Below are positions 1 to 64,000 of a DNA stretch of 64,000 nucleotides, piece by piece. Within the stretch, counting starts at the first letter, position 1; the number at the start of each line of letters is the position of its first letter. The stretch lies in contig NW_027362763.1 in NCBI RefSeq assembly GCF_046119375.1, positions 240,684,001 through 240,748,000 of the forward strand, read 5' to 3'. The stretch is from Phyllobates terribilis. Lineage: Eukaryota. The notes under the pieces are model-generated. The model saw nothing but the letters and a program-made list of their open reading frames with translations, was not told the DNA's origin and did not search any database. Position numbers and translations under genes: made by a program.

Positions 1-1201
1 AAATTCTATGGTGAGAGTAGGAGGGAGGAGGTAGATGCAGGCACAGGCATCCTGCTGAAAGATTTCCCCGAAACATCAATTACAGTTCTCCATAGAACTT
101 TATGAGCACCAACTGTCACCTCCTATCTCAGTAATGGGAAAGTCGATATTTTCTGAAGACAGTTTTTACCCACGAATCGAGAATTTTGAGAGCAGCAGAT
201 TTCTTAGATAAGATATATTACAAAATTTCTTATTTTCACTTGTACTATCAATTTGGAAAACTAAAATTAATATGGTGGTTACTCCCCCCCCCCCCAATTC
301 TGTTACTACCAGGGCAAATCTCTGATAAGTAGGGCATGCTACAGTTTTTAAGATCATCAGTATGCCCTCGGAATCCCACAGCTTTTATCTGCATTGTAAA
401 CAGGATTACTAACAATCCCATTCACCACAATGTGACATCTACCCCTTGTGACAAATTACTGCAGCAAACAAAATACAAAAAAAATCCACATGTGAATATA
501 TCTTCTATAAATACAACAGGATCAGTTGTAAATGACATTTGTTCCCTTTTTCCTGTGTAGTTTGCTCTTTAACAGGATTTGTGACACACATTGCATGCAC
601 AGTCCACATATCATTGGCTGTGTGCAGCTTACTGACTGTGTCAGTGCCATGCAGTGAAAAAATAGACAACCAATAGATTAAAAGGCATTTTAGGACACTG
701 GGTTATTAACAGGGATTTTGGCAGTGCCCTGTAACGTCAGTCGTTAAGCTCGCAGTGTGGGAGCTGGGCTGGTCCTGACCATGCGCACGCTTGCCGTTCT
801 AGAACTGCAGATAAAATGATGGAGTATTCTCACACTGCAGTGCCTTTACTGTACGGTACAACACGGGGGCTCGCTGCATGCTCTTATCCTGAAGGAACAG
901 CAGCTTCTATTACAGGCGGCACAGGAGCACATTTCTGCTGACCTCCAAATGTGTACAGATTGCAGAAAGCAGATCAATACGAGCTAGTGCAAAGCTTCCC
1001 CGTGCCTTAGCAAAGAAGGGTCAGCAGCTTACAGTGACCCAAACCTAGAGTTTATCCAAATATTCAGGCACGTTATGCAGTATATCAGTACTCAGAAATA
1101 GATTATAGTGTTGGCGTTAAAAGGGCAAGAATTTGGGTCAGTTTAAAGGTTATCCAGTTGTATGAACCTAAAGTTTAATGGGGTAATCCAGCTATTATCA
1201 C

Positions 1202-1233
1202 TAGTGATGATCGAGCATGCTCGATCATCACTA
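1202..1233. mobile_element. 32-bp minimal hAT-type element (perfect palindrome, TIRs only)
   Basis: TAGTGATGATCGAGCA+TGCTCGATCATCACTA is a perfect palindrome, flanked by the 8-bp direct repeat ATTATCAC (1194-1201 and 1234-1241). Termini match the TAGTG(A/T)TGAGCGAG MITE family seen elsewhere in the window. Confidence 0.85.
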
Positions 1234-1540
1234 ATTATCACCTATCTACACTACTATGGCCCCCAGCGATTACCACAATGGGGTACATTAGTCCTTTTTT
1301 ATCTAATACGGATACTATAGGAAGGAGTTTGGAGGGAGAGATAATTAAACGTGCTCGCTGTCGCTGTATATAATGAGAAGTATGGAAACAGCTGAACATA
1401 GGGTATTGGGTATTGGGTATCGGTCAGAAAAGACTCCCCAATACACAAGCTCATATGATCTTTATGTGTTAGGTATATTTGTAACTCAAAACTTCAAGTG
1501 AAAAAGTGATAAATGTTATCAGTAGTGGTGCTCCTTTTAA

Positions 1541-1943
1541 GGGAACCTGTCACCATGAAAATGCAGCCCAATCTGCAGGTGCCATGTTATATTGCAGGAG
1601 GAGCTGAGAAGATTGATATATTGTTTCGTTAGAAAAGATTCAGCATAACTTCACAGTTTTATTAATCTAAACCTCTGATCTTTCTGGGATTTTGGGTCCA
1701 GTGGGCGGTCCAGTCAGTGACTGACAGCTTCCTTTGTATAAGTGTCTATACAGACATAGCGATCAGTCACTGATAGGACCGCCCACTGGACCAAAGATCC
1801 AGAAAGACCAGAGGTTTAAAAGATTAAAACACAAGTTATACTCAGTCTTTCCTCACAAAAATGTGTATCGGTGCACACATCTCACCCTGCTCTATAAAAT
1901 GTGGCTGCAGATAAGATGGCATTTTCATGGTGACAGGTTCTCT
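1541..1943. mobile_element. TTAA-target MITE (T2/Kolobok-like)
   Basis: TTAA-GGGAACCTGTCACCATGAAAATG ... CATTTTCATGGTGACAGGTTCTCT-TTAA terminal inverted repeats with a palindromic interior. Confidence 0.8.
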
Positions 1944-2061
1944 TTAATCAGTGTATAACAAGTACACTTTTGTCTAACTTTACAACTCCTGGTTGCCTTA
2001 CTTTGCACCACTTTTTGTCTTTAAATTTTAACACAATTTACCCATGTTTTAGGATGCACCA

Positions 2062-2506
2062 ATCCTCTAAGTGATAGTCGTGAGTCACATCAAGTCACAC
2101 TTCCTCCACTGTAGTGACACTCAGGACCCGCAATGAGCAGTGTGATGACAGCCAAAGCTTCCCCACAGAATGCAACTGAGACCTTGCGCCCCCCTCCCAT
2201 ATAGCCAGTATACTTACGTCCAAGGGTTCCCACTTTACCCCCATTCGGTATTCCAGTATCATGCACACTCACCACACAGCTTCAAATACCTGGTCTGATT
2301 ATAAGTATCAATACTTATTTCTCTCCCATCTCCCTACCATTATACGCACATCCAGATCTGCTGTTCCATGCAGGGCTATTCACATCGGTCACCATCTGGA
2401 GACCTTCTCTTCATAGCTGGTTGCTAGATCTAATGCACCAGCCACAAGCCAGACATCATGCGCTCATGAGCCACATGACTCCCGAGCCACATGTTGTGGA
2501 CCCCTG
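2062..2506 (-). mobile_element. Degenerate non-autonomous hAT element, same family as 28286-28809
   Basis: The reverse complement begins CAGGGGTCCACAACATGTGGCTCGGGAG and aligns by eye with 28286-28809. The left terminus is eroded. Confidence 0.6.
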
Positions 2507-3208
2507 CTAAAAGCTATGCCCCCTTGTCAAATGAGGTGCAAAAGCACATAATAAATAGGTCTAAAACTTAATACATTTTGCTACATAATGTTACATCAAC
2601 CAAAATATAAGTTCAAACACATTATCAAATTGTATCCAAAAACAAAAAGGTACAAATGAGGCACTAATGCCTTCTAGAAATGTAAAGCAGTCAGTGGTTA
2701 TCCTGTAATTATCATAAAGTTTGAAACTCTGGGTCACATTTACTAAATCTATTATATATACAGTGTAAACCTAGACTAGACAGTCACATTGGCTCATGCT
2801 GGATGGTAAATTTGGCACATATTTAGGTTCTTTGGTTTAAGTTTATGCTGCCTCTTGGTTGACTTACTTTTAGACCCATTCTTGTACCAAAATTTGAATG
2901 CATATGAGCTTATCTTAAGTCACACTACTTTTTGGGAAGCTCTGCCCCTTGTTTGGCTAGAGGCAAAAAGTGTCTTAAAGCCTAATAATTGTGGTGTTCT
3001 GCATGACCCCAGAATTTTGTCTTTATTTGAGAAAATCTGCTTCATTGTACTACTTGCTACAATGCTAATTGCCTGACTAGATTTGAAGTCATTGTGGGAG
3101 GTTTTAGTACAATAATCACACTAGGGAATATTGACCATATCGCCGAGAACGAAGAATTAAACTCTAACTGTATCTATGTAATAATGCTGAGAGTATTCAC
3201 CATATTTT

Positions 3209-4803
3209 ATGCTCAGCGTAAATGAGTACACCCTATTTGAAAAGTAATATTGTATAGAATATCTCAGTGAACATAAGAACAATTTTCAAAATTTGACTGA
3301 GTTTCATAGAACACTTTTTTAACCAATAACATGTAAGGTTAATAATATAACTTACAAAATCTTCGGTTTTACTCAAATTAGTTGATGCAAAATGAATACA
3401 CCCCACGTCTAAAACTACTACATCTAGTATTTTTGATGACCTCCATGGTTTTTAAGGGCTACACCAAGTCTTCTAGGCATGGAATGAACAAGTTGTCGAC
3501 ATACTGCAATATATTTTTGCATTTTTCACCTCTTTTAGAGCCTGGATGCTGGATGGAGTGTGATGTTCAATGTGTCTCTTCAGAATTCCCCATGGGTATT
3601 CGGTTGTGTTCAGATCAGGAGACATACTTGGCCACTGAGTCACTTTAACTTTTCTTGTTCAGAAATGCAGCAGTGGCCTTATATGTGTGTTTTGGATCAT
3701 TTTAATTTTGGAAAAGTGCATGACAACCGGGGGTATGGAGTGATTGTAACATCTTCTCTTTTAATATGGAGTAGTAATCTATGAATTCATGATACCATCA
3801 ATGAAATGTAGTTACCCAACACCAGCAGCACTCATGCAGCCCCACATAAGGACACTGCCACCACCATGTTTCACTGTAAGCACCATGAATTTTTATTTGT
3901 ACTCACCTTTGCAACACCATAGAGTTTGGAAGCCATCAGTTCCAAAAACATTTATTGTGGTCTCCTCACTTCAAAGTATAGTCTTCATATTTTTCAGTAT
4001 AGTCCCTGGCAAGTTGTAGGCAGGCTTTTATATGCTTTAGCTTAGGAGAGGCTTCCTCTGGGGACGACACCCATGCATGCCATTCATCTGCAGTGTACAC
4101 CGTATTATGTCACGGGAAATACTCACCCTGGTTTTGGATTTCTAATTCATTAGGTAACTGCAGTAAACTTGCATTTCAATTTCCTTCAACCCTTCTCGTC
4201 AGAAATGCTCCTGTTTAGGTTTTAACTTTCATAGTCGGACTGGACATCTCTGTGAGATGGTTGCAGTTCCATCTTTGTTAAATTTTTGTATCACTTTTGT
4301 TACAGTATTCTGACTGATAAGTAAAGTTTTGCTCATCTTCTTTTAGCCTTCAACTTTCTCATGTAAAGAAATTATTTTCTTTTTCAGGTTTTTTAACATT
4401 TCTCTTCCATATGGTGCCATTGCTGAAAGCATGTAATAGGAGTCGGTTTTCTTTGTTAAGTAACGCCCTTTTATAGTCCTCTGTCTGCTGGACGTTTGTT
4501 TAAAGAATAATTAGACTAGTGGTTGAATTCTTGTTAATTAGAATTTTGAAGTCTAAACTTTAGCTTTACGCCTAAGACTTTCATTGGGGTGTACTCATTT
4601 TTGCAACATAGCCTTGAATGAATTTGTTAGAAAAATTACTTTTTTTTTGCTGCGAAAATTAACAAATCTTGTTTTCAATCAATAACCTGCATTTTTTGGA
4701 AGTATTTTGTAGAATGGTATCCTATAGAAAATGTTGATTCTGAAAGGAAACTAAAGGTTTTCTGACAAATCTGTTGGGGTGTACTTTTTTATGCTCAGCA
4801 ATG
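3209..4803 (-). mobile_element. Degenerate Tc1/mariner element
   Basis: Ends GCTCAGCGTAAATGAGTACACCC / GGGGTGTACTTTTTTATGCTCAGCAATG-TA, with inner TIR repeats near 3392 and 4586. Minus-strand transposase remnants such as KVKVTQWP and LFGTDGFQTLW are broken by stops and indels. Confidence 0.8.
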
Positions 4804-4825
4804 TAAGTACCAGAGGAGTAATAAC

Positions 4826-5125
4826 TAGTGTTGAGCGAGTATGTTCTATTAACCCTTTCGGAGAGTATGCACTGGCTGAGCACCGAGTATTTACAGCTGC
4901 TCGGTGATGTGTTTGAATCGCTCCCGTGTGCATGATTTGCAACTGTTTGACAGCTTTATTACATGGGAGGAATGTCTATTTCTTACACATTCCTCACATG
5001 TAATAAAGCTGTCAAACAGTTGCAAATCATGCACACGGGAGCGATTCAACCATATCACCGAGCAGCTATAAATACTCGGAGCTCGGCCCGAGCGTACTCG
5101 GACAGAACATACTCGCTCAACACTA
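4826..5125. mobile_element. hAT MITE, TAGTG(T/A)TGAGCGAG family
   Basis: TIR TAGTGTTGAGCGAGTATGTTCT / AGAACATACTCGCTCAACACTA, 8-bp TSD GTAATAAC on both sides, long internal palindrome. Confidence 0.92.
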
Positions 5126-5461
5126 GTAATAACCTTACTTGACAACATTATTATGATACCTATCCTTTTTCTTATATGTGTACCTTCTGTTAATGACGAA
5201 TGCAATAGAGAAGGGGATAATAAAAGGAACATCAAGAGTTTTTAGAATTTGAAGCCATCCAAAATTTCTTTAATAGAGATAAATAATGCATTTGCCAACC
5301 TGTTAATTGATGCACACAACTGAACTTGGTACAAGAAGCTTGTACGGCAATGCGAAGACGCTGTACAACTCCTTATTAAGGAGCTATAAGGCCTCCATGT
5401 GCCGCAATCCAGGCTACGACAGATAACATCTCTGAGGAGGCTTTTTCCATGTATCTTCATA

Positions 5462-7077
5462 CAGTGCGTTGTGAAAGTATTTGGCCCCCTTGAACTTTTC
5501 TACCTTTTGCCACATTTCTGGCTTCAAACATAAAGATATAAAATTCTAAATTTTTTGGGAAGAATCAACAACAAGTGGGACACAATCGTGAAGTGGAACG
5601 AAATTTATTGGATATTTTAAACTTTTTAAAAAAATTAAAAACTGAAAAGTGGGGGGTGCAATATTATTCGGCCCCCTTGAGTTAATACTTTGTAGCGCCA
5701 CCTTTTGCTGCGATTACAGCTGCAAGTCGCTTGGGGTATGTCTCTATCAGTTTTGCACATCGAGAGGCTGAAATTCTTGCCCTTGCAAAATAGCTTGAGC
5801 TCATTGAGCTTGGATGGAGAGCGTTTGTGATCAGCAGTTTTCAGCTCTTTCACAGATTCTCGATTGGATTCAGGTCTGGACTTTGACTTGGCTATTCTAA
5901 CACCTGGATACGTTTCTTTTTGAACCATTCCAATGTAGATTTTGCTTTATGTTTGGGATCATTGTCTTGTTAGGAGATAAATCTCTGTCCCAGTCTCAGG
6001 TCTTTTGCAGACTCCAACAGGTTTTCTTCCAGAATGGTCCTGTATTTGGCTCCGTCCATCTTCCCATCAATTATAATCATCTTCCCTGTCCCTGCTGAAG
6101 AAAAGCAGGCCCAAACCATGATGATGCCACCATGTTTGACAGTGGGGATGGTGTTTTGAGGGTGATGAGCTGTGTTGTTTTTACGCCAAACATATAGTTT
6201 TGCATTGTGGCCAAAAAGTTCGATTTTGGTTTCATCTGACCAGAGCACCTTATTCCACATGTTTGGTGTGTCTCCCAGGTGGCTTGTGGCAAGCTTCAAA
6301 CGAGACTTTTTATGGATATCTTTGAGAAATGGCTTTCTTCTTGCCACTCTTACATAAAGGCCAGATTTGTGCAGTGTGCGACAGATTTTTGTCCTATGGA
6401 CAGACTCTCCCACCTCAGCTGTAGATCTCTGCAGTTCATCCAGAGTGATCATGGGCCTTTTGGCTGCATCTCTGATCAGTCTTCTTGTTCGAGATGAAAG
6501 TTTAGAGGGATGGCAGGGTGTTGGTAGATTTGCAGTGGTCTGATACTCCATCCATTTCAATATGATTGCTTGCACAGTGCTCCTTGAGATGTTTAAAACT
6601 TGGGAAATTTTTTTGTATCCAAATCCGGCTTTAAACTTCGCCATAACAGTATCTCGGACCTGCCTGGTGTGTTCCTTGGTCTTCATGATGCTCTCTGCAC
6701 TTGAAACAGAACCCTGAGACTATCACAGAGCAGGTGCATTTATACGGAGACTTGATTACACACAGGTGGATTCTATTTATCATTACCAGTCATTTAGGAC
6801 AACATTGGATCATTCAGAGATCCTCACTGAACTTCTGGAGTGAGTTTGCTGCACTGAAAGTAAAGGGGCCGAATGATATTGCACGCCCCACTTTTCAGTT
6901 TTTAATTTGTTAAAAAAGTTTAAAATATCAATAAATTTTGTTCCACTTCACGATTGTGTCCCACTTGTTGTTGATTCTTCCCCAAAAAATTAGAATTTTA
7001 TATCTTTATGTTTGAAGCCAGAAATGTGGCAAAAGGAAGAAAAGTTCAAGGAGGCCAAATACTTTCACAACACACTG
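5462..7077 (-). mobile_element. Tc1 transposon with about 215-bp TIRs
   Basis: TA-CAGTGCGTTGTGAAAGTATTTGGCC ... GGCCAAATACTTTCACAACACACTG-TA, with TA target duplication. Confidence 0.95.
5682..6686 (-). pseudogene. Tc1 DD34E transposase pseudogene
   Basis: ORF 5970-6686 has the paired-like HTH region and WSDETKIE. A premature TAA stands where QQDNDPKH is expected. SPDLNPIENL and the terminal KY-stop lie downstream, with indels. Confidence 0.9.
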
Positions 7078-9157
7078 TATATAAGACATCTCATGGAGAG
7101 TGTCACAATTTTTCTGTCCGATTCATACCGATTGTTGAGCAAATAATCCTGTATCCTATCATTTGCGACTTATAAACCTAATCCTCTTTTTGATTTAAAA
7201 AAAATATCCAGTAGACTAGACTGACCTTAAATTGGGCATTCCACCAAAAACATTTATCACTAGTCCACTGGATTGAAGGGAAAGCGACGCTGGTATTTCC
7301 ATTCATGACCACAGATGAGAGGTTTCTATATTGAGTGGGCAGTGGGTTAAAGAATGAGTGGTTATTTCAGTGACACTGAACTTTAGGAGTCAAGGCAGGG
7401 GTACACGTCTTCTGGAATTGGTATGGTATGAATCAAAAATTGCACCATGTGACCCTGGTCAAAAGAATCTGTCAGAACCCGACATACTCCACTGTAAAGA
7501 CCTTTTATATGATCAGCAGAATTAATTCTTGACCCATGTAAACATGACCAGTGATCAGCAGACCAACATGCAAGCACTTGTCGACCGATCACAGTAATAA
7601 ATAGTCAATAAATAGTAATGCAGTAATAAAAGTCATTGATTGTTGTCAGCTTGCCCTCAAACAGGCATGTGCTGGCTGCAATAATGGAAACTATGGAAAC
7701 TAACGATATTTAGTAATGATCATTAGTTACCCATTTAGTTTGCACAGTATGATCCACTTGCTATGTTGTTCATGGGTGCTTGTTTTGGAGAAAAAATCTG
7801 TCCTTGTAAAATGACTTGAAGTCAATGGGGTCCCAAGGGTGGTAGTGGCGTGACAGAGGCATTACACTGCATTGTATTCTTTGTTCTTATCAGAATAATA
7901 TCACAAGGCATCTGAATGGGCATTATGTACATTATGCAGTAGAAATGAAAGTGTTATCAGCCTCAACATCCCCCAGCTACTTACCAGGTATCCCACCACA
8001 ATCAGCTGATCATCAGACATCTTCCTTTAAAAGAGGTAGATTAGTTAGTGCAACATCATTAATTCAGTCAGGTGTTAGCCGTGTGAATTTTTTTTTTCTG
8101 TCAATTACATTTCTGTTCTTTCTTTTAGCAGGGCATTTAGGGATTACAGGGTTCTGATTCTTTTATCACTGGATCTGTCAAGGTTATGGAACCTCAATAA
8201 AAATCCCCCCAGAGGCTCTTAGTCCGGAAAAAAGTTGGCCATGTGGGTAAGGGATGTAATAGCATAATAGAAAAAAAATACTTTATTTAAGCAGTAAATT
8301 TCCCACCATTCCAGAGGATAAGAAAAGGTCCTTTTTTATTTCATTACAGTTTCTCTCCTTGCCTAACTCTTATCTCAGAAAAACATCTTCTGTAAGAAAA
8401 TATACATGTCATATAGGTGGACCTACATTTGGGATGTCCTCTATGTGCCAGGACAAAGGCACTCTGTAGTGGACAAGTTTTCCCATGTATTTTAGTTAAA
8501 TCCTATCCATTTTTATGGGGCTCAAACTCCTCCAAAAGTGGAAATTTCTCAGTCAGTTCTATCAAGGTGATTTTTTATAGGTCAATACAGTGTTTGGTTT
8601 TAAAACTGATGCGGGTAGTGATAATTAATTTAGGACTTAGTTTAGGTTTTGAAAGTCTGAAAAATAAATATATACGATCTCAGCCTTAAAACTACAGGCT
8701 CACTAGGAGTACATACATACATGTATGATGTATACAGGCTGGTATATCGTGCCCTTTTTCACTCAACATGCCAAAGACAACTGGAGCTTTTGGCTTCCGC
8801 AAAGACTAAGTTAATATTGTGTGTAATTTTGTATAGGCTTACATTATTCTGTGATGGGGGGGGGTCTATAATATTCACATAATATGCTTTCTACTTATGT
8901 CAGTCTAGGAACACATGTGTGATTTAAAGGGTCAGCATTGGGAAAAGCGTATAGAGGTTGCAGTTTTATGTCATATTACCCTTACTTTGGCCTTTTTTGC
9001 CAAGGTGCGGCTTGTATCTTCTATTGAGATTTCTGAAAGAAAAACACATCATGTACGTGCACCAAAAAAGCCAGAGACGCCCAAGTGCAGTAATCACCTA
9101 GACAATGTTAATGTTGCCTTCTATTGACTAAACGGACAGTCTCACATTTGGATGGGA

Positions 9158-9250
9158 TGATTATTATTATTATGCTTGGTTATGTATCGTCATCATTTTA
9201 CACAGCGTTTTACGAAATTTTTCATCACTGTCCCCACTGGGGCTCGCAAA
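9158..9250 (-). mobile_element. 3' fragment of V-SINE-like SINE
   Basis: CTGTCCCCACTGGGGCTC and an (ATT)n tail resemble the 3' part of the SINE at 57358-57629. Confidence 0.4.
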
Positions 9251-11819
9251 GGAATGAAGAGTTATGCTAGCCATACATATTAGATTAATGTTAAAGAGGT
9301 ATTCTCACAATCACATCCATGGCTTATGTTATTAAACTCATCTATACAGTAAACTTTTCAATTGCAAGTAATTAAAAAATATATATTGCTTACAACCTAC
9401 CTGTGGTATTACCTTGTTTCCCCTCGCCACGTCCTTCAGACTGGTCGAGCATGGACACCTTGTCACCATCTGCTCTCTATTGCCATACTGTGTCTCCAGC
9501 AGTGCAGGCATTGTAAGCATGTGCAGTAGCGCCATCTACAGACAGGGTGAGTATTTGCATTGAAGAGTACAGGGATGTGTTCAGAGCATACCACACTGGA
9601 ACTGAAGCTGGAGGTACATCTCCTCCTTCTCTCCATGATTTTCTTGCCTGCGCCACTCCAGTCAAGCTTGCATGGTGCAAAATCATTTTGGGAACTGCCG
9701 AGTGGTGCATAGTTAACACAGAGCAAGCAAAATACGGTCCACTTGAATCACCAATGAAATGAATTGCAAGCGCATGGGGACTTCTAGGAACTGTGGTTCC
9801 CTGTTAGAAGTGAAAGTCACATGATAAATTAAACAGCTGCCTACTGTGCTGTGTGAAGGAAGATGAATGGATGGTCGAAGAGGAGAGATGAGCAGATTGA
9901 TCCGCAGAGGATTGCGCTTGAGTCTGAAATTTGCAGTTCCAAACAAATTTGAATACTTTGAGAGTCAACTCATGATTTTCAAAAAAAAAAGGTTGCACCA
10001 TTTCTCCCAGTATTGAAGCATCAATGAGCGGGCTAATGCCGGTTTGCATCGCCAAGTGGCTTCCCCATAATGCCCAACAGCTATGAAATCACATTCCAGT
10101 TTATAAATCGGATTGTCATCCCTTGTACAGTAGTACGCAGCACATCACTAGTTCTCCGGAGATCTTCGGTTCCCAATGGAGCACAGTCGGGTGCAGGATT
10201 GGTAGTATGTATGACAAAGATGTATTCCATCTCCAGATTCATCGGGTAAGCGGAATAGACAGATCATATCGAAATAAGATGTTCCTCTCTTTTCTCTGCT
10301 GTTTCCGTCCCTTTTCATGTCCTGTACTGAAATCCACCTGTGTTTATACATTGCAAATAAAATTTTGCGGGATAATTTAGCAAAGGCAGCAAAATCAAAT
10401 TTCAACAAATCCGCTCATCTCTGTAGAAGAGGAATCAAAATGCATAGGAAGGTTATGTGTGCATAGAGCAATTTGTGCTTTTGGGGAAACTATTGATCAA
10501 GGGGTAACCCCTTTAACTGCACCCACCAATTTCATCAGGACCAGCCAATAGTCTAATGTCTATGCATTTTTGCTCACAGGGGAGATAAGCTGTTCCCAGA
10601 GATACCTAGCAATTGTTTTCTTTTCCCATACAGAACACATACACACTCAGCAGCTCATGTACGTGGGGTTGGTGGAGATAGTTTATTGGCAGAAAAGTGT
10701 TTAACTGACAGGAACAATACCTAGTGTGCAGGGCCAACCTTAGAAGATTCCATCACAATAATGATCTTTATTCCAACCTCAGTCCCTGAAGATAATGGTT
10801 ACAAACATCATGTGAAGCATGACAAAGTGACATGTACGCACTGTAATCCAGTGCTTTGGCTTGCAGGGAACTGGAAACCAAGTCACAGGTGTCCAATAAG
10901 AACTAAATAATTCCCTCATTCCCAAGATAAAGAACATGTTTCATCTAGAGAGTCAGATCGGCTGAAATTTTTAACAATTCCCATGTGAGACCGCACTATT
11001 CTCATTTCCGGTAGAAGTGGTCCGAGCGCACTTCTTAAATGGTAAAATGACCTTAAACACAAGTTAACTTGTCATTAAGGTCATTCTAAGATTTTTTTTT
11101 CCCTAGTCTGCCCTTTTATACTATTACTTTTTTACCTTAGTATAGGGTTATATTCATCGCAATTATGTGTAAATTCACTGACTGTTGATTTTCCAACCAC
11201 ATCTGCTTGAAGTTAACATAGGGAAGCCGCAGATTTCTGCCCGGATGCTATGAATTCACAAGACCTGATTAACTTAGAAATAATTACGTACTCTCCATTT
11301 ACTTTGCTTCCGTAATTTGCTTTTTGTGTTCTTTTTTTTATTACGAAGACACTTAATGAAATAACATTATCTGTTACAGAATTAAATGCCTGGCAGAATC
11401 TAAGCTGTTAAGTGTATTAATACTAACCTAACCTCACATTAAGAATACATCACTCTTATACTTTCTGAAAGACCTTATTATATTTTAAAAGAAATTGCTG
11501 TTGCATTTTAACACTAAACATCACAAAAACTAAAAAGTAAAAAAAAAGGCTCACGAGCTTAGTAGTCTGGTTGCTTTACATCAATAATACAATGGGATTT
11601 TAAGCATACAGTCCTGCTCATCGTTATTGGCACCCATGAAGTTTAAGTACATAATGTGGAATATTTCCTGAAAAAAATGAATCAAGTGAAACAGTTTTTT
11701 TGTATAGAGCCCTGGTGTTACATACAGAAGAGCAAATGATGAACAATAATTTAAAACAAAAAACAATTGGAAGGAAAAATAGAAAAACCTAAAGCTTGCT
11801 GTGTCACTGATATTGGCAC

Positions 11820-12123
11820 TAGTGATGAGCGAGCATGAATTATTAACCCATTCAGCAAGCACGTGCTCGCTGAGTATTTGCAGCGTGCTTGGCATCGATG
11901 TAAGTGTCGCAGCATCTGCATGTGTCACGACTGTTAAACACCTGTGGCACATGCAGGGATGCCTAACAAACAGGCAATCCCTGCATGTGTCACAGGTGTT
12001 TAACAGCCGTGACACATGCAGCCGCTGCGACACTTGCATCGATACCGAGCACGCCGAAAATACTTGACGAGCACCTGAGCGTGCTCGCTAAAAGGGTTAA
12101 TAATTCATGCTCGCTCATCACTA
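11820..12123. mobile_element. hAT MITE, TAGTGATGAGCGAG family, inserted in the Tc1 left end
   Basis: TIR TAGTGATGAGCGAGCATGAATTATTAACCC / GGGTTAATAATTCATGCTCGCTCATCACTA; TSD ATTGGCAC (11812-11819 and 12124-12131). Confidence 0.92.
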
Positions 12124-12301
12124 ATTGGCACCTTTTACATTAATTTAGTATGGAAACACATTTTGACTCGCCTGTGGTAAATCACAAAAGAGATTCTCCT
12201 GTGATTAATTGTCTGTGCCCATGTGACATGAATTAGCCAATGAATGATGACTTCAGTGTTTTAAAAAGCCACTTGGTAGGCTTTGATCCTTTGTCACATT
12301 G

Positions 12302-13319
<1,018 letters not shown>

Positions 13320-13973
13320 TTAGGGGTGCCTTTATTGTTGCACATGTTGTTTATTCTGTTTTTTTCTTTGAAATTGCAACATGGAAGTTGAAAAACAATG
13401 TTTTATTGTTTTATTACTTTGGACCACTAATTAAAAAATCTTGAGGATATAGCTTTGGTACATTTCCATTCATTTTGGAAGATATTGTCTATGAAAAAAA
13501 TGAAGGGGTTCCAATAATGATGAGCAGCACTGAATATATCACCTCTCAGCTTGTAGATTCTCCTTTGATATCTGTTTGTAAAGGTCCTCAGATCCCAAAA
13601 ATTCCTTGTGCTGTAATACAGTAAATACTAGAATGGCCAGAGGGGTTGCAGCTGCATCTTCTCTCTCTTTGTTTCTGTGAAACTACATGCTGTGAGAGGG
13701 AAATAAGAAAATTAAGAAGATTCTTGATTGACGTAGAACATCATGGGATCTGCTTTACCAATGAGCCCAACTATTGGATGCAGCAGTCACATGCTGGAGA
13801 CGTGACATCACCGCTACAACTGTGTCAACAAATACACGTGGTATACACATTTCAGAAGGGATTACCACGTTTGCAATTAAATCAAATAACAATGGTCTGA
13901 TATTCTATGGGTGCCAACCCTGTCGTAGACCATTTTATTGAACCATCAATAAGGAAAATGGCCCATTCAACTA

Positions 13974-14170
13974 CTTTCTTAAAACAATCTTCTTTATTCA
14001 AATTTCTATTAAAATGCCATTAAAATATGTATTCTACATGGAAAGCAGACTGATGAGTTTCTGGCAGTTGTAGTGTCTTTAGTCGTAGTCTGCACTCCAT
14101 GCAGAAGACATAGTTTTAATGGAATTTTAATGAAAGTTGAATAAAGAAGAGTGTTTTAAGAAAGAAATAA
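13974..14170. repeat. Imperfect inverted repeat (about 75-80 bp arms) around a small structured core
   Basis: TTCTTAAAACAATCTTCTTTATTCAA...GCAGACT pairs with AGTCTGC...TTGAATAAAGAAGAGTGTTTTAAGAA. Confidence 0.7.
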
Positions 14171-16640
14171 TGGAAATACCAGGGTAGCGGTGTATAGGCA
14201 GCACTGATGCTACTTGGGGTAAGTTAGGCTAATTTTGATATCAGAGCATATGTGTAGACTAAAAAAATATAAACATGAAAAGCCTCTATAGCTGTTTAGG
14301 AATTACCGTAGTCATTTATTATACAGTTCCTCCATTTTCACAAACTCAATAGTAAGTGGACAGTTGTCTAGTAAGCAGTTTCATGTCCCGATGTGGGTTT
14401 CATTTCTTCATAGCAAATTAGGAGATAAAGGTTCTGAGGTTGAAACCAAATGATGAATTTTTTTTGGGGGTAGCTGTTTATGGTTATTATTAGTGTTGAG
14501 TGAGCACTAAAATGCTCGGGTGCTCAAAGCTCGGGCCGAGCTCACCGTGATACTCGGGTGCTCGACCCGAGCAACGAGCCCAATGTTAGTCTATGGGAGA
14601 CGCGAGCATTTTTGTTGCGGCACCCCCGGCAGTCTGTAGATAAGCCTAAAAAGTGCCCAAAACGATAGTGACAGTGCTCAAATGACATGGGGACAGCATG
14701 GGCATCGCCCCTGGAAGCATTTCTGACCCCCAGGTCACTGCTGTCAACAACGTGGTCAGAGGTATTAAGCCACTTTAACGGGCTCACAATAAAATGTTCA
14801 AAAACGAAACTGAAACGGTTTTCATGTGAAATATGTTAAGGAACTTCCTTTCCAGGGTAAAGACTTGTGTATAAGGTAAAATAAATAACCAAAAACAAAA
14901 ATACTCCTCCACACCTTGGGCTATGTTCACAAGTAGCATTTTTTATGCGTTTTTGCACTTTTGTATTGCTTTCAACCGTGACAAATGCATTCACCGGAAA
15001 ATGTCATTTTAACATTTTACAATCTTATCTGGCCATGTGGTGTGTGACACATGCATACAGTGCTGAAAAGACATGGGAATAGCATGGGGAAGACCCCTGG
15101 AAGCATCTCTGACACCCAGGTCCCTGCCTAAAAGTGGGCCCATCAGAAGTGATCCTTGCCGCATCAGAAGATGCAGACTTGCAACTATCCCCGTGCAAGT
15201 CCTTGTCCCAGGGCAGTGTTCAATCGTACCTCCCCCATTCCTTGCAATGCCACCCACCCACCCCCAGGCTGCAATACCATACTGCTAGCTTGCACTTGAA
15301 ATGGTGCCTTTTAGTTTGGAGGAGGCCGAAGCTGGCCACTACCTCATGGCTGCTTTGGCAGCGAGGTATCCATACTCAGTCCCCAGCTGCCTGACGGCCG
15401 GGTGTCCACGCTCGGTCCCCGGCCGCCAGGGGGCGGCCGGGTGTCCATACTCCTCCGGTCGGCCCAGGCTTCTCCATCAAGGGAGCTGAGAGTGCCAAGG
15501 TGAGGAGCATGATGATGATGATAGAAGTTAGCATCTGCTTTGTTTTCTTGGAATGCAAGCGTAAGTGTGCCCCCAGGCTGCAATACCATACTGCTAGCTT
15601 GCTTGCACTTGAAATTGGGGCTTTTAGGCATGTGGAGGCAGACGCCGGCCTCCATGTCATGGCTGCGTCGGCGGCCTGGTATCCATACTCAGTCCCCAGC
15701 CGCCCGGCGGCCGGGTGTCCACGCTCGGTCTCCAGCCGCCAGGGGGCGGCCGGGTGTCCATACTCGGTCCCCAGCCGCCCCGCGGCCGGGTGTCCACACA
15801 CGGTCCCCAGCCGCCTGGGGGCGGCCGGGTGTCCATAAACGGTCCCCAGCCGCCCCTATTTCCCCTTGGAACTTCCCCCCACAGTTTTCTTAGCCCGGCC
15901 TGCTTTAGGGCAGCATTGGACGAGCCCACCAGAGAACCAGACTCCTCCGGTGGGCCCTGGCTTCTCCATCAGGGGAGTTGAGAGTGCCAAGGTGAGGAGC
16001 ATGATGATGATGATAGAAGTTAGCATCTGCTTTGTTTTCTCGGAATGCAAGCGCATGTATGTAGTAGCGGCTAGGCCTGAGGTGGTCAGCGTTTTGGCGC
16101 ATATCCTACCTCCTCCGAGGATTGCTGGATGTTTTCCTGCTATTATCCCAGTTTTATGACTCCCGTTAAAACAAAGCTTCAGGTGATGAATCATGGATGA
16201 GGTGGTGGCAAAGGAGAAAGAGCAGGAGGAACAGGGACCATTCACATCAATATCAGGCCAGTCACCCACACATGTCTTGTAGGATATGTTTCTGTACCAA
16301 AAGGAGCGGTTCGGCTACACAGTTATAGGGCATGCAGTGAGTGCAATGCCGACCAAAAATTACGAGGCACTCCAATGCCCCTTGGAAGTGACATGGAGGT
16401 CAGAGGGCCTTAACTAAACCGTTTTTTCCATTTATAGCAACTGGGTCTCCTGTGCACTGTTGGCCTAAGCAGTGAATGGAAGGCTTTCCAAAAACTATGA
16501 GGAACTGCACTGCTCCTTGAAACAGACGTGGATTACAGCATACTAAAAACCTTCTACCCATTATTGGGGAGTGGGTCTCCCTTAGTGTTCGCCTATGCAT
16601 TGAAAAGGAAAAGCTGACTAAAATTAGGAGGAAATGCAAT

Positions 16641-18258
16641 GCCCCTTGGAAGAGATGTGGAGGTCGCAGTGGAATAAAAAGACAATATCAATGCCCCTGG
16701 GAAAAGTGTTGGAGGTCGCAGTAGCTTAAGAAGACGGTTTTAATGCCCCTGGTAAAAGTGGTCGAGGTCGCAGTAGCTTAAAAAGACGGTTTTAATGCCC
16801 CTTGGAAGAGACGTGGAGGTCGCAGTGGAATAAAAAGACAATATCAATGCCCCTGGGAAAAGTGGTGGAGGTCGCAGTAGCTTAACAAGACAGTTTTAAT
16901 GCCCCTTGGAAGAGACGTGGAGGTCGCAGTGGAATAAAAAGACAATATCAATGCCCCTGGGAAAAGTGGTGGAGGTCGCAGTAGCTTAACAAGACTGTTT
17001 TAATGCCCCTTGGAAGAGACGTGGAGGTCGCAGTAGCTTAACAAGATGGTTTTAATGCCCCTTGGAAGAGACATGGTGGTCGCAGTGGAATAAAAAGACA
17101 ATATCAATGCTCCTGGGAAAAGTGGTGGAGGTCGCAGTAGCTTAACAAGACGGTTTTAATGCCCCTGGGAAAAGTGGTGGGGGTCGCAGTATCTTAACAA
17201 GCCGGTTTTAATGCCCCTTGGAAGAGACGTGGAGGTCGCAGTGGAATAAAAAGACAATATCAATGCCCCTGAGAAAAGTTGTGGAGGTTGCAGTAGCTTA
17301 ACAAGACGGTTTTAATGGCCCTTGGAAGAGATGCGGAGGTCGCAGTAGCCTAACAAGACGGTTTTAATGCCCCTTGGAAGAATGGTGGAGTTCGCAGTGG
17401 AATAAAAAGACAATATCAATACCCCTTGAAAAAGTGGTGGAGGTCGCAGTAGCTTAACAAGACTGTTTTAATGCCCCTTGGAAGAGACCTGGAGGTCGCA
17501 GTGGAATAAAAAGGCAATATCAATGCCCCTGGGAAAAGTGGTGGAGGTCGCAGTAGCTTAACAAAACGGTTTTAATGCCCCTGGGAAAAGTGGTGGAGGT
17601 TGCAGTAGCTTAACAAGACGGTTTTAATGCTCCTTGGAAGAGACGTGGAGGTCGCAGTGGAATAAAAAGACAATATCAATGTCCCTGGGAAAAGTGGTGG
17701 AGGTCGCAGTAGCTTAACAAGACAGTTTTAATACCCCTTGGAAGAGACATGGAGGTCGCAGTGGAATAAAAAGACAATATCAATGCCCCTGGGAAAAGTG
17801 GTGGAGGTTGCAGTAGCTTAACAAGACGGTTTTAATGCTCCTTGGAAGAGACGTGGAGGTCGCAGTGGAATAAAAAGACAATATCAATGCCCCTGGGAAA
17901 AGTGGTGGAGGTTGCAGTAGCTTAACAAGACTGTTTTAATGGCCCTTGGAAGGGACGTGGAGGTCGCAGTAGCTTAACAAGACGGTTTTAATGCCCCTTG
18001 GAAGAGACGTGGAGGTCGCAGTAGCTTAACAAGACTGTTTTAATGCCCCTTGGAAGAGACGTGGAGGTCGCAGTAGCTTAGCAAGACGGTTTTAATGCCC
18101 CTTAGAAATGTGGTGGAGGTTGCAGTAGCTTAACAAGACGGTTTTAATGCCCCTTGGAAGAATGGTGGAGTTCGCAGTGGAATAAAAAGACAATATCAAT
18201 ACCCCTTGAAAAAGTTGTGGAGGTCGCAGTAGCTTAACAAGACGGTTTTCATGCCCCT
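16641..18258. repeat. About 31 copies of a 52-bp tandem unit with A/B higher-order alternation
   Basis: Unit A CCCCTTGGAAGAGACGTGGAGGTCGCAGTGGAATAAAAAGACAATATCAATG; unit B CCCCTGGGAAAAGTGGTGGAGGTCGCAGTAGCTTAACAAGACGGTTTTAATG; hybrid units also present. Confidence 0.95.
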
Positions 18259-18548
18259 TACAAGAGCCATGCAGTACAGCATATTTAAAACATTATTCCC
18301 ATTATTGGGGAGTGGGTCTCCCATAGTCTTTGCCTTTGCCTTCCAAGCAAAAGCTGCCAATAATTAGGACGGAGGAACTTGCAATGCTGGCCACACGGAC
18401 CACGGTCACCCTGGTGGTATAGTGGTGGTGGAGGCTGAGGATAAGGAGAAGAGCAAAATATAGCTGAAATGAGGAAGCGTATAACCATGTGTGGGTGTGA
18501 AGCAGTGCATGGGAATACACCTCCTGAAATAACACAGTGAATTTGACT

Positions 18549-19109
18549 TTATGTTACTCTGCTGTCATTTGGTGGTGATGAGAAGTCTGGCCCAATCCAG
18601 CCCTTGTTCATTTTGATAAGGGTCAGCTTGTCAGCATTGTCAGTTGACAGGCGAGTGCGCTTATCAGTTATAATTCCCCCAGAGGCACTAAAAACACGCT
18701 CCGATAACACACTAGCGGCATGACAGGCCAGGACCTCCAAGGCGTACAGAGCGAGATCATTCCAAGTGTCCAGCTTGGATACCCAATAATTAAAAGGCAC
18801 AGAGGAATCACGGAGGATGCTGGTACGGTCGGCAAGGTACTCCCTCACCATCTTTTGAAACTTTCCACTCCTTGTGAGAGTACCCCGCGCCTCGGGGCCT
18901 GTAAGCTGGGCAGGTCTCAGAAAACTGTCCCAGAATGTTGACAGTGTTCCCCTGCCTCTGCTGGATTGGAGTTGCGTCTCTCTCGCCTGTATGCCTTGGT
19001 TGGTCGACGAACTGTGACCTCTGCTGCTAGCGTGTTCAGATGGAAAAAATTTTAACAGTTCTGCAGCAAGGGCCGTCTGGTACTTCCACATTTGTGTGGA
19101 CCTCTCCAC
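18549..19109 (-). pseudogene. hAT (ZBED-like) transposase C-terminal dimerisation domain, 5' truncated
   Basis: YWVSKLDTWNDLALYALEVLACHAASVLSERVFSASGGIITDKRTRLS fits the hAT dimerisation consensus (W...LA..A..L..PA.S..SERVFS). The upstream sequence stops at RCKENF near 19146. Confidence 0.9.
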
Positions 19110-20654
19110 CTCAGGAATAAGAGAGTGAAAGTTCTCCTTGCACCTTAATGCAAAAACAGCTGTAGTAATGTCAAAGTGGACTCACCATAGAAACAGATGG
19201 TAACCCGGTAGTAACCAACAGCCCATTTAACACAGTACACTGACAGACTTATCATGTTATTTAAAATTAAAAATAGTTCCAAAAATTATCCCTCTTTGTC
19301 ATTTGTGATCAGGCAGAGAGTTCTGTGCAGAACTGACTCAAACTGACAGCTTTTAGAGGTAATATCATATTTCTGTGGCTCAGATAAGTGATGAGCCATT
19401 TATTCCATTACACCCTTCACTTCCTCCCCACTAATATACTTGCTGGAGGTAATGGAGGCCAATTGTGGCCTGTATTTGGTAATACTGCTGCCCAAATGGC
19501 TAATGCTGGTGCTTCTGCTGGTGCTTCTGCTGGTGCTAGTGGTGCGCAGATTCTTAGTCGCGGTTACTATCTTTTTTTTATACTCCCTGTCCTTTGCCGT
19601 CGCCACTTTTTCTTTTCTCATACATTTTGCTCAACGCTATAATTAACTTTTGAGAATTTTTTCAACCCCAATCATTCAACATTTGCCAGAGAGTGTGCAA
19701 TAATAAATGCTAGGTAGTTAAGTACACATACAGAAATCAAAATGTGTTAGCAGGCCGCAATACAATTGTGGCATGTATGGTTGTTAAATTGGTTAAATGT
19801 CTACATTTTTTTTGTATTGTTTTTGAACAAAATTCAACTGCCTCTGAAAAATTATGTAAAAAGAAATGGTACTAAAATAGATGTACAAAACATTAAAAAA
19901 TAGTTTGCGACATGCACAGTTTGTGAGGTAGACAGTCACAGTTAAATGTAGCCTAAAGTGGAAGCTGCATTCCATCCCTAGGCTTTTATACAGTCTATGA
20001 TAGTCACTCCCAATTGGCTGTGTTATACCATGTGATGTGATAGCTGAAAGGCATTATGAGGAGGCCCATGTGGTCAAGCTTGAGGTCCTATCAGCCTTTT
20101 GTAATTGAGGCAATCTTCTCCGATGTGCAAAAAGTCATCAGGCTCTTTTTGGGGGTGATTCGTTCAAATTCAATCACATATTGTTTGAATTTGCTGGGAC
20201 CTGTAAATATTTACTTACTAAGTAATAAAGCCTAAGAGTCTCTTTAGGCATTGTTTTCATTCGTATGTTATAAGTCCAAAAAATGTCTCATAAACATTAA
20301 CAATTGTGGGCCTATGTGTCTTTGCTATGTATTTATTCAAATATAGTCAAAAGCTGCTTGATAAGAGGTAAGCTCAAAGAAGGAGGATGAAAGTTATATG
20401 GAGATAGAGGGGGGGAAGGAGATTTCTGAAGCAAGTACAGCTTCATAGAGTAAGCTATGATATTGTATACAGAAGAGGTCCAAAAGGTAAGGAAAGACTA
20501 AGAAATATGAGTGTCAACCCTTAAGTACGGAATACAGGGGCCAGTATAGAAATCAAACCATGGCCACCATATTTTCTTAAATTTGTCATATGGGTGTAAT
20601 TCCATGTGGGAGAATTCCTCCATTCTGGTAGGGTGACCTAACACATATAGAGTA

Positions 20655-22198
20655 CAGTGGTGTGAAAAAGTGTTTGCCCCCTTCCTGATTTCTTAGACAA
20701 AGATAACACAAGTAAACACAAAATGCAGTTTTTAAATGAAGGTCATTATTATCAAGGGAAAAAGAAATCCCCCCAAAAAGCAAAACAAAACCCATAAATT
20801 AACTGTGGTTTATCACATTTTTGGGAAGCGGATTTCAATTTCCCTAGCCACACACAGGCCTGATTACTGCCACACCTGTTCTCAATAAAGAAATCACTTA
20901 AATAGGACCTTCCTGATAAAGTGAAGTATACCTAAAAATCCTCAAAAGCTAGACATCATGCTGCAATCCAAGAAAGTTCAGGAACAAATGAGAAACAAAG
21001 TAATTGAGATCTATCAGTCTGGAAAAGGATATAAAGCCATTTCTAAAGCTTTGGGACTCCAGTGAACTACAATGAGAGCCATTATCCACAAATGGCAAAA
21101 ACATGGAACAGTGGAGAACCTTCTCAGGAGTGGCCGGCCGACCAAAATTACCCCCAAAATGCTGCGACGACACATCCAAGAGGTCACAAAAGACCCCACA
21201 ACAACATCCAAAGAATTGCAGGCCTCACTTGCCTCAGTTAAGGTCAGTGTTCATGACACCACCATAAGAAAGAGACTGGACAAAAATGGCATGCATGGCA
21301 GAGTTCCAAGATGAAAACCACTGTTGAGCAAAAAGAATATAAAGGATCGTCTCGGTTTTGCCAGAAAACATCTTGATGATCGTGAAGACTTTTGGGAGAA
21401 TGCCTTATAGACTGATGAGACAAAAGTTGAACTTTTTGGAAGGTGTATTTCCCATTACATCGAGCGTAGAAGTGACACAGCATTTCAGAAAAGGAACATC
21501 ATACAAACAGTAAGATATGGTGGTGGTAGTGTGATAGTTTGGGGTTGTTTTGCTGATACAGGACCTGGAAGACTTGCTGTGGTAAATGGAACCATAAATT
21601 CTGCTGTCTACCAAAAAATACTGAAGGAGAACGTCTGGCCATCTGTTCATAATCTTAAATTGAAGCGCACTTGGGTTATGCAGCAGGGCAATTATCCAAA
21701 ACATACCAGCGAGTCCACCTCTGAATGGCTTAGGAAAAACAAAATTAAGACTTTAAAGTAGCCTAGTCAGAGTCCTGACCTTAAACCGATTGAGATGCTG
21801 TGGCATGACCGTAACGAGGTGGTTCATGCTTGGAAACCCTCCAATGTGGCTGAATTACAACAATTTTGCAAAGATGAGTGGGCCAAAATTCCTCCAGAGC
21901 GTTGTAAAAGACTCATTGCCAGTTACCGCAAATGCTTGATTGGAGTTGTTGCTGCTAAGGGTGGCCCAACCAGTTATTAGGTTTAGGGGTGCAATCACTT
22001 TTTCACACATGCCCTGTAGGTTTGTATTTCTTTTTCCCTTAATAATAAAGACCTTCATTTAAAAACTGTATTTCGTGTTTACTTGTGTTATCTTTGTCTA
22101 ATATTTAAATTTGTTTTGTGATTTGAGACATTTAAGTGTGACAAATATGCAAAAGAATAAGAAATCAGGAAGGAGGCAAACACTTTTTCACACCACTG
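20655..22198 (+). mobile_element. Tc1 transposon (third family)
   Basis: TA-CAGTGGTGTGAAAAAGTGTTTGCC ... GGCAAACACTTTTTCACACCACTG-TA. The left TIR is internally deleted relative to the right. Confidence 0.93.
20958..21980 (+). pseudogene. Tc1 transposase pseudogene
   Basis: Contains HGTVENL.RSGRPTKITP, TDETKVELFG, VWGCFADTGPG and SPDLKPIEMLW. Several in-frame stops, including TGA at likely former CGA codons (CpG decay, inference). Confidence 0.9.
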
Positions 22199-22210
22199 TA
22201 TGTCCCTCAT

Positions 22211-23841
22211 TAGGACCGGCGTCACCACCCGGCGCACCCGGGCAAGTGCCAGGGCCCTGAGCAAGTGGGGGGACCCACTCACCGTCGGATACACTGGCAT
22301 GCTATGGAGCCCGTGAGTCGGGGGAGCCCGGTGCCAGCGCCTGTGAGTGGGCCCCCTCGCTTGCTTAGGTCCCCGGCACTTACAATACTTACCTCTCCCT
22401 GTTCCACCGCAGTTCCAGTGTCTTTCACATCTTCCGACTCTGTGATGCCACTACAACATGCCCTCTGCTCTGAGCAGTCACAGTGCAGAGAGCAGGAAGA
22501 CACTGAGGAGTCCGGGGCACTGCTGCTGGCAACGAGATGTGAGTATTTAATTTTTTTCTGTATGGAGCAATTTATGGGGCCCATACTGTATAGAGCATTA
22601 TATGGTGCCCATACTGTATGGAGCATTATATGGGGCCCATTCTGTATGGAGCATTATATGGTGCCCATACTGTATGGAGCATTATATGGGGCCCATACTG
22701 TATGGAGCTATATATAGAGCCCATTCTGTATGGAGCATTATATGGTGCCCATACTGTATGGAGCATTATATGGGGCCCATACTGTATGGAGCATTATATG
22801 GGGCCCATACTGTATGGAGCTATATATAGAGCCCATACTGTATGGAGCATTATATTGGTCCCATACTGTATGGAGCATTATATGGGGCCCATACTGTATG
22901 GAGCTATATATAGAGCCCATACTGTATGGAGCATTATATTGGTCCCATACTGTATGGAGCAATATATGGGGCCCATACTGTGTGGAGCATTACATGTGGT
23001 ACATATTGTATGGGTCATTATATGGGGCCAATACTGTATGGAGCTATATATGGGGCCCATTCTGTATGGAGCATTATCTGGGGTCCATTATTCTGTATTG
23101 AGCATTATAGGGGGTCCATTATTCTGTATGGAGCATTATATGGGGCCCATTATTCTGTATGGAGCATTATATGAGGTCCATTATTCTGTATGGAGCATTA
23201 TATGGGGTCCATTATTCTGTATGGAGCATTATACGAGGCCCATTATTCTGTATGGAGCATTATTTGAGGTCCATTCTGTATGGAGCATTATATGGGGTCC
23301 ATTATTCTGTATGGAGCATTATATGAGGCCCATTTTTTCAGTATGTTGTATTATATGGGGTCTATTATTCTGTATGTAGCAATATATGGGGCTCATTATT
23401 CTGTATGAAGCAATATATGGGGCCATTATTCTGTATGGCACATTATATGGAGTCCATTATTCTGCATGAAACAATATATGAGACTCATTCTGTATGAAGC
23501 ATTATATGGAGCACATTATATTGTATGGAGCAATATATGGGGCTCATTATTCTGTATGAAGCACTATGTGGTGCCCATAATACTGTATGGAGGGCTTAGT
23601 GGTGCCCATAATACTGTATGGAGGACTATACTGTCCGGTCTGCACTGTGCGCTGTGAGGATTCGCCGGTTTCTGAGCTATTGTAGAATTTACAATAGATA
23701 TCGCTCATGTAACGTAAGAAGTGAAATCTTTGGCATTGCACTATATCCACCATATCTCTGCTTCATGAATTGTGATATGTGTTAAAGAGGACCACTGAGA
23801 CTCTTTTGCCCGGGGCCCACAAAAACCTGAAGCAGGCCCTG
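22211..23841 (+). mobile_element. Non-autonomous hAT element carrying a minisatellite
   Basis: Ends TAGGACCGGC / GCAGGCCCTG; 8-bp TSD TCCCTCAT (22203-22210 and 23842-23849). Sister of 33623-40134. Confidence 0.9.
22557..23635. repeat. 30-33-bp minisatellite (CTGTATGGAGCATTATATGGGGCCCATA variants)
   Basis: About 34 tandem degenerate copies; these produce the repetitive ORFs at 22602-23379. Confidence 0.95.
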
Positions 23842-23944
23842 TCCCTCATCCTGTTGCATTTTGTATTCCTCTCGCTGTTTATCATAAGATCCTGTCCTTA
23901 TACAAATCATGATGTGCCAAGGTGAGAATAAGCGGCTCCTTGTC

Positions 23945-25360
23945 CCAACCCTCCATTATACAGTATGGAGCAGTATAAGACAGGGCTGTCCTCTGTCCCC
24001 TCTACTTTGTATTCTAATTACGGAAACATTCATCCAAAAATTGAGACAGAAACCAGTGCTAGAAGATCTTAAAATAGGTGGTACTACTCATGCTACTGCT
24101 GCATTCACCCACAACCTCCTTATTATTTCTAAAAATGTCTACGCAGCACTTCCCTGCCTGGCACAAATCTTTGATTAGCTTGGATTGTGCTCTACTGTTT
24201 TAAAGGGGGTCCCATTTAATTTTTTTGTTATGGGTCCTCTTCACCTATGGATATCCCCAACATTTAGATTGACTTAGTGTATAATTTCAAGTTGTTGAAT
24301 ATCTATAATCTGCTTAACTGGCGACAGAAAATTACCTCAGTATCAACAATATATAATAGCTAAGAGGTATCTCTTAAAATATAACCTTTAATAAATCTCT
24401 AAAAATAATTTATACCTCTGATATCCAATACCAGCTATTCATTAGCCCATATTAACTTCAGGACACATGATATGACCACCTAAAAATGTAATGGCCGATG
24501 ATGTTTGTCTGGTCCTGGCCGTTAAAAACTTAAACAATAGTAAAGTGCTATCATGCTTAACCACCATTAATAGTGTGTGTAGATTTCATCCATTTCTTGC
24601 ATATTGACATCATCTAGGGTTTTTTATCCAGTTCACTCAATTTATTCTTTAAGGATAAAGAAATCTACCCTGTCGTGCCCCTGGTGTTAGCTCCTGCCCT
24701 GACAACACATACTATTAATGTTGGTTAAGCATGATAGCACTTTATTATTGTTTAAGTTATTTAACGGTCAGGACCAGACGAACATCATCGGCCATGACAT
24801 TTTTAGGTGGTCATATCATGGGTCCTGAAGTTAATAGGGGCTAATGAATAGTTGATATTGGATATCAGAGGTATAAATTATTCTTAGAGATTTATTAAAG
24901 GTTATATTTTAAGAGATACCTCTTAGCTATTATATATCATTTCAAGTTGTAAAAGATAACCTGAGATAATGACACAGGTGAAACACCCAGAAAGCTTTTT
25001 AAAGAGCAAAAGTAGCCTTAATCTACATAATCCTTTGCAATAAAGAACGAGCAGTACACATTCTTTACATTCTATACAATGCTTCAGCCAAAATTTGTAA
25101 AACTATCAACCTCTTACCAAGTAGAATTTGACTATATCTGAATACATACATAGCAAAGAGACATTAGCCCACAATTATTAATACTAATGCCTCATTTTTG
25201 GACTTACACCATATGAATGAAAACAATACCTAAATGACTGTTAGGCTTCATTACAATTAATACAAGTAAGTCCGAATCCCTAGGAAATGAATGGCCAAAA
25301 GACCTTTGTGAGACTTTAACATACCCTTCCACATCAAATAAAATTTTAATAAATATCTAG
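23945..25360 (+). mobile_element. Old L1-clade LINE RT fragments, interrupted
   Basis: SIRQGCPLSPLLCILITETFIQKLRQ...KIGG (23950-24130) fits the L1 RT motif RQGCPLSP. INTSKSES and KYLGIK remnants appear near 25257-25352. Confidence 0.65.
24349..24937. repeat. Long inverted repeat, about 240-bp arms with about 120-bp spacer
   Basis: ATATATAATAGCTAAGAGGTATCTCTTAAAATATAACC... at 24349 is mirrored by ...GGTTATATTTTAAGAGATACCTCTTAGCTATTATATAT ending at 24937. Confidence 0.88.
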
Positions 25361-26065
25361 GAATAAAACTTGCGCCATCCCCGCTTTCTGGTACAAAAAA
25401 AATCCAAATAAATTTGTGAAATACGTTATTATCTTAAATCGCAAAGCTAGGCTCTGTTGGTGTCCATCTTTTTTTTTTTTTAAAGACAAAAGTGTAGTCT
25501 ACTATACTTTTGTGTACATGTAAAAAAGACGGAAGCCTTTTGATCACAATCAGGATTATAAAGTGACTCATTATTTGCCTCATTATAGTGAATGGCTCTA
25601 TTTCGGGTTCTGCCTGAATCCCATTAATTTTTGGGGTTTAAGAAAGAAACTTTGATGCAATGCTTAGCGTAGCGTGCAGGGTAAATGTGAGCCAGGCTTA
25701 AACTGCTGTAGGTGTGATAACTTACTCTCCTTTCTGCCACTCTGCTCAACGTACAAAATAATCAGGTCAGATCTGAAGTTATATTCTGTTTTGCTCTATA
25801 CAGTATAGTCTGCTGGGAACATTTACTTATATCACCTATTAGACTGCTTGTTACCCTATAGGGCAGGGTCCTCGGCTCGAGGATCTCTGCCAACTTGGTG
25901 CATTAGCACAAGGTCTAGCAAACAGTTAGGAGGAGGTCTCGAGATGGTGACTTTTGTGAATAGGCCTTCAAAGAAGAGCAGATCTGGATGCGCATTACGT
26001 GGTTGGAGGGAGGGGAGAAGGGGGATATATACGGTAAGCTTGAGATAGTATGATACTATTACTTA

Positions 26066-26295
26066 AGCCACGGCCCCACTATCAGTATTTGGTCAGTATT
26101 CGGTCAGTATATTTTCTCAGGAGTGGGAGCCAAAACCAGATGAGGAACAGTCAGAGAAAAAGTATAATAGAAACAAGTCACCAATTCTGCATTTATCACC
26201 CACTCCTGGTTTTGGCTCCAACTCCAGAGAAACACACTCCTGAGAAAAAATACTGACTGAATACTGACCAAATACTGATAGTGGGGCCGGTGGCC
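26066..26295. mobile_element. PIF/Harbinger-like palindromic MITE
   Basis: TTA-AGCCACGGCCCCACTATCAGTATTTGGTCAG ... CTGACCAAATACTGATAGTGGGGCCGGTGGCC-TTA; 3-bp TTA TSD. Confidence 0.75.
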
Positions 26296-26339
26296 TTAGA
26301 GGAGTTTTGAAGCTGCATGCTTGCCAGTATGGTGGGAGT

Positions 26340-26650
26340 TAGTGATGAACGAGTATGTTCTGTTAACCCTTTTGGCAAGCATGCTCGGGTGCTCGCCACG
26401 TATCTTCAGCGTGCTCGGGTGTTATGTTTTAGTCACGCTGTGCGCATGATTTGCGACTGTTTGACAGCTTTAATGCATGTGAGGAATGCCTAAGAAACAA
26501 GCATCCCTCACATGTATTAAAGCTGCCAAACAGTCGCAAATCATGCGCACGGAGTGACTCAAACATAACGCCTGAGCACACTGAAGATACTCGGGAAACA
26601 CTCGAGCATGCTCGTAAATCTCGAGTAACGAGCATGCTCGCTCATCACTA
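26340..26650. mobile_element. hAT MITE, TAGTGATGA(A/G)CGAG family
   Basis: TIRs present; TSD GTGGGAGT (26332-26339 and 26651-26658). Confidence 0.92.
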
Positions 26651-28285
26651 GTGGGAGTGCTTCATGCGAGAATTCTGAATGGCGGTAAAGTGGGAACCCC
26701 TGGAGAGGGGGGCACAAGGGCCTTTCTATGGGAAGCTTTGGCTGTCGTTTTACTGGTAATTGGGGCTCTGGGTTACACTATAGTGGGAGAGGGCGGGCAC
26801 GCTAGATGTGGCTCGCAACTACTCTCAGAACTGAATGTGACTCTCAAGGTAAGAAAGGTTGGTGACCACTGCTATAGGGACTGGTTCAATTATTCCACCA
26901 AAATGTCACATTAATTCTTCCTTCTTGAAGATTAAATTGATTAAATTGAAACTTTGTAACATGACTTTTATGGTGTTGTCTATGCTTTATTTGTGCACCA
27001 TATGATTTTTTTTAGTATATAGTCTATAATTGCAAGTTTGTTTTTCCTCTGATAGTTGAACAGGTGATTTCTGACAGGCATTGTGGGAGATACGGATTAA
27101 CCGCAGCCGGCATCACACGGGCAGTAAGTACCTTATAAAAGGGGAAGGGGCGGTATCTTAGCAACAAGTGACACAATGAATTACAGTCTAGACAAAATCA
27201 AAAAATTCCATTGTCATTTATCATTAGCATAGAAAGCATTACACATTCACCAACCCACAGAGATTATTTTTATGAAACTATCTTCTACAATGGCAGCAGC
27301 GCTGAGAATACTGATGTTAGCATGCCTTTTCCCAGATACAGTAGTCTTTCCCCCAGGCCTAACTAGAAATCAACTTAGCAATACGCAATGGAAGAAGCGA
27401 CTCTCTGGAGGACGACACAAGTGGTGATTACCAACAACAGGCCGCTCATAACTTTGCCTTATGCATATTACTGCTATCTGTTTAACTGATGGTCTGGCTG
27501 GAAAATGATTTCCACTGAGCAATTTGTTTTTGCACACAAGAGGATCTTGGTTACAGTGATATAATAAGACATGTAACCATGTATCTGTAGTGACAGCTAT
27601 TTACTGCGCAGCATGGAAGCCGATACAATAGCCACTATTGTGTTCTCTTACAATGGAGCAGTATGTTTCTCCCTTATTGTATGTGAGAGGAAAGGGGGCC
27701 TGTATAAACGCCAGAAGTCACAGGCAAAACATTGTTCTTGCACATGCATTACATTGCCCATTAGCTCCCGTTGTATTGTGAAAAATAAGGCCACGATTAT
27801 ATTTAATGCTATAAGATGAAATTGAGACTTCGCAGAATAGAGAAAAGCGGCTATAGTATTATCCTGTTATAACCCTATGACTTTCAGGGGAGAAATTATG
27901 ATCGATATTGTTAGAGTAGGTGGAGTATGAACCTTAATTAAAGAATAACTAAACCTTTGTAAGGTTATTTCATATTTCTCAGTGCCCTCATAATTACAAG
28001 AATATTAGCAGGGGTCCTAAGACCCCAAGAATCTCTCAAAACTTCTCCTGTGTTCTGAGCTGTGCACTTTCAGGGGAACAGACCGGAGTACGGATTCAAT
28101 GGAATAGAGTATGAAGCCTTTGCTTTCTGTTGAAGGTGCACCCCGCTCTGTGTGCGCGCTCAGAAGCTGGGCACTACTGTATGTTGAGCTGTGCATCTTT
28201 CGTGGGAAGTTTTCAGAGATCGGTGTGGTTCTCAGGACCTGGACTCCCACTGATCTGCTTGTACTTAAAAGGACACCTTATAAAG

Positions 28286-28809
28286 CAGAGGTCCCCAACC
28301 TGTGGCTTGGGAGCCACATGTGGCTCATGAGAACAATATTTGTGGCTCGTGGTTGTCTGCCAGCTTGGTGAATTTGCACCTGGTCTGGCAGCTAGCTATG
28401 GAGATATGGTCTCCAGATGGTGGCTTTTATAAGTAGCCTGCACTGAACAGCCGATCTGAATGTTCCTGCACTTGCAGGGGCGAAAAGGAAGAGAAATAAA
28501 CTCAGTAAGCTGGAGACAGGATGATGCAGTTAAAGGGGAGCTTGAAGCTGGATGCTATAGTGTGGAGGGTGTGCTCGATACAAGAGCACCAAATGGGAAG
28601 CCTTGTATGTAATTATTCTGCCTATATGGGAGAGGGGCAGAAGGTCTCAGTTTGCTTTCTGTGTGGAAGCTTTGGTCGTCATCATACCGGTAATGGTGGT
28701 GGGTCCTAAGTGTCACTACTGTGGGAGAAGAGGAGACGCTGGATGTGGCTCGTGACCATCTCTCAGAGTTGAATGTGGCGCTCAAGGTAAGAAAAGTTAG
28801 GGGCCGCTG
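28286..28809 (+). mobile_element. Non-autonomous hAT (Charlie-like) element
   Basis: Ends CAGAGGTCCCCAAC / GTTAGGGGCCGCTG; TSD TTATAAAG vs ATATAAAG (7 of 8 match). Confidence 0.78.
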
Positions 28810-29504
28810 ATATAAAGGTTTAGTTACACTTTACGTCTGAACTGTCGCCTGAGTATCCTAGTTGCGGACTTGGCTGGTCAGCAGACAGTTTGTATGTGTT
28901 TAAGTACTACAACAGCCCTTAGCATGCTTTGTTAATAGACATAACGGGTGGGCTTAATATAGCATGTCATCATTCATTATGCATTCTAACCAATCATGAA
29001 TGTACTCATTGAATAAATATACATAATTACACCATCAGATAAAGTACATATGGGTCACAGAAACTTATTTCATCCTAGTTTTACACTTATTTTTACCTCT
29101 ATGATTACTATTTCAATATGAAAGCACCCACCCCAGGCAATCTATCGATTATCTCAAGTGCTAAACGAGATGAGGTCTCCTGGTCACTAATGAATTCTGC
29201 TTTGTGTTAAACCAGGAAGCAAAGTCTCAGTAATTGTGATGTCCTAACTTGTAACCGCCACACGTGGGTCTAGAAATTTCCACAGGAAAAGTTCAGGGTA
29301 CTACTCCGGAACTAAACTCTGTGAGCAACTTTTGACAGGCAGCTGAACTAAGAAACCCAAGGTTTTTTAGTCTGGAGAGAAAGGGTCATGGTAGCCAGAG
29401 TTCAGTCATCAGCAATCAACAGGCAGAGATCAGGAGTGGGCAACAGTCAAGACGACCTAGTCAAATATGACATAGTCAACCATGCAGGCCAATTAATATT
29501 ATGC

Positions 29505-29600
29505 TTGCTTATATATTGCAACATATTCCACAGTACTCTACAAACACTGGCTCCACTGCCCCATTGGGGCTCCCAATTTAAATTCCCTATCAGTACGACA
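29505..29600 (-). mobile_element. 3' fragment of V-SINE-like SINE
   Basis: CAACATATTCCACAG...CACTGCCCCATTGGGGCTCCCAATTTAAATTCCCTATCAGTA aligns with 57376-57476. Confidence 0.65.
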
Positions 29601-32600
29601 ATGGAGCAGGAACACTTCTCCTTAACTAAGTATTGGAAATAGACTGAAATAGACATCGGCTAGTGACAGCAGTAATTAGAACCACTACAATCAAGTAGTA
29701 GAAGTTTGCATGTGCAAGACGCATTAAAAATGATGCGATGCAGAAGAACAGCACAAAAAAAATAACCAACACTATCAGCAAATTGAAATATGTGTACAGG
29801 GGTAGGCTCTGTTGATATAGAAAGCGATCAAATACAACTGCAAACTGAGCTTGCTAGGATATATAGGAACACTGAATATATACATTTTGGATTGCATTAT
29901 ACTTTTATAGACAATACTTATAAATTTTAGGTTCTTACCTTTTGATCAAATTGTGTGAGCTCATTTGCCACTGACAAGCAAATCTCTGCAGATGGGAACC
30001 TACACTCTCCGACTTACTTTTCTGGGGCCTAGGTCTACAGATTCAAAGGAAACCTGTCATGAAATTCATACTGACTGAACATATTGCATGATGAATAGGA
30101 CACTGGATGCGTTATTACACTTATGTACATTTTACCACTGGCGGACACAGACTGAAAAGGGCCCCTCTGCAAGAACAACGTATGGGCCCTTTGCAATTTA
30201 ACAGCTCATCATAATGCACAATTCCACCATATAATGTATAGAGGTGGAAATGGGCCTCCTTACCTCTTGGGCCCCTGTGCAGCTGCTCTGGTTGCACCAA
30301 TGATATGTCCACCCCTGCATTTTACTCTAAAACTCTACACACTCATAGGAAGACAACTGTCAGTCAAGTGGGAGTGGGGTGAGGAGAACCTGCCGGGGAC
30401 CTGTCTTGCATTAGTCATTCAAGATGCATTGTCGCCAGCCAGGTTTATGCTGCTGTGCATCAAAGTAAATCTTACACAGCTGCAATAACTCAGCCAGTGT
30501 CTGATTCATTCTGCCAAGGGTTCGGGTAGCATGAATCTCATGACAGATTCCTTCTACATTTGTAGACCTATGCCCAGGAAGGGTATGTTTGCTATGGTAT
30601 GGTACAATCTACAATACAAAATGGAAAGGAGAGAAGGTCCAGCTGACTCACCGCAGGTGCACGGATCACACGGCCTATGTGAAACAACAGTAAAAAGCAA
30701 AGGAAATCCAGCTTCCATGATCCGATAAAGTTTAAAAATAGGCGTTATTGCAAATCCATGGAAATAGAACACAGGGCAAAAAATGCAATATGTTTTGGGT
30801 CAATCACGATCCTTCTTCATGGCAAAATGAATTTTCATCTAAAACACAGCTCCATTTATTTTGTAGTGGCCACCCTCTGGTTGCTGCAGCTCGGCACTCA
30901 TTGAAGTGCAGAGGTAATACCTATTTTAGAGTTGAATTACAATGGATTATTCTAGATTATTATACTTGCTAAATGCTGTTTTTTCATATACAAGCATGTT
31001 GAAGATTTCATACAGATTAGACTAAAGTCAGCTGAACCCAATGAAATAAGTAGGATCAGCCAACAGTGTATGGGGCCTCCCAACTATCCCTCCATAGATG
31101 ATGTGGGGAGAGAAAATGGATACGGCATGTTGGATTTTCAATTACGTATCCTTTTATTCTTGAGAAGATAAGCTGCTACAAGAGGACTCTGACATCATCT
31201 CTCTCTTAGAACTGTGCTGCACTGTTTCAAAGTTAAGTATACATGGGTGCAATTATGCAGCCAGCACCTGATCCATGATGCCCATGGGTGATTACATGAA
31301 TCTAATGACAGGTTCCCTTTAAAAGGCAAGTAGGCTCAGGTGGAATGAATACATAGCTAATATAGAGGCAGTCACTTACCCCAAAATGTACTGGAAACTA
31401 TACTGGAAACTATAAAAAACGTAATTAACAAGTACCTCCTGGCAAAATGAAACAAATGTACAGGTACAGACTGCAGCTCAGAATAACAGTGGTGATCAGG
31501 AGAAGGATGACAAGCACTGAACGAGGTTAAGTTTATGTAAGTTTATGAATTGTGACAAGTTACAGAAGTTGATGAAAGCTATATCAACCAGTGATGGATT
31601 AGGATTGTGCTTATTATATATATTTTATATAATGCTTCTAGTAGTGCTTGGCTAGGTAACATAGGAGGCAGGTCAGTGAACGATCAGTGAGCTGTCATAA
31701 GAGCATACAGATGAATATGTAAGCAGAGCACCAGATAGAGCGCCTCCACAGGCCGCCCAGAAGCACGAGCATATCATTATCTTCAAACTGAAAGTAAAGA
31801 TTACACAGCAACCACAGCACGGATTTCATCAACCAAGGTATCATTTTAATCAGTGTAATGTCGCCCACCTGACGGTGTATGTGGTTTACTGAGCACAATC
31901 CTGCTAACAGGCGCGCTTTAAGCGATGTTCGTGATTCATGGTGTCAGCCCAACCTGGGGTTGTCCTTTGCTCACACTTGCTGTATGTACATGATGAGCGT
32001 ATGGTAGAATTTTTGAATGCTATACTATGTCCCTAACTTTCTAAAAAGTAAACGACTTTTGATTGACACATGGCTTTGCAGAGTGCTGCGCACATAAATG
32101 CAGTAGGTATACTGTAGCATATCAGATTGTTTCCCTAAGCACAAAATATCAACTAAAGCTGTTAAGCAGAGGCTACTCCTTTCCGACAAAGAAGTATTGA
32201 TTAAATGTCCCACATAGAAGGCAATGATCTCACTTTAAAAGGTTTTTACTGGATTATGAATTTTGCTACAGGCATTGATGCTCAACTCTGTCCAACAAAG
32301 CTTGTGATAAGAAAGCTTCCTGTGGTCTATGGGCTAATTAAAAATTGTCAGATGGAATAACATTAATTCACATTTCATATTTTCATTTTACAGGAGGAAT
32401 CATCCTTCTTGTAAGGAAAATATGCCAGCATTTTAAAGAACGCAAATCAGCAAATGATCACAAATACATGAGATGCTCTGTATAAGTATTCTACACAATA
32501 CTGCACTGTGTATGTGTCTATAGGTGTAAGTATTGTTGAAAAATATGTGGTTAGATTGAATTGTAATGCAAAATCCCTTAAACAGCAGTTCATGATGTAA

Positions 32601-33681
32601 AATAATTTTATGACCCTAAAGGTCTCCATACATATTACATAACTTTTGGCAGACAGCTATCTCCATAGACTCTCCCATATGCTGGTACCCTTTACTGTGT
32701 TCTCTATTAGAGAGGCCCTGGCAGACCCCTTTGGTTTGGGCTTATCTTCTTGAAAACTAGAAGATCAGGCATTGGAAAACCAACGTCCCGGATCCTCCTG
32801 TCCACCGACATCTTCTGTAGAGGGAGAGTCGGGAGGCCCCCATGCAAATTAAACTGTCGGCTGATCCCCTTTTTGGTGAGTTCAGCTGACTTTAGTATAT
32901 TGTGTATTTGAGGCTTATAATGTTTCTATATGAAGAAACAGTGTTTAGCAAGTATGCTACTCTAGAATCATTTCTTTAGTATTTTCTCTGCAATTCAATG
33001 AAAGTTGAGCGGCAGCACCCAGAGAGCAACCACAACTCAATGAATGAGCCTGTGCTGTTGGGGTTCTGTACATTATGTACATCCAGCGACCACAGGAGCT
33101 TGCATACAGCTGATCAGTGGGTTTGCCGGAAGTCAGACTCCCACCATTTGATATTGATATCAATAGCAAAGTCCTGGAAAATCCCCATAAATAGTACCAG
33201 TGTTGAGTGTTTCATATGCGATTGATGGATATTAAAGGCAATCTGTCAGCAGGTTTTTGATATTTAATCTGAGAGCAGCATGATGTAGAGGCAGAGGCTC
33301 TGATTGCATCAACGTGTCACTTACTGGGCTTCTTTTTGTAGTTTCAATAAAATCATTGTTTTATGAGCAGGAGATTATAAGTAGAGGACTAGGTGTCTTG
33401 TGGCATATAGTCCTCTGCTCTATGTAACCCCGCCCTTACCACTGATTAGCAACTTTCTGCCAATGTACAATATGCACAGAAAGCTGTCAATCAGTGGTGG
33501 GGGCGGGGTTATACAGAGCTCAACATTCCTCAACATTCAGAGAACTGCTGGGTCTGCAGCAGAGAAAACAGTGATTTTATCAAAACTACAGCAAGCAGCC
33601 CAAAGTGACACATTGCTAGAATCAGGGCCCGCGTCAGCACCCGGCGTACCCGGGCAAGTGCCGGGGCCCTGGAAAATCAGA

Positions 33682-33801
33682 GGGGCCCACCGCCCACTCA
33701 CTGTCGGGGCCCACCGCCCACTCACTGTCGGGGCCCACCGCCCACTCACTGTCGGGGCCCACCGCCCACTCACTGTCGGGGCCCACCGCCCACTCACTGT
33801 C
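33682..33801. repeat. Five perfect copies of the 24-bp unit GGGGCCCACCGCCCACTCACTGTC
   Basis: Read directly. The sister element has a single related copy near 22267. Confidence 0.95.
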
Positions 33802-34356
33802 GGGGCCCTGGCCGCTTCCTCGGCACCTGTTCAGTGACGCAGGCGCTGCTTGATTGCCAGCACTTCAGACATGGCCGCGCACAGTGTGCTGTGTCTGCTA
33901 GTAATGACACGGCAGGATCGATGGCACTGCACCTTTAATTGTGCTTGTGTGTCGCCCCTGCCGCGTCATTACTAGCAGACACAGCCGCACAGAGCGCGGC
34001 CATGTCTGGGGGAGTGCCGGCAATCAAACACCGTCGTCGGTCGTGCACAGATGGGGGGGAGCGGCCCGGACGCGACCGCAAGTGGGCCCCTCTGATGTTC
34101 CAGGGCCATGAATTCTGTGACACGCCGGGGGCCCTGCACTGCCCCATACCCGAGGAGCTGCTGGACAGGACACTGGACTGGGGACAGGTGAGTGAGGCTT
34201 CCCCAATCCCCATATTAAAAATATTTGTAATGGGTCTGTGTGAGTGCATGTATGTGAATGTCAGTGTGTATGACTGTGTATATATATTTGTCTGTTTTAT
34301 ATATGTTTTTAAGAATTTGTGTAAAAATGTGTGTATGTCTGTATGTGTTCATATCT

Positions 34357-34962
34357 GTGTACCATGTGTGCGTGCGTGTGTATGCGTACCGTGTGCGTGC
34401 ATGTGTCTGCGTACCGTGTGTGCGTGCATGTGTCTGCGTACCGTGTGTGCGTGCGCGTGTCTGTGTACCGTGTGTGCGTGCGCGTGTCTGCGTTCCGTGT
34501 GTGCGTGCATGTGTCTGCGTACCGTGTGTGCGTGCATGTGTCTGCGTACCGTGTGTGCGTGCATGTGTCTGCGTACCGTGTGTGCGTGCATGTGTCTGCG
34601 TACCGTGTGTGCGTGCATGTGTCTGCGTACCGTGTGTGCGTGCATGTGTCTGCGTACCGTGTGTGCGTGCATGTGTCTGCGTACCGTGTGTGCGTGTATG
34701 TGTCTTCGTACCGTGGTTGCGTGTATGTGTCTGCGTACCGTGTGTGCGTGCATGTGTCTGCGTACCGTGTGTGCGTGCATGTGTCTGCGTACCGTGTGTG
34801 CGTGCATGTGTCTGCGTACCATGTGTGCGTGCATGTGTCTGCGTACCGTGTGTGCGTGCATGTGTCTGCGTACCGTGTGTGCGTGCATGTGTCTGCGTAC
34901 CGTGTGTGCGTGCATGTGTCTGCGTACCGTGTGTGCGTGTATGTGTCTTCGTACCGTGGTTG
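34357..34962. repeat. 27-bp minisatellite (GTGTGTGCGTGCATGTGTCTGCGTACC), left part
   Basis: About 22 tandem copies; the array resumes at 39811 after the LTR element. Confidence 0.95.
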
Positions 34963-36148
34963 TGTAGCACCCTGAGGATTCGGCTGCTACAGGGGTATTG
35001 CACCTCAACCCAGAGGTGTGATATTCCACTCCCGGGTAAGGATGGAGTGTGGATCTGAGCTCGGTAGGCTGCATGCACTACACACATCCCATTTCCGAGG
35101 AGCAGACCGACGGTACTCCCACTTAGAAATGTGCAGGTACAACCGAGTCTGTTCCTGGCTGGAGTGGGAGGGGGGTGGAACATCCCAAGTAGTGTAGGGG
35201 CAGATAGGGGGAGCAGCCTGGGTAAAGATAGGAGCTCATTGGGTGCTGGTCACCTGAGCTCACACATAGAGGGTGTATATAAGGTGGGCACCAACTAAGA
35301 ACAGGGTCAGTTGCAGAGAGAAAGTCAGCGAGCGGAGGAGAAGAGAGACCCAGAGTGAGAGAGGAGAAAGAGAGACCCAGAGGGGGAAACAGAAGAAAAG
35401 GACTCCAAGAACCCAACTTAAATCCCCGGGTGAAGAGTCGGCACAGGGTACCGGAACCCAAGCTGGTGGGGGCAAAAACACACCCCAGCCAGAGACCGGA
35501 GGCCGTGGGCAGCGTTTGCCACGGCCACCCACCACATCCACCACGAAGGCACACCACGTGGAGGGTCAGGGAACCCAAGGCCAAGGGTCTCCCAACAGAA
35601 GGCCCGAGGGAGCTGGACCTGGGTGGATCTCTAGTGGGGACGGCCAGAGGAAAGGACAGAAGGAGAGCTCAGGGTCACGCTCCGGACTTATTTGGGGGTT
35701 GACTGGATCCAGAACCTGGTGGACGCAGCACGGTTCGGGAGGTCACTCGAAGCTGGAGTGACCGGAACATCAGCAGTGAGTAAACATCCTAAACTGCATA
35801 ACCCGACTCTGTCTCTGATTGCCGTCTACACTGCATCACCACAACCCCCATCCTCTGCACCTGATCCCCCTGAGGCTATACCCCACCCGTTGGGGGTTAT
35901 ATCATCACAAGCTGCACCTGCACCATCAGCCTCAGCGGACCCTGCTGCAGCGGCGGCCATAGTGACCGCAACACAACGGGTGGCGTAGTCGACATTAAGA
36001 ACTTAGTAACATCTGTAGGACTGCCACATACAACTCAGTTTGACACCCTGGGCACGGACCGGGTCACAGCCACTCGGAAGACTACAACCCCCATCTGATC
36101 CGGCTCCGGATATTCCCCCTAAAAGAATATGGCCCAGGGGGCGCGTCA
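34963..36148 (+). repeat. 5' LTR (1186 bp)
   Basis: Runs TGTAGCACCCTGAGG...GGGGCGCGTCA. TATATAA at 35276-35282; AGTAAA (possible polyA variant) at 35779-35784. Confidence 0.93.
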
Positions 36149-38171
36149 ACTTTGGCGTAGTCGGCAGGATTACGTGCCCACAACAACCGGGTACTGCGTG
36201 CCTGAAGAAAAGAATGAGTTTACCTCAAAGAGAAGTCTCCTGCCGGTTCCGGAGGGTCCCCGCCATCGGACCCCATCACCAGTCGATTCCCGCCGGTTGT
36301 CCGCCATTAACAGCGTTTTCCCGCCATCTGCAGAGTTTCCCGCCACTGGGAAGCGATTCCCGCCATTTCCAAAGGTTTCCCACCTTGGAAGAGCGGACGC
36401 CATTATGGGCGTGCCAGAGGGTGGCGAGAGGCCACCTCCCATCGTGGGCCAGGACCGACAATGGCGCCAAAAGTGGAAACCGCCCCCACCAACAGAGACT
36501 GTGATGCTAGAGGTGTCTGTCAGCGTGAAAGAACAGCCCCTGGAGCTGACAGTCACCAAGTGGCCTCGGGACCGCCCTCGAAGGGGGAGGAGACGAAAGG
36601 AGAGAACAAAGATGGGTGCCGCCTGGAGGAGTCTGGAGCGAGCGCACCCGGAGGCAAGAAGCCTGGAGAGGAGTAGCAGAGAAGCTCACCCGGAGATGGC
36701 CAGAGAGCAGAGCAGCACCGGCCCGCTGGCCAGGAGCCTGCTGGAAGAAGAGCAGAGCAGCACCGACCCGTTGGTCAGGAGCCTGCTGGAAACCACGACC
36801 CCACTAGGCCTAGTGGAGGTCCTCGCACAGCTCCCCCGAGACCGGGAGTGTGCACAGACTGCCCTGGAGGGCCTCGCACGGAGGATGGCCCGGGTACAGC
36901 GAGAGACATTGGCGGAGTGGAGCCGAGAGATGGCCCAGCAAACCAAGACCCGGAGCACGCCAGCCAAGATGAGGAGACAGACCGCCTCTGAGGATGGCGC
37001 GGGAGGACCCAAGGCCGGAGACGGCGCCGAGAAGGGAGCCGAACGCATGGAGGCAGGTAAAGGGGACGTCTATACCCCAAACCAGGACACCGCTTACCTG
37101 CCCCAGCTCCCCGTCGCAGAGCCCGAAAGTCCCCCTGCTGTGCCCGAAAACGCCATGTCACCGACGCAGACTAGGCCCCAACCGGAAGCCGCCGCCGCGA
37201 CCCCTGTGACGCCATGCGCACCGACCCCGAGCGTGGCAAAACAGGAAGTAACACCAGCCTGGTCGCAGGGCCTAGAATTCCCGGGCGTCGCATCACCAAC
37301 AGCGCCCCCTACCTCCGCGGAGCCTCCGGCCTGGCCGCAAGGCCAGGTAGCCCAGGGCGCCGCCGTCCTGACGGTGCCCTTCACCTTCCAGGTGCCCCAG
37401 GCCTGGCCGCAAGGCCTGGGCAACCCGGGCGCCACCACCACCGCGCCCGCACCCGTAAAACCAAGGGTGCCGCGTCTGGGAGAGGACTTGTTTGCCCAGC
37501 ACACGTGGCCGGACGGGCAGCCTTTCATCTGGCCCCAGAGATATTATGAACTGGAGCACCAGAGGAGAGTTGGGGCCATGTGTGCACCCCTGATTCCGGC
37601 TCCGAAGCCCGTGATAAGGATCTCGCCCCCGCTTGAAGAGACCCAATTTGAGTGGGACCCCACCGGAGAAGACCTAATGGGGTTCACTCAAGAAACCAGG
37701 GCAGCTGCAGCGGAGCGTGCTGAGTGCTGCCGACAGCAGCTCGAGGAGTATGCGAGGGAGCGGAGAGAGAGGCGGGTCCGGGAACAACAGGCCCAAATAA
37801 GGAGCGCCGAGCAGAAGAGCCGAACCAGGAGGGACCCCCGTGCAGCGCACAGTCCCCGCACCACCGGGACTGTAATTAAGTTCAACATGCAGCATGGGTG
37901 GGGCTTCATCAGAGACCACAACACCCCCGGCGACGTCTTTGTCACGCGCAGAGATGTGGAGTCCCATCTGCCGGAGGGGCACAGAGGTCGTGACCTTTAT
38001 ATCGGGGACGAGGTCACCTTTACCCGGCACAAGTGTGCCAAAGGACCTTACGCCCTCCATGTGCATCGCCTGACAGAGGAGGAGCTGCGATGTGAGGAGG
38101 AAGAGCAAGAGGATCCGGACGGGTCTGAAGCTGAGATCCCCAAAGAAGGAGCAGGAGGAAGACGTTGTTGA
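36129..38171 (+). CDS. 680-aa protein: Pro/Ala-rich low-complexity region, charged coiled-coil, C-terminal cold-shock domain, acidic tail
   Basis: Uninterrupted 2043-nt frame. Residues about 580-648 (nt 37866-38072) read GTVIKFNMQHGWGFIRDHNTPGDVFVT...DLYIGDEVTF...KGPYALHV, with RNP1-like GWGFI and RNP2-like DVFV motifs. The true start codon is uncertain. Confidence 0.8.
   Translation: MAQGARQLWRSRQDYVPTTTGYCVPEEKNEFTSKRSLLPVPEGPRHRTPSPVDSRRLSAINSVFPPSAEFPATGKRFPPFPKVSHLGRADAIMGVPEGGERPPPIVGQDRQWRQKWKPPPPTETVMLEVSVSVKEQPLELTVTKWPRDRPRRGRRRKERTKMGAAWRSLERAHPEARSLERSSREAHPEMAREQSSTGPLARSLLEEEQSSTDPLVRSLLETTTPLGLVEVLAQLPRDRECAQTALEGLARRMARVQRETLAEWSREMAQQTKTRSTPAKMRRQTASEDGAGGPKAGDGAEKGAERMEAGKGDVYTPNQDTAYLPQLPVAEPESPPAVPENAMSPTQTRPQPEAAAATPVTPCAPTPSVAKQEVTPAWSQGLEFPGVASPTAPPTSAEPPAWPQGQVAQGAAVLTVPFTFQVPQAWPQGLGNPGATTTAPAPVKPRVPRLGEDLFAQHTWPDGQPFIWPQRYYELEHQRRVGAMCAPLIPAPKPVIRISPPLEETQFEWDPTGEDLMGFTQETRAAAAERAECCRQQLEEYARERRERRVREQQAQIRSAEQKSRTRRDPRAAHSPRTTGTVIKFNMQHGWGFIRDHNTPGDVFVTRRDVESHLPEGHRGRDLYIGDEVTFTRHKCAKGPYALHVHRLTEEELRCEEEEQEDPDGSEAEIPKEGAGGRRC
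36153..36171 (+). promoter_or_regulatory. Primer-binding site, tRNA-Ser
   Basis: TGGCGTAGTCGGCAGGATT, 4 nt after the LTR, is the reverse complement of the vertebrate tRNA-Ser(AGA/TGA) 3' end ...AATCCTGCCGACTACG-CCA (recalled sequence). Confidence 0.9.
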
Positions 38172-38616
38172 GTACAGCGGAGTAGGTGCTGTAAATAGTT
38201 ACCCGATCGGGGTATAAAGAAACTGTTACTGCAAATATAGTCCCCGTTGGGACCAGCTGAGTGAACTGTTTACCAGTTTACCCTTAATCCCACAGGCTGA
38301 GGACTGTGAGCAGCCATTCCCTTTCCCTCCTTAACTGGCCGAGGACTGAGAGCGGCCATATCCCTTGTATATAGTTGCGCTTCCTAAAGCGCCCCCTACC
38401 GGTTTTATAGGAAAACCATTTTTCTAGAAAGACTGTCGCACTTTGCCCGGTCAACAGTTGCACAGTGACCGGAGGAGAAACAAGAGACGACGAGAATGTT
38501 TTATCTGAAAAGTTTTATATATATATAATGTTTTATATGTTTTATATGTTTATGGAAAAAATTTTGTATGTTTTTGGTGTTATGTCTTACAGCCCGAGGA
38601 CGTGCTGTGATTTACC

Positions 38617-38625
38617 AGGGGGGAA
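38617..38625 (+). promoter_or_regulatory. Polypurine tract
   Basis: AGGGGGGAA directly abuts the 3' LTR TGTAGC. Confidence 0.85.
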
Positions 38626-39810
38626 TGTAGCACCCTGAGGATTCGGCTGCTACAGGGGTATTGCACCTCAACCCAGAGGTGTGATATTCCACTCCCGGGT
38701 AAGGATGGAGTGTGGATCTGAGCTCGGTAGGCTGCATGCACTACACACATCCCATTTCCGAGGAGCAGACCGACGGTACTCCCACTTAGAAATGTGCAGG
38801 TACAACCGAGTCTGTTCCTGGCTGGAGTGGGAGGGGGGTGGAACATCCCAAGTAGTGTAGGGGCAGATAGGGGGAGCAGCCTGGGTAAAGATAGGAGCTC
38901 ATTGGGTGCTGGTCACCTGAGCTCACACATAGAGGGTGTATATAAGGTGGGCACCAACTAAGAACAGGGTCAGTTGCAGAGAGAAAGTCAGCGAGCGGAG
39001 GAGAAGAGAGACCCAGAGTGAGAGAGGAGAAAGAGAGACCCAGAGGGGGAAACAGAAGAAAAGGACTCCAAGAACCCAACTTAAATCCCCGGGTGAAGAG
39101 TCGGCACAGGGTACCGGAACCCAAGCTGGTGGGGGCAAAAACACACCCCAGCCAGAGACCGGAGGCCGTGGGCAGCGTTTGCCACGGCCACCCACCACAT
39201 CCACCACGAAGGCACACCACGTGGAGGGTCAGGGAACCCAAGGCCAAGGGTCTCCCAACAGAAGGCCCGAGGGAGCTGGACCTGGGTGGATCTCTAGTGG
39301 GGACGGCCAGAGGAAAGGACAGAAGGAGAGCTCAGGGTCACGCTCCGGACTTATTTGGGGGTTGGCTGGATCCAGAACCTGGTGGACGCAGCACGGTTCG
39401 GGAGGTCACTCGAAGCTGGAGTGACCGGAACATCAGCAGTGAGTAAACATCCTAAACTGCATAACCCGACTCTGTCTCTGATTGCCGTCTACACTGCATC
39501 ACCACAACCCCCATCCTCTGCACCTGATCCCCCTGAGGCTATACCCCACCCGTTGGGGGTTATATCATCACAAGCTGCACCTGCACCATCAGCCTCAGCG
39601 GACCCTGCTGCAGCGGCGGCCATAGTGACCGCAACACAACGGGTGGCGTAGTCGACATTAAGAACTTAGTAACATCTGTAGGACTGCCACATACAACTCA
39701 GTTTGACACCCTGGGCACGGACCGGGTCACAGCCACTCGGAAGACTACAACCCCCATCTGATCCGGCTCCGGATATTCCCCCTAAAAGAATATGGCCCAG
39801 GGGGCGCGCA
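38626..39810 (+). repeat. 3' LTR (1185 bp)
   Basis: Copy of 34963-36148 at offset 3663. By eye only an A/G change (35702 vs 39365) and a 1-nt indel near the end were seen. Confidence 0.93.
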
Positions 39811-39990
39811 GTTGCGTGTATGTGTCTGCGTACCGTGTGTGCGTGCATGTGTCTGCGTACCGTGTGTGCGTGCATGTGTCTGCGTACTGTGTGTGCGTGC
39901 GCATGTCTGCGTACTGTGTGTGCGTGCGCATGTCTGCGTACCATGTGTGCATGTCTGCATACCGTGTGTGTGTGCGCATGTCTGCATGTG
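39811..39990. repeat. 27-bp minisatellite, right part
   Basis: Continues GTTGCGTGTATGTGTCTGCGTACCG exactly as in the uninterrupted variant unit at 34716-34740. Confidence 0.9.
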
Positions 39991-40964
39991 TGAAGGATGA
40001 GGTGGCAGGCTGGGCCCTGTGTACTATATATATATTTCTCCGCCGTATCTCTGCATCATGAATCGTGGTATGTGTTAAAGGGGCCCACTAAGACTCTTTC
40101 GCCCGGGGCCCAGAAAAACCTGAAGCCGGCCCTGGCTAGAATCATGGTCACTGCCCCTACATTATGCTGTTCTCAGATTACATAGCAAAAATCTGGCGAC
40201 AGATTCCCTTTAAACCTTGTACATGTGGCAGTATAACAACTCTGTATGGAGCTATAAAATACATCATCCATATAAATCTACGTGATTATTCTGTACCTCT
40301 GTATAATATGGATACAATTTCATCCAGGAACATAGTGCTTTTTTTCTTATTCATATGTAATCCAACTCTAAAAATTCATGACACGCTCCATTATATAGTG
40401 TATTATCTAGCAATTCACCTCTAGAAGGATTATATCATGCTGCCCAGAGTCACTATATGGCGGCACACACTGTGCCTGGCTCTATAGTATAGAACCTTTA
40501 TGTGCATCCAGTTCTGTAATATGTATAAATTGCTAGCTCCCTCTGAAACAGTAGGAAACCGTAGTGAACATGCTTTGGTGAAAGGCGTAGACATTATGCC
40601 TACATAACAAGAGAAAGGATAATAATACTCTTCTTATCATGCACATTGTACTGTGCTGACAGACAGGTATTTCTGTAACATTGGGAAGCATCCCATTATC
40701 TCAGTGTAAGGCCGGATTCATGTACAGTTGTCGAATGTCATCACATATCCAAGCTGTGCGGTAACGCAGGTCTCACACTATGATCTATCAATGACAATTC
40801 AGTAGAGATGTTTATCGATCTATTAGGTGGATGCACATGTGATTTATGACCCCCTATCATCCGGCAAGTCAGACATGAGAGCAAAGCACTGATGTAATGA
40901 GAACTTGAAGACATATTTTACTAATATAAGTAGATTCACTGTTGTAATAAGACATTATGATTAA

Positions 40965-41382
40965 AGGGAACCTGACAGCTGATACCTGCTTCCCAATCTG
41001 TAGGCATCATGTATCAGGCACCGGATGTATGAACTCAGCCATGTATGGTTGAGTCTGGAACACTGCAGCATTTAATAGTCACTGAGACCACGCTATAGAC
41101 TAGTCAGACAGGCGGTCCCTGGCGGCTTCTCCCCGCCCGCTGCCCTGCATTGACAGGTCTCTGCCTATACGCACATGTAGGCAGAGCAGCAGATGGGGAG
41201 ATACCACTGGGGACCTATCTGTCCAATTAGTCCATAGCGCCATCTTGGCGGCTAGAAAAGTATGCATTTCTCTAAAGCACCGCAGCGTTTAGAGTCACAC
41301 ATACATGGCTGACATCATACAGCTGGTGCCTGATGCATGCTGACCACGGATCCGGCAGCATGTATCAGCTGTCAGGTTCTCT
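40965..41382. mobile_element. TTAA-target MITE
   Basis: TTAA-AGGGAACCTGACAGCTGATAC ... GTATCAGCTGTCAGGTTCTCT-TTAA. Confidence 0.85.
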
Positions 41383-41404
41383 TTAAGTTTTTATGTAAAA
41401 GTTC

Positions 41405-42281
41405 GGACTTATGTGCCCACGATGCAGAAATGCTCAGGATTTTTCCTGAGCATTTCTGCATCTCCCTGGCAGAAAAAAAACGCATGCGGATTGTACATGC
41501 GGATTGTACATGCGTTTTCCTGCCAGGGACATGCGGAAATGGAGCGTTATTCACTGACATTTCCGCATGCGGATTGACAAGCGCTTTCCAAGCGATTAGC
41601 ATCACTTGGAAAGTGCTTGTGACAACTAGGTCACACTATATAAATCCATGCAAACGGATTGGTTAAAAATAAAAAAATAAATATATACTTACCCTCCGAT
41701 GGCCCCCGGTGTCCTGCTTTACACTCCGTTCTCCCTTGCCGGCAGCGGTGGATTGAAAGACCTGCCGACGTCAGCGTCGCGTGACCCGTCACATGACTCT
41801 GACGTCAGCGCAGGTCCTTCAATCCACTGCAAAGTGCCAGGAAGCAAGGAGGAGCGCAGCGCAGGCCGCCAGAAGGTAAATATACGTTTATTTTTTATTT
41901 TATTCTTTTTTTTACAGATTTTTTAATGGTACCTGGGTGTGGAGAAGAGTCTCCTCTCCTCTACACCCAGGTACCATCCGCACATTAGAACGCGCCAATT
42001 ACGCAAGTATAGATGCAGTCTTGCGGAATTGGCGCGTTCTAATGCAAGTCAATGGCGGCGAAAATGCAGCGAAAATGCAGCGCTTCCGCAAAATAATTGG
42101 TAGTGCTGCGTTTTTTTTCCACAATGATAATCCGCAGCGGAAATGTCCGCAGTATGTGCACAGCACATGCGGATTATCATTGGGGAACATGGCAGGCCTT
42201 CTACCATGCGTTTTTAATGCGTTTCCGCAGCTGCAAAAAGCCTGCAGAAACGCATTAAAAACGCATCATGGGCACACAGCC
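41405..42281. mobile_element. Harbinger-like non-autonomous element
   Basis: The right end CATCATGGGCACACAGCC-TTA mirrors the degenerate left end TATGTGCCCACGATGC; interior rich in TGCGG/CCGCA motifs. Confidence 0.6.
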
Positions 42282-42699
42282 TTAACAGAACATATACCGC
42301 CTGCCGTCTGCTTGGCAATATTCACAATCCTGAGGCTTGTGGGATCTGTACTTTAGTTTATCAACAGGGTCTGTTCATTTAAATCAGAAAGGAGACATTG
42401 TGACTTTTAAGACTGCACTATGGGAATTGTATACATTTCACAGGGGCCTGATACACTGCAGATACGGCTACTTTATACAAAGTTTTTCCATTGCTGTTGT
42501 AGATAATATTTTAAGTCAATACAACGTCTAAAAATAATTGATTAGATGTTAAAAATTACATTTATCATCTGTTACAACGGATAAGAGGTTCAATTATACA
42601 CATTCAAAAATCTTAGCCCAAAAACCCTGTTATAAAACTTTTTTTGGGAGAATATATGTACTTCTGATGCTTTTTCCAGGGCTTTTCAGAAGTACTACA

Positions 42700-43050
42700 T
42701 TGATGATCTATTATTAAGATAGGTCTTCAATATTAGATTAGTAAGGGTCTGACACCCAGCACCCCCACTGATCAGCTGTTTTCAGCTCCAGCGGTGGCCG
42801 AGTGTACACAGAGAGCAGAACAGCACTGCTCCGGTCACTGTGCAATGGCCATTCCCAGGTTCTCCAGCTCATGCTTCTATTCTTTTCTGTAGGAACAAAA
42901 CTTGGAAAGGCCTCTACACAATGAATGGAGCTGTGCTGTCCGGCTATGTACAGTGTTTACATCCAGCCGGCTCCAGATTTGAAAACAGCTGATAAGTGGG
43001 GTTGTCAGGTGTCGGACCCCCACCGGTCTGATGTTGATGACCTGTAGTAA
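42700..43050. mobile_element. Degenerate palindromic MITE
   Basis: GGGTCTGACACCCAGCACCCCCACTGATCAGCTGTTTTCA is mirrored by TGAAAACAGCTGATAAGTGGGGTTGTCAGGTGTCGGACCC. Ends are approximate. Confidence 0.55.
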
Positions 43051-43169
43051 ATGGAGAAATCCTGGCACTCACATATAATGAAGTTCTTTTAATCATTTTA
43101 CTAATTATGTGACTTCTGGAGGTAATTGGTCACTCAGAATGTTATTTAGGGCTATCAGACTACAGGAGG

Positions 43170-43349
43170 CTGAATACAAATGCACGTCACAATTTTCAGA
43201 TTTGTATTTTTAGAAAACCATGTATCATTTCCTTTACACGTGACAAATACTTGCTACTTTGTGTTGGTAATCACATAAAATCCCAATAAAACACATTTAA
43301 GTTTGGGGGTGTAATGTGAAAAAATGTGGAAAAGTTCACGGGGTATGAA
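43170..43349 (+). mobile_element. Isolated Tc1 right-hand TIR fragment
   Basis: Ends AAAAGTTCACGGGGTATGAATACTTTTTCAAGGCACTG, a typical Tc1 terminus. No transposase is attached. Confidence 0.7.
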
Positions 43350-44060
43350 TACTTTTTCAAGGCACTGTGGCTGTCTGTATTAAGCATTGATCACCCAAAC
43401 AGGAAATCAAAAATTTCATAGTCAATTGGGGTATTGCGATTGCAGCGTTACCAAACATATGTTTTTTTGATATTATTCTAATTTTGCCCAATAAAAAAAT
43501 TATCTTTTTTTAGGAAATATTTTATTTTTGTGTCTCTACATTCAAAAACCTATAACATTTTTATTTTTCCATTAGCAAAACTGTGTAAAGACTTCTTCTT
43601 TCTTGGACAACTTGCAGTATTCTTTGGTGCCATTTTGTGCTATGCACCTTTTTGATCACTTTTTATTTAGTCTTTGCAGCCCTTCACAGATCAGCAGATT
43701 GGGGTCCTAATGTTACTGTTATCACTCTAAAACTAAAGCATAAGGAAAGAGGACGAGAGCTGACAGTCTTTTTCCTGGAGAGGCTTTGCTGGCAGTTTTG
43801 CATTCATTTAAGAGACGTCTTTTTTTCTATGGTTTTAACTATAGCAAGCAAGTAGCTTCTTAGCTGCCCAAAGAATGAACGTGCTACTTCTTTTAAACAC
43901 TTCTCGGTTTCTAAACCATGAACCCAAAAAAAGTAGCAAAAACTGAACACAGCAATGTCATTTTGACATTATGTCCAGTTTTTATGGCGGTTTTGTGACA
44001 CTTTTTCAAGTGGATTCCAGGCGGAATTCACCTGAAAAAAATGCCATTTGCTCATACCCT

Positions 44061-44360
44061 TAAGGCCACCATACACATTAGATGACTGTCATCCTAACAA
44101 TGTTTTGGCCGGTCTTTTGACTAACAGCCATCTCAGCCGACTCTACTATACACTGGAGCACTCGTTTGGCAAAGTGTTCCTTTGTTCTCTATGGGAAAGC
44201 AGGCAGCTTATCTCTGGAAGAACAAAGTGATCGGCAGTCCAAAATTGGACATGCCCAATCAACCTCTCCCCTTACCATCAGTTGGCTTTCAATCCTATAC
44301 ACATTAGATTATCGGTTGAACCTTTCGATATCGGTAGGTTCGGCCAACGTTAGTCTAATG
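44061..44360. mobile_element. Harbinger-like MITE, degenerate
   Basis: Starts TTAAGGCCACCATACACATTAG; the partner CTAATG is near 44355. The right end is unclear. Confidence 0.45.
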
Positions 44361-46186
44361 CCTTTAATCTCATTTTACTTAAATCCATAATGATATAGAT
44401 TCATTTTACACAAATTAATTAAATTGTCGCCAATGTTGTGCATTTGCTAAGTTAGCTTTGACAGATACGCAGTGTATGTACGTGTACAAAGGAATCACTA
44501 GATGTTGAGTTCTTTTTGGCACATAAATCATTATAATTAATCAATTGATTAATACAACACACAATATAGCAGTGTAATATACATTAGGAAAATAGATATG
44601 ACTAATATCCTCATTTATATAGTATATTTAGTCATCATACATGTGAGGCTTCTTTTATACATTAAGGTTTTTCATGTCATCTTGCCATTACATGCTTTGG
44701 AAATAATGAATACAATGTTTTGCTCTTTCATATTGCATACCTTATACTTCAGGCGTTACTTACCTTTCCAATACCTTGATTTTTGCAATAATGAATCCTA
44801 CATACTTAACAATCCTAAGCATGCACATTCTTTTTCTGACAAGTAGCAAATTTTTCCTATATACCTGCATACACATGAAAAAACAATCTCTATGGAAGAC
44901 ACGCAGATTCTCTGTCAGCAGCTGCCTCGGGCTAACTAAAGCATTTTAATTGCAATATGTTCTGGACAAGTTTCGGATAGTCCACAGCTAGGTGCCGGTA
45001 ATTATGTGGAGAATAAAACTAATTTCAGCATACCCAGATGCATTTTTTATTAAAGTAGCTAATGCTTTATTTTAGTCTATACATTCTATTAAACTCATCA
45101 GCTAAAGACATCCAAACAATCTGTAGATCCAGAGCAAGGACAACGAGCCAACTAATGAAGCAGCTGCTCTTTACCCTGACATGGAAACATGGAAGAATTC
45201 TTTCCTAACCGTTGTATAAATAGCCACTGGAATAATTCCAACCAGATCTCAGTTCATTTGTTAGAGATTTCTAGAAAGGACATTCAATCCATTCTAACTC
45301 CAAATTTCCTATAGGTAATAGAGAAAGTAAAAAAAACAGAGGTCAAATACATATAGGTATACAAAATATAAAAGGACATATTTAAATAAATACCTAAATA
45401 AATACAGGTGCATCTCACTAAATTAGAATATCATCAAAAAGTTACCGTAATTTATTTCAGTTCTTCAATACAAAAAGTGAAACTCATATTATTTAGAGTC
45501 ATTACAAACAGAGTGATCTATTTCAAGTGTTTATTTCTGTTAATGTTGATGATTATGGCTTACAGCCAATGAAAACACAAAAGTCATTATCTCAGTAAAT
45601 TAAAATAATTAAGAAAAAACACCTGCAAAGGCTTTCTAAGCTTTTAAAAAGGTCCCTTAGTCTGTTTCAGTAAGCTCCACAATCACGGGGAAGACTGCTG
45701 ACTTGACAGATGTCCAGAAGGCAGTCATTGACACTCCACAAGGTCCCAGAGTTCCAATTTTCATTTGGAAATCAAGGCCCCAGAGTCTGGAGGAAGAGTG
45801 GAGAGGCCACAATCCAAGCTGCTTGAGGTCTAGTGTGAAGTTTCCACAATCAGTGATGGTTTAGGGAGCCATGTCATCTGCTGGTGTAGGTCCACTGTGT
45901 TTTATCAAGACCAAAGTCTGCACAGCTGTCTACCAGGAGATTTTAGAGCACTTCATGCTTCCCTCTGCCGACAAGCTTTTTGGAGATGGAAATTTCATTC
46001 TCCAGCAGGACTTGGCACCTGTTCACACTGCCAAAAGTACAAATACATGGTTTACAAACAACGGTACCACTGTGCTTGATTGGCCAGCAAACTTGCCTGA
46101 CCTTAACCCCATAATCTATGGGGTATTGTCAAGAGGAAGATGAGAGACACCAGACCCAACAATGCAGATGAGCTGAAGGCTGCTAT

Positions 46187-48581
46187 CATAGAATCATAGA
46201 ATCATAGAATCATAGAATGTAGAGTTGGAAGGGACCTCCTGGGTCATCTGGTCCAACCCCCTGCTCAAAGCAGGATTCACTAAATCATCTCAAACAGATG
46301 TCTGTCCAGCCTCTGTTTGAAGACGTCCATTGAAGGGGAACTCACCACCTCTCGTGGCAGCCTGTTCCACTCATTGATCACCCTCACTGTCAAAAAGTTT
46401 TTTCTAATATCTAATCTGTGTCTCCTCCCATTTAGTTTCATCCCATTGCTTCTAGTCTTTCCTTGTGCAAATGAGAATAAAGATGATCCTTCTACAATGT
46501 GACAGCCCTTGACATATTTGTAGACAGCTATTAAGTCTCCTCTCAGTCTTCTTTTTTGCAAGCTAAACATTCCCAAATCCTGCAACCGTTCCTCATAGGA
46601 CATGGTTTGCAGACCAGTCACCATTCTGGTCGCTCTTCTCTGAACTTGCTCCAGTTTGTCTATGTCTTTTTTAAAATGTGGTGCCCAAAACTGTACACAG
46701 TATTCCAGATGAGGTCTGACCAAAGAGGAGTAAAGTCCGATAATGACTTCACGTGATCTAGACTGTATGCTTCTGTTAATACATCCCAGAATTGTATTTG
46801 CCTTTTTTGCTGCTGCATCACACTGTTGACTCATGTTCAGTCTATGATCTATTAGTATACCTAAGTCTTTTTCACATGTACTGTTGCTTAGCTCTATTCC
46901 TCCCATTCTGTATATGCTTTTTTCATTTTTATTGCCCAGATGTAGTACTTTGCATTTTTCCCTGTTAAAAACCATTCTGTTGGTTGCTGCCCACTGCTCC
47001 AGTTTATTTAGGTCTTTTTGAATCCTCTCTCTCTCTTCTCTAGTATTAGCTATCCCTCCTAGCTTTGTGTCATCAGCAAATTTAATCAGTTTACCCTCAA
47101 TTCCTTCATCTAAATCATTGATAAAGATGTTGAACAATACAGGTCCCAGGATGGAGCCCTGTGGTACCCCACTTGAGACATTCATCCAGCTGGATGTGAA
47201 GCCATTTACAACCACCCTTTGAGTCCGATCACTAAGCCAGTTATGAATCCACCTAACAGTTGCCTAGTCCATTGCATACTTGGTCATTTTTTCAATAAGG
47301 ATGGTGTGAGATACTTTGTCAAATGCTTTGCTGAAGTAAAGATATACTATATCTACAGCATTTCCCTGATCCACCCAGTCAGTGATTCTGTCATAGAAGG
47401 AAATTAAGTTAGTCTGACATGACTTGTTAGTTACAAACCCATGCTGACTCTGGTTAATCACTTCATTCTTATCCATGTACTTACCTACATGTTGTTTAAT
47501 AATTTGTTCAAAGATCTTTCCTGGTATAGAAGTCAGACTCACCGGCCTATAGTTCCCTGGGTCCACCTTCTTCCCCTTTTTGAAGATAGGAACAACATTT
47601 GCTCTTCTCCAGTCTTCTGGGACTTCTCCTGTTCTCCAAGAATTTTCAAAGATTATGGAGAGTGGTTCTAAAATTTCTTCTACGATCTCCTTCAGTACTC
47701 TGGGGTGTAATTCATCTGGACCTGGAGACTTGAACTCATTTATGTTAGCTAAATATTCCCTCACAATCTTTCTGTTTACAGATAACTTGGATTCTTCTAT
47801 TCCTTTAAAACGACAGTGAAGATCAGTTGATGATACATTTTCTTTCTGAGAGAAAACAGATGCAAAATAGGAATTAAAAAGTTCGGCCTTCTCAACATCC
47901 TCTCTTACCATTTCTCCATTTTCATCCTGTAAAAATCCTATAGCATCTTTGACTTTTCTTTTACTTTTGACATACCCCCAAAATCCTTTTTTGTTGCTTT
48001 TGACATCTCTTGCAAGCCTTAATTCATTGTCAGCTTTAGCTAACCTGATACGTGCCCTACAGGATCTGCAGACTGCATTATAATCTTCTTTAGATATGCC
48101 TCCCTCTTTCCATTTAATAAACATTTCTTTCTTTCTTTTTAGCATGTGTTTAAGTTCTGTGTTCATCCATCCTGGTTTCCTTAAATGCTTCCCATTCTTC
48201 CTACTTTTCGGGATTGTTAACGATTGTGCTTTGAGAATCTCAGTTTTAAAAATTTCCCATCCTTCCTGGACATTTTTGTCCTTAAGGACATCCAGCCATT
48301 GGATCCCTCCTATTCTCTTTCTGAGTCTCTTAAAATCTGCCTTTCTAAAATCTAACCTTGAAGTTTGAGTCTTCACATGTCTTCCTCCTCTAGTTATCGA
48401 AAATTCTATAATAGCATGATCGCTGCCTCCTAGGGTCCCAGCCACCTTTACCTCCTCAACCATTTCATCCCTGTTTATAAGGATTAGATCCAAAGTAGCA
48501 GATCCCCTTGTTTTCTCCCCTACCTTTTGGAAGATAAAGTTGTCAGCAAGAGAGGATAAGAATTTGCTTGACCTGTTAGTT
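46187..48581 (-). mobile_element. 5'-truncated CR1 LINE
   Basis: (ATTCTATG)n 3' tail at 46187-46217 on the minus strand. ORF2 pieces 47264-48493 and 46280-47215 are in one frame, split by a CAG-to-TAG stop. RT motifs KFADD and QGSILGP present. Confidence 0.95.
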
Positions 48582-49332
48582 AGGTGTTATGGAAGCAACC
48601 TGGGCTTCCATAACACCTCAGCAGTGCCACAGGCTGATCGTCTCAATGCCACGCCGCATTAATGCAGTAATTGATGCAAAAGGAGCCCCGACCAAGTATT
48701 GAGTGCATTTACTGAACATACATTTCAGTAGGCCAACATTTCAGATTTTAAAAACATTTTTCAAGCTGTTGTTATAAAGTATTCTAATTTACTGAGATAA
48801 TGACTTTTGTGTTTTCATTGGCTGTAAGGCATAATCATCAACATTAACAGAAATAAACACTTGAAATAGATCACTCTGTCTGTAATGACTCTATATAATT
48901 GTTATGATCTGCTACAGGGACTAAGGAAAGACAGGAGAACTGTCCCTACAATAGAACTAAACTAGATCCCTACGATGTAACGGGGAACCTGATCCTGCGA
49001 TCAGACCCGCTAAAGTCCTCGGCTAGTCTGAACGAAGACCTATAGATGTGAGGGAGGGATCCCTACAAGAACTAGGGACTGGGATAAGTTGGACACCTCG
49101 TAGCAGAAATAGTAGCAGTCAAAGACAAACACACAACAAAAAGCATAGAGGTCAGAAGACCTAGCAAAACTAACAGAGAATGGCAACAGAGCACCAAGCT
49201 AGCTCAAGAGTAGTAAATACAATGAAGTCCAGCAAGACCAGGAGGGCGGAGCCGGATTAAATAGGCAAAAATGCACGTGACCAGCAAACTAAAAAAAACC
49301 TAACAGGAGAGTTCTAACAGTACCCCCCTCTT

Positions 49333-51726
49333 CTAAGAGGATCCTCCGGATCCCCTAGGCCCAGGCTTACCAGGAAACCTCCTGTGAAACGCTCTGACAA
49401 GTCTGGAAGCAGAAACATCATCCGCCCTCACCCATGAGTTATCCTCAGGTCCGAAACCCTTCGAAGCGACGAGATACTGCAAACTCCCTCTATACCGTCT
49501 AGAATTTAGGATGCGGGAAATTTCATATTCTTCGTCCTCCACCACCGGAGGAACATTGGCAGAGGCGTCACCATCAGACACATCAGCTTTTTTCAACAGA
49601 GAAACATGAAACACCGGGTTAATCTTCCAGGACGTAGGAACCTCCAACCTAACAGCAGATTGGTTAACTATCTGAAGCACCTTAAAGGGCCCTACGAACT
49701 TGGGACCCAATTTTTTAGAAGGAATCCTCAATCGCAGATTCTTAGAGGACAACCAAACCATGTCACCAACAGCAAACAAAACCTCTTGCCGTTTCCTATC
49801 AAAGTACCTCTTAGATTTTTTGTTAGCCTCCTGAAGATTACCACGCACATCCGTCCAAACTCTCTCCAAATCACCGGAAAAACTCTCCTCCTCAGGCACA
49901 GCCGAAACCAATTTTGAGAATGACCCAAAAGACGGATGTCTCCCAGAACAACAAAAAAAAGGCGAACACCCAGCAGAAGAGGATGTATGGTTGTTAAGAG
50001 CAAATTCAGCAAGTGGCAGAAACTCAGACCACCCCTCTTGATTGTCTGCCACAAAACAACGCAAGAACTGCTCAACATCCTGGTTCTTCCTTTCTGTCTG
50101 GCCATTAGACTCAGGATGATATCCAGATGAAAACGACAAATGAACTCCCAACCTGTCACAAAAGGCACGCCAAAAACGAGCCACGAACTGAGGTCCCCTA
50201 TCAGAAACAATGTCAGTAGGAGCACCATGCAGTCTGACAATTTCCTTGACAAAGGCCTTAGCGAGTGTCTTAGCGCAAGGCAGTTTGATGAAGGGAACCA
50301 AGTGACACATCTTGCTAAAACGGTCCACGACCACCCAGATGACCGTGAAACCTTCAGAGGGGGGAAGGTCAGTAATAAAGTCCATAGCCAGATGTGTCCA
50401 AGGTGCACTAGGAACCTCCAGAGGGCAAAGCAACCCCGCAGCAGGAGCATGCCAAGACTTGGATCTAGCCCACACAGTACATTGGCGCACCCACTTAATG
50501 ACTTCCTTCTGCCATCCAGGCCACCAAAAACTGCGACCCACAAGTCTCTTGGTCTCAGAAATTCCTGGATGACCTGCCAACCGAGACTCATGACATTCAA
50601 CAAACAAATCTCTCCTAAAGGTCCTAGGCACAAACAACCTCCCATGGGGAGTGTTAGATGGGGCACTCTCCTGAGCTTTAAGAATCTCATCCTCCAAAAC
50701 GGAGTCCAAAGCAGCAATCACAACACCTTCTTGTAAAATGCTCTCCTCTTCCTCCTCAACACCGACCATGGGAGAAAAGCTGCGAGACAAAGCATCCGCT
50801 TTAACATTCTTGGTACCCGGGATGTAAGTAACGGAAAAATTAAACCGCGAGAAAAAAAGTGCCCACCTAGCCTGACGGGCATTCAAGCGCTTGGCAGCAT
50901 CAAGATAGATCAGATTTTTATGATCAGTGAAAACCTGAATGGGAAATTCAGCACCTTCCAAGAGGTGACACCAGTGTTCAAATGCGAGTTTAATTGCCAG
51001 CAATTCCCGATTACCAATATCGTAATTAAGTTCAGTCTCAGAAAATTTTTTTGAAAAAAAGGCACAGGGATGTACTCCATCCTTGTTTTCCTGAGACAAC
51101 ACCGCACCGACCCCCACTGAAGAAGCATCAACCTCAACCAAAAATGGCTTAGTCACATCAGGCTGCATAAGGATGGGAGCAGAGGTGAACCTCTCCTTTA
51201 GAAACACAAAAGCTTCAATGGCCTCAGAAGTCCACTGAACCGCATTAGCACCTTTCCTGGTGAGATCGGTCAGCGGTTTGACAATAATAGAAATTTTTTT
51301 TATGAATTTTCTGTAATAATTGGCGAAACCCAAAAACCTCTGTATCGATTTCAAACCAATAGGTCTAGGCCATTCCTGCACAGCTTGAACTTTAACCGGG
51401 TCCATCTCAAAACCTTCACTGGAGATAATGTAGCCCAAAAAACTAATTCTCTGTACAGCGAACTCACATTTCTCCAGCTTAGCAAAAAGCGAATTGTCCA
51501 TTAATAACTGTAATACCTCACGTACGCTCCTCCAATGAGACTCCAGATCAGGCGAATAAATCAGAATGTCATCCAAATACACAACCACATTTTTGCCGAT
51601 TAAAGGTCTAAGGATGTCATTAATAAGATTCTGAAAAAAATGCTGGAGCATTGGTAAGACCAAAAGGCATAACCAGATTCTCAAAATGACCCACAGGAGT
51701 GTTAAAAGCAGTCTTCCATTCATCAC
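49333..51726 (-). CDS. pol: Pol remainder: RT, RNase H, integrase, chromodomain
   Basis: VYLDDILIYS; VEVDASSVGVGAVL; integrase core HLAMDFIT...SDRGPQF...NGQTERKNQ; chromodomain EYEISRILNSRR...NSWV. Disconnected from the upstream frame by one indel. Confidence 0.9.
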   Translation of the reverse strand: MMNGRLLLTLLWVILRIWLCLLVLPMLQHFFQNLINDILRPLIGKNVVVYLDDILIYSPDLESHWRSVREVLQLLMDNSLFAKLEKCEFAVQRISFLGYIISSEGFEMDPVKVQAVQEWPRPIGLKSIQRFLGFANYYRKFIKKISIIVKPLTDLTRKGANAVQWTSEAIEAFVFLKERFTSAPILMQPDVTKPFLVEVDASSVGVGAVLSQENKDGVHPCAFFSKKFSETELNYDIGNRELLAIKLAFEHWCHLLEGAEFPIQVFTDHKNLIYLDAAKRLNARQARWALFFSRFNFSVTYIPGTKNVKADALSRSFSPMVGVEEEEESILQEGVVIAALDSVLEDEILKAQESAPSNTPHGRLFVPRTFRRDLFVECHESRLAGHPGISETKRLVGRSFWWPGWQKEVIKWVRQCTVWARSKSWHAPAAGLLCPLEVPSAPWTHLAMDFITDLPPSEGFTVIWVVVDRFSKMCHLVPFIKLPCAKTLAKAFVKEIVRLHGAPTDIVSDRGPQFVARFWRAFCDRLGVHLSFSSGYHPESNGQTERKNQDVEQFLRCFVADNQEGWSEFLPLAEFALNNHTSSSAGCSPFFCCSGRHPSFGSFSKLVSAVPEEESFSGDLERVWTDVRGNLQEANKKSKRYFDRKRQEVLFAVGDMVWLSSKNLRLRIPSKKLGPKFVGPFKVLQIVNQSAVRLEVPTSWKINPVFHVSLLKKADVSDGDASANVPPVVEDEEYEISRILNSRRYRGSLQYLVASKGFGPEDNSWVRADDVSASRLVRAFHRRFPGKPGPRGSGGSS

Positions 51727-53404
51727 CCTCCTTCATGCGCAACAAATTGTATGCCCCCCGGAGATCAATTTTAGAGAACCACTTGGCCCCCACTAACTGG
51801 TTAAATAAATCAGGAATCAATGGCAGTGGGTAAGGATTGCGTACAGTAATTTTATTAATCTCACGAAAGTCCAGACAAGGACGTAAACCACCATCTTTTT
51901 TTTTTACAAAAAAAAATCCAACAGCCACAGGAGACTTGGAAGGCCTAATGTGACCGGCGGCCAAGCTTGTATGTATGTATTCCTCCAAAGCCTTTCTCTC
52001 AGGAATAGTAAGATTAAATAAACGACTTTTAGGAAGAGTAGCTCCAGGGACAAATTCAATGGTACAATCATAGTCTCTATGGGGAGGCAAAATTTGTGAC
52101 TCCTCCTCAGAAAAAACTCTCCAAAAATCCTGAATAGGTACAGGCAATTCCCCTTTATCCACAGCAGCAATACGTCCGTTACAACACTTGTCATAACACT
52201 TAGGGCTCCAGGACTTAATTTCATTGATAGACCAATCCAGTACAGGATTGTGCAATTTTAACCAGGGTAACCCCAATATTACTGGAGAAGGCAAATTATC
52301 CAATACCACCAAATCCAAATTTTCTTGGTGAATACCATTGATAGTGAGGGGAAATTCACAGACCTTATGAGTAACACTCTTCAAGGGAGAGCCATCAACA
52401 GAAACCACAGCAATAGGGGATGACAAAGTTTTAGGTTCTAATCTAAGTTTTTCCAAGAATCCCCCATCAATCACATTCAGAGTAGAACCACAATCCACAA
52501 ATACCCGAAATTCAATTAATTCATCCTGAGCAGCAGTAGTGGCAGATAGGAATACTCCCTTAGAATTTAAACAGGCAATACGGGCATAACGGACCATTTT
52601 TTTTTCTTTCTTCAAACGAAGCACACAGTTCTTAATAAAATGACCAGAATTTCCGCAATAGAAGCACAAGCCTTCAGAAAGCCTGCAATCTTTTTCCTGA
52701 GAGCGGGGTGGCATCGCCCCAATCTCCATCGGCTCTCCATTGTCAGCACAGACCCTCTCAAGACTCGGAGCTGACATAGCAGAGGATTTGCTCTCATTAA
52801 CCCTTGCACGCAGTCTCCTGTCCACCCGTATAGCTAATTGCATAGCCTCCTGCAAGTTTCCAGGTGTGGGATAAGCAATCAGTAAATCCTTAACCCTTTC
52901 ACCTAGCCCTGCAAGAAACAAGCTTTTCAAAACTGAATCGTTCCACCCCACCTGGGCAGACCACCGACGGAAGTGAGAACAATATTTTTCCACATTACCT
53001 GATCCCTGCCTCAAACGTCTCAATTCAGACTCAGCAGATGAGACACGATCAGGATCATCATACAACAAACCCAAAGCAGAAAAAAAACTATCCACTGATC
53101 TAAAGCATGGATCACTAGGTTGGAGAGAGAAGGCCCATCCCTGAGGATCTTTGCGCAAAAGTGACATTATGAACCCTATGCGCTGTGATTCATCACCAGA
53201 GGATCCGGGTCTCAAACGAAAATACAATAAACAAGCATTTTTAAAAGAAAAAAAATCTTGTTGTTCGCCAAAAAATAAATCAGGCAGACGTACCTTTGGT
53301 TCCACAAAATGTGCTCCAGAACAGCTACTCACGTGTTGTTGGAGCTTGGCCACCTCCAGAGAGAGTCCCTGCAAGCTTTGAGCCAAATCTTGAACCGAGA
53401 CCAT
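51620..53404 (-). CDS. gag: Gag (CCHC knuckle), protease and RT N-terminus
   Basis: CFYCGNSGHFIKNC zinc knuckle; FVDCGS protease motif; RT start LRPCLDFREIN...FSKIDLRGAYN...FGLTNAPA. The frame ends just after a 7-nt homopolymer. Confidence 0.9.
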   Translation of the reverse strand: MVSVQDLAQSLQGLSLEVAKLQQHVSSCSGAHFVEPKVRLPDLFFGEQQDFFSFKNACLLYFRLRPGSSGDESQRIGFIMSLLRKDPQGWAFSLQPSDPCFRSVDSFFSALGLLYDDPDRVSSAESELRRLRQGSGNVEKYCSHFRRWSAQVGWNDSVLKSLFLAGLGERVKDLLIAYPTPGNLQEAMQLAIRVDRRLRARVNESKSSAMSAPSLERVCADNGEPMEIGAMPPRSQEKDCRLSEGLCFYCGNSGHFIKNCVLRLKKEKKMVRYARIACLNSKGVFLSATTAAQDELIEFRVFVDCGSTLNVIDGGFLEKLRLEPKTLSSPIAVVSVDGSPLKSVTHKVCEFPLTINGIHQENLDLVVLDNLPSPVILGLPWLKLHNPVLDWSINEIKSWSPKCYDKCCNGRIAAVDKGELPVPIQDFWRVFSEEESQILPPHRDYDCTIEFVPGATLPKSRLFNLTIPERKALEEYIHTSLAAGHIRPSKSPVAVGFFFVKKKDGGLRPCLDFREINKITVRNPYPLPLIPDLFNQLVGAKWFSKIDLRGAYNLLRMKEGDEWKTAFNTPVGHFENLVMPFGLTNAPAFFSESY

Positions 53405-54020
53405 GATGGAAAACTGGAGGTCTTTCCTTAGAGAAAATTTTTATTTTTTTTTTTCTTTTAGGGCTGGACTTACTGTTATGATCTGCTACAGGGACTAAGG
53501 AAAGACAGGAGAACTGTCCCTACAATAGAACTAAACTAGATCCCTACGATGTAACGGGGAACCTGATCCTGCGATCAGACCCGCTAAAGTCCTCGGCTAG
53601 TCTGAACGAAGACCTATAGATGTGAGGGAGGGATCCCTACAAGAACTAGGGACTGGGATAAGTTGGACACCTCCTAGCAGAAATAGTAGCAGTCAAAGAC
53701 AAACACACAACAAAAAGCATAGAGGTCAGAAGACCTAGCAAAACTAACAGAGAACGGCAACAGAGCACCAAGCTAGCTCAAGAGTAGTAAATACAATGAA
53801 GTCCAGCAAGACCAGGAGGGCAGAGCCGGATTAAATAGGCAAAAATGGTCATGTGAACAGCAAACTAAAAAAAACTAACAGGAGAGTTCTAACAATAATA
53901 TATGAGTCACTTTTTGTATTGAAGAACTGAAATAAATTAACTTTTTGATGATATTCTAATTTAGTGAGATGCACCTGTATACACACATAAAATGTACAGA
54001 AAAAAAGCCCAATAATTTAA

Positions 54021-54450
54021 AGGAAATCTGTCAGCAAGTTTTTGCTATGTAAGCTGCGAGCAGCATGAGGTAGAGGCAGAGAGCGTGATTCCAGTCATGT
54101 GTCACTTACTGGACAGCTTGGTGTAGTTTTGACAGAATCCCTGTTTTCTCTGTTGTAGATTTAGCAGTTGTGCTGAGCTGTATATAACCCCACCCACCCC
54201 ACCGATTTGCACCTTACTGTGTGCACTGTACATTGTTAGCAAGCTACCAACCACTTGTGGAGGCGGGGTTACACAGATTATCCTGACTGGCCTGCACATG
54301 AGACCTAGTCCTCTCCTGATGATAAAACACTGATTGTATTGAAACTATAACACACAGCCCAGTAAGTGGCACATCCCTAGAATCAGGCTGTCTCGCCCTA
54401 TAATATGCTGCTCTCAGATTAAATAGCGAAAACCTGCTGACAGATTCCCT
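54021..54450. mobile_element. TTAA-target MITE (uninterrupted relative of 33236-40209)
   Basis: TTAA-AGGAAATCTGTCAGCA ... TGCTGACAGATTCCCT-TTAA. Confidence 0.88.
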
Positions 54451-55084
54451 TTAAAATATGCAGCACTTTTCATATTATTAGACCAAGTGAAAAATGGGAC
54501 AGGGTTGACCTCAGTGGCGTGCCGCCAATGGCGCCAGGCCACGCGACTGCTATGGGGTCCGTGAGCTGGGGGGGCCCCATAGCAGTCGCCTGCACTGTGT
54601 ACCCCCGCATCGGGTTGCCCTACTGCACCCAGGCAAGTGGCGGGGCCCTGAGCAGGCGGGGGTTTACTTGCCGTTGGGCATCCCGGTGTGCTATGCCCCC
54701 CCCCCCTGCCTGCTCAGGGCCCCGGCCGGCACAATACTTACCTCTTCCCGTGCCCTAGACGCTAGAATGTATGGGCTCCTTCCAGGTATGATGTCATTTC
54801 CGGGGGCGTGTTCTAGTTCAGCACCAGACGCCAGAGTCTCATGCAGAGACAGAGCTGCCGGTGAAGCTGCAGGAGGAGGTCAGTATCCTAAGCTGAGAAA
54901 CAGGAGATTGTTCTATTAATTGCTTGTCTGATGTCTTTTCTTCTTGCTGTTTTTGGGGTGAGGGGGCTTGATACTTGGGAGTGAGGAATTTGGGGGGGTT
55001 AATGCTGGAGGGCAGTCTGGTGGGGTTAATTAATGCTTGTGGAGATCTTAGGGGGCTCTGGGGAATAATGCAGGGATAATGCGT

Positions 55085-55375
55085 GCTTGTACGGGCCCTA
55101 AGGGGATGCTGCGGGCTTGTGAGCGCTCTGGGGGGGGGGTGCTGCGGGCTTGTGGGGGCCCTAAGGGGGATTCTGCGGGCTTGTGGGGGCTCTGGGGGGG
55201 GATGCTGCGAGTTTGTGGGGCCCTGGGGGGGATGCTGCAGGCTTGTGGGTACTCTGGTGGGGATGCTGCGGGCTTGTGGGGCCCTGGGGGGGGGATGCTG
55301 TGGGCTTGCAGGGCCCTGGAGGGGATGCTGTGGGCTTGTGGGGGCCCTGGGGGGGATGCTGTGGGCTTGTGGGGG
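55085..55375. repeat. G-rich 31-33-bp minisatellite (GGGGATGCTGCGGGCTTGTGGGGCCCTG variants)
   Basis: About 9 tandem degenerate copies. Confidence 0.85.
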
Positions 55376-55701
55376 ATAGATATCACTCATGAAATGTAAG
55401 AAGTCAGTGAAATTTTTGGCATTGTACTATATCTATATCTATAATTTCTCTTTCTCTGCTGTATCTGTGCATCATAAATGGTTGGATGTGTTAAAGGGGC
55501 CACTGAGACTCTTTCGCCCAGGGCCCACAAAAAACCTGGAGGAGGGAGCATCATGTGACACTCCCTCTCCCATCATTTCTCCTCTGCGTCTGACGCGGCA
55601 GCATGATGACGCGCCACGCTGTGTCAGACAGTGGAGCTAGCAGCTGCTGAGGTGATGAGCTGCAGAGACAGAAGCAGCGGGGAATGAGGAGCGGTAAGTA
55701 T

Positions 55702-56007
55702 TAGTGATGAGCGAGTATGTTCTGTTAACCCTTTCGCCGAGTATGCTCGGGCCGAGCTCCGAGTATTTACAGCTGCTCAGTGATATGTTTGAATCGCTCC
55801 CGTGTGCATGATTTGCGACTGACAGTTTTAATACATGTGAGGAATGTGTAAGAAATAGACATTCCTGACATGTATTAAAACTGTCAAACAGTCATAAATC
55901 ATGCACACGGGAGCGATTCAAACATAACACCGAGCAGCTGTAACCACTCGGTGCTCGCCCGAGCATACTCGGCGAAAGGGTTAACAGAACACACTTGCTC
56001 ATCACTA
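55702..56007. mobile_element. hAT MITE, TAGTGATGAGCGAG family
   Basis: TIRs present; TSD GTAAGTAT (55694-55701 and 56008-56015). Confidence 0.92.
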
Positions 56008-56109
56008 GTAAGTATGTATTTATTTTTTAATCAGTGTGTACTGATAATACTGGAGGACTGGGGCTGCATTTTACCCTATGGGTGGGGGGTTGCATTTTAC
56101 CCTATGGGG

Positions 56110-56550
56110 GGCTGCATTATACTGTGTACAGGACCATGGGGTAATGCAATATACTGAGTGGAGGACCATGGCGAGTGTCTTATACTGTGGAGGACCATGG
56201 GGGAGTGCATTGTACTGTATGGAGGACCATGGGCGAGTGCATTGTTCTGTGTGGAGGACCATGTGGGAGTGCATTGTACTGTGTGGAGGACCACGGGGAG
56301 TGCATTGTACTGCGTGGAGAACCACGAGGGAGTGCATTATACTGCGTGGAGGACCACGAGGGAGTGCATTATACTGCGTGGAGGTCCACGAGGGAGTGCA
56401 TTATACTGCATGGAGGACCATGGGGAGTGTATTATACTGCGTGGAGGACCATAGTGAGTGCCTTATACTGTGTGGAGGACCATGGCGAGAGTCTTATACT
56501 GTGTGGAGGACCATGGCGAGTGCATTATACTCTATGGAGTGTGGAGAGGT
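56110..56550. repeat. 30-32-bp minisatellite (GCATTATACTGCGTGGAGGACCATGGGGAGT variants)
   Basis: About 14 tandem degenerate copies. Confidence 0.88.
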
Positions 56551-57357
56551 GTGGGGCAGTTGGGGGATCATACTGTGTTGGTGTCATCATACTTTGGAGT
56601 TGAGGTGGGGTACAGTAGGGTCATTATACTGTTCATGTGGAGGAATTCACCATGGGGGTATCATACCGTGTTTGGGGGACACTTTTGTTGGCACCACACT
56701 TTATGGGCAATGAAAAAGGGATCCAGAACTTCAGCAGGAGGAAAATTACTATGTAAAGGCTGGAAGGTTGTGAGATCTGCTCTTCTGTGACCCCCACAAT
56801 TATTTACATTTTTACATTTTTGGGGGGGGGGGGGGCAATTAGAACTTCTGCGATGGGGCCCCATGATTCCTATGTACGCCCCTGGTTGACCTACAACTAA
56901 TTGTAAAGATAATTGATGACATTATATAAAAACTGTTAGACAATGATAAAATGGAAAGAATGGAATATAAACCGATTTAATAAAGATAATCAATGAAACA
57001 ACCAAGATCATATGTTTTTCCTTCTGAAGAGGAGAGATGGTTATCATGGAGATAAGATGCAAAGGCTGGAGCACTGAAGTCAGAAGAGGGATTAATTCAT
57101 GAAGGAAAGGCTCAGAACTTTTGAGATTCCAACCCTCTAGTACAATATTTAATGCTATGAGCTCAACTGGTAAGGTGGATTCTCTAGGTTAGTCCAGCAT
57201 GGACTGGAGGCAATGGAGCAGTGGAGCGAAGGAGATGAATGCAGAGAGGACCAGGACAATGGGGTATGCAGTGCAGCAGACAGATATATGTAAGAATACA
57301 CAAGGGAACAGTAGATCTATAGGAAACCAATATCTTCCAACAGGGATAATACTAATC

Positions 57358-57629
57358 TTTTTATTTATTTAGTGCCAACATATTCCACAGAGCTTTACAA
57401 TTCAGACAATTTACAGACCTGACATTATTGGCACTGTCCCCATTGGGGCTCACAATCTACATTCCCTATCAGTATGTCTTTGAAGTGTGGGAGGAAACCA
57501 GAGAACCTGGAGGAAACCCACACAAACACAGTGAGAACATTCAAACTCCTGTTGTACTTGGTGAGATTTGAACCCAGGACCTCAGCACTGCAAGGCTGCA
57601 GTGCTAACCACTGAGCCACCGTGCCGCCC
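57358..57629 (-). mobile_element. tRNA-derived V-SINE-like SINE
   Basis: Minus strand shows A box TGGCTCAGTGG, B box GGTTCAAATC, V-domain-like GTGTGGGTTTCCTCC...GGTTTCCTCCCACA, and an A-rich tail. Confidence 0.85.
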
Positions 57630-58020
57630 TGGATGTAGTTAATCACAGCAATAACAAGTACAGTGAATATAAAAATTCTACATACCCTTGTTAGAATTCC
57701 ACGTTTTTGTTATGTAAAAAAATCATACCAAGAAGTATAGTTTCAGGACTTTTTTCACTTTTAATGACAACCATAATCTGTACAATTCAATTGAAAAATA
57801 AAATGTAGCAATTGTGAGGGGGAAAATAATACTAAAATAATGTGGTTCCAGAAGTGTGAACATAATTTGAGAAGTGGTTATGTTCAGAATTAGCCAATAA
57901 CATTTAAACTCATTTAAAGGGCTTATCATAGAATCATAGAATCATAGAATCATAGAATGGTAGAGTTGGAAGGGACCTCCTGGGTCATCTGGTCCAACCC
58001 CCTGCTCAAAGCAGGATTCA

Positions 58021-60810
58021 CTAGATCATCTCAGACAGATGTCTGTCCAGCCTCTGTTTGAAGACGTCCATTGAAGGGGAACTCACCACCTCTCGTGGCA
58101 GCCTGTTCCACTCATTAATCACCCTAACTGTCAAAAAGTTTTTTCTAATATCTAATCTGTGTCTCCTCCCATTTAGTTTCATCCCATTGCTTCTAGTCTT
58201 TCCTTGTGCAAATGAGAATAAAGATGATCCTTCTACAATGTGACAGCCCTTGATATATTTGTAGACAGCTATAAAGTCTCCTCTCAGTCTTCTTTTTTGC
58301 AAGCTAAACATTCCCAAATCCTGCAACCGTTCCTCATAGGACATGGTTTGCAGACCAGTCACCATTCTGGTCGTTCTTCTCTGAACTTGCTCCAGTTTGT
58401 CTATGTCTTTTTTAAAATGTGGTGCCCAAAACTGTACACAGTATTCCAGATGAGGTCTGACCAAAGAGGAGTAAAGACCGATAATGACTTCACGTGATCT
58501 AGACTGTATGCTTCTGTTAATACATCCCAGAATTGTATTTGCCTTTTTTGCTGCTGCATCACACTGTTAACTCATGTTCAGTCTATGATCTATTAGTATA
58601 CCTAAGTCTTTTTCACATGTACTGTTGCTTAGCTCTATTCCTTCCATTCTGTATATGCTTTTTACATTTTTATTGCCCAGATGTAGTACTTTGCATTTTT
58701 CCCTGTTAAAAACCATTCTGTTGGTTGCTGCCCACTGCTCCAGTTTATTTAGGTCTTTTTGAATCCTCTCTCTCTCTTCTCTAGTATTAGCTATCCCTCC
58801 TAGCTTTGTGTCATCAGCAAATTTAATCAGTTTACCCTCAATTCCTTCATCTAAATCATTGATAAAGATGTTGAACAATACAGGTCCCAGGACGGAGCCC
58901 TGTGGTACCCCACTTGAGACATTCATCCAGCTGGATGTGAAGCCATTTACAACCACCCTTTGAGTCCGATCACTAAGCCAGTTATGAATCCACCTAACAG
59001 TTGCCTGGTCCATTGCATACTTGGTCATTTTTTCAATAAGGATGATGTGAGATACTTTGTCAAATGCTTTGCTGAAGTCAAGATATACTATATCTACAGC
59101 ATTTCCCTGATCCACCCAGTCAGTGATTCTGTCATAGAAGGAAATTAAGTTAGTCTGACATGACTTGTTAGTTACAAACCCATGCTGACTCTGGTTAATC
59201 ACTTCATTCTTATCCATGTACTTACATACATGTTGTTTAATAATTTGTTCAAAGATCTTTCCTGGTATAGAAGTCAGACTCACCGGCCTATAGTTCCCTG
59301 GGTCCACCTTCTTCCCCTTTTTGAAGATAGGAACAACATTTGCTCTTCTCCAGTCTTCTGGGACTTCTCCTGTTCTCCAAGAATTTTCAAAGATTATGGA
59401 GAGTGGTTCTAAAATTTCTTCTACGATCTCCTTCAGTACTCTGGGGTGTAATTCATCTGGACCTGGAGACTTGAACTCATTTATGTTGGCTAAATATTCC
59501 CTCACAATCTTTCTGTTTACAGATAACCTGGATTCTTCTTTTCCTTTAATAGGACAGTGAAGATCAGTTGATGTTACATTTTCTTTCTGAGAGAAAACAG
59601 ATGCAAAATAGGAATTAAAAAGTTCGGCCTTCTCAACATCCTCTCTTACCATTTCTCCATTTTCATCCTGTAAAAATCCTATAGCATCTTTGACTTTTCT
59701 TTTACTTTTGACATACCCCCAAAATCCTTTTTTATTGCTTTTGACATCTCTTGCAAGCCTTAATTCATTGTCAGCTTTAGCTAACCTGATACGTGCCCTA
59801 CAGGATCTGCAGACTGCATTATAATCTTCTTTAGATATGCCTCCCTCTTTCCATTTAATAAACATTTCTTTCTTTCTTTTTAGCATGTGTTTAAGTTCTG
59901 TGTTCATCCATCCTGGTTTCCTTAAATGCTTCCCATTCTTCCTACTTTTCGGGATTGTTAACGATTGTGCTTTGAGAATCTCATTTTTAAAAATTTCCCA
60001 TCCTTCCTGGACATTTTTGTCCTTAAGGACATCCAGCCATTGGATCCCTCCTATTCTCTTTCTGAGTCTCTTAAAATCTGCCTTTCTAAAATCTAACCTT
60101 GAAGTTTGAGTCCTCACATGTCTTCCTCCTCTAGTTATCCAAAATTCTATAATAGCATGATCGCTGCCTCCTAGGGTCCCAGCCACCTTTACCTCCTCAA
60201 CCATTTCCTCCCTGTTTATAAGGATTAGATCCAAAGTAGCAGATCCCCTTGTTTTCTCCCCTACCTTTTGGAAGATAAAGTTGTCAGCAAGAGAGGATAA
60301 GAATTTGCTTGACCTGTTAGTTTTACTTGAGAGAGATTCCCAACAAATGTCTGGATAGTTGAAATCTCCCATGACCACTACGTCATATTTTTTGGAGAAC
60401 TTGGTCATTTGATACATAAAGAGTTCATCCATATCTTCAGCTTGCCCAGGTGGCCTGTAGTAAATGCCTACAATGGTGTCCTTTCCATTGTTCTCTCCTT
60501 GTATTCTTACCCAAACAGTTTCCACAGAACTCCCAGTCTCTGAAGCTTCAATCTCTGTGCAGATATACGCTTTTCTAACATACAATGCGACACCTCCTCC
60601 TCGTTTATCAAGTCTGTTTCTTGCAAATAAGTTGTATCCTTTTAGCCTTTTATTCCAATCATGTGTATCGTCCCACCAAGTTTCAGTGATTCCAATGACA
60701 TCATATTTCTTTTCCTGCATTAGTAGTTCCAATTCTCCTTGTTTGTTGCCCATGCTTTGTGCATTTGTATAAAAACATTTTAGTTTGTGATTGGTTTCTC
60801 TTCCTCCCAT
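58021..60810 (-). pseudogene. CR1 ORF2 (APE endonuclease plus RT) with one nonsense codon
   Basis: YTNAQS, GITETWW, MGDFNYPD and SDH endonuclease motifs; KFADD RT motif. TAA at 58567-58569 where the sister copy has CAA. Confidence 0.92.
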
Positions 60811-60932
60811 ATTTTTATTATTTAAATTGTTTTGTCTTTGTTCTTCTTTTCCACTTCCAGTAGCAGAGATCTCAATAGTATTTGTCAGCTGTATGGCTTT
60901 TTCTGGCCTTTTGCTTCCCTTCCCACATTGTT

Positions 60933-61895
60933 CTAGTTTAAAGCTCTTCTGATGAGTGTAGCAAGGCGACTTCCAAATACATGTTTTCCAGTCTTCGTAA
61001 GGTGCACCCCATCTCTAGCAAGTAATCCATCGTATAGGTAATTCATTCCGTGATCCAGAAATCCAAATCCTTGTTGACGGCACCATCGACGTAGCCAGTT
61101 GTTCACCTGTAGAATCTTATTCCACCTCATTGTTCCATGGTCATCCACTGGGAGGATAGATGAGAAGACCACCTGCGCTCCCAATTCTTTCACTTTCTTG
61201 CCTAAGTCTTCAAAGTCACTGCAGATGGTTTCCAGGTCCTTTCTTGCGGTGTCATTTGTCCCCACGTGTATTAGCAGGAATGGGTAGTGATCTGTAGGTC
61301 TGAAGAGTCTTGATATCCTGTCAGACACATCTTTAATTTTTGCTCCTGGAAGACAGCACATTTCTCTTGAGGTTATGTCTGGTCTGCAGATAGCGGCCTC
61401 TGTACCTCTTAACAGGGAATCCCCCATGACCACCACTCTCCTTTTTTTCTTCACAACATTCTTCTTTCTCCATCCAGGAGGATTCTGATGGCTTACAAGG
61501 TTATTCATTGCTGGCAAAGTCTTATTTTGCTGTATTTCTTCATGGTTCTCCTGCGTGAGAGCCTGTTACTGGTTTCTGAGCAGTATGGGTGCTGACTGCC
61601 TCTCGATCCTCCTGCTTCTGTGGGTCACATGCTTCCATTCCTCTGTTTCGTCAGGTGCAGTTCGAATTTCTTCTCTTTCTGAATCATGAAGAGATAATTC
61701 TGCTCTGTCTAAGAACTCTTCACCTTCCTTAATGATTTTCAAGGTAGTTAACCTCTCTTCTAGATTTCGCAACTTTTCCTCCAACAGGGACACAAGCTTG
61801 CATTTCTGGCATGTGAAGTTTGGCTTTTCCACTGGCAAGTCTGTGAACATGTAGCAGGATATGCAGCTCACCAAATGGCTCCTGGACTCTTCCAT
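60933..61895 (-). pseudogene. CR1 ORF1 (zinc finger/leucine zipper plus SGNH esterase) with one nonsense codon
   Basis: CISC...CQKC followed by a leucine zipper; GDSLL, HVGTND and DGVH esterase blocks. In-frame TAA at 61566-61568. Confidence 0.88.
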
Positions 61896-64000
61896 GTTCT
61901 TATTGTTAATGTTCTGAAAACAGTGAAAAAAGCTTCAAAAAAACATTGGGACATTGCTTATTTTCTCGTATGGGGCTACAATCTTACCAGTGGGTAGTTG
62001 TGATTTACCTGCCTGTTCTGACCAGCAACGATCTATGCCAGCTTAAAGCAGTCATGGACCACTTCTGTCTGCGTTTTTGCTGCTTCTGGTGACATCACAT
62101 TGATAGAGCAGCCTTTTCTTCTTCGTCAGCTCTGCTCTGTTGATGGGTGTTACTGCCGATTTCATGCTGATTGACAGCCAGCTCCCTGCTGTCTAACTGC
62201 AACCCTATCAGCATTTCGTTGTCAGTTACACCCTGTCGATAGCGCAGACCAGAAGAGATAGAGCTGCTCTGTTGACGTGAGGTCAAAGGAAGCTGGAGAG
62301 TCACTGACTAAGAGATCAGAAATCATTGATGGGCAGAACAGGCAGGTAACTAGCAACTCTATTCCAGTAAGTTCTTAGTCCCATATGAAAAAATAACCAA
62401 AGTCCCGGATAACCCCTATCTGGGACTTTAAAAAAAAAAGAAATGTAGCTGCTAGCAGACACAACTACCTGTCTGTTGTACCCAGCGCCGGTCATCGACC
62501 ACTCCTGCCAGAGATTCAGCAGTTCCTGTCAATAGAGCAGCGATTTCTCTTCCTGTTGACAGGGCGGGAATACGGGCGTCATGCTGATTGACTGCCGGCT
62601 TCCCCCAGTTAGGCAGTAGAGAGCCCGCTGTCAATCAGCATGACACCAGTAGTCCCGCCCTGTCAACAACAAGAGAAACTGCTGCTCTGTTGACAGGAAC
62701 TGTTGAATCTCTGGCCTCTGTTAGCAACTATATGCCTTTTTTTTTTAAAGTCCCAGATATCCCCTTTAAATAGTAGTAAATAGCATCTACCATCATTTAA
62801 AGTGATTCTGATTAAATAAAGTTTTCCTGTTCTCGAAGGATTTTTCTGACATTTTTTTAGTTGAATTTCACTGCAAAATCTATGATTCGTTAACAGCTTA
62901 CAACACAACAAAGAGATCTCTTTGTTGAAATTTATCAAGCTGAAGAAAAGTGCAAGAAGATTTCTAAGGCATTAGATACACTTTGAAGAAGTTCATAAAG
63001 AATTGGCTTAGATTTGGAACTACTTAGTGACGTTATCTAGAACTGGACGTCTCTAAAGTTGATGAAAAGAGAAGAAGAAAATTGGTCCAGAAGGCTGCCA
63101 ATACACTCACAGCAACTGCAAGAAATTTTGGAAAGTTCTGGTTGTGTGATGCATTTGACAACAATCTCCCGTATTCTTCATATATCTGTCCTGAGGGGTA
63201 GGGTGGCAAGATGGAATCCTTTTGTTACAAAGAAAAACATCCAGGTCTGTCTATGTTTTGCCAAAACTTACATCAAGTCTGCCAAAAACATGTGGGAAAA
63301 AAAGTGTTATAGTCTGATAATTTAAGAAAAGTATGTTTGGCGCAAAGCCAACACTGAGCTTTACCAAAAGAACACCATACCCACAGTGAAGTATGGTGAA
63401 GGTGGCATTTTTTGATGGGGCTTTTTTGGCAGCTGGAACTGGGACTTAAGACAAGGTGAAGGGAATTATGAACAATTCCGAATATCAGTTAATTTTGCAT
63501 CAAAACCTTCAGGCCTCTGCTAAAAAGTTGAAGAGGTAATTCACCTTTAAGCATGACAATGACCCCAAGCATGCCTCCAATCAACAAAAGAATGTCCCCA
63601 CCAGCAGAAGAGTGGGCAAAGATTGCCAATTCTAGATGTGCCATGCTGATAGACTACTATCCAAAAAGGCTGAATGTTGTCATAAATTCAAAGGGTACTT
63701 CAACAAACTTTTAGCATAAGGAAGTGCATATTTATGCAACCAGACATTAATTGTTTTTATTTTTTCACACAAAAATATCTTAAGTTTGTTTTTCAATTGA
63801 ATTGTACAGATTATAGGTGACCATTTAAAGTGGAATAAGTTATGAAATGATTCCCAGTATGATTTTTTTATATGACAAAAACCTAGCATTTTAACAGGCG
63901 TGTGTAGACATTTTATGTCCACTTAATATGCAGTTTGGTATCTTCCAGCAAGGATGTAGCTAATCACAGGGATAACAGAGAAATATATGCAGTATGGTAA

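Follow-up and report, generated by a model that had tools for sequence, protein, structure and literature searches.

The 64,000-nucleotide window of the Phyllobates terribilis genome analyzed here contains a young, non-autonomous Ty3/Gypsy-type LTR retrotransposon at positions 34963 to 39810 (Table 1). Its two LTRs differ only by one substitution and by a single-base indel close to the 3' end, and LTR pairs across copies carry 0 to 4 mismatches, indicating that the copies are very young. Many dispersed copies have target-site duplications and near-identical LTR pairs. By hand count, 14 independent insertions for which both flanks were read comprised 11 with perfect 4-bp duplications, one with a mismatched 4-bp duplication, and two with 5-bp duplications. 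A tRNA-Ser(TGA) gene matching the primer-binding site (PBS) was located in the genome (locus L187). The leader that follows the PBS is a candidate packaging signal; folding of the leader gave no significance (z −1.6), and an Rfam scan returned no match at the gathering threshold.

Table 1. Features of the element, numbered from the first nucleotide of the window
Feature	Position	Strand	Comment
Left target-site duplication, GTTG	34959..34962	+	Insertion point inside a 27-bp tandem repeat
5' LTR, 1186 nt	34963..36148	+	TG...CA ends
TATA-like box	35276	+	Within 5' LTR
AGTAAA, putative	35779	+	Within 5' LTR; we take it to be a poly(A)-like signal
Single ORF, 680 aa	36129..38171	+	Start is the first ATG downstream of the TATA box
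PBS, complement of tRNA-Ser 3' end	36153..36170	+	15 genome-encoded nt plus CCA
Post-PBS leader	36171..36350	+	Homologous to helper pre-gag leader; also translated as codons ~15-74
Small predicted helical segment, aa 214-274	36768..36950	+	pLDDT about 50-78
Long charged helix, aa 521-568 (predicted)	37689..37832	+	Immediately N-terminal of CSD
Cold-shock domain (CSD), aa 579-646	37863..38066	+	Five-stranded OB barrel, Y-box-length loop
3' UTR motif TGTANATAGTT, copy 1	38190..38200	+	Pumilio-type UGUANAUA element inside
3' UTR motif TGTANATAGTT, copy 2	38366..38376	+	
Polypurine tract (PPT)	38612..38625	+	Adjoins 3' LTR; G-run type as in helper
3' LTR, 1185 nt	38626..39810	+	
Right target-site duplication, GTTG	39811..39814	+	

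The only cargo is a stop-free frame of 680 codons. An earlier sequence-only reading had placed this frame between two LTRs; the LTR pair is present, but translation would start within the 5' LTR, at an ATG 20 nt inside it, and continue across the PBS and leader, so that codons ~1 to 90 coincide with cis-acting LTR and leader sequence. In this frame Pfam recognized a cold-shock domain alone (CSD, PF00313; aa 579 to 646, E = 2.3e-8, 34.2 bits against a gathering cutoff of 27 bits). It detected neither Gag nor a zinc knuckle, protease, RT, RNase H, or integrase, and that reading had likewise seen no motif of the last five. The protein is largely predicted to be disordered, with Arg-rich, NLS-like stretches (judged by eye) and a short acidic tail after the CSD. 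An Arg/Glu-rich stretch like the helix preceding the CSD is also found before the CSD in a second family of elements (family 2). Residues 1 to 574 had no match at E ≤ 1 in a sequence search of the PDB, and neither that search nor one of the ESM Atlas with residues 190 to 300 found a homolog of the helical segment or a usable capsid or Gag homolog. An ESM Atlas search with residues 500 to 680 gave leads only, at 0.84. A remote Gag or capsid fold, which the sequence-only reading had suggested seeking, was detected by neither Pfam, AlphaFold2 with Foldseek (PDB and BFVD), nor pairwise BLAST with the Gag of the candidate helper described below, with the caveat that model confidence is low outside the CSD. 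As to expression, contigs from four of nine listed runs, whose kind is guessed or unknown, spanned all 30 bins, and a clean GT-AG splice was absent from the 15 joints listed out of 21, which speaks neither for nor against expression.

AlphaFold2 predicted the CSD as a five-stranded OB barrel with pLDDT values of 84 to 93, and a Foldseek search with this model ranked bacterial CspA first (TM normalized by target length, 0.90 for CspA and 0.78 for the CSD of YBX1). The domain is identical to the YBX1 CSD at 22 of 69 positions (about 32%, hand count on the alignment), against about 23 estimated by eye, and, as in YBX1 and YBX2, a long loop follows the second RNP motif. In YB-1 the RNP1/RNP2 aromatic platform consists of four principal contacts, W65, F74, F85, and H87 (PMC7498358). 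The equivalents of F74 and F85 are kept in the element, while Y72 is replaced by W, W65 by K, and H87 by T; the W65 and H87 changes bear out the two replacements first noticed by eye. The affinity or specificity of the domain for nucleic acid may consequently be low or different. No row of either CSD alignment departs from the barrel glycines or from F85.

Y-box CSDs ranked first in the family profile search and in a search with the toad protein, and this toad relative aligns to YBX2 without gaps. In a single-sequence search of the PDB, one bacterial Csp was marginally ahead of YBX1. Among host CSDs, those of Y-box proteins come nearest by best-match ranking, which suggests a Y-box origin of the element's domain. 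The Y-box half of the initial label "Y-box/Lin28-like" thus stands, whereas Lin28 scored far below Y-box proteins. Lin28 combines a CSD with two CCHC knuckles, and Pfam found no CCHC match in the ORF. The element protein resembles YBX1 and YBX2 (FRGY2) in its CSD fold, loop, and best profile match. It is nevertheless at most a derived relative. Y-box proteins are defined by a near-invariant CSD and a Y-box C-terminal domain encoded by an intron-containing gene, whereas the window protein belongs to a mobile element, has a CSD of ~32% identity with W65 and H87 replaced, and is intronless with only the short acidic tail and no recognized Y-box C-terminal domain; we rejected its membership among YBX1 to YBX3 and FRGY2.

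A codon pattern for the CSD had 20,748 matches in the 10.6-Gb genome, many of those listed being synonymous variants, while the reversed control had none. These correspond to roughly 20,000 copies, which if full length would amount to roughly 100 Mb, or about 1% of the genome. Comparison of the window CSD with seven subfamily copies gave pN/pS values of 0.06 to 0.18 in all seven cases (hand count), and subfamilies differ at 26 to 61% of synonymous sites versus 2 to 11% of nonsynonymous sites in this domain. The CSD is kept under strong purifying selection. A processed pseudogene would be expected to have a poly(A) tail, no LTRs, and neutral decay; this origin is ruled out by the LTR, PBS, and PPT anatomy together with the pN/pS values. 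Together, the CSD match, the predicted fold, and a pN/pS far below 1 uphold the proposal of a retrotransposon family that acquired a CSD without introns and has preserved it since.

At least three LTR families carry the CSD, among them families with LTRs that seem unrelated when compared by eye, and in family 3 it is the sole protein region in common with the window ORF. Older family 2 copies are decayed and contain stops. Three junctions of CSD-deleted derivatives occurred 62, 31, and 25 times, the commonest at 62 sites, of which 46 are spread over C1 to C12. That these derivatives multiplied speaks against a strict need for the CSD in cis. Annotated proteins of other poison frogs and of a toad include relatives. 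Profile searches aimed at more distant ones, among candidate lists of at most 8000 entries, brought up one and four proteins, all of them known already, which is weak evidence for absence outside frogs. In a broad search for relatives, most of the 150 listed matches were hit in several stretches, resembling multi-CSD proteins; ten were inspected.

The genome also contains an abundant gag-pol Ty3/Gypsy element with a PNMA-like Gag and a PR-RT-RH-IN order in a ~5.9-kb interior (for example, L158 and L140). Its PPT pattern had 34,624 genome matches, and its Gag has its own CCHC knuckle (a weak Pfam match, below the cutoff). Among 30 consecutive LTR-end/PBS junctions, 16 were of the CSD lineage and 14 of the gag-pol element. 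All 21 RT-bearing copies examined have this PBS and can be aligned with the window element over the LTR end, the leader, or both; none of the 21 had a CSD match, and we rejected the idea that the CSD is an extra ORF of an autonomous element. The two elements have identical PBSs, related leaders and PPTs, young LTR pairs, and ~73% identity over the final ~300 nt of the window LTR, but the gag-pol element encodes Gag and PR-RT-RH-IN and no CSD, and most of its LTR (U3) cannot be aligned to that of the window element. Several helper copies also have the TGTANATAGTT motif downstream of the pol stop; families 1 and 2 and helper copies conserve the Pumilio-type motif, and the 3' UTR of family 3 lacks it. 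An identical PBS together with a related U5, leader, and PPT makes the gag-pol element the likely helper, on which these common cis signals suggest that the window element depends. A predicted complex of helper Gag residues 20 to 215 with ORF residues 450 to 662 scored 0.04 and was given no weight for or against an interaction.

Non-autonomous LTR elements normally retain no gene or gag only. Zebrafish BHIKHARI (Bik-1/2) is described as a recently mobile element with LTRs, one long ORF, and no pol, for which a partner is presumed necessary (PMC12067270), and Xenopus 1A11, Xretpos, and lambda-olt 2-1 are described as lacking pol (PMC4585706). These gag-only elements resemble the window element in that LTRs flank a single ORF of about 600 to 700 aa without pol. 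They differ in cargo, since the Bik ORF is a Gag with a capsid fold and that of 1A11 is Gag-like, whereas the window element carries a host-type CSD and no Gag fold or homology. They also differ in number (tens to hundreds of copies against about 20,000 here, with a candidate helper in the same genome). Placement with Bik, 1A11, and Xretpos was rejected for want of a capsid fold, with the caveat of low model confidence outside the CSD.

Capture of host genes is known from transduced retroviral oncogenes, Cassandra 5S TRIMs, and extra ORFs in plant LTR elements. The window element is similar in having host sequence between LTRs and, by inference, mobilization by a helper, but here a single captured domain makes up the entire cargo, purifying selection on it is strong, and several LTR families and frog lineages have it.

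We conclude that the window element is very probably a non-autonomous satellite of the abundant Ty3/Gypsy element in which the CSD replaces gag-pol and which relies on helper Gag and Pol. The satellite would retain only cis signals, namely, the LTR ends, tRNA-Ser PBS, leader, and PPT. The CSD would have been captured long ago, most likely from a Y-box mRNA, and now be embedded in a mostly disordered protein recruited in part from LTR and leader sequence.

CSDs are nucleic-acid chaperones, and Y-box proteins coat stored oocyte mRNA. YB-1 is reported to aid the RNA metabolism of HIV and the production of its particles (PMC6040738). We tentatively propose, at a little under an even chance, that the CSD protein is an RNA-binding accessory factor favoring its own RNA in the germline. 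The LTR transcript would be translated from the ATG in U5, and the CSD, aided by the basic helix beside it, would bind RNA, preferentially the element's own transcript. The bound RNA would be stabilized, stored, or unfolded in germ cells and thereby be packaged and reverse-transcribed more often by helper particles. The CSD would be a nonessential fitness booster, such that deletion derivatives spread temporarily while long-lived lineages retain it. Translation, RNA binding, cis preference, and germline action are what we infer for the protein; a germline RNA-masking role, already suggested by the sequence-only reading, is plausible. The conserved Pumilio-type motif may count in favor of this germline model, and the replacement of W65 and H87, the multiplication of CSD-less derivatives, and the absence of the motif from family 3 count against it, as the bacterial Csp rankings do against a Y-box origin. 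More broadly, and possible rather than likely, these elements may form a long-lived satellite class of hyloid frogs in which a repurposed Y-box domain, passed between LTR backbones, hijacks oocyte mRNA masking and storage with Pumilio sites and wins helper packaging, a Gag-free, host-derived enhancer amounting to ~1% of a giant genome.

The protein could instead act in trans, mimicking a Y-box protein or serving as a decoy, and so weaken host silencing or RNA decay (piRNA, HUSH, or YBX-dependent masking) in any germ cell that expresses it, to the advantage of all related elements there, helper and deleted derivatives included. This is unlikely in our judgment, even though the spread of CSD-less derivatives would be expected of a protein acting in trans, the fold is conserved while the binding surface is altered (W65 and H87), and the helper, like the satellite, is very abundant. 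Cheaters should erode such a public good, yet pN/pS is about 0.1 and the CSD is found in at least three families; since the CSD is conserved despite cheaters, some cis or same-cell advantage is needed.

The substitute or auxiliary nucleocapsid, the option that the sequence-only reading named first, co-packaged in helper particles and chaperoning tRNA annealing and strand transfer, has lost ground and now appears quite unlikely. The chaperone activity of CSDs, the position of the ORF in place of gag and across the PBS, and the basic helix before the CSD all suit it, but the ORF has neither a capsid fold nor Gag homology, helper Gag appears to have a knuckle of its own, and CSD-less derivatives multiplied regardless. 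A nuclear role, with transcription or export of the element boosted by CSD binding to single-stranded or Y-box DNA of its own LTR or to the nascent transcript, is distinctly unlikely. YB-1 binds single-stranded DNA by the same surface (PMC7498358), and the NLS-like stretches would fit; however, the CSD is common to families with unrelated-looking LTRs, and no conserved LTR site was identified.

That the ORF is a beneficial or addictive cargo, maintained because frog development has come to need the protein, is very unlikely. Zebrafish Bik-1 Gag, from a gag-only non-autonomous family required in development, is a precedent (PMC12067270), but host-level selection could hardly keep thousands of copies open, and the synonymous divergence lies between mobile lineages while older family 2 copies decay. 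That the copies are merely young, or that an open frame alone matters (for NMD escape or ribosome transit) around a functionless CSD protein, is hardly credible and for the CSD largely refuted: the few LTR mismatches and the overlap of codons ~1 to 90 with cis-acting sequence would agree with it, but the excess of synonymous over nonsynonymous divergence, the restriction of family 3 similarity to the CSD, and the invariant barrel glycines and F85 do not.

Searches of the published literature found no description of an LTR family with CSD cargo. The sole cargo in this case is an RNA-binding domain taken from a host, which selection conserves across several families and about 20,000 copies. Its conservation points to an unrecognized step in retrotransposon replication or defense evasion, probably in germline RNA handling, and the satellite bears on why such frog genomes reach large size. 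Transposon copies probably account for some of the frog gene models annotated as "Y-box-binding protein-like" or "CSD-containing", a caution for annotators. One frog gene model fuses a copy of a CSD element to a host gene.

The window feature is real and large, a non-autonomous Ty3/Gypsy-type LTR element with captured cargo. It has a 4-bp target-site duplication (TSD) and a polypurine tract (PPT), and its primer-binding site (PBS) matches a tRNA-Ser(TGA) gene from the same genome. The sequence-only reading had placed a 680-codon frame between two LTRs; the frame is open and the flanks are true LTRs, but the ORF starts within the 5' LTR (its ATG lies 20 nt inside) and so is not wholly between them. 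This ATG is the first after the TATA box, and an ATG is found at this position in 11 of 15 copies of the cold-shock domain (CSD) lineage versus 0 of 15 gag-pol copies. An ORF that begins in the 5' LTR and crosses the PBS in the same frame was seen both in family 1, that of the window element (36129-36170), and in family 3 (locus L184, 2122-4320, minus strand), although their LTRs look unrelated.

Features of the window element and other repeats (window coordinates)
Feature	Position	Strand	Remarks
ORF	36129-38171	+	680 codons, open throughout
5' LTR	34963-36148		differences from 3' LTR: one substitution, one terminal indel
3' LTR	38626-39810
27-bp tandem repeat	34350-34962 and 39811-39990		insertion site, present either side of the element
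Donor-like GTGAGT	35776-35784		overlaps AGTAAA signal
TTCCCGCCA leader repeats	36270-36400
UUUUAU motifs	38500-38560		several, CPE-like, in U-rich 3' UTR stretch
Pyrimidine-rich stretch	38560-38625		terminal CAG
Chromodomain-bearing Ty3/Gypsy element	49333-53440	-	gag-pol split over two frames
LINE-type RT frames	46280-48586 and 58021-61934 (-)		presumed from motifs
Tc1/mariner-type transposase fragments	5970-6719, 12756-13100, 21411-21761		presumed from motifs
hAT-type fragment	18549-19181		presumed from motifs

The only Pfam match in the 680-aa ORF product is a CSD (aa 579-646, E = 2.3e-8, above the cut-off), and these residues form a confident five-stranded barrel (pLDDT 84-93) in an AlphaFold2 model built on an 18-row alignment. 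A long helix (aa 521-568) and a weaker helical patch (aa 214-274) are also predicted, and pLDDT is <50 for 441 of 680 residues. All 42 Foldseek matches listed for the model were CSD proteins. Similarity to Gag or capsid was not found by Pfam, Foldseek, or sequence comparison including the helper Gag and the PDB. The earlier description of a C-terminal CSD in a frame free of gag and pol motifs was thus borne out, also when a remote capsid fold was sought.

A family profile, which contains one protein taken without its genomic context, ranked eight Y-box sequences at the top (E about 1e-12), then bacterial Csp (1e-10) and Lin28 (3e-5); of the original label "Y-box/Lin28-like," the first half stood and the second did not. 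The related protein of the toad Bufo bufo, used alone, aligned without gaps to YBX2 and ranked Y-box first, while the window protein alone placed bacterial Csp slightly above Y-box, by sequence and by fold. The loop that follows the second RNP motif measures 21 residues in the window protein by hand count; YBX1 has 20 and the bacterial protein 16. This is in keeping with the Y-box length first noted. By sequence comparison, the CSD is probably of Y-box origin. The YB-1 contact residues given in PMC7498358 are W65, F74, F85, and H87 (YB-1 numbering). Only F74 and F85 are kept in the window CSD, confirming the replacement of W and H.

An exact 29-mer of the window-copy CSD occurs 1,223 times in the 10.57-Gb genome, and a degenerate pattern for the codons of nine CSD residues has 20,748 matches versus 0 for the reversed control; duplicated scaffolds are counted in both figures, and diverged families escape them. 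If all were full length at ~4.85 kb, CSD elements would occupy some 100 Mb, or around 1% of the genome. Searching the interior against the source genome, as had been proposed, returned many copies, with mostly open frames among the best matches. The best 30 DNA matches, a biased sample of about 17 independent insertions chosen by similarity, included 27 with the full frame open, 2 with a stop, and 1 unparsed, and their LTR pairs were 0 to 4 substitutions apart. All 150 protein-level matches listed were identical over 93 aa, about 118 of them in frames of ≥678 codons (hand count; similarity-biased).

Because youth alone would keep frames open, diverged subfamilies were compared, using the window copy and 7 of the 12 CSD-bearing copies from a survey of LTR-end/PBS junctions. 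The region counted by hand with the Nei-Gojobori method, aa 579-650, holds about 50 synonymous and 166 non-synonymous sites, and the approximate Sd/Nd values were 29/10, 30/18, 28/8, 28/14, 24/5, 13/4, and 19/4. The resulting pN/pS values of 0.06 to 0.18 are uncorrected, and the seven pairs are non-independent, the window sequence being common to all; they agree with the proposal that the CSD is kept intact. These figures cover the CSD region only; for the rest of the ORF, the frame is kept across indels in six full-length copies when aligned to the window copy. Selection on the captured cargo is unusually clear.

The genome has 48,057 matches to the LTR-end/PBS junction. The first 30 consecutive junctions on contig C1 comprised 11 intact, 3 internally deleted, and 2 interrupted or truncated copies of the CSD lineage, alongside 13 gag-pol elements and 1 gag-type element broken by a LINE, a ratio that leaves out ten extra loci hand-picked for variant junctions. 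The gag-pol elements have the order PR-RT-RH-IN; their Gag is PNMA-like and matches a CCHC knuckle weakly. Their LTR pairs (found in 18 of 21 copies) are 97.6 to 99.9% identical, and none of the 21 copies examined gave a CSD match. Their alignment with the window element is confined to the PBS, the PPT, the final ~300 nt of the LTR, and a leader segment of at most ~200 nt; the helper-type PPT pattern has 34,624 genome matches. Since LTR end, PBS, leader, and PPT are shared, we infer that the window element would depend on this gag-pol helper. The repeated TTCCCGCCA motifs in the common leader, also present in helper loci L140 and L158, are a candidate packaging or dimerization signal. The chromodomain element elsewhere in the window is of a different lineage from the helper (RT probe ~40% identical to helper RT).

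Family 2 is older, with a variant PBS and ~50% CSD-region identity; it is LTR-flanked at several of 15 loci examined, and many copies contain stops. In family 3 (L182 and L184) the PBS is that of family 1, the LTR looks different, and the TSD is 4 bp long; its 732-aa ORF is significantly similar to the window protein in the CSD alone (33% over 84 aa). The suggested search of other anurans found related annotated proteins in three poison frogs (Ranitomeya variabilis, R. imitator, and Anomaloglossus baeobatrachus) and in B. bufo, where the source annotation is "Y-box-binding protein 2-A-like" and identity to the family-3 CSD is 48%. By their sequences, these proteins appear to come from LTR elements. 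A fourth, more diverged CSD type with a 261-codon frame (L176, 1354-2139; L183) best matches the toad protein; direct repeats were not found in the surrounding 7.5 kb, and it could represent a domesticated gene or else an old copy. In the annotated protein P0003 (L105/L061), a CSD segment of family 2 is joined to a host protein with an R3H domain; because that segment sits within an LTR-flanked element, P0003 is a gene-model chimera or an exonization.

Among the papers listed by full-text searches, none was seen to describe a CSD-bearing LTR element; the family may be catalogued, probably with its domain unnoticed, in supplementary TE libraries, Repbase, Dfam, or subscription papers. The available text of three frog TE/genome papers (10.1101/2023.11.06.565769, PMC6278860, and PMC12822217) contained no relevant use of "cold." The nearest elements described are the gag-only Bik (PMC12067270) and Xenopus 1A11 and Xretpos (PMC4585706), whereas the window element carries a CSD and lacks Gag similarity.

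A gene under selection in a non-autonomous element implies a product that benefits the copy making it, either directly or by acting in the same cell. Junctions that delete the CSD are of three kinds, found 62, 31, and 25 times in the genome. The first is spread across all of contigs C1 to C12; the other two are concentrated on contigs past C12, where several often share one contig, and may be duplications. Recurrence of these junctions indicates that the CSD is not essential in cis. The window element and most family-1 copies have two instances of an 11-nt 3' UTR motif containing UGUANAUA, a Pumilio element according to PMC5855632. Many family-2 loci have one or two, and 8 of 21 helper copies have a single one 3' of pol; the motif was not found in the family-3 3' UTR. 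The bare 8-mer is common in the window (24 matches versus about 10 expected). The motif may point to germ-cell control at the post-transcriptional level.

Given the selection, the dispensability in cis, and this hint, we tentatively favor, at slightly below even confidence, an RNA-binding accessory protein. It would bind RNA and stabilize or store its own transcript, which would then gain a larger share of helper packaging. The best-placed rival, counter-defense in trans, is unlikely. An auxiliary nucleocapsid, akin to the substitute nucleocapsid raised by the sequence-only reading, is decidedly unlikely, and a nuclear activator is a shade less probable again. A benefit to the host is very doubtful, and a CSD protein without function, set beside the pN/pS values, is scarcely credible.

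About 900 nt separate the UUUUAU stretch from the presumed poly(A) signal. The pyrimidine-rich stretch with its terminal CAG, just 5' of the PPT, is conserved in families 1 and 2 (L104, about 5860-5915), and the donor-like motif is found in both LTRs. A putative splice from this motif to the pre-PPT CAG would excise the entire interior; no such joint was among those listed for the sequencing-run contigs. CSD elements also form tandem LTR-interior-LTR-interior-LTR arrays (L018/L019, L044-L046, and L097), with a family-1 period of ~3.65 kb.

Follow-up and report, generated by a model that had tools for sequence, protein, structure and literature searches.

The locus considered here raises the question of how an LTR element that encodes neither gag nor pol can come to be copied and inserted. 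The element is 4848 bp long and resides in a stretch of 64,000 nucleotides from Phyllobates terribilis (the window); all of its features given below are on the forward strand. Its 5′ LTR (1186 bp, positions 34963-36148) and 3′ LTR (1185 bp, 38626-39810) differ upon global alignment at exactly two positions: a substitution (A/G at 35702/39365) and an indel, in which a T present at 36146 is absent at 39808, having been lost near the end of the 3′ LTR relative to the family. A perfect target site duplication (TSD), GTTG, flanks both ends (34959-34962 and 39811-39814). The left copy lies within a 27-bp minisatellite, and a unit of this repeat without the insertion (GTGGTTGCGTG) is also present upstream, near 34706; the repeat therefore does not account for the TSD. 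A 4-nucleotide spacer, ACTT, and a 19-nucleotide primer binding site (PBS) for tRNA-Ser (36153-36171) follow the 5′ LTR, together occupying 36149-36171, and the polypurine tract (PPT), a run of nine purines at 38617-38625, adjoins the 3′ LTR. The near-identical LTRs, the GTTG TSD, the 19-nucleotide tRNA-Ser PBS and the adjoining PPT had been described in the initial annotation, and all were recovered. With TG...CA LTRs, a PBS, a PPT, a TSD and many dispersed copies, the element is recognizable as an LTR retrotransposon.

The U3 and R regions of the LTR are specific to the lineage of this element, which we call the passenger, and the U5 (about the last 310 bp) is homologous to the U5 of the candidate helper elements described below. 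A TATA-like box (35275-35284) is the predicted promoter, and a predicted splice-donor-like GTGAGT overlaps a poly(A)-like AGTAAA (35774-35784). All 30 bins of the element are covered by four sequencing runs, three presumed to be RNA and one of unknown kind, any of which may be DNA; in two of the four, both only presumed to be RNA, a contig ends loosely at 35779. A second copy of the first 11 nucleotides of the PBS is embedded within U5 (35981-35991, which is 172 nucleotides 5′ of the PBS, and 39644-39654 in the 3′ LTR), and this copy is carried by passenger and helper alike. No complement to the PBS (anti-PBS) was found in the element RNA sequence. At loci where the PBS is the beginning of a more extended, CCA-bearing tRNA copy, the variable-arm body matches a tRNA-Ser(CGA) gene, the reference being called by both ARAGORN and Rfam. 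We take the isoacceptor of the focal PBS to be tRNA-Ser AGA/UGA; an intact gene for it was not present among 12 loci examined, where ARAGORN called one tRNA-Ala.

What the element does encode is one open reading frame (ORF) of 682 codons from stop to stop (36123-38171), without gag or pol. Candidate starts are an ATG at 36129, within U5, and a Met at 36405, which is kept more widely. The product is arranged as a helical segment, a P/A-rich segment, a long helix, a cold-shock domain (CSD; 37866-38072) and an acidic tail. It carries no gag Pfam domain, and its best BLASTP match to helper gag has E=1.6, so a gag-only derivative of the TR-GAG, 1a11 or BHIKHARI type was rejected; the full-length single-sequence fold (pLDDT 46) is too poor to exclude a remote likeness to a gag fold. 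The CSD matches the PF00313 profile at 34.2 bits (cut-off 27), and its model (pLDDT 82.7) is a five-stranded OB barrel that Foldseek matches to CSD folds. A profile of the element CSDs ranks YB-1/YBX2 first (E 9e-13), followed by CspA (3e-10), Lin28 (6e-5) and CSDE1 (2e-3), and requires a gap of 1 to align with Y-box compared with a gap of 5 for a bacterial Csp. Single-sequence and structural searches place bacterial Csp slightly above Y-box, with CspA ahead of YBX by structure. The GWGFI and VFV residues are kept, and other residues stand in place of the Trp that precedes RNP1 in Y-box proteins and of the RNP2 His. The CSD is probably Y-box-like, may derive from a Y-box protein and is predicted to be of the ssRNA-binding type.

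Purifying selection acts on the CSD across subfamilies. Its dN/dS is 0.10 for 29 ORFs and 0.08 for 25, at dS values of 0.7-0.8 (29 of 59 recovered ORFs were used, with one of 28 near-identical focal copies kept and L107, L127 and L132 unused). The domain is present at 36 of 40 sampled passenger junction sites and at all 17 that were resolved among 20 more. CSD-deleted forms make up the other 4 of the 40, and colinear deletions are common to L108 and L115 and to L078 and L098 (~84% identity). Named relatives come from poison frogs and one toad, and homologues occur in other frog genera, a taxon range that is a lower bound because ~8,000 candidates were scored in each of two protein searches. 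Gene builders call the CSD gene Y-box-like or fuse it with host genes.

Passenger-type 3′ junctions number 28,283 genome-wide, a count that, like that for helpers below, includes some duplicated scaffolds; reversed-pattern controls gave 0, and a first-look search returned 33,380 CSD candidates. All 40 genome matches scored against the focal internal region align at 98-100% over its full length. Structural sampling of passengers and helpers was confined to the initial 26 Mb of contig C1. Among 60 sampled passenger sites, none carries pol between its own LTRs, and the only two with pol matches (L108 and L128) owe them to adjacent helpers, in agreement with the original proposal of recent retrotransposition by enzymes acting in trans. 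We give practically no credence to the possibility that the element is a one-off gag-pol deletion, that it exists at a single locus or that it arose as an artefact of assembly. Some of the 30 copies closest to the focal element do have common flanks, which mark duplicated scaffolds. However, 16 distinct flank sets occur among the 28 copies that were parsed (L004 and L029 were not), and a 673-codon frame is open in 26 of these 28. The flank sets and the two LTR differences refute an assembly collapse, the junction count refutes a single-copy locus, and derivation by deletion from a normal gag-pol element is refuted by the lack of gag similarity, the separate U3 lineage, dS of up to 0.8 between subfamilies and the homologues in other frog genera.

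The focal insertion is very young, as the initial annotation had held: one substitution in 1185 positions corresponds to 0.17 My (95% interval 0.004-0.94) at a rate of 2.5e-9, as in PMC11152451. This youth is ordinary for the passenger family, whose median LTR divergence is 0.25% (n=31) and 0.18% (n=15) in two samples. Among contigs from four DNA runs aligned to the right junction, none showed whether the insertion was present or absent. The high CpG content attributed to the element is confirmed for the internal region (observed/expected 0.72; CpG frequency 5.1% versus 1.9% in the remaining window) but not for the LTRs, at 0.46 versus 0.42 in the remaining window. Sampled relatives have a median internal value of 0.78; therefore, the excess is a family trait.

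Which element might provide the missing enzymes? The chromovirus Gypsy in the window (48900-53894, reverse strand), which carries a chromodomain, was rightly dismissed at the outset. Its TSD is 5 bp long (ATAAT), it lacks a tRNA-type (TGG-type) PBS, and it has a 9-nucleotide complement to its own LTR. A Gypsy clan that fits the predicted partner in its PBS and in its 4-bp TSD was found, with 34,571 helper-type 3′ junctions genome-wide (reversed-pattern controls, 0). RT-RH-IN lies behind an identical PBS at 25 of 40 PBS sites, and the order gag-PR-RT-RH-IN is seen at 28 of the 40 helper junctions sampled. The helper is ~7.9 kb long with LTRs of ~1 kb, a gag of 335-364 aa and a pol of ~1390-1400 aa (PR 59-153, RT 416-575, RH 647-778, IN 915-1083). 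Of 22 complete copies, 8 keep gag and pol both open; the two genes occupy separate frames in most copies and a single 1720-codon frame in 1 of the 22. The gag matches Pfam PNMA (E 9e-6) with a score of 25.6, just above the cut-off of 25, and is a PNMA-type capsid with CCHC for which a sequence search found no solved structure.

The suggestion of a Gmr1-like partner does not survive these data. Gmr1 pol is described as PR-IN-RT-RH (PMC2582038), with gag and pol within one ORF (PMC11117352), whereas the helper order is PR-RT-RH-IN with gag and pol mostly in separate frames. Barthez1 of pufferfish, given as 7871 bp with an LTR of 1116, a gag of 355 and a pol of 1394 (PMC11117352), resembles the helper in its separate gag and pol, its LTR and its total length, and PNMA genes have been placed under Barthez (PMC3670739). 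The helper clan thus appears to be Barthez-like, an assignment made from domain order, sizes and the PNMA gag rather than from placement in an RT tree.

Passenger and helper have in common the PBS, the 4-nucleotide spacer, the leader, a 4-bp TSD (57 of 67 passengers and 38 of 42 helpers) and a TG-TSD-CA target bias. TG adjoins the TSD at 57 of 114 passenger and 34 of 76 helper half-sites, against a background of 7.7%. Only these two families were compared for target profile, which shows no difference at five of six positions and differs at position -1 (p=0.019, uncorrected). Of the PBS and termini by which the initial annotation proposed to look for a partner, the PBS is indeed shared, but the TGTAGCACC start is not, as helper LTRs begin with TGTGGCACC, TGTGACACC or TGTGTCACC and their U3 is distinct from that of the passenger.

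The U5 regions tell a different story from U3. Passenger and helper U5 are ~74% identical, and in a tree of 42 passengers and 27 helpers they interleave, with 12 label changes, at least 6 of which are forced by starred branches (the tree omits L108, L073, L080, L084, L090, L104, L111 and those passenger sites in which no PBS could be read). Monophyly of the labels is rejected by the AU test (p-AU 0.00036), whereas a U3 control tree of 59 rows splits cleanly with one change and support of 100. Pairs such as L078/L070, L098/L085 and L135/L092 reach 0.91-0.98 identity in 100-nucleotide U5 windows, and swapped U5 is found in both LTRs of TSD-bounded copies. Moreover, one of 60 passenger sites is a chimera (G000:C1:2269666-2273791, minus strand) that joins a helper 5′ LTR and the PBS to a passenger internal region and passenger 3′ LTR, with the TSD CTTA on both sides. 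No reciprocal chimera occurs in 40 helper junction sites, and no further chimeras were found in 20 additional passenger and 40 helper sites.

These genomic footprints, the U5 swaps and the chimera, suggest that mobilisation in trans is likely. The same footprints might instead be left by gene conversion or ectopic recombination among integrated copies, with the helper unchanged, and tens of thousands of copies with ~74% identical U5 make such exchange plausible; the chimera is also a single case, with a TSD match expected by chance at ~2%. We nevertheless regard this account as improbable because the swapped U5 is present in both LTRs of TSD-bounded copies, the chimera junction falls at the PBS, which is the site of plus-strand transfer, and the chimera 5′ LTR is 7.2% different from the neighbouring helper LTR.

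Some observations count against the helper explanation. The U5 of the focal subfamily is only 0.63-0.81 identical to the best of the 27 sampled helpers, so the helper is assigned at the clan level and its subfamily is not pinned. In addition, sampled helpers seem older than passengers, with median LTR divergence of 0.71% and 0.67%, although the ranges overlap and identical LTR pairs exist in both groups. The lack of a near-identical helper would be accommodated if the true mobiliser were another, unsampled Ser-primed Gypsy (e.g. of Gmr1 order) and the clan found here merely its relative; a second PBS type, Ser(CGA), does occur at 1,751 genomic sites whose elements are unreadable. This seems very unlikely, however, given that every pol read whole behind the focal PBS has the RT-RH-IN order, and that the chimera and U5 swaps involve the clan found. 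We therefore hold it to be very probable that the passenger is a gag-less, pol-less LTR lineage that probably owes its packaging, reverse transcription and integration to the co-resident Barthez-like Gypsy clan, which supports the two-component helper/satellite system originally envisaged.

Under this mechanism, passenger RNA would start at its own U3 promoter and enter helper particles via the common U5-PBS-leader region. Template switching between co-packaged RNAs could then renew the passenger U5 from an active helper subfamily. The CSD protein would bind ssRNA, most likely its own passenger transcript, and by chaperoning or masking it would help more of this RNA to survive and be packaged in germ cells. 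This is the weakest step of the mechanism, and we judge its chances to be somewhat short of even. Because CSD-deleted lineages also moved, the CSD is not strictly needed in cis, and its role would be that of an enhancer.

The movement of CSD-deleted lineages may also mean that the function is provided in trans or is dispensable, as would fit a protein that has targets other than its own RNA. It could be in competition with the masking Y-box proteins of the host or with silencing by small RNAs, or it could have helper RNA as its target, either as a mutualist or as a competitor. The coexistence of helper and passenger at tens of thousands of copies and the repeated capture of CSDs by bird ERVs (PMC12287698) are consistent with such targets. 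We take this possibility seriously while leaning against it, as strong purifying selection should be easier to sustain when the RNA that encodes the protein also reaps the benefit. A more sweeping scenario is offered tentatively, and we doubt it as a whole: an old, frog-wide satellite without gag or pol would have captured a Y-box CSD as its own RNA chaperone and taken the U5 of changing helpers in mixed particles, with the U5 tRNA site working in priming, dimerisation or small-RNA decoying in both partners and with CSD-less derivatives as third-tier parasites.

Pairs of LTR helpers and passengers have been well documented in plants, where the RLG_Wilma/Sabrina/WHAM and RLC_Angela sub-populations of wheat are presented as high-copy non-autonomous families that co-evolve and share PBS and LTR termini with an autonomous partner, and LTR transfer or 'host switches' have been proposed (PMC9744471). 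The passenger differs from these in carrying a gene with a host-type RNA-binding domain that is not gag-like, in combining its own U3 with a swapped U5, and in belonging to an animal Gypsy system. A partnership renewed by LTR exchange is reminiscent of SNARE of soybean, a plant Copia system in which Du and colleagues in 2010 reportedly described autonomous and non-autonomous partners (SARE/SNRE) with LTR swapping; to our knowledge, no captured CSD is known there. Animal precedents are also informative. The available text of PMC4585706 describes Xenopus 1a11, xretpos and lambda-olt 2-1 as pol-less LTR elements with tens to hundreds of copies, reports an ORF and embryonic expression for 1a11 and xretpos and a Gag-like protein for 1a11, names no helper, and does not contain the word 'cold'. 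Zebrafish BHIKHARI is likewise a pol-less LTR element of fish. TRIMs, Helenus and Cassandra are given as non-coding, PBS- and PPT-bearing elements under 1 kb, and animal Helenus, which has 4-bp TSDs, is attributed to Gypsy helpers (PMC10886601); a TRIM class for the passenger was rejected on its 4848 bp and 682-codon frame. The 46 CSD-carrying bird ERVs, which reflect several captures (PMC12287698), are retroviruses that possess RT and gained the domain in addition, whereas the CSD protein is the sole gene of the pol-less passenger at ~28,000 copies. A CSD-only LTR element of frogs was not found in the literature searched, and Repbase or Dfam may already contain these families.

Pol-less LTR elements of amphibians were formerly read as probably immobile (PMC4585706). 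The present case is a vertebrate passenger near parity with its helper, at ~28,000 versus ~34,500 junction sites, which would correspond to approximately 0.1 Gb and 0.3 Gb of DNA, respectively, if all copies were full length. Homology pipelines would label passenger DNA 'unknown LTR', a category with 66,046 elements in one poison frog (PMC11152451). The system makes it testable how a CSD, a domain likewise captured repeatedly by bird ERVs, benefits a selfish element, and it preserves a natural record of helper-passenger recombination.

The CSD-carrying LTR element at window positions 34963-39810, which lacks gag and pol and is termed the passenger here, is a very recent insertion, as the initial annotation had proposed. 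Exact alignment of its LTRs (1186 and 1185 bp) bears out the count of two differences, one substitution and one 1-bp indel, and yields an age of 0.17 My (0.004-0.94) at the substitution rate taken from an excerpt of PMC11152451. The annotated landmarks are also in place, as evident by the GTTG target-site duplication (TSD) at both element ends, the 19-nt primer-binding site (PBS) after the 5′ LTR behind a 4-nt spacer, and the polypurine tract directly adjoining the 3′ LTR. The insertion site is a 27-bp minisatellite, and an empty-site unit is present upstream in the window. The reported CpG richness holds for the internal region (observed/expected 0.72) but not for the LTRs, which reach only 0.46; the remainder of the window stands at 0.42.

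That the PBS is read by tRNA-Ser is supported by several genomic PBS sites that extend into a longer tRNA copy with CCA, the body of which agrees with that of a tRNA-Ser(CGA) gene identified at one of 12 loci. We take the isoacceptor of the focal PBS itself to be tRNA-Ser AGA/UGA. Such tRNA-Ser extensions, CCA included and ~50 nt at the longest, lie at LTR-element junctions in loci L196, L200 and L202-L205, reach the anticodon in L204, and are mature primer copies that were read through in reverse transcription. At 35779, contigs of two runs, whose RNA nature is only guessed, exit the LTR at a splice-donor-like motif and continue into 255 unrelated nucleotides, possibly representing an LTR-driven spliced transcript.

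This passenger is far from a single-copy locus, a case that the initial annotation had named as refuting and had asked to be checked by counting. Its 3′ junction occurs at 28,283 sites in the 10.6-Gb genome (25-nt pattern; control 0), a search for the CSD family returned 33,380 first-look candidates, and with the internal region as query all 40 scored matches were at 98-100% over the full internal length. Among 30 loci read, 28 were parsed and 26 retain an intact 673-codon frame; because only 16 distinct flank sets occur among the parsed loci, some must be duplicated scaffolds. A CSD is present at 36 of 40 junction sites on contig C1, taken in list order, the other four being CSD-deleted, and at all 17 sites resolved among a further 20. 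No pol was found between the elements' own LTRs at these sampled sites (40 + 20), and 22 of 31 complete copies carry an ORF of at least 550 codons with a CSD.

Named protein relatives, known from protein records alone, come from Phyllobates, Ranitomeya, Anomaloglossus and Bufo, and are labeled uncharacterised or Y-box-like. One poison-frog gene model (P0152, 'R3H and coiled-coil domain protein 1') starts with an element-type CSD, reflecting either fusion of the gene model or exaptation of the CSD as a first exon. Loci L061-L064 (G000:C7:157151655-157167465) form a tandem array of the focal family with five LTRs and four internal regions, in units alternating between 3653 and 3661 bp; further tandem forms are L111, L128, L190 and L224. 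A more divergent CSD at L155/L176 (G000:C4:791520011), lying beside another CSD element and matching the element profile weakly (56 bits), possibly represents a deeper lineage of the kind suggested by the Bufo protein P0104. Tandem intronless cold-shock domains at L145-L150 (G000:C1:734436389-734450760), situated in repeated segments, presumably resemble a CSDE1/UNR retrocopy.

A Gypsy partner with the same PBS and a 4-bp TSD had been predicted, and the genome search recovered a co-resident pol-bearing clan of this kind. The junction formed by CA, 4 nt and the PBS, minus the focal continuation, occurs at 29,193 sites; the 40 that were read comprise 25 with RT-RH-IN downstream, nine further CSD-type subfamilies and six interrupted, short or other forms. 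These helpers are ~7.9 kb long, including LTRs of 1 kb each; their gag is PNMA-like and contains CCHC, and PR-RT-RH-IN lies in a separate frame. Their 3′ junction occurs at 34,571 sites, the full domain order is present at 28 of 40 further junction sites, and both frames are open in eight of 22 complete copies. The suggestion of a Gmr1-like partner fails because the order in Gmr1 is PR-IN-RT-RH (excerpt of PMC2582038). By sizes and PNMA-type gag, which agree with the excerpted accounts of Barthez (PMC11117352, PMC3670739), the helper fits a Barthez-like element. Short helper derivatives (L091, L099, L216 and L239) have internal regions of 1.35-1.8 kb, and the identical structure of L216 and L239 suggests a further non-autonomous family.

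The chromovirus at 48900-53894 (-) was correctly dismissed as the partner, since its TSD length and primer site differ from those of the passenger. This element is young, has open frames and splits a CR1-like LINE at 46219-48586 (-); a second, near-identical LINE lies at 57960-61565 (-), with an ORF1 of the GDSL/OSK-like esterase type.

Passengers and helpers share an integration signature. TSDs of 4 bp flank 57 of 67 passengers and 38 of 42 helpers, and within these two families TG adjoins the TSD at 50% and 45% of half-sites, respectively, versus a background of 7.7%; one of six positions in the target profile differs (p=0.019). TSDs of 5 bp occur at L009, L020, L133 and L216 (3/67 passengers, 1/42 helpers). 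LTRs diverge by a median of 0.25% and 0.18% in passengers and of 0.71% and 0.67% in helpers, and the timing of the two overlaps without being equal.

The LTRs also record exchange. In U3 (first 150 nt, 59 rows) a single change splits passengers from helpers with support of 100, versus 12 label changes on the U5 tree (last 150 nt; 42 passengers, 27 helpers), at least six of which are forced by starred branches; a constraint keeping passengers together on the U5 tree is rejected (p-AU 0.00036). Distinct passenger subfamilies match distinct helper subfamilies in U5 at 0.91-0.98, and in L118/L140 a 300-nt stretch of leader is of helper type (0.92-0.96); the U5 of the focal subfamily reaches only 0.63-0.81 among the 27 helpers sampled. 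One chimera (G000:C1:2269666-2273791), found among 60 passenger sites, joins a helper 5′ LTR, at the PBS, to a passenger internal region and 3′ LTR, with CTTA on either side (chance of a TSD match ~2%). Its 5′ LTR differs by 7.2% from a neighboring helper LTR, and no reciprocal chimera was seen in 40 helper sites. By the mechanism reviewed in PMC6894440 (excerpt), plus-strand transfer between molecules that share a mixed particle would be expected to join unlike LTRs at the PBS.

In both partners, U5 repeats the opening 10-12 nt of the PBS ~147-182 nt upstream of it (35981-35991 and 39644-39654 in the 5′ and 3′ LTRs of the focal element); shared descent accounts for this second copy. It is exact in 42 of 44 passengers and 21 of 27 helpers, versus three of 14,200 shuffles, and lies within one mismatch in 44/44 and 26/27. 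A conserved CCGCA..ACGGG motif precedes this copy. In older CSD elements primed by tRNA-Ser(CGA), L122 and L175 have a copy that agrees with that primer, L178 has a mismatched one and L179 has none; the switch of the copy together with the primer, at two loci only, hints at function. This sister group numbers 1,751 sites with many different 4-nt spacers, and four CSD-type members were read.

A single 682-codon frame, for which Met 36405 or, in U5, the ATG at 36129 (present in only some subfamilies) is the probable start of translation, fills the internal region of the focal element. No similarity to helper gag was found, and its sole Pfam match is a C-terminal CSD (34.2 bits; cut-off 27). Pooled pairwise Nei-Gojobori estimates over 29 ORFs, in which pairs are non-independent, give a dN/dS that falls along the frame, from 0.69 over the first 165 codons through 0.41-0.53 in the middle part to 0.17 ahead of the CSD and 0.10 within the CSD itself (dS 0.79). 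In the aligned CSD model (pLDDT 82.7), a predicted long helix leads into a five-stranded barrel, which is followed by a short helix. GWGFI and VFV are retained, the Y-box Trp and His are substituted, and a basic RRDV motif is conserved. A profile from 16 element CSDs places YB-1 and YBX2 at the top ranks; in single-sequence and structural searches, bacterial Csp comes out slightly above Y-box proteins, and a Y-box origin is therefore graded only as likely. CSD-deleted or CSD-truncated derivatives with young LTR pairs occur at L078, L098, L105, L108, L115 and L128. Two pairs of CSD-deleted loci have colinear deletions in common (~84% identity) and young LTR pairs, indicating that these forms transposed even though they lacked a complete CSD in cis.

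The shared integration signature, the U5 exchange and the one chimera support the proposal of a two-component helper/satellite system with enzymes supplied in trans. Passenger RNA would be transcribed from its own U3, enter helper particles via U5-PBS-leader, be primed by tRNA-Ser, and rely on the enzymes of the helper for copying and integration, its U5 being repeatedly renewed; we consider this whole route highly probable. More tentatively, and just short of what we would call probable, the CSD protein may act in germ cells by binding, and thereby chaperoning or masking, the passenger RNA that encodes it; this is favored since selection is most readily maintained on a passenger gene whose benefit comes back in cis. 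Nearly as likely is a role in countering host Y-box proteins or small-RNA silencing, or one exerted on helper RNA. By analogy only, host YB-1 supports HIV RNA metabolism and early steps (excerpt of PMC6040738), and Gypsy RNA is abundant in the ova of one poison frog (excerpt of PMC6278860).

Autonomous and non-autonomous LTR families reportedly co-evolve with LTR exchange in soybean. The same is described for wheat in part of PMC9744471, CSD capture by bird ERVs in part of PMC12287698, and pol-less LTR elements with an ORF from Xenopus in part of PMC4585706. In PNMA-related metaviruses, as excerpted from PMC10516033, an RNA-binding domain lies within Gag, whereas here it is carried by a separate element. 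A literature search, with repeat libraries and supplements outside its scope, returned no paper on a CSD-only passenger combined with a helper LTR partner.
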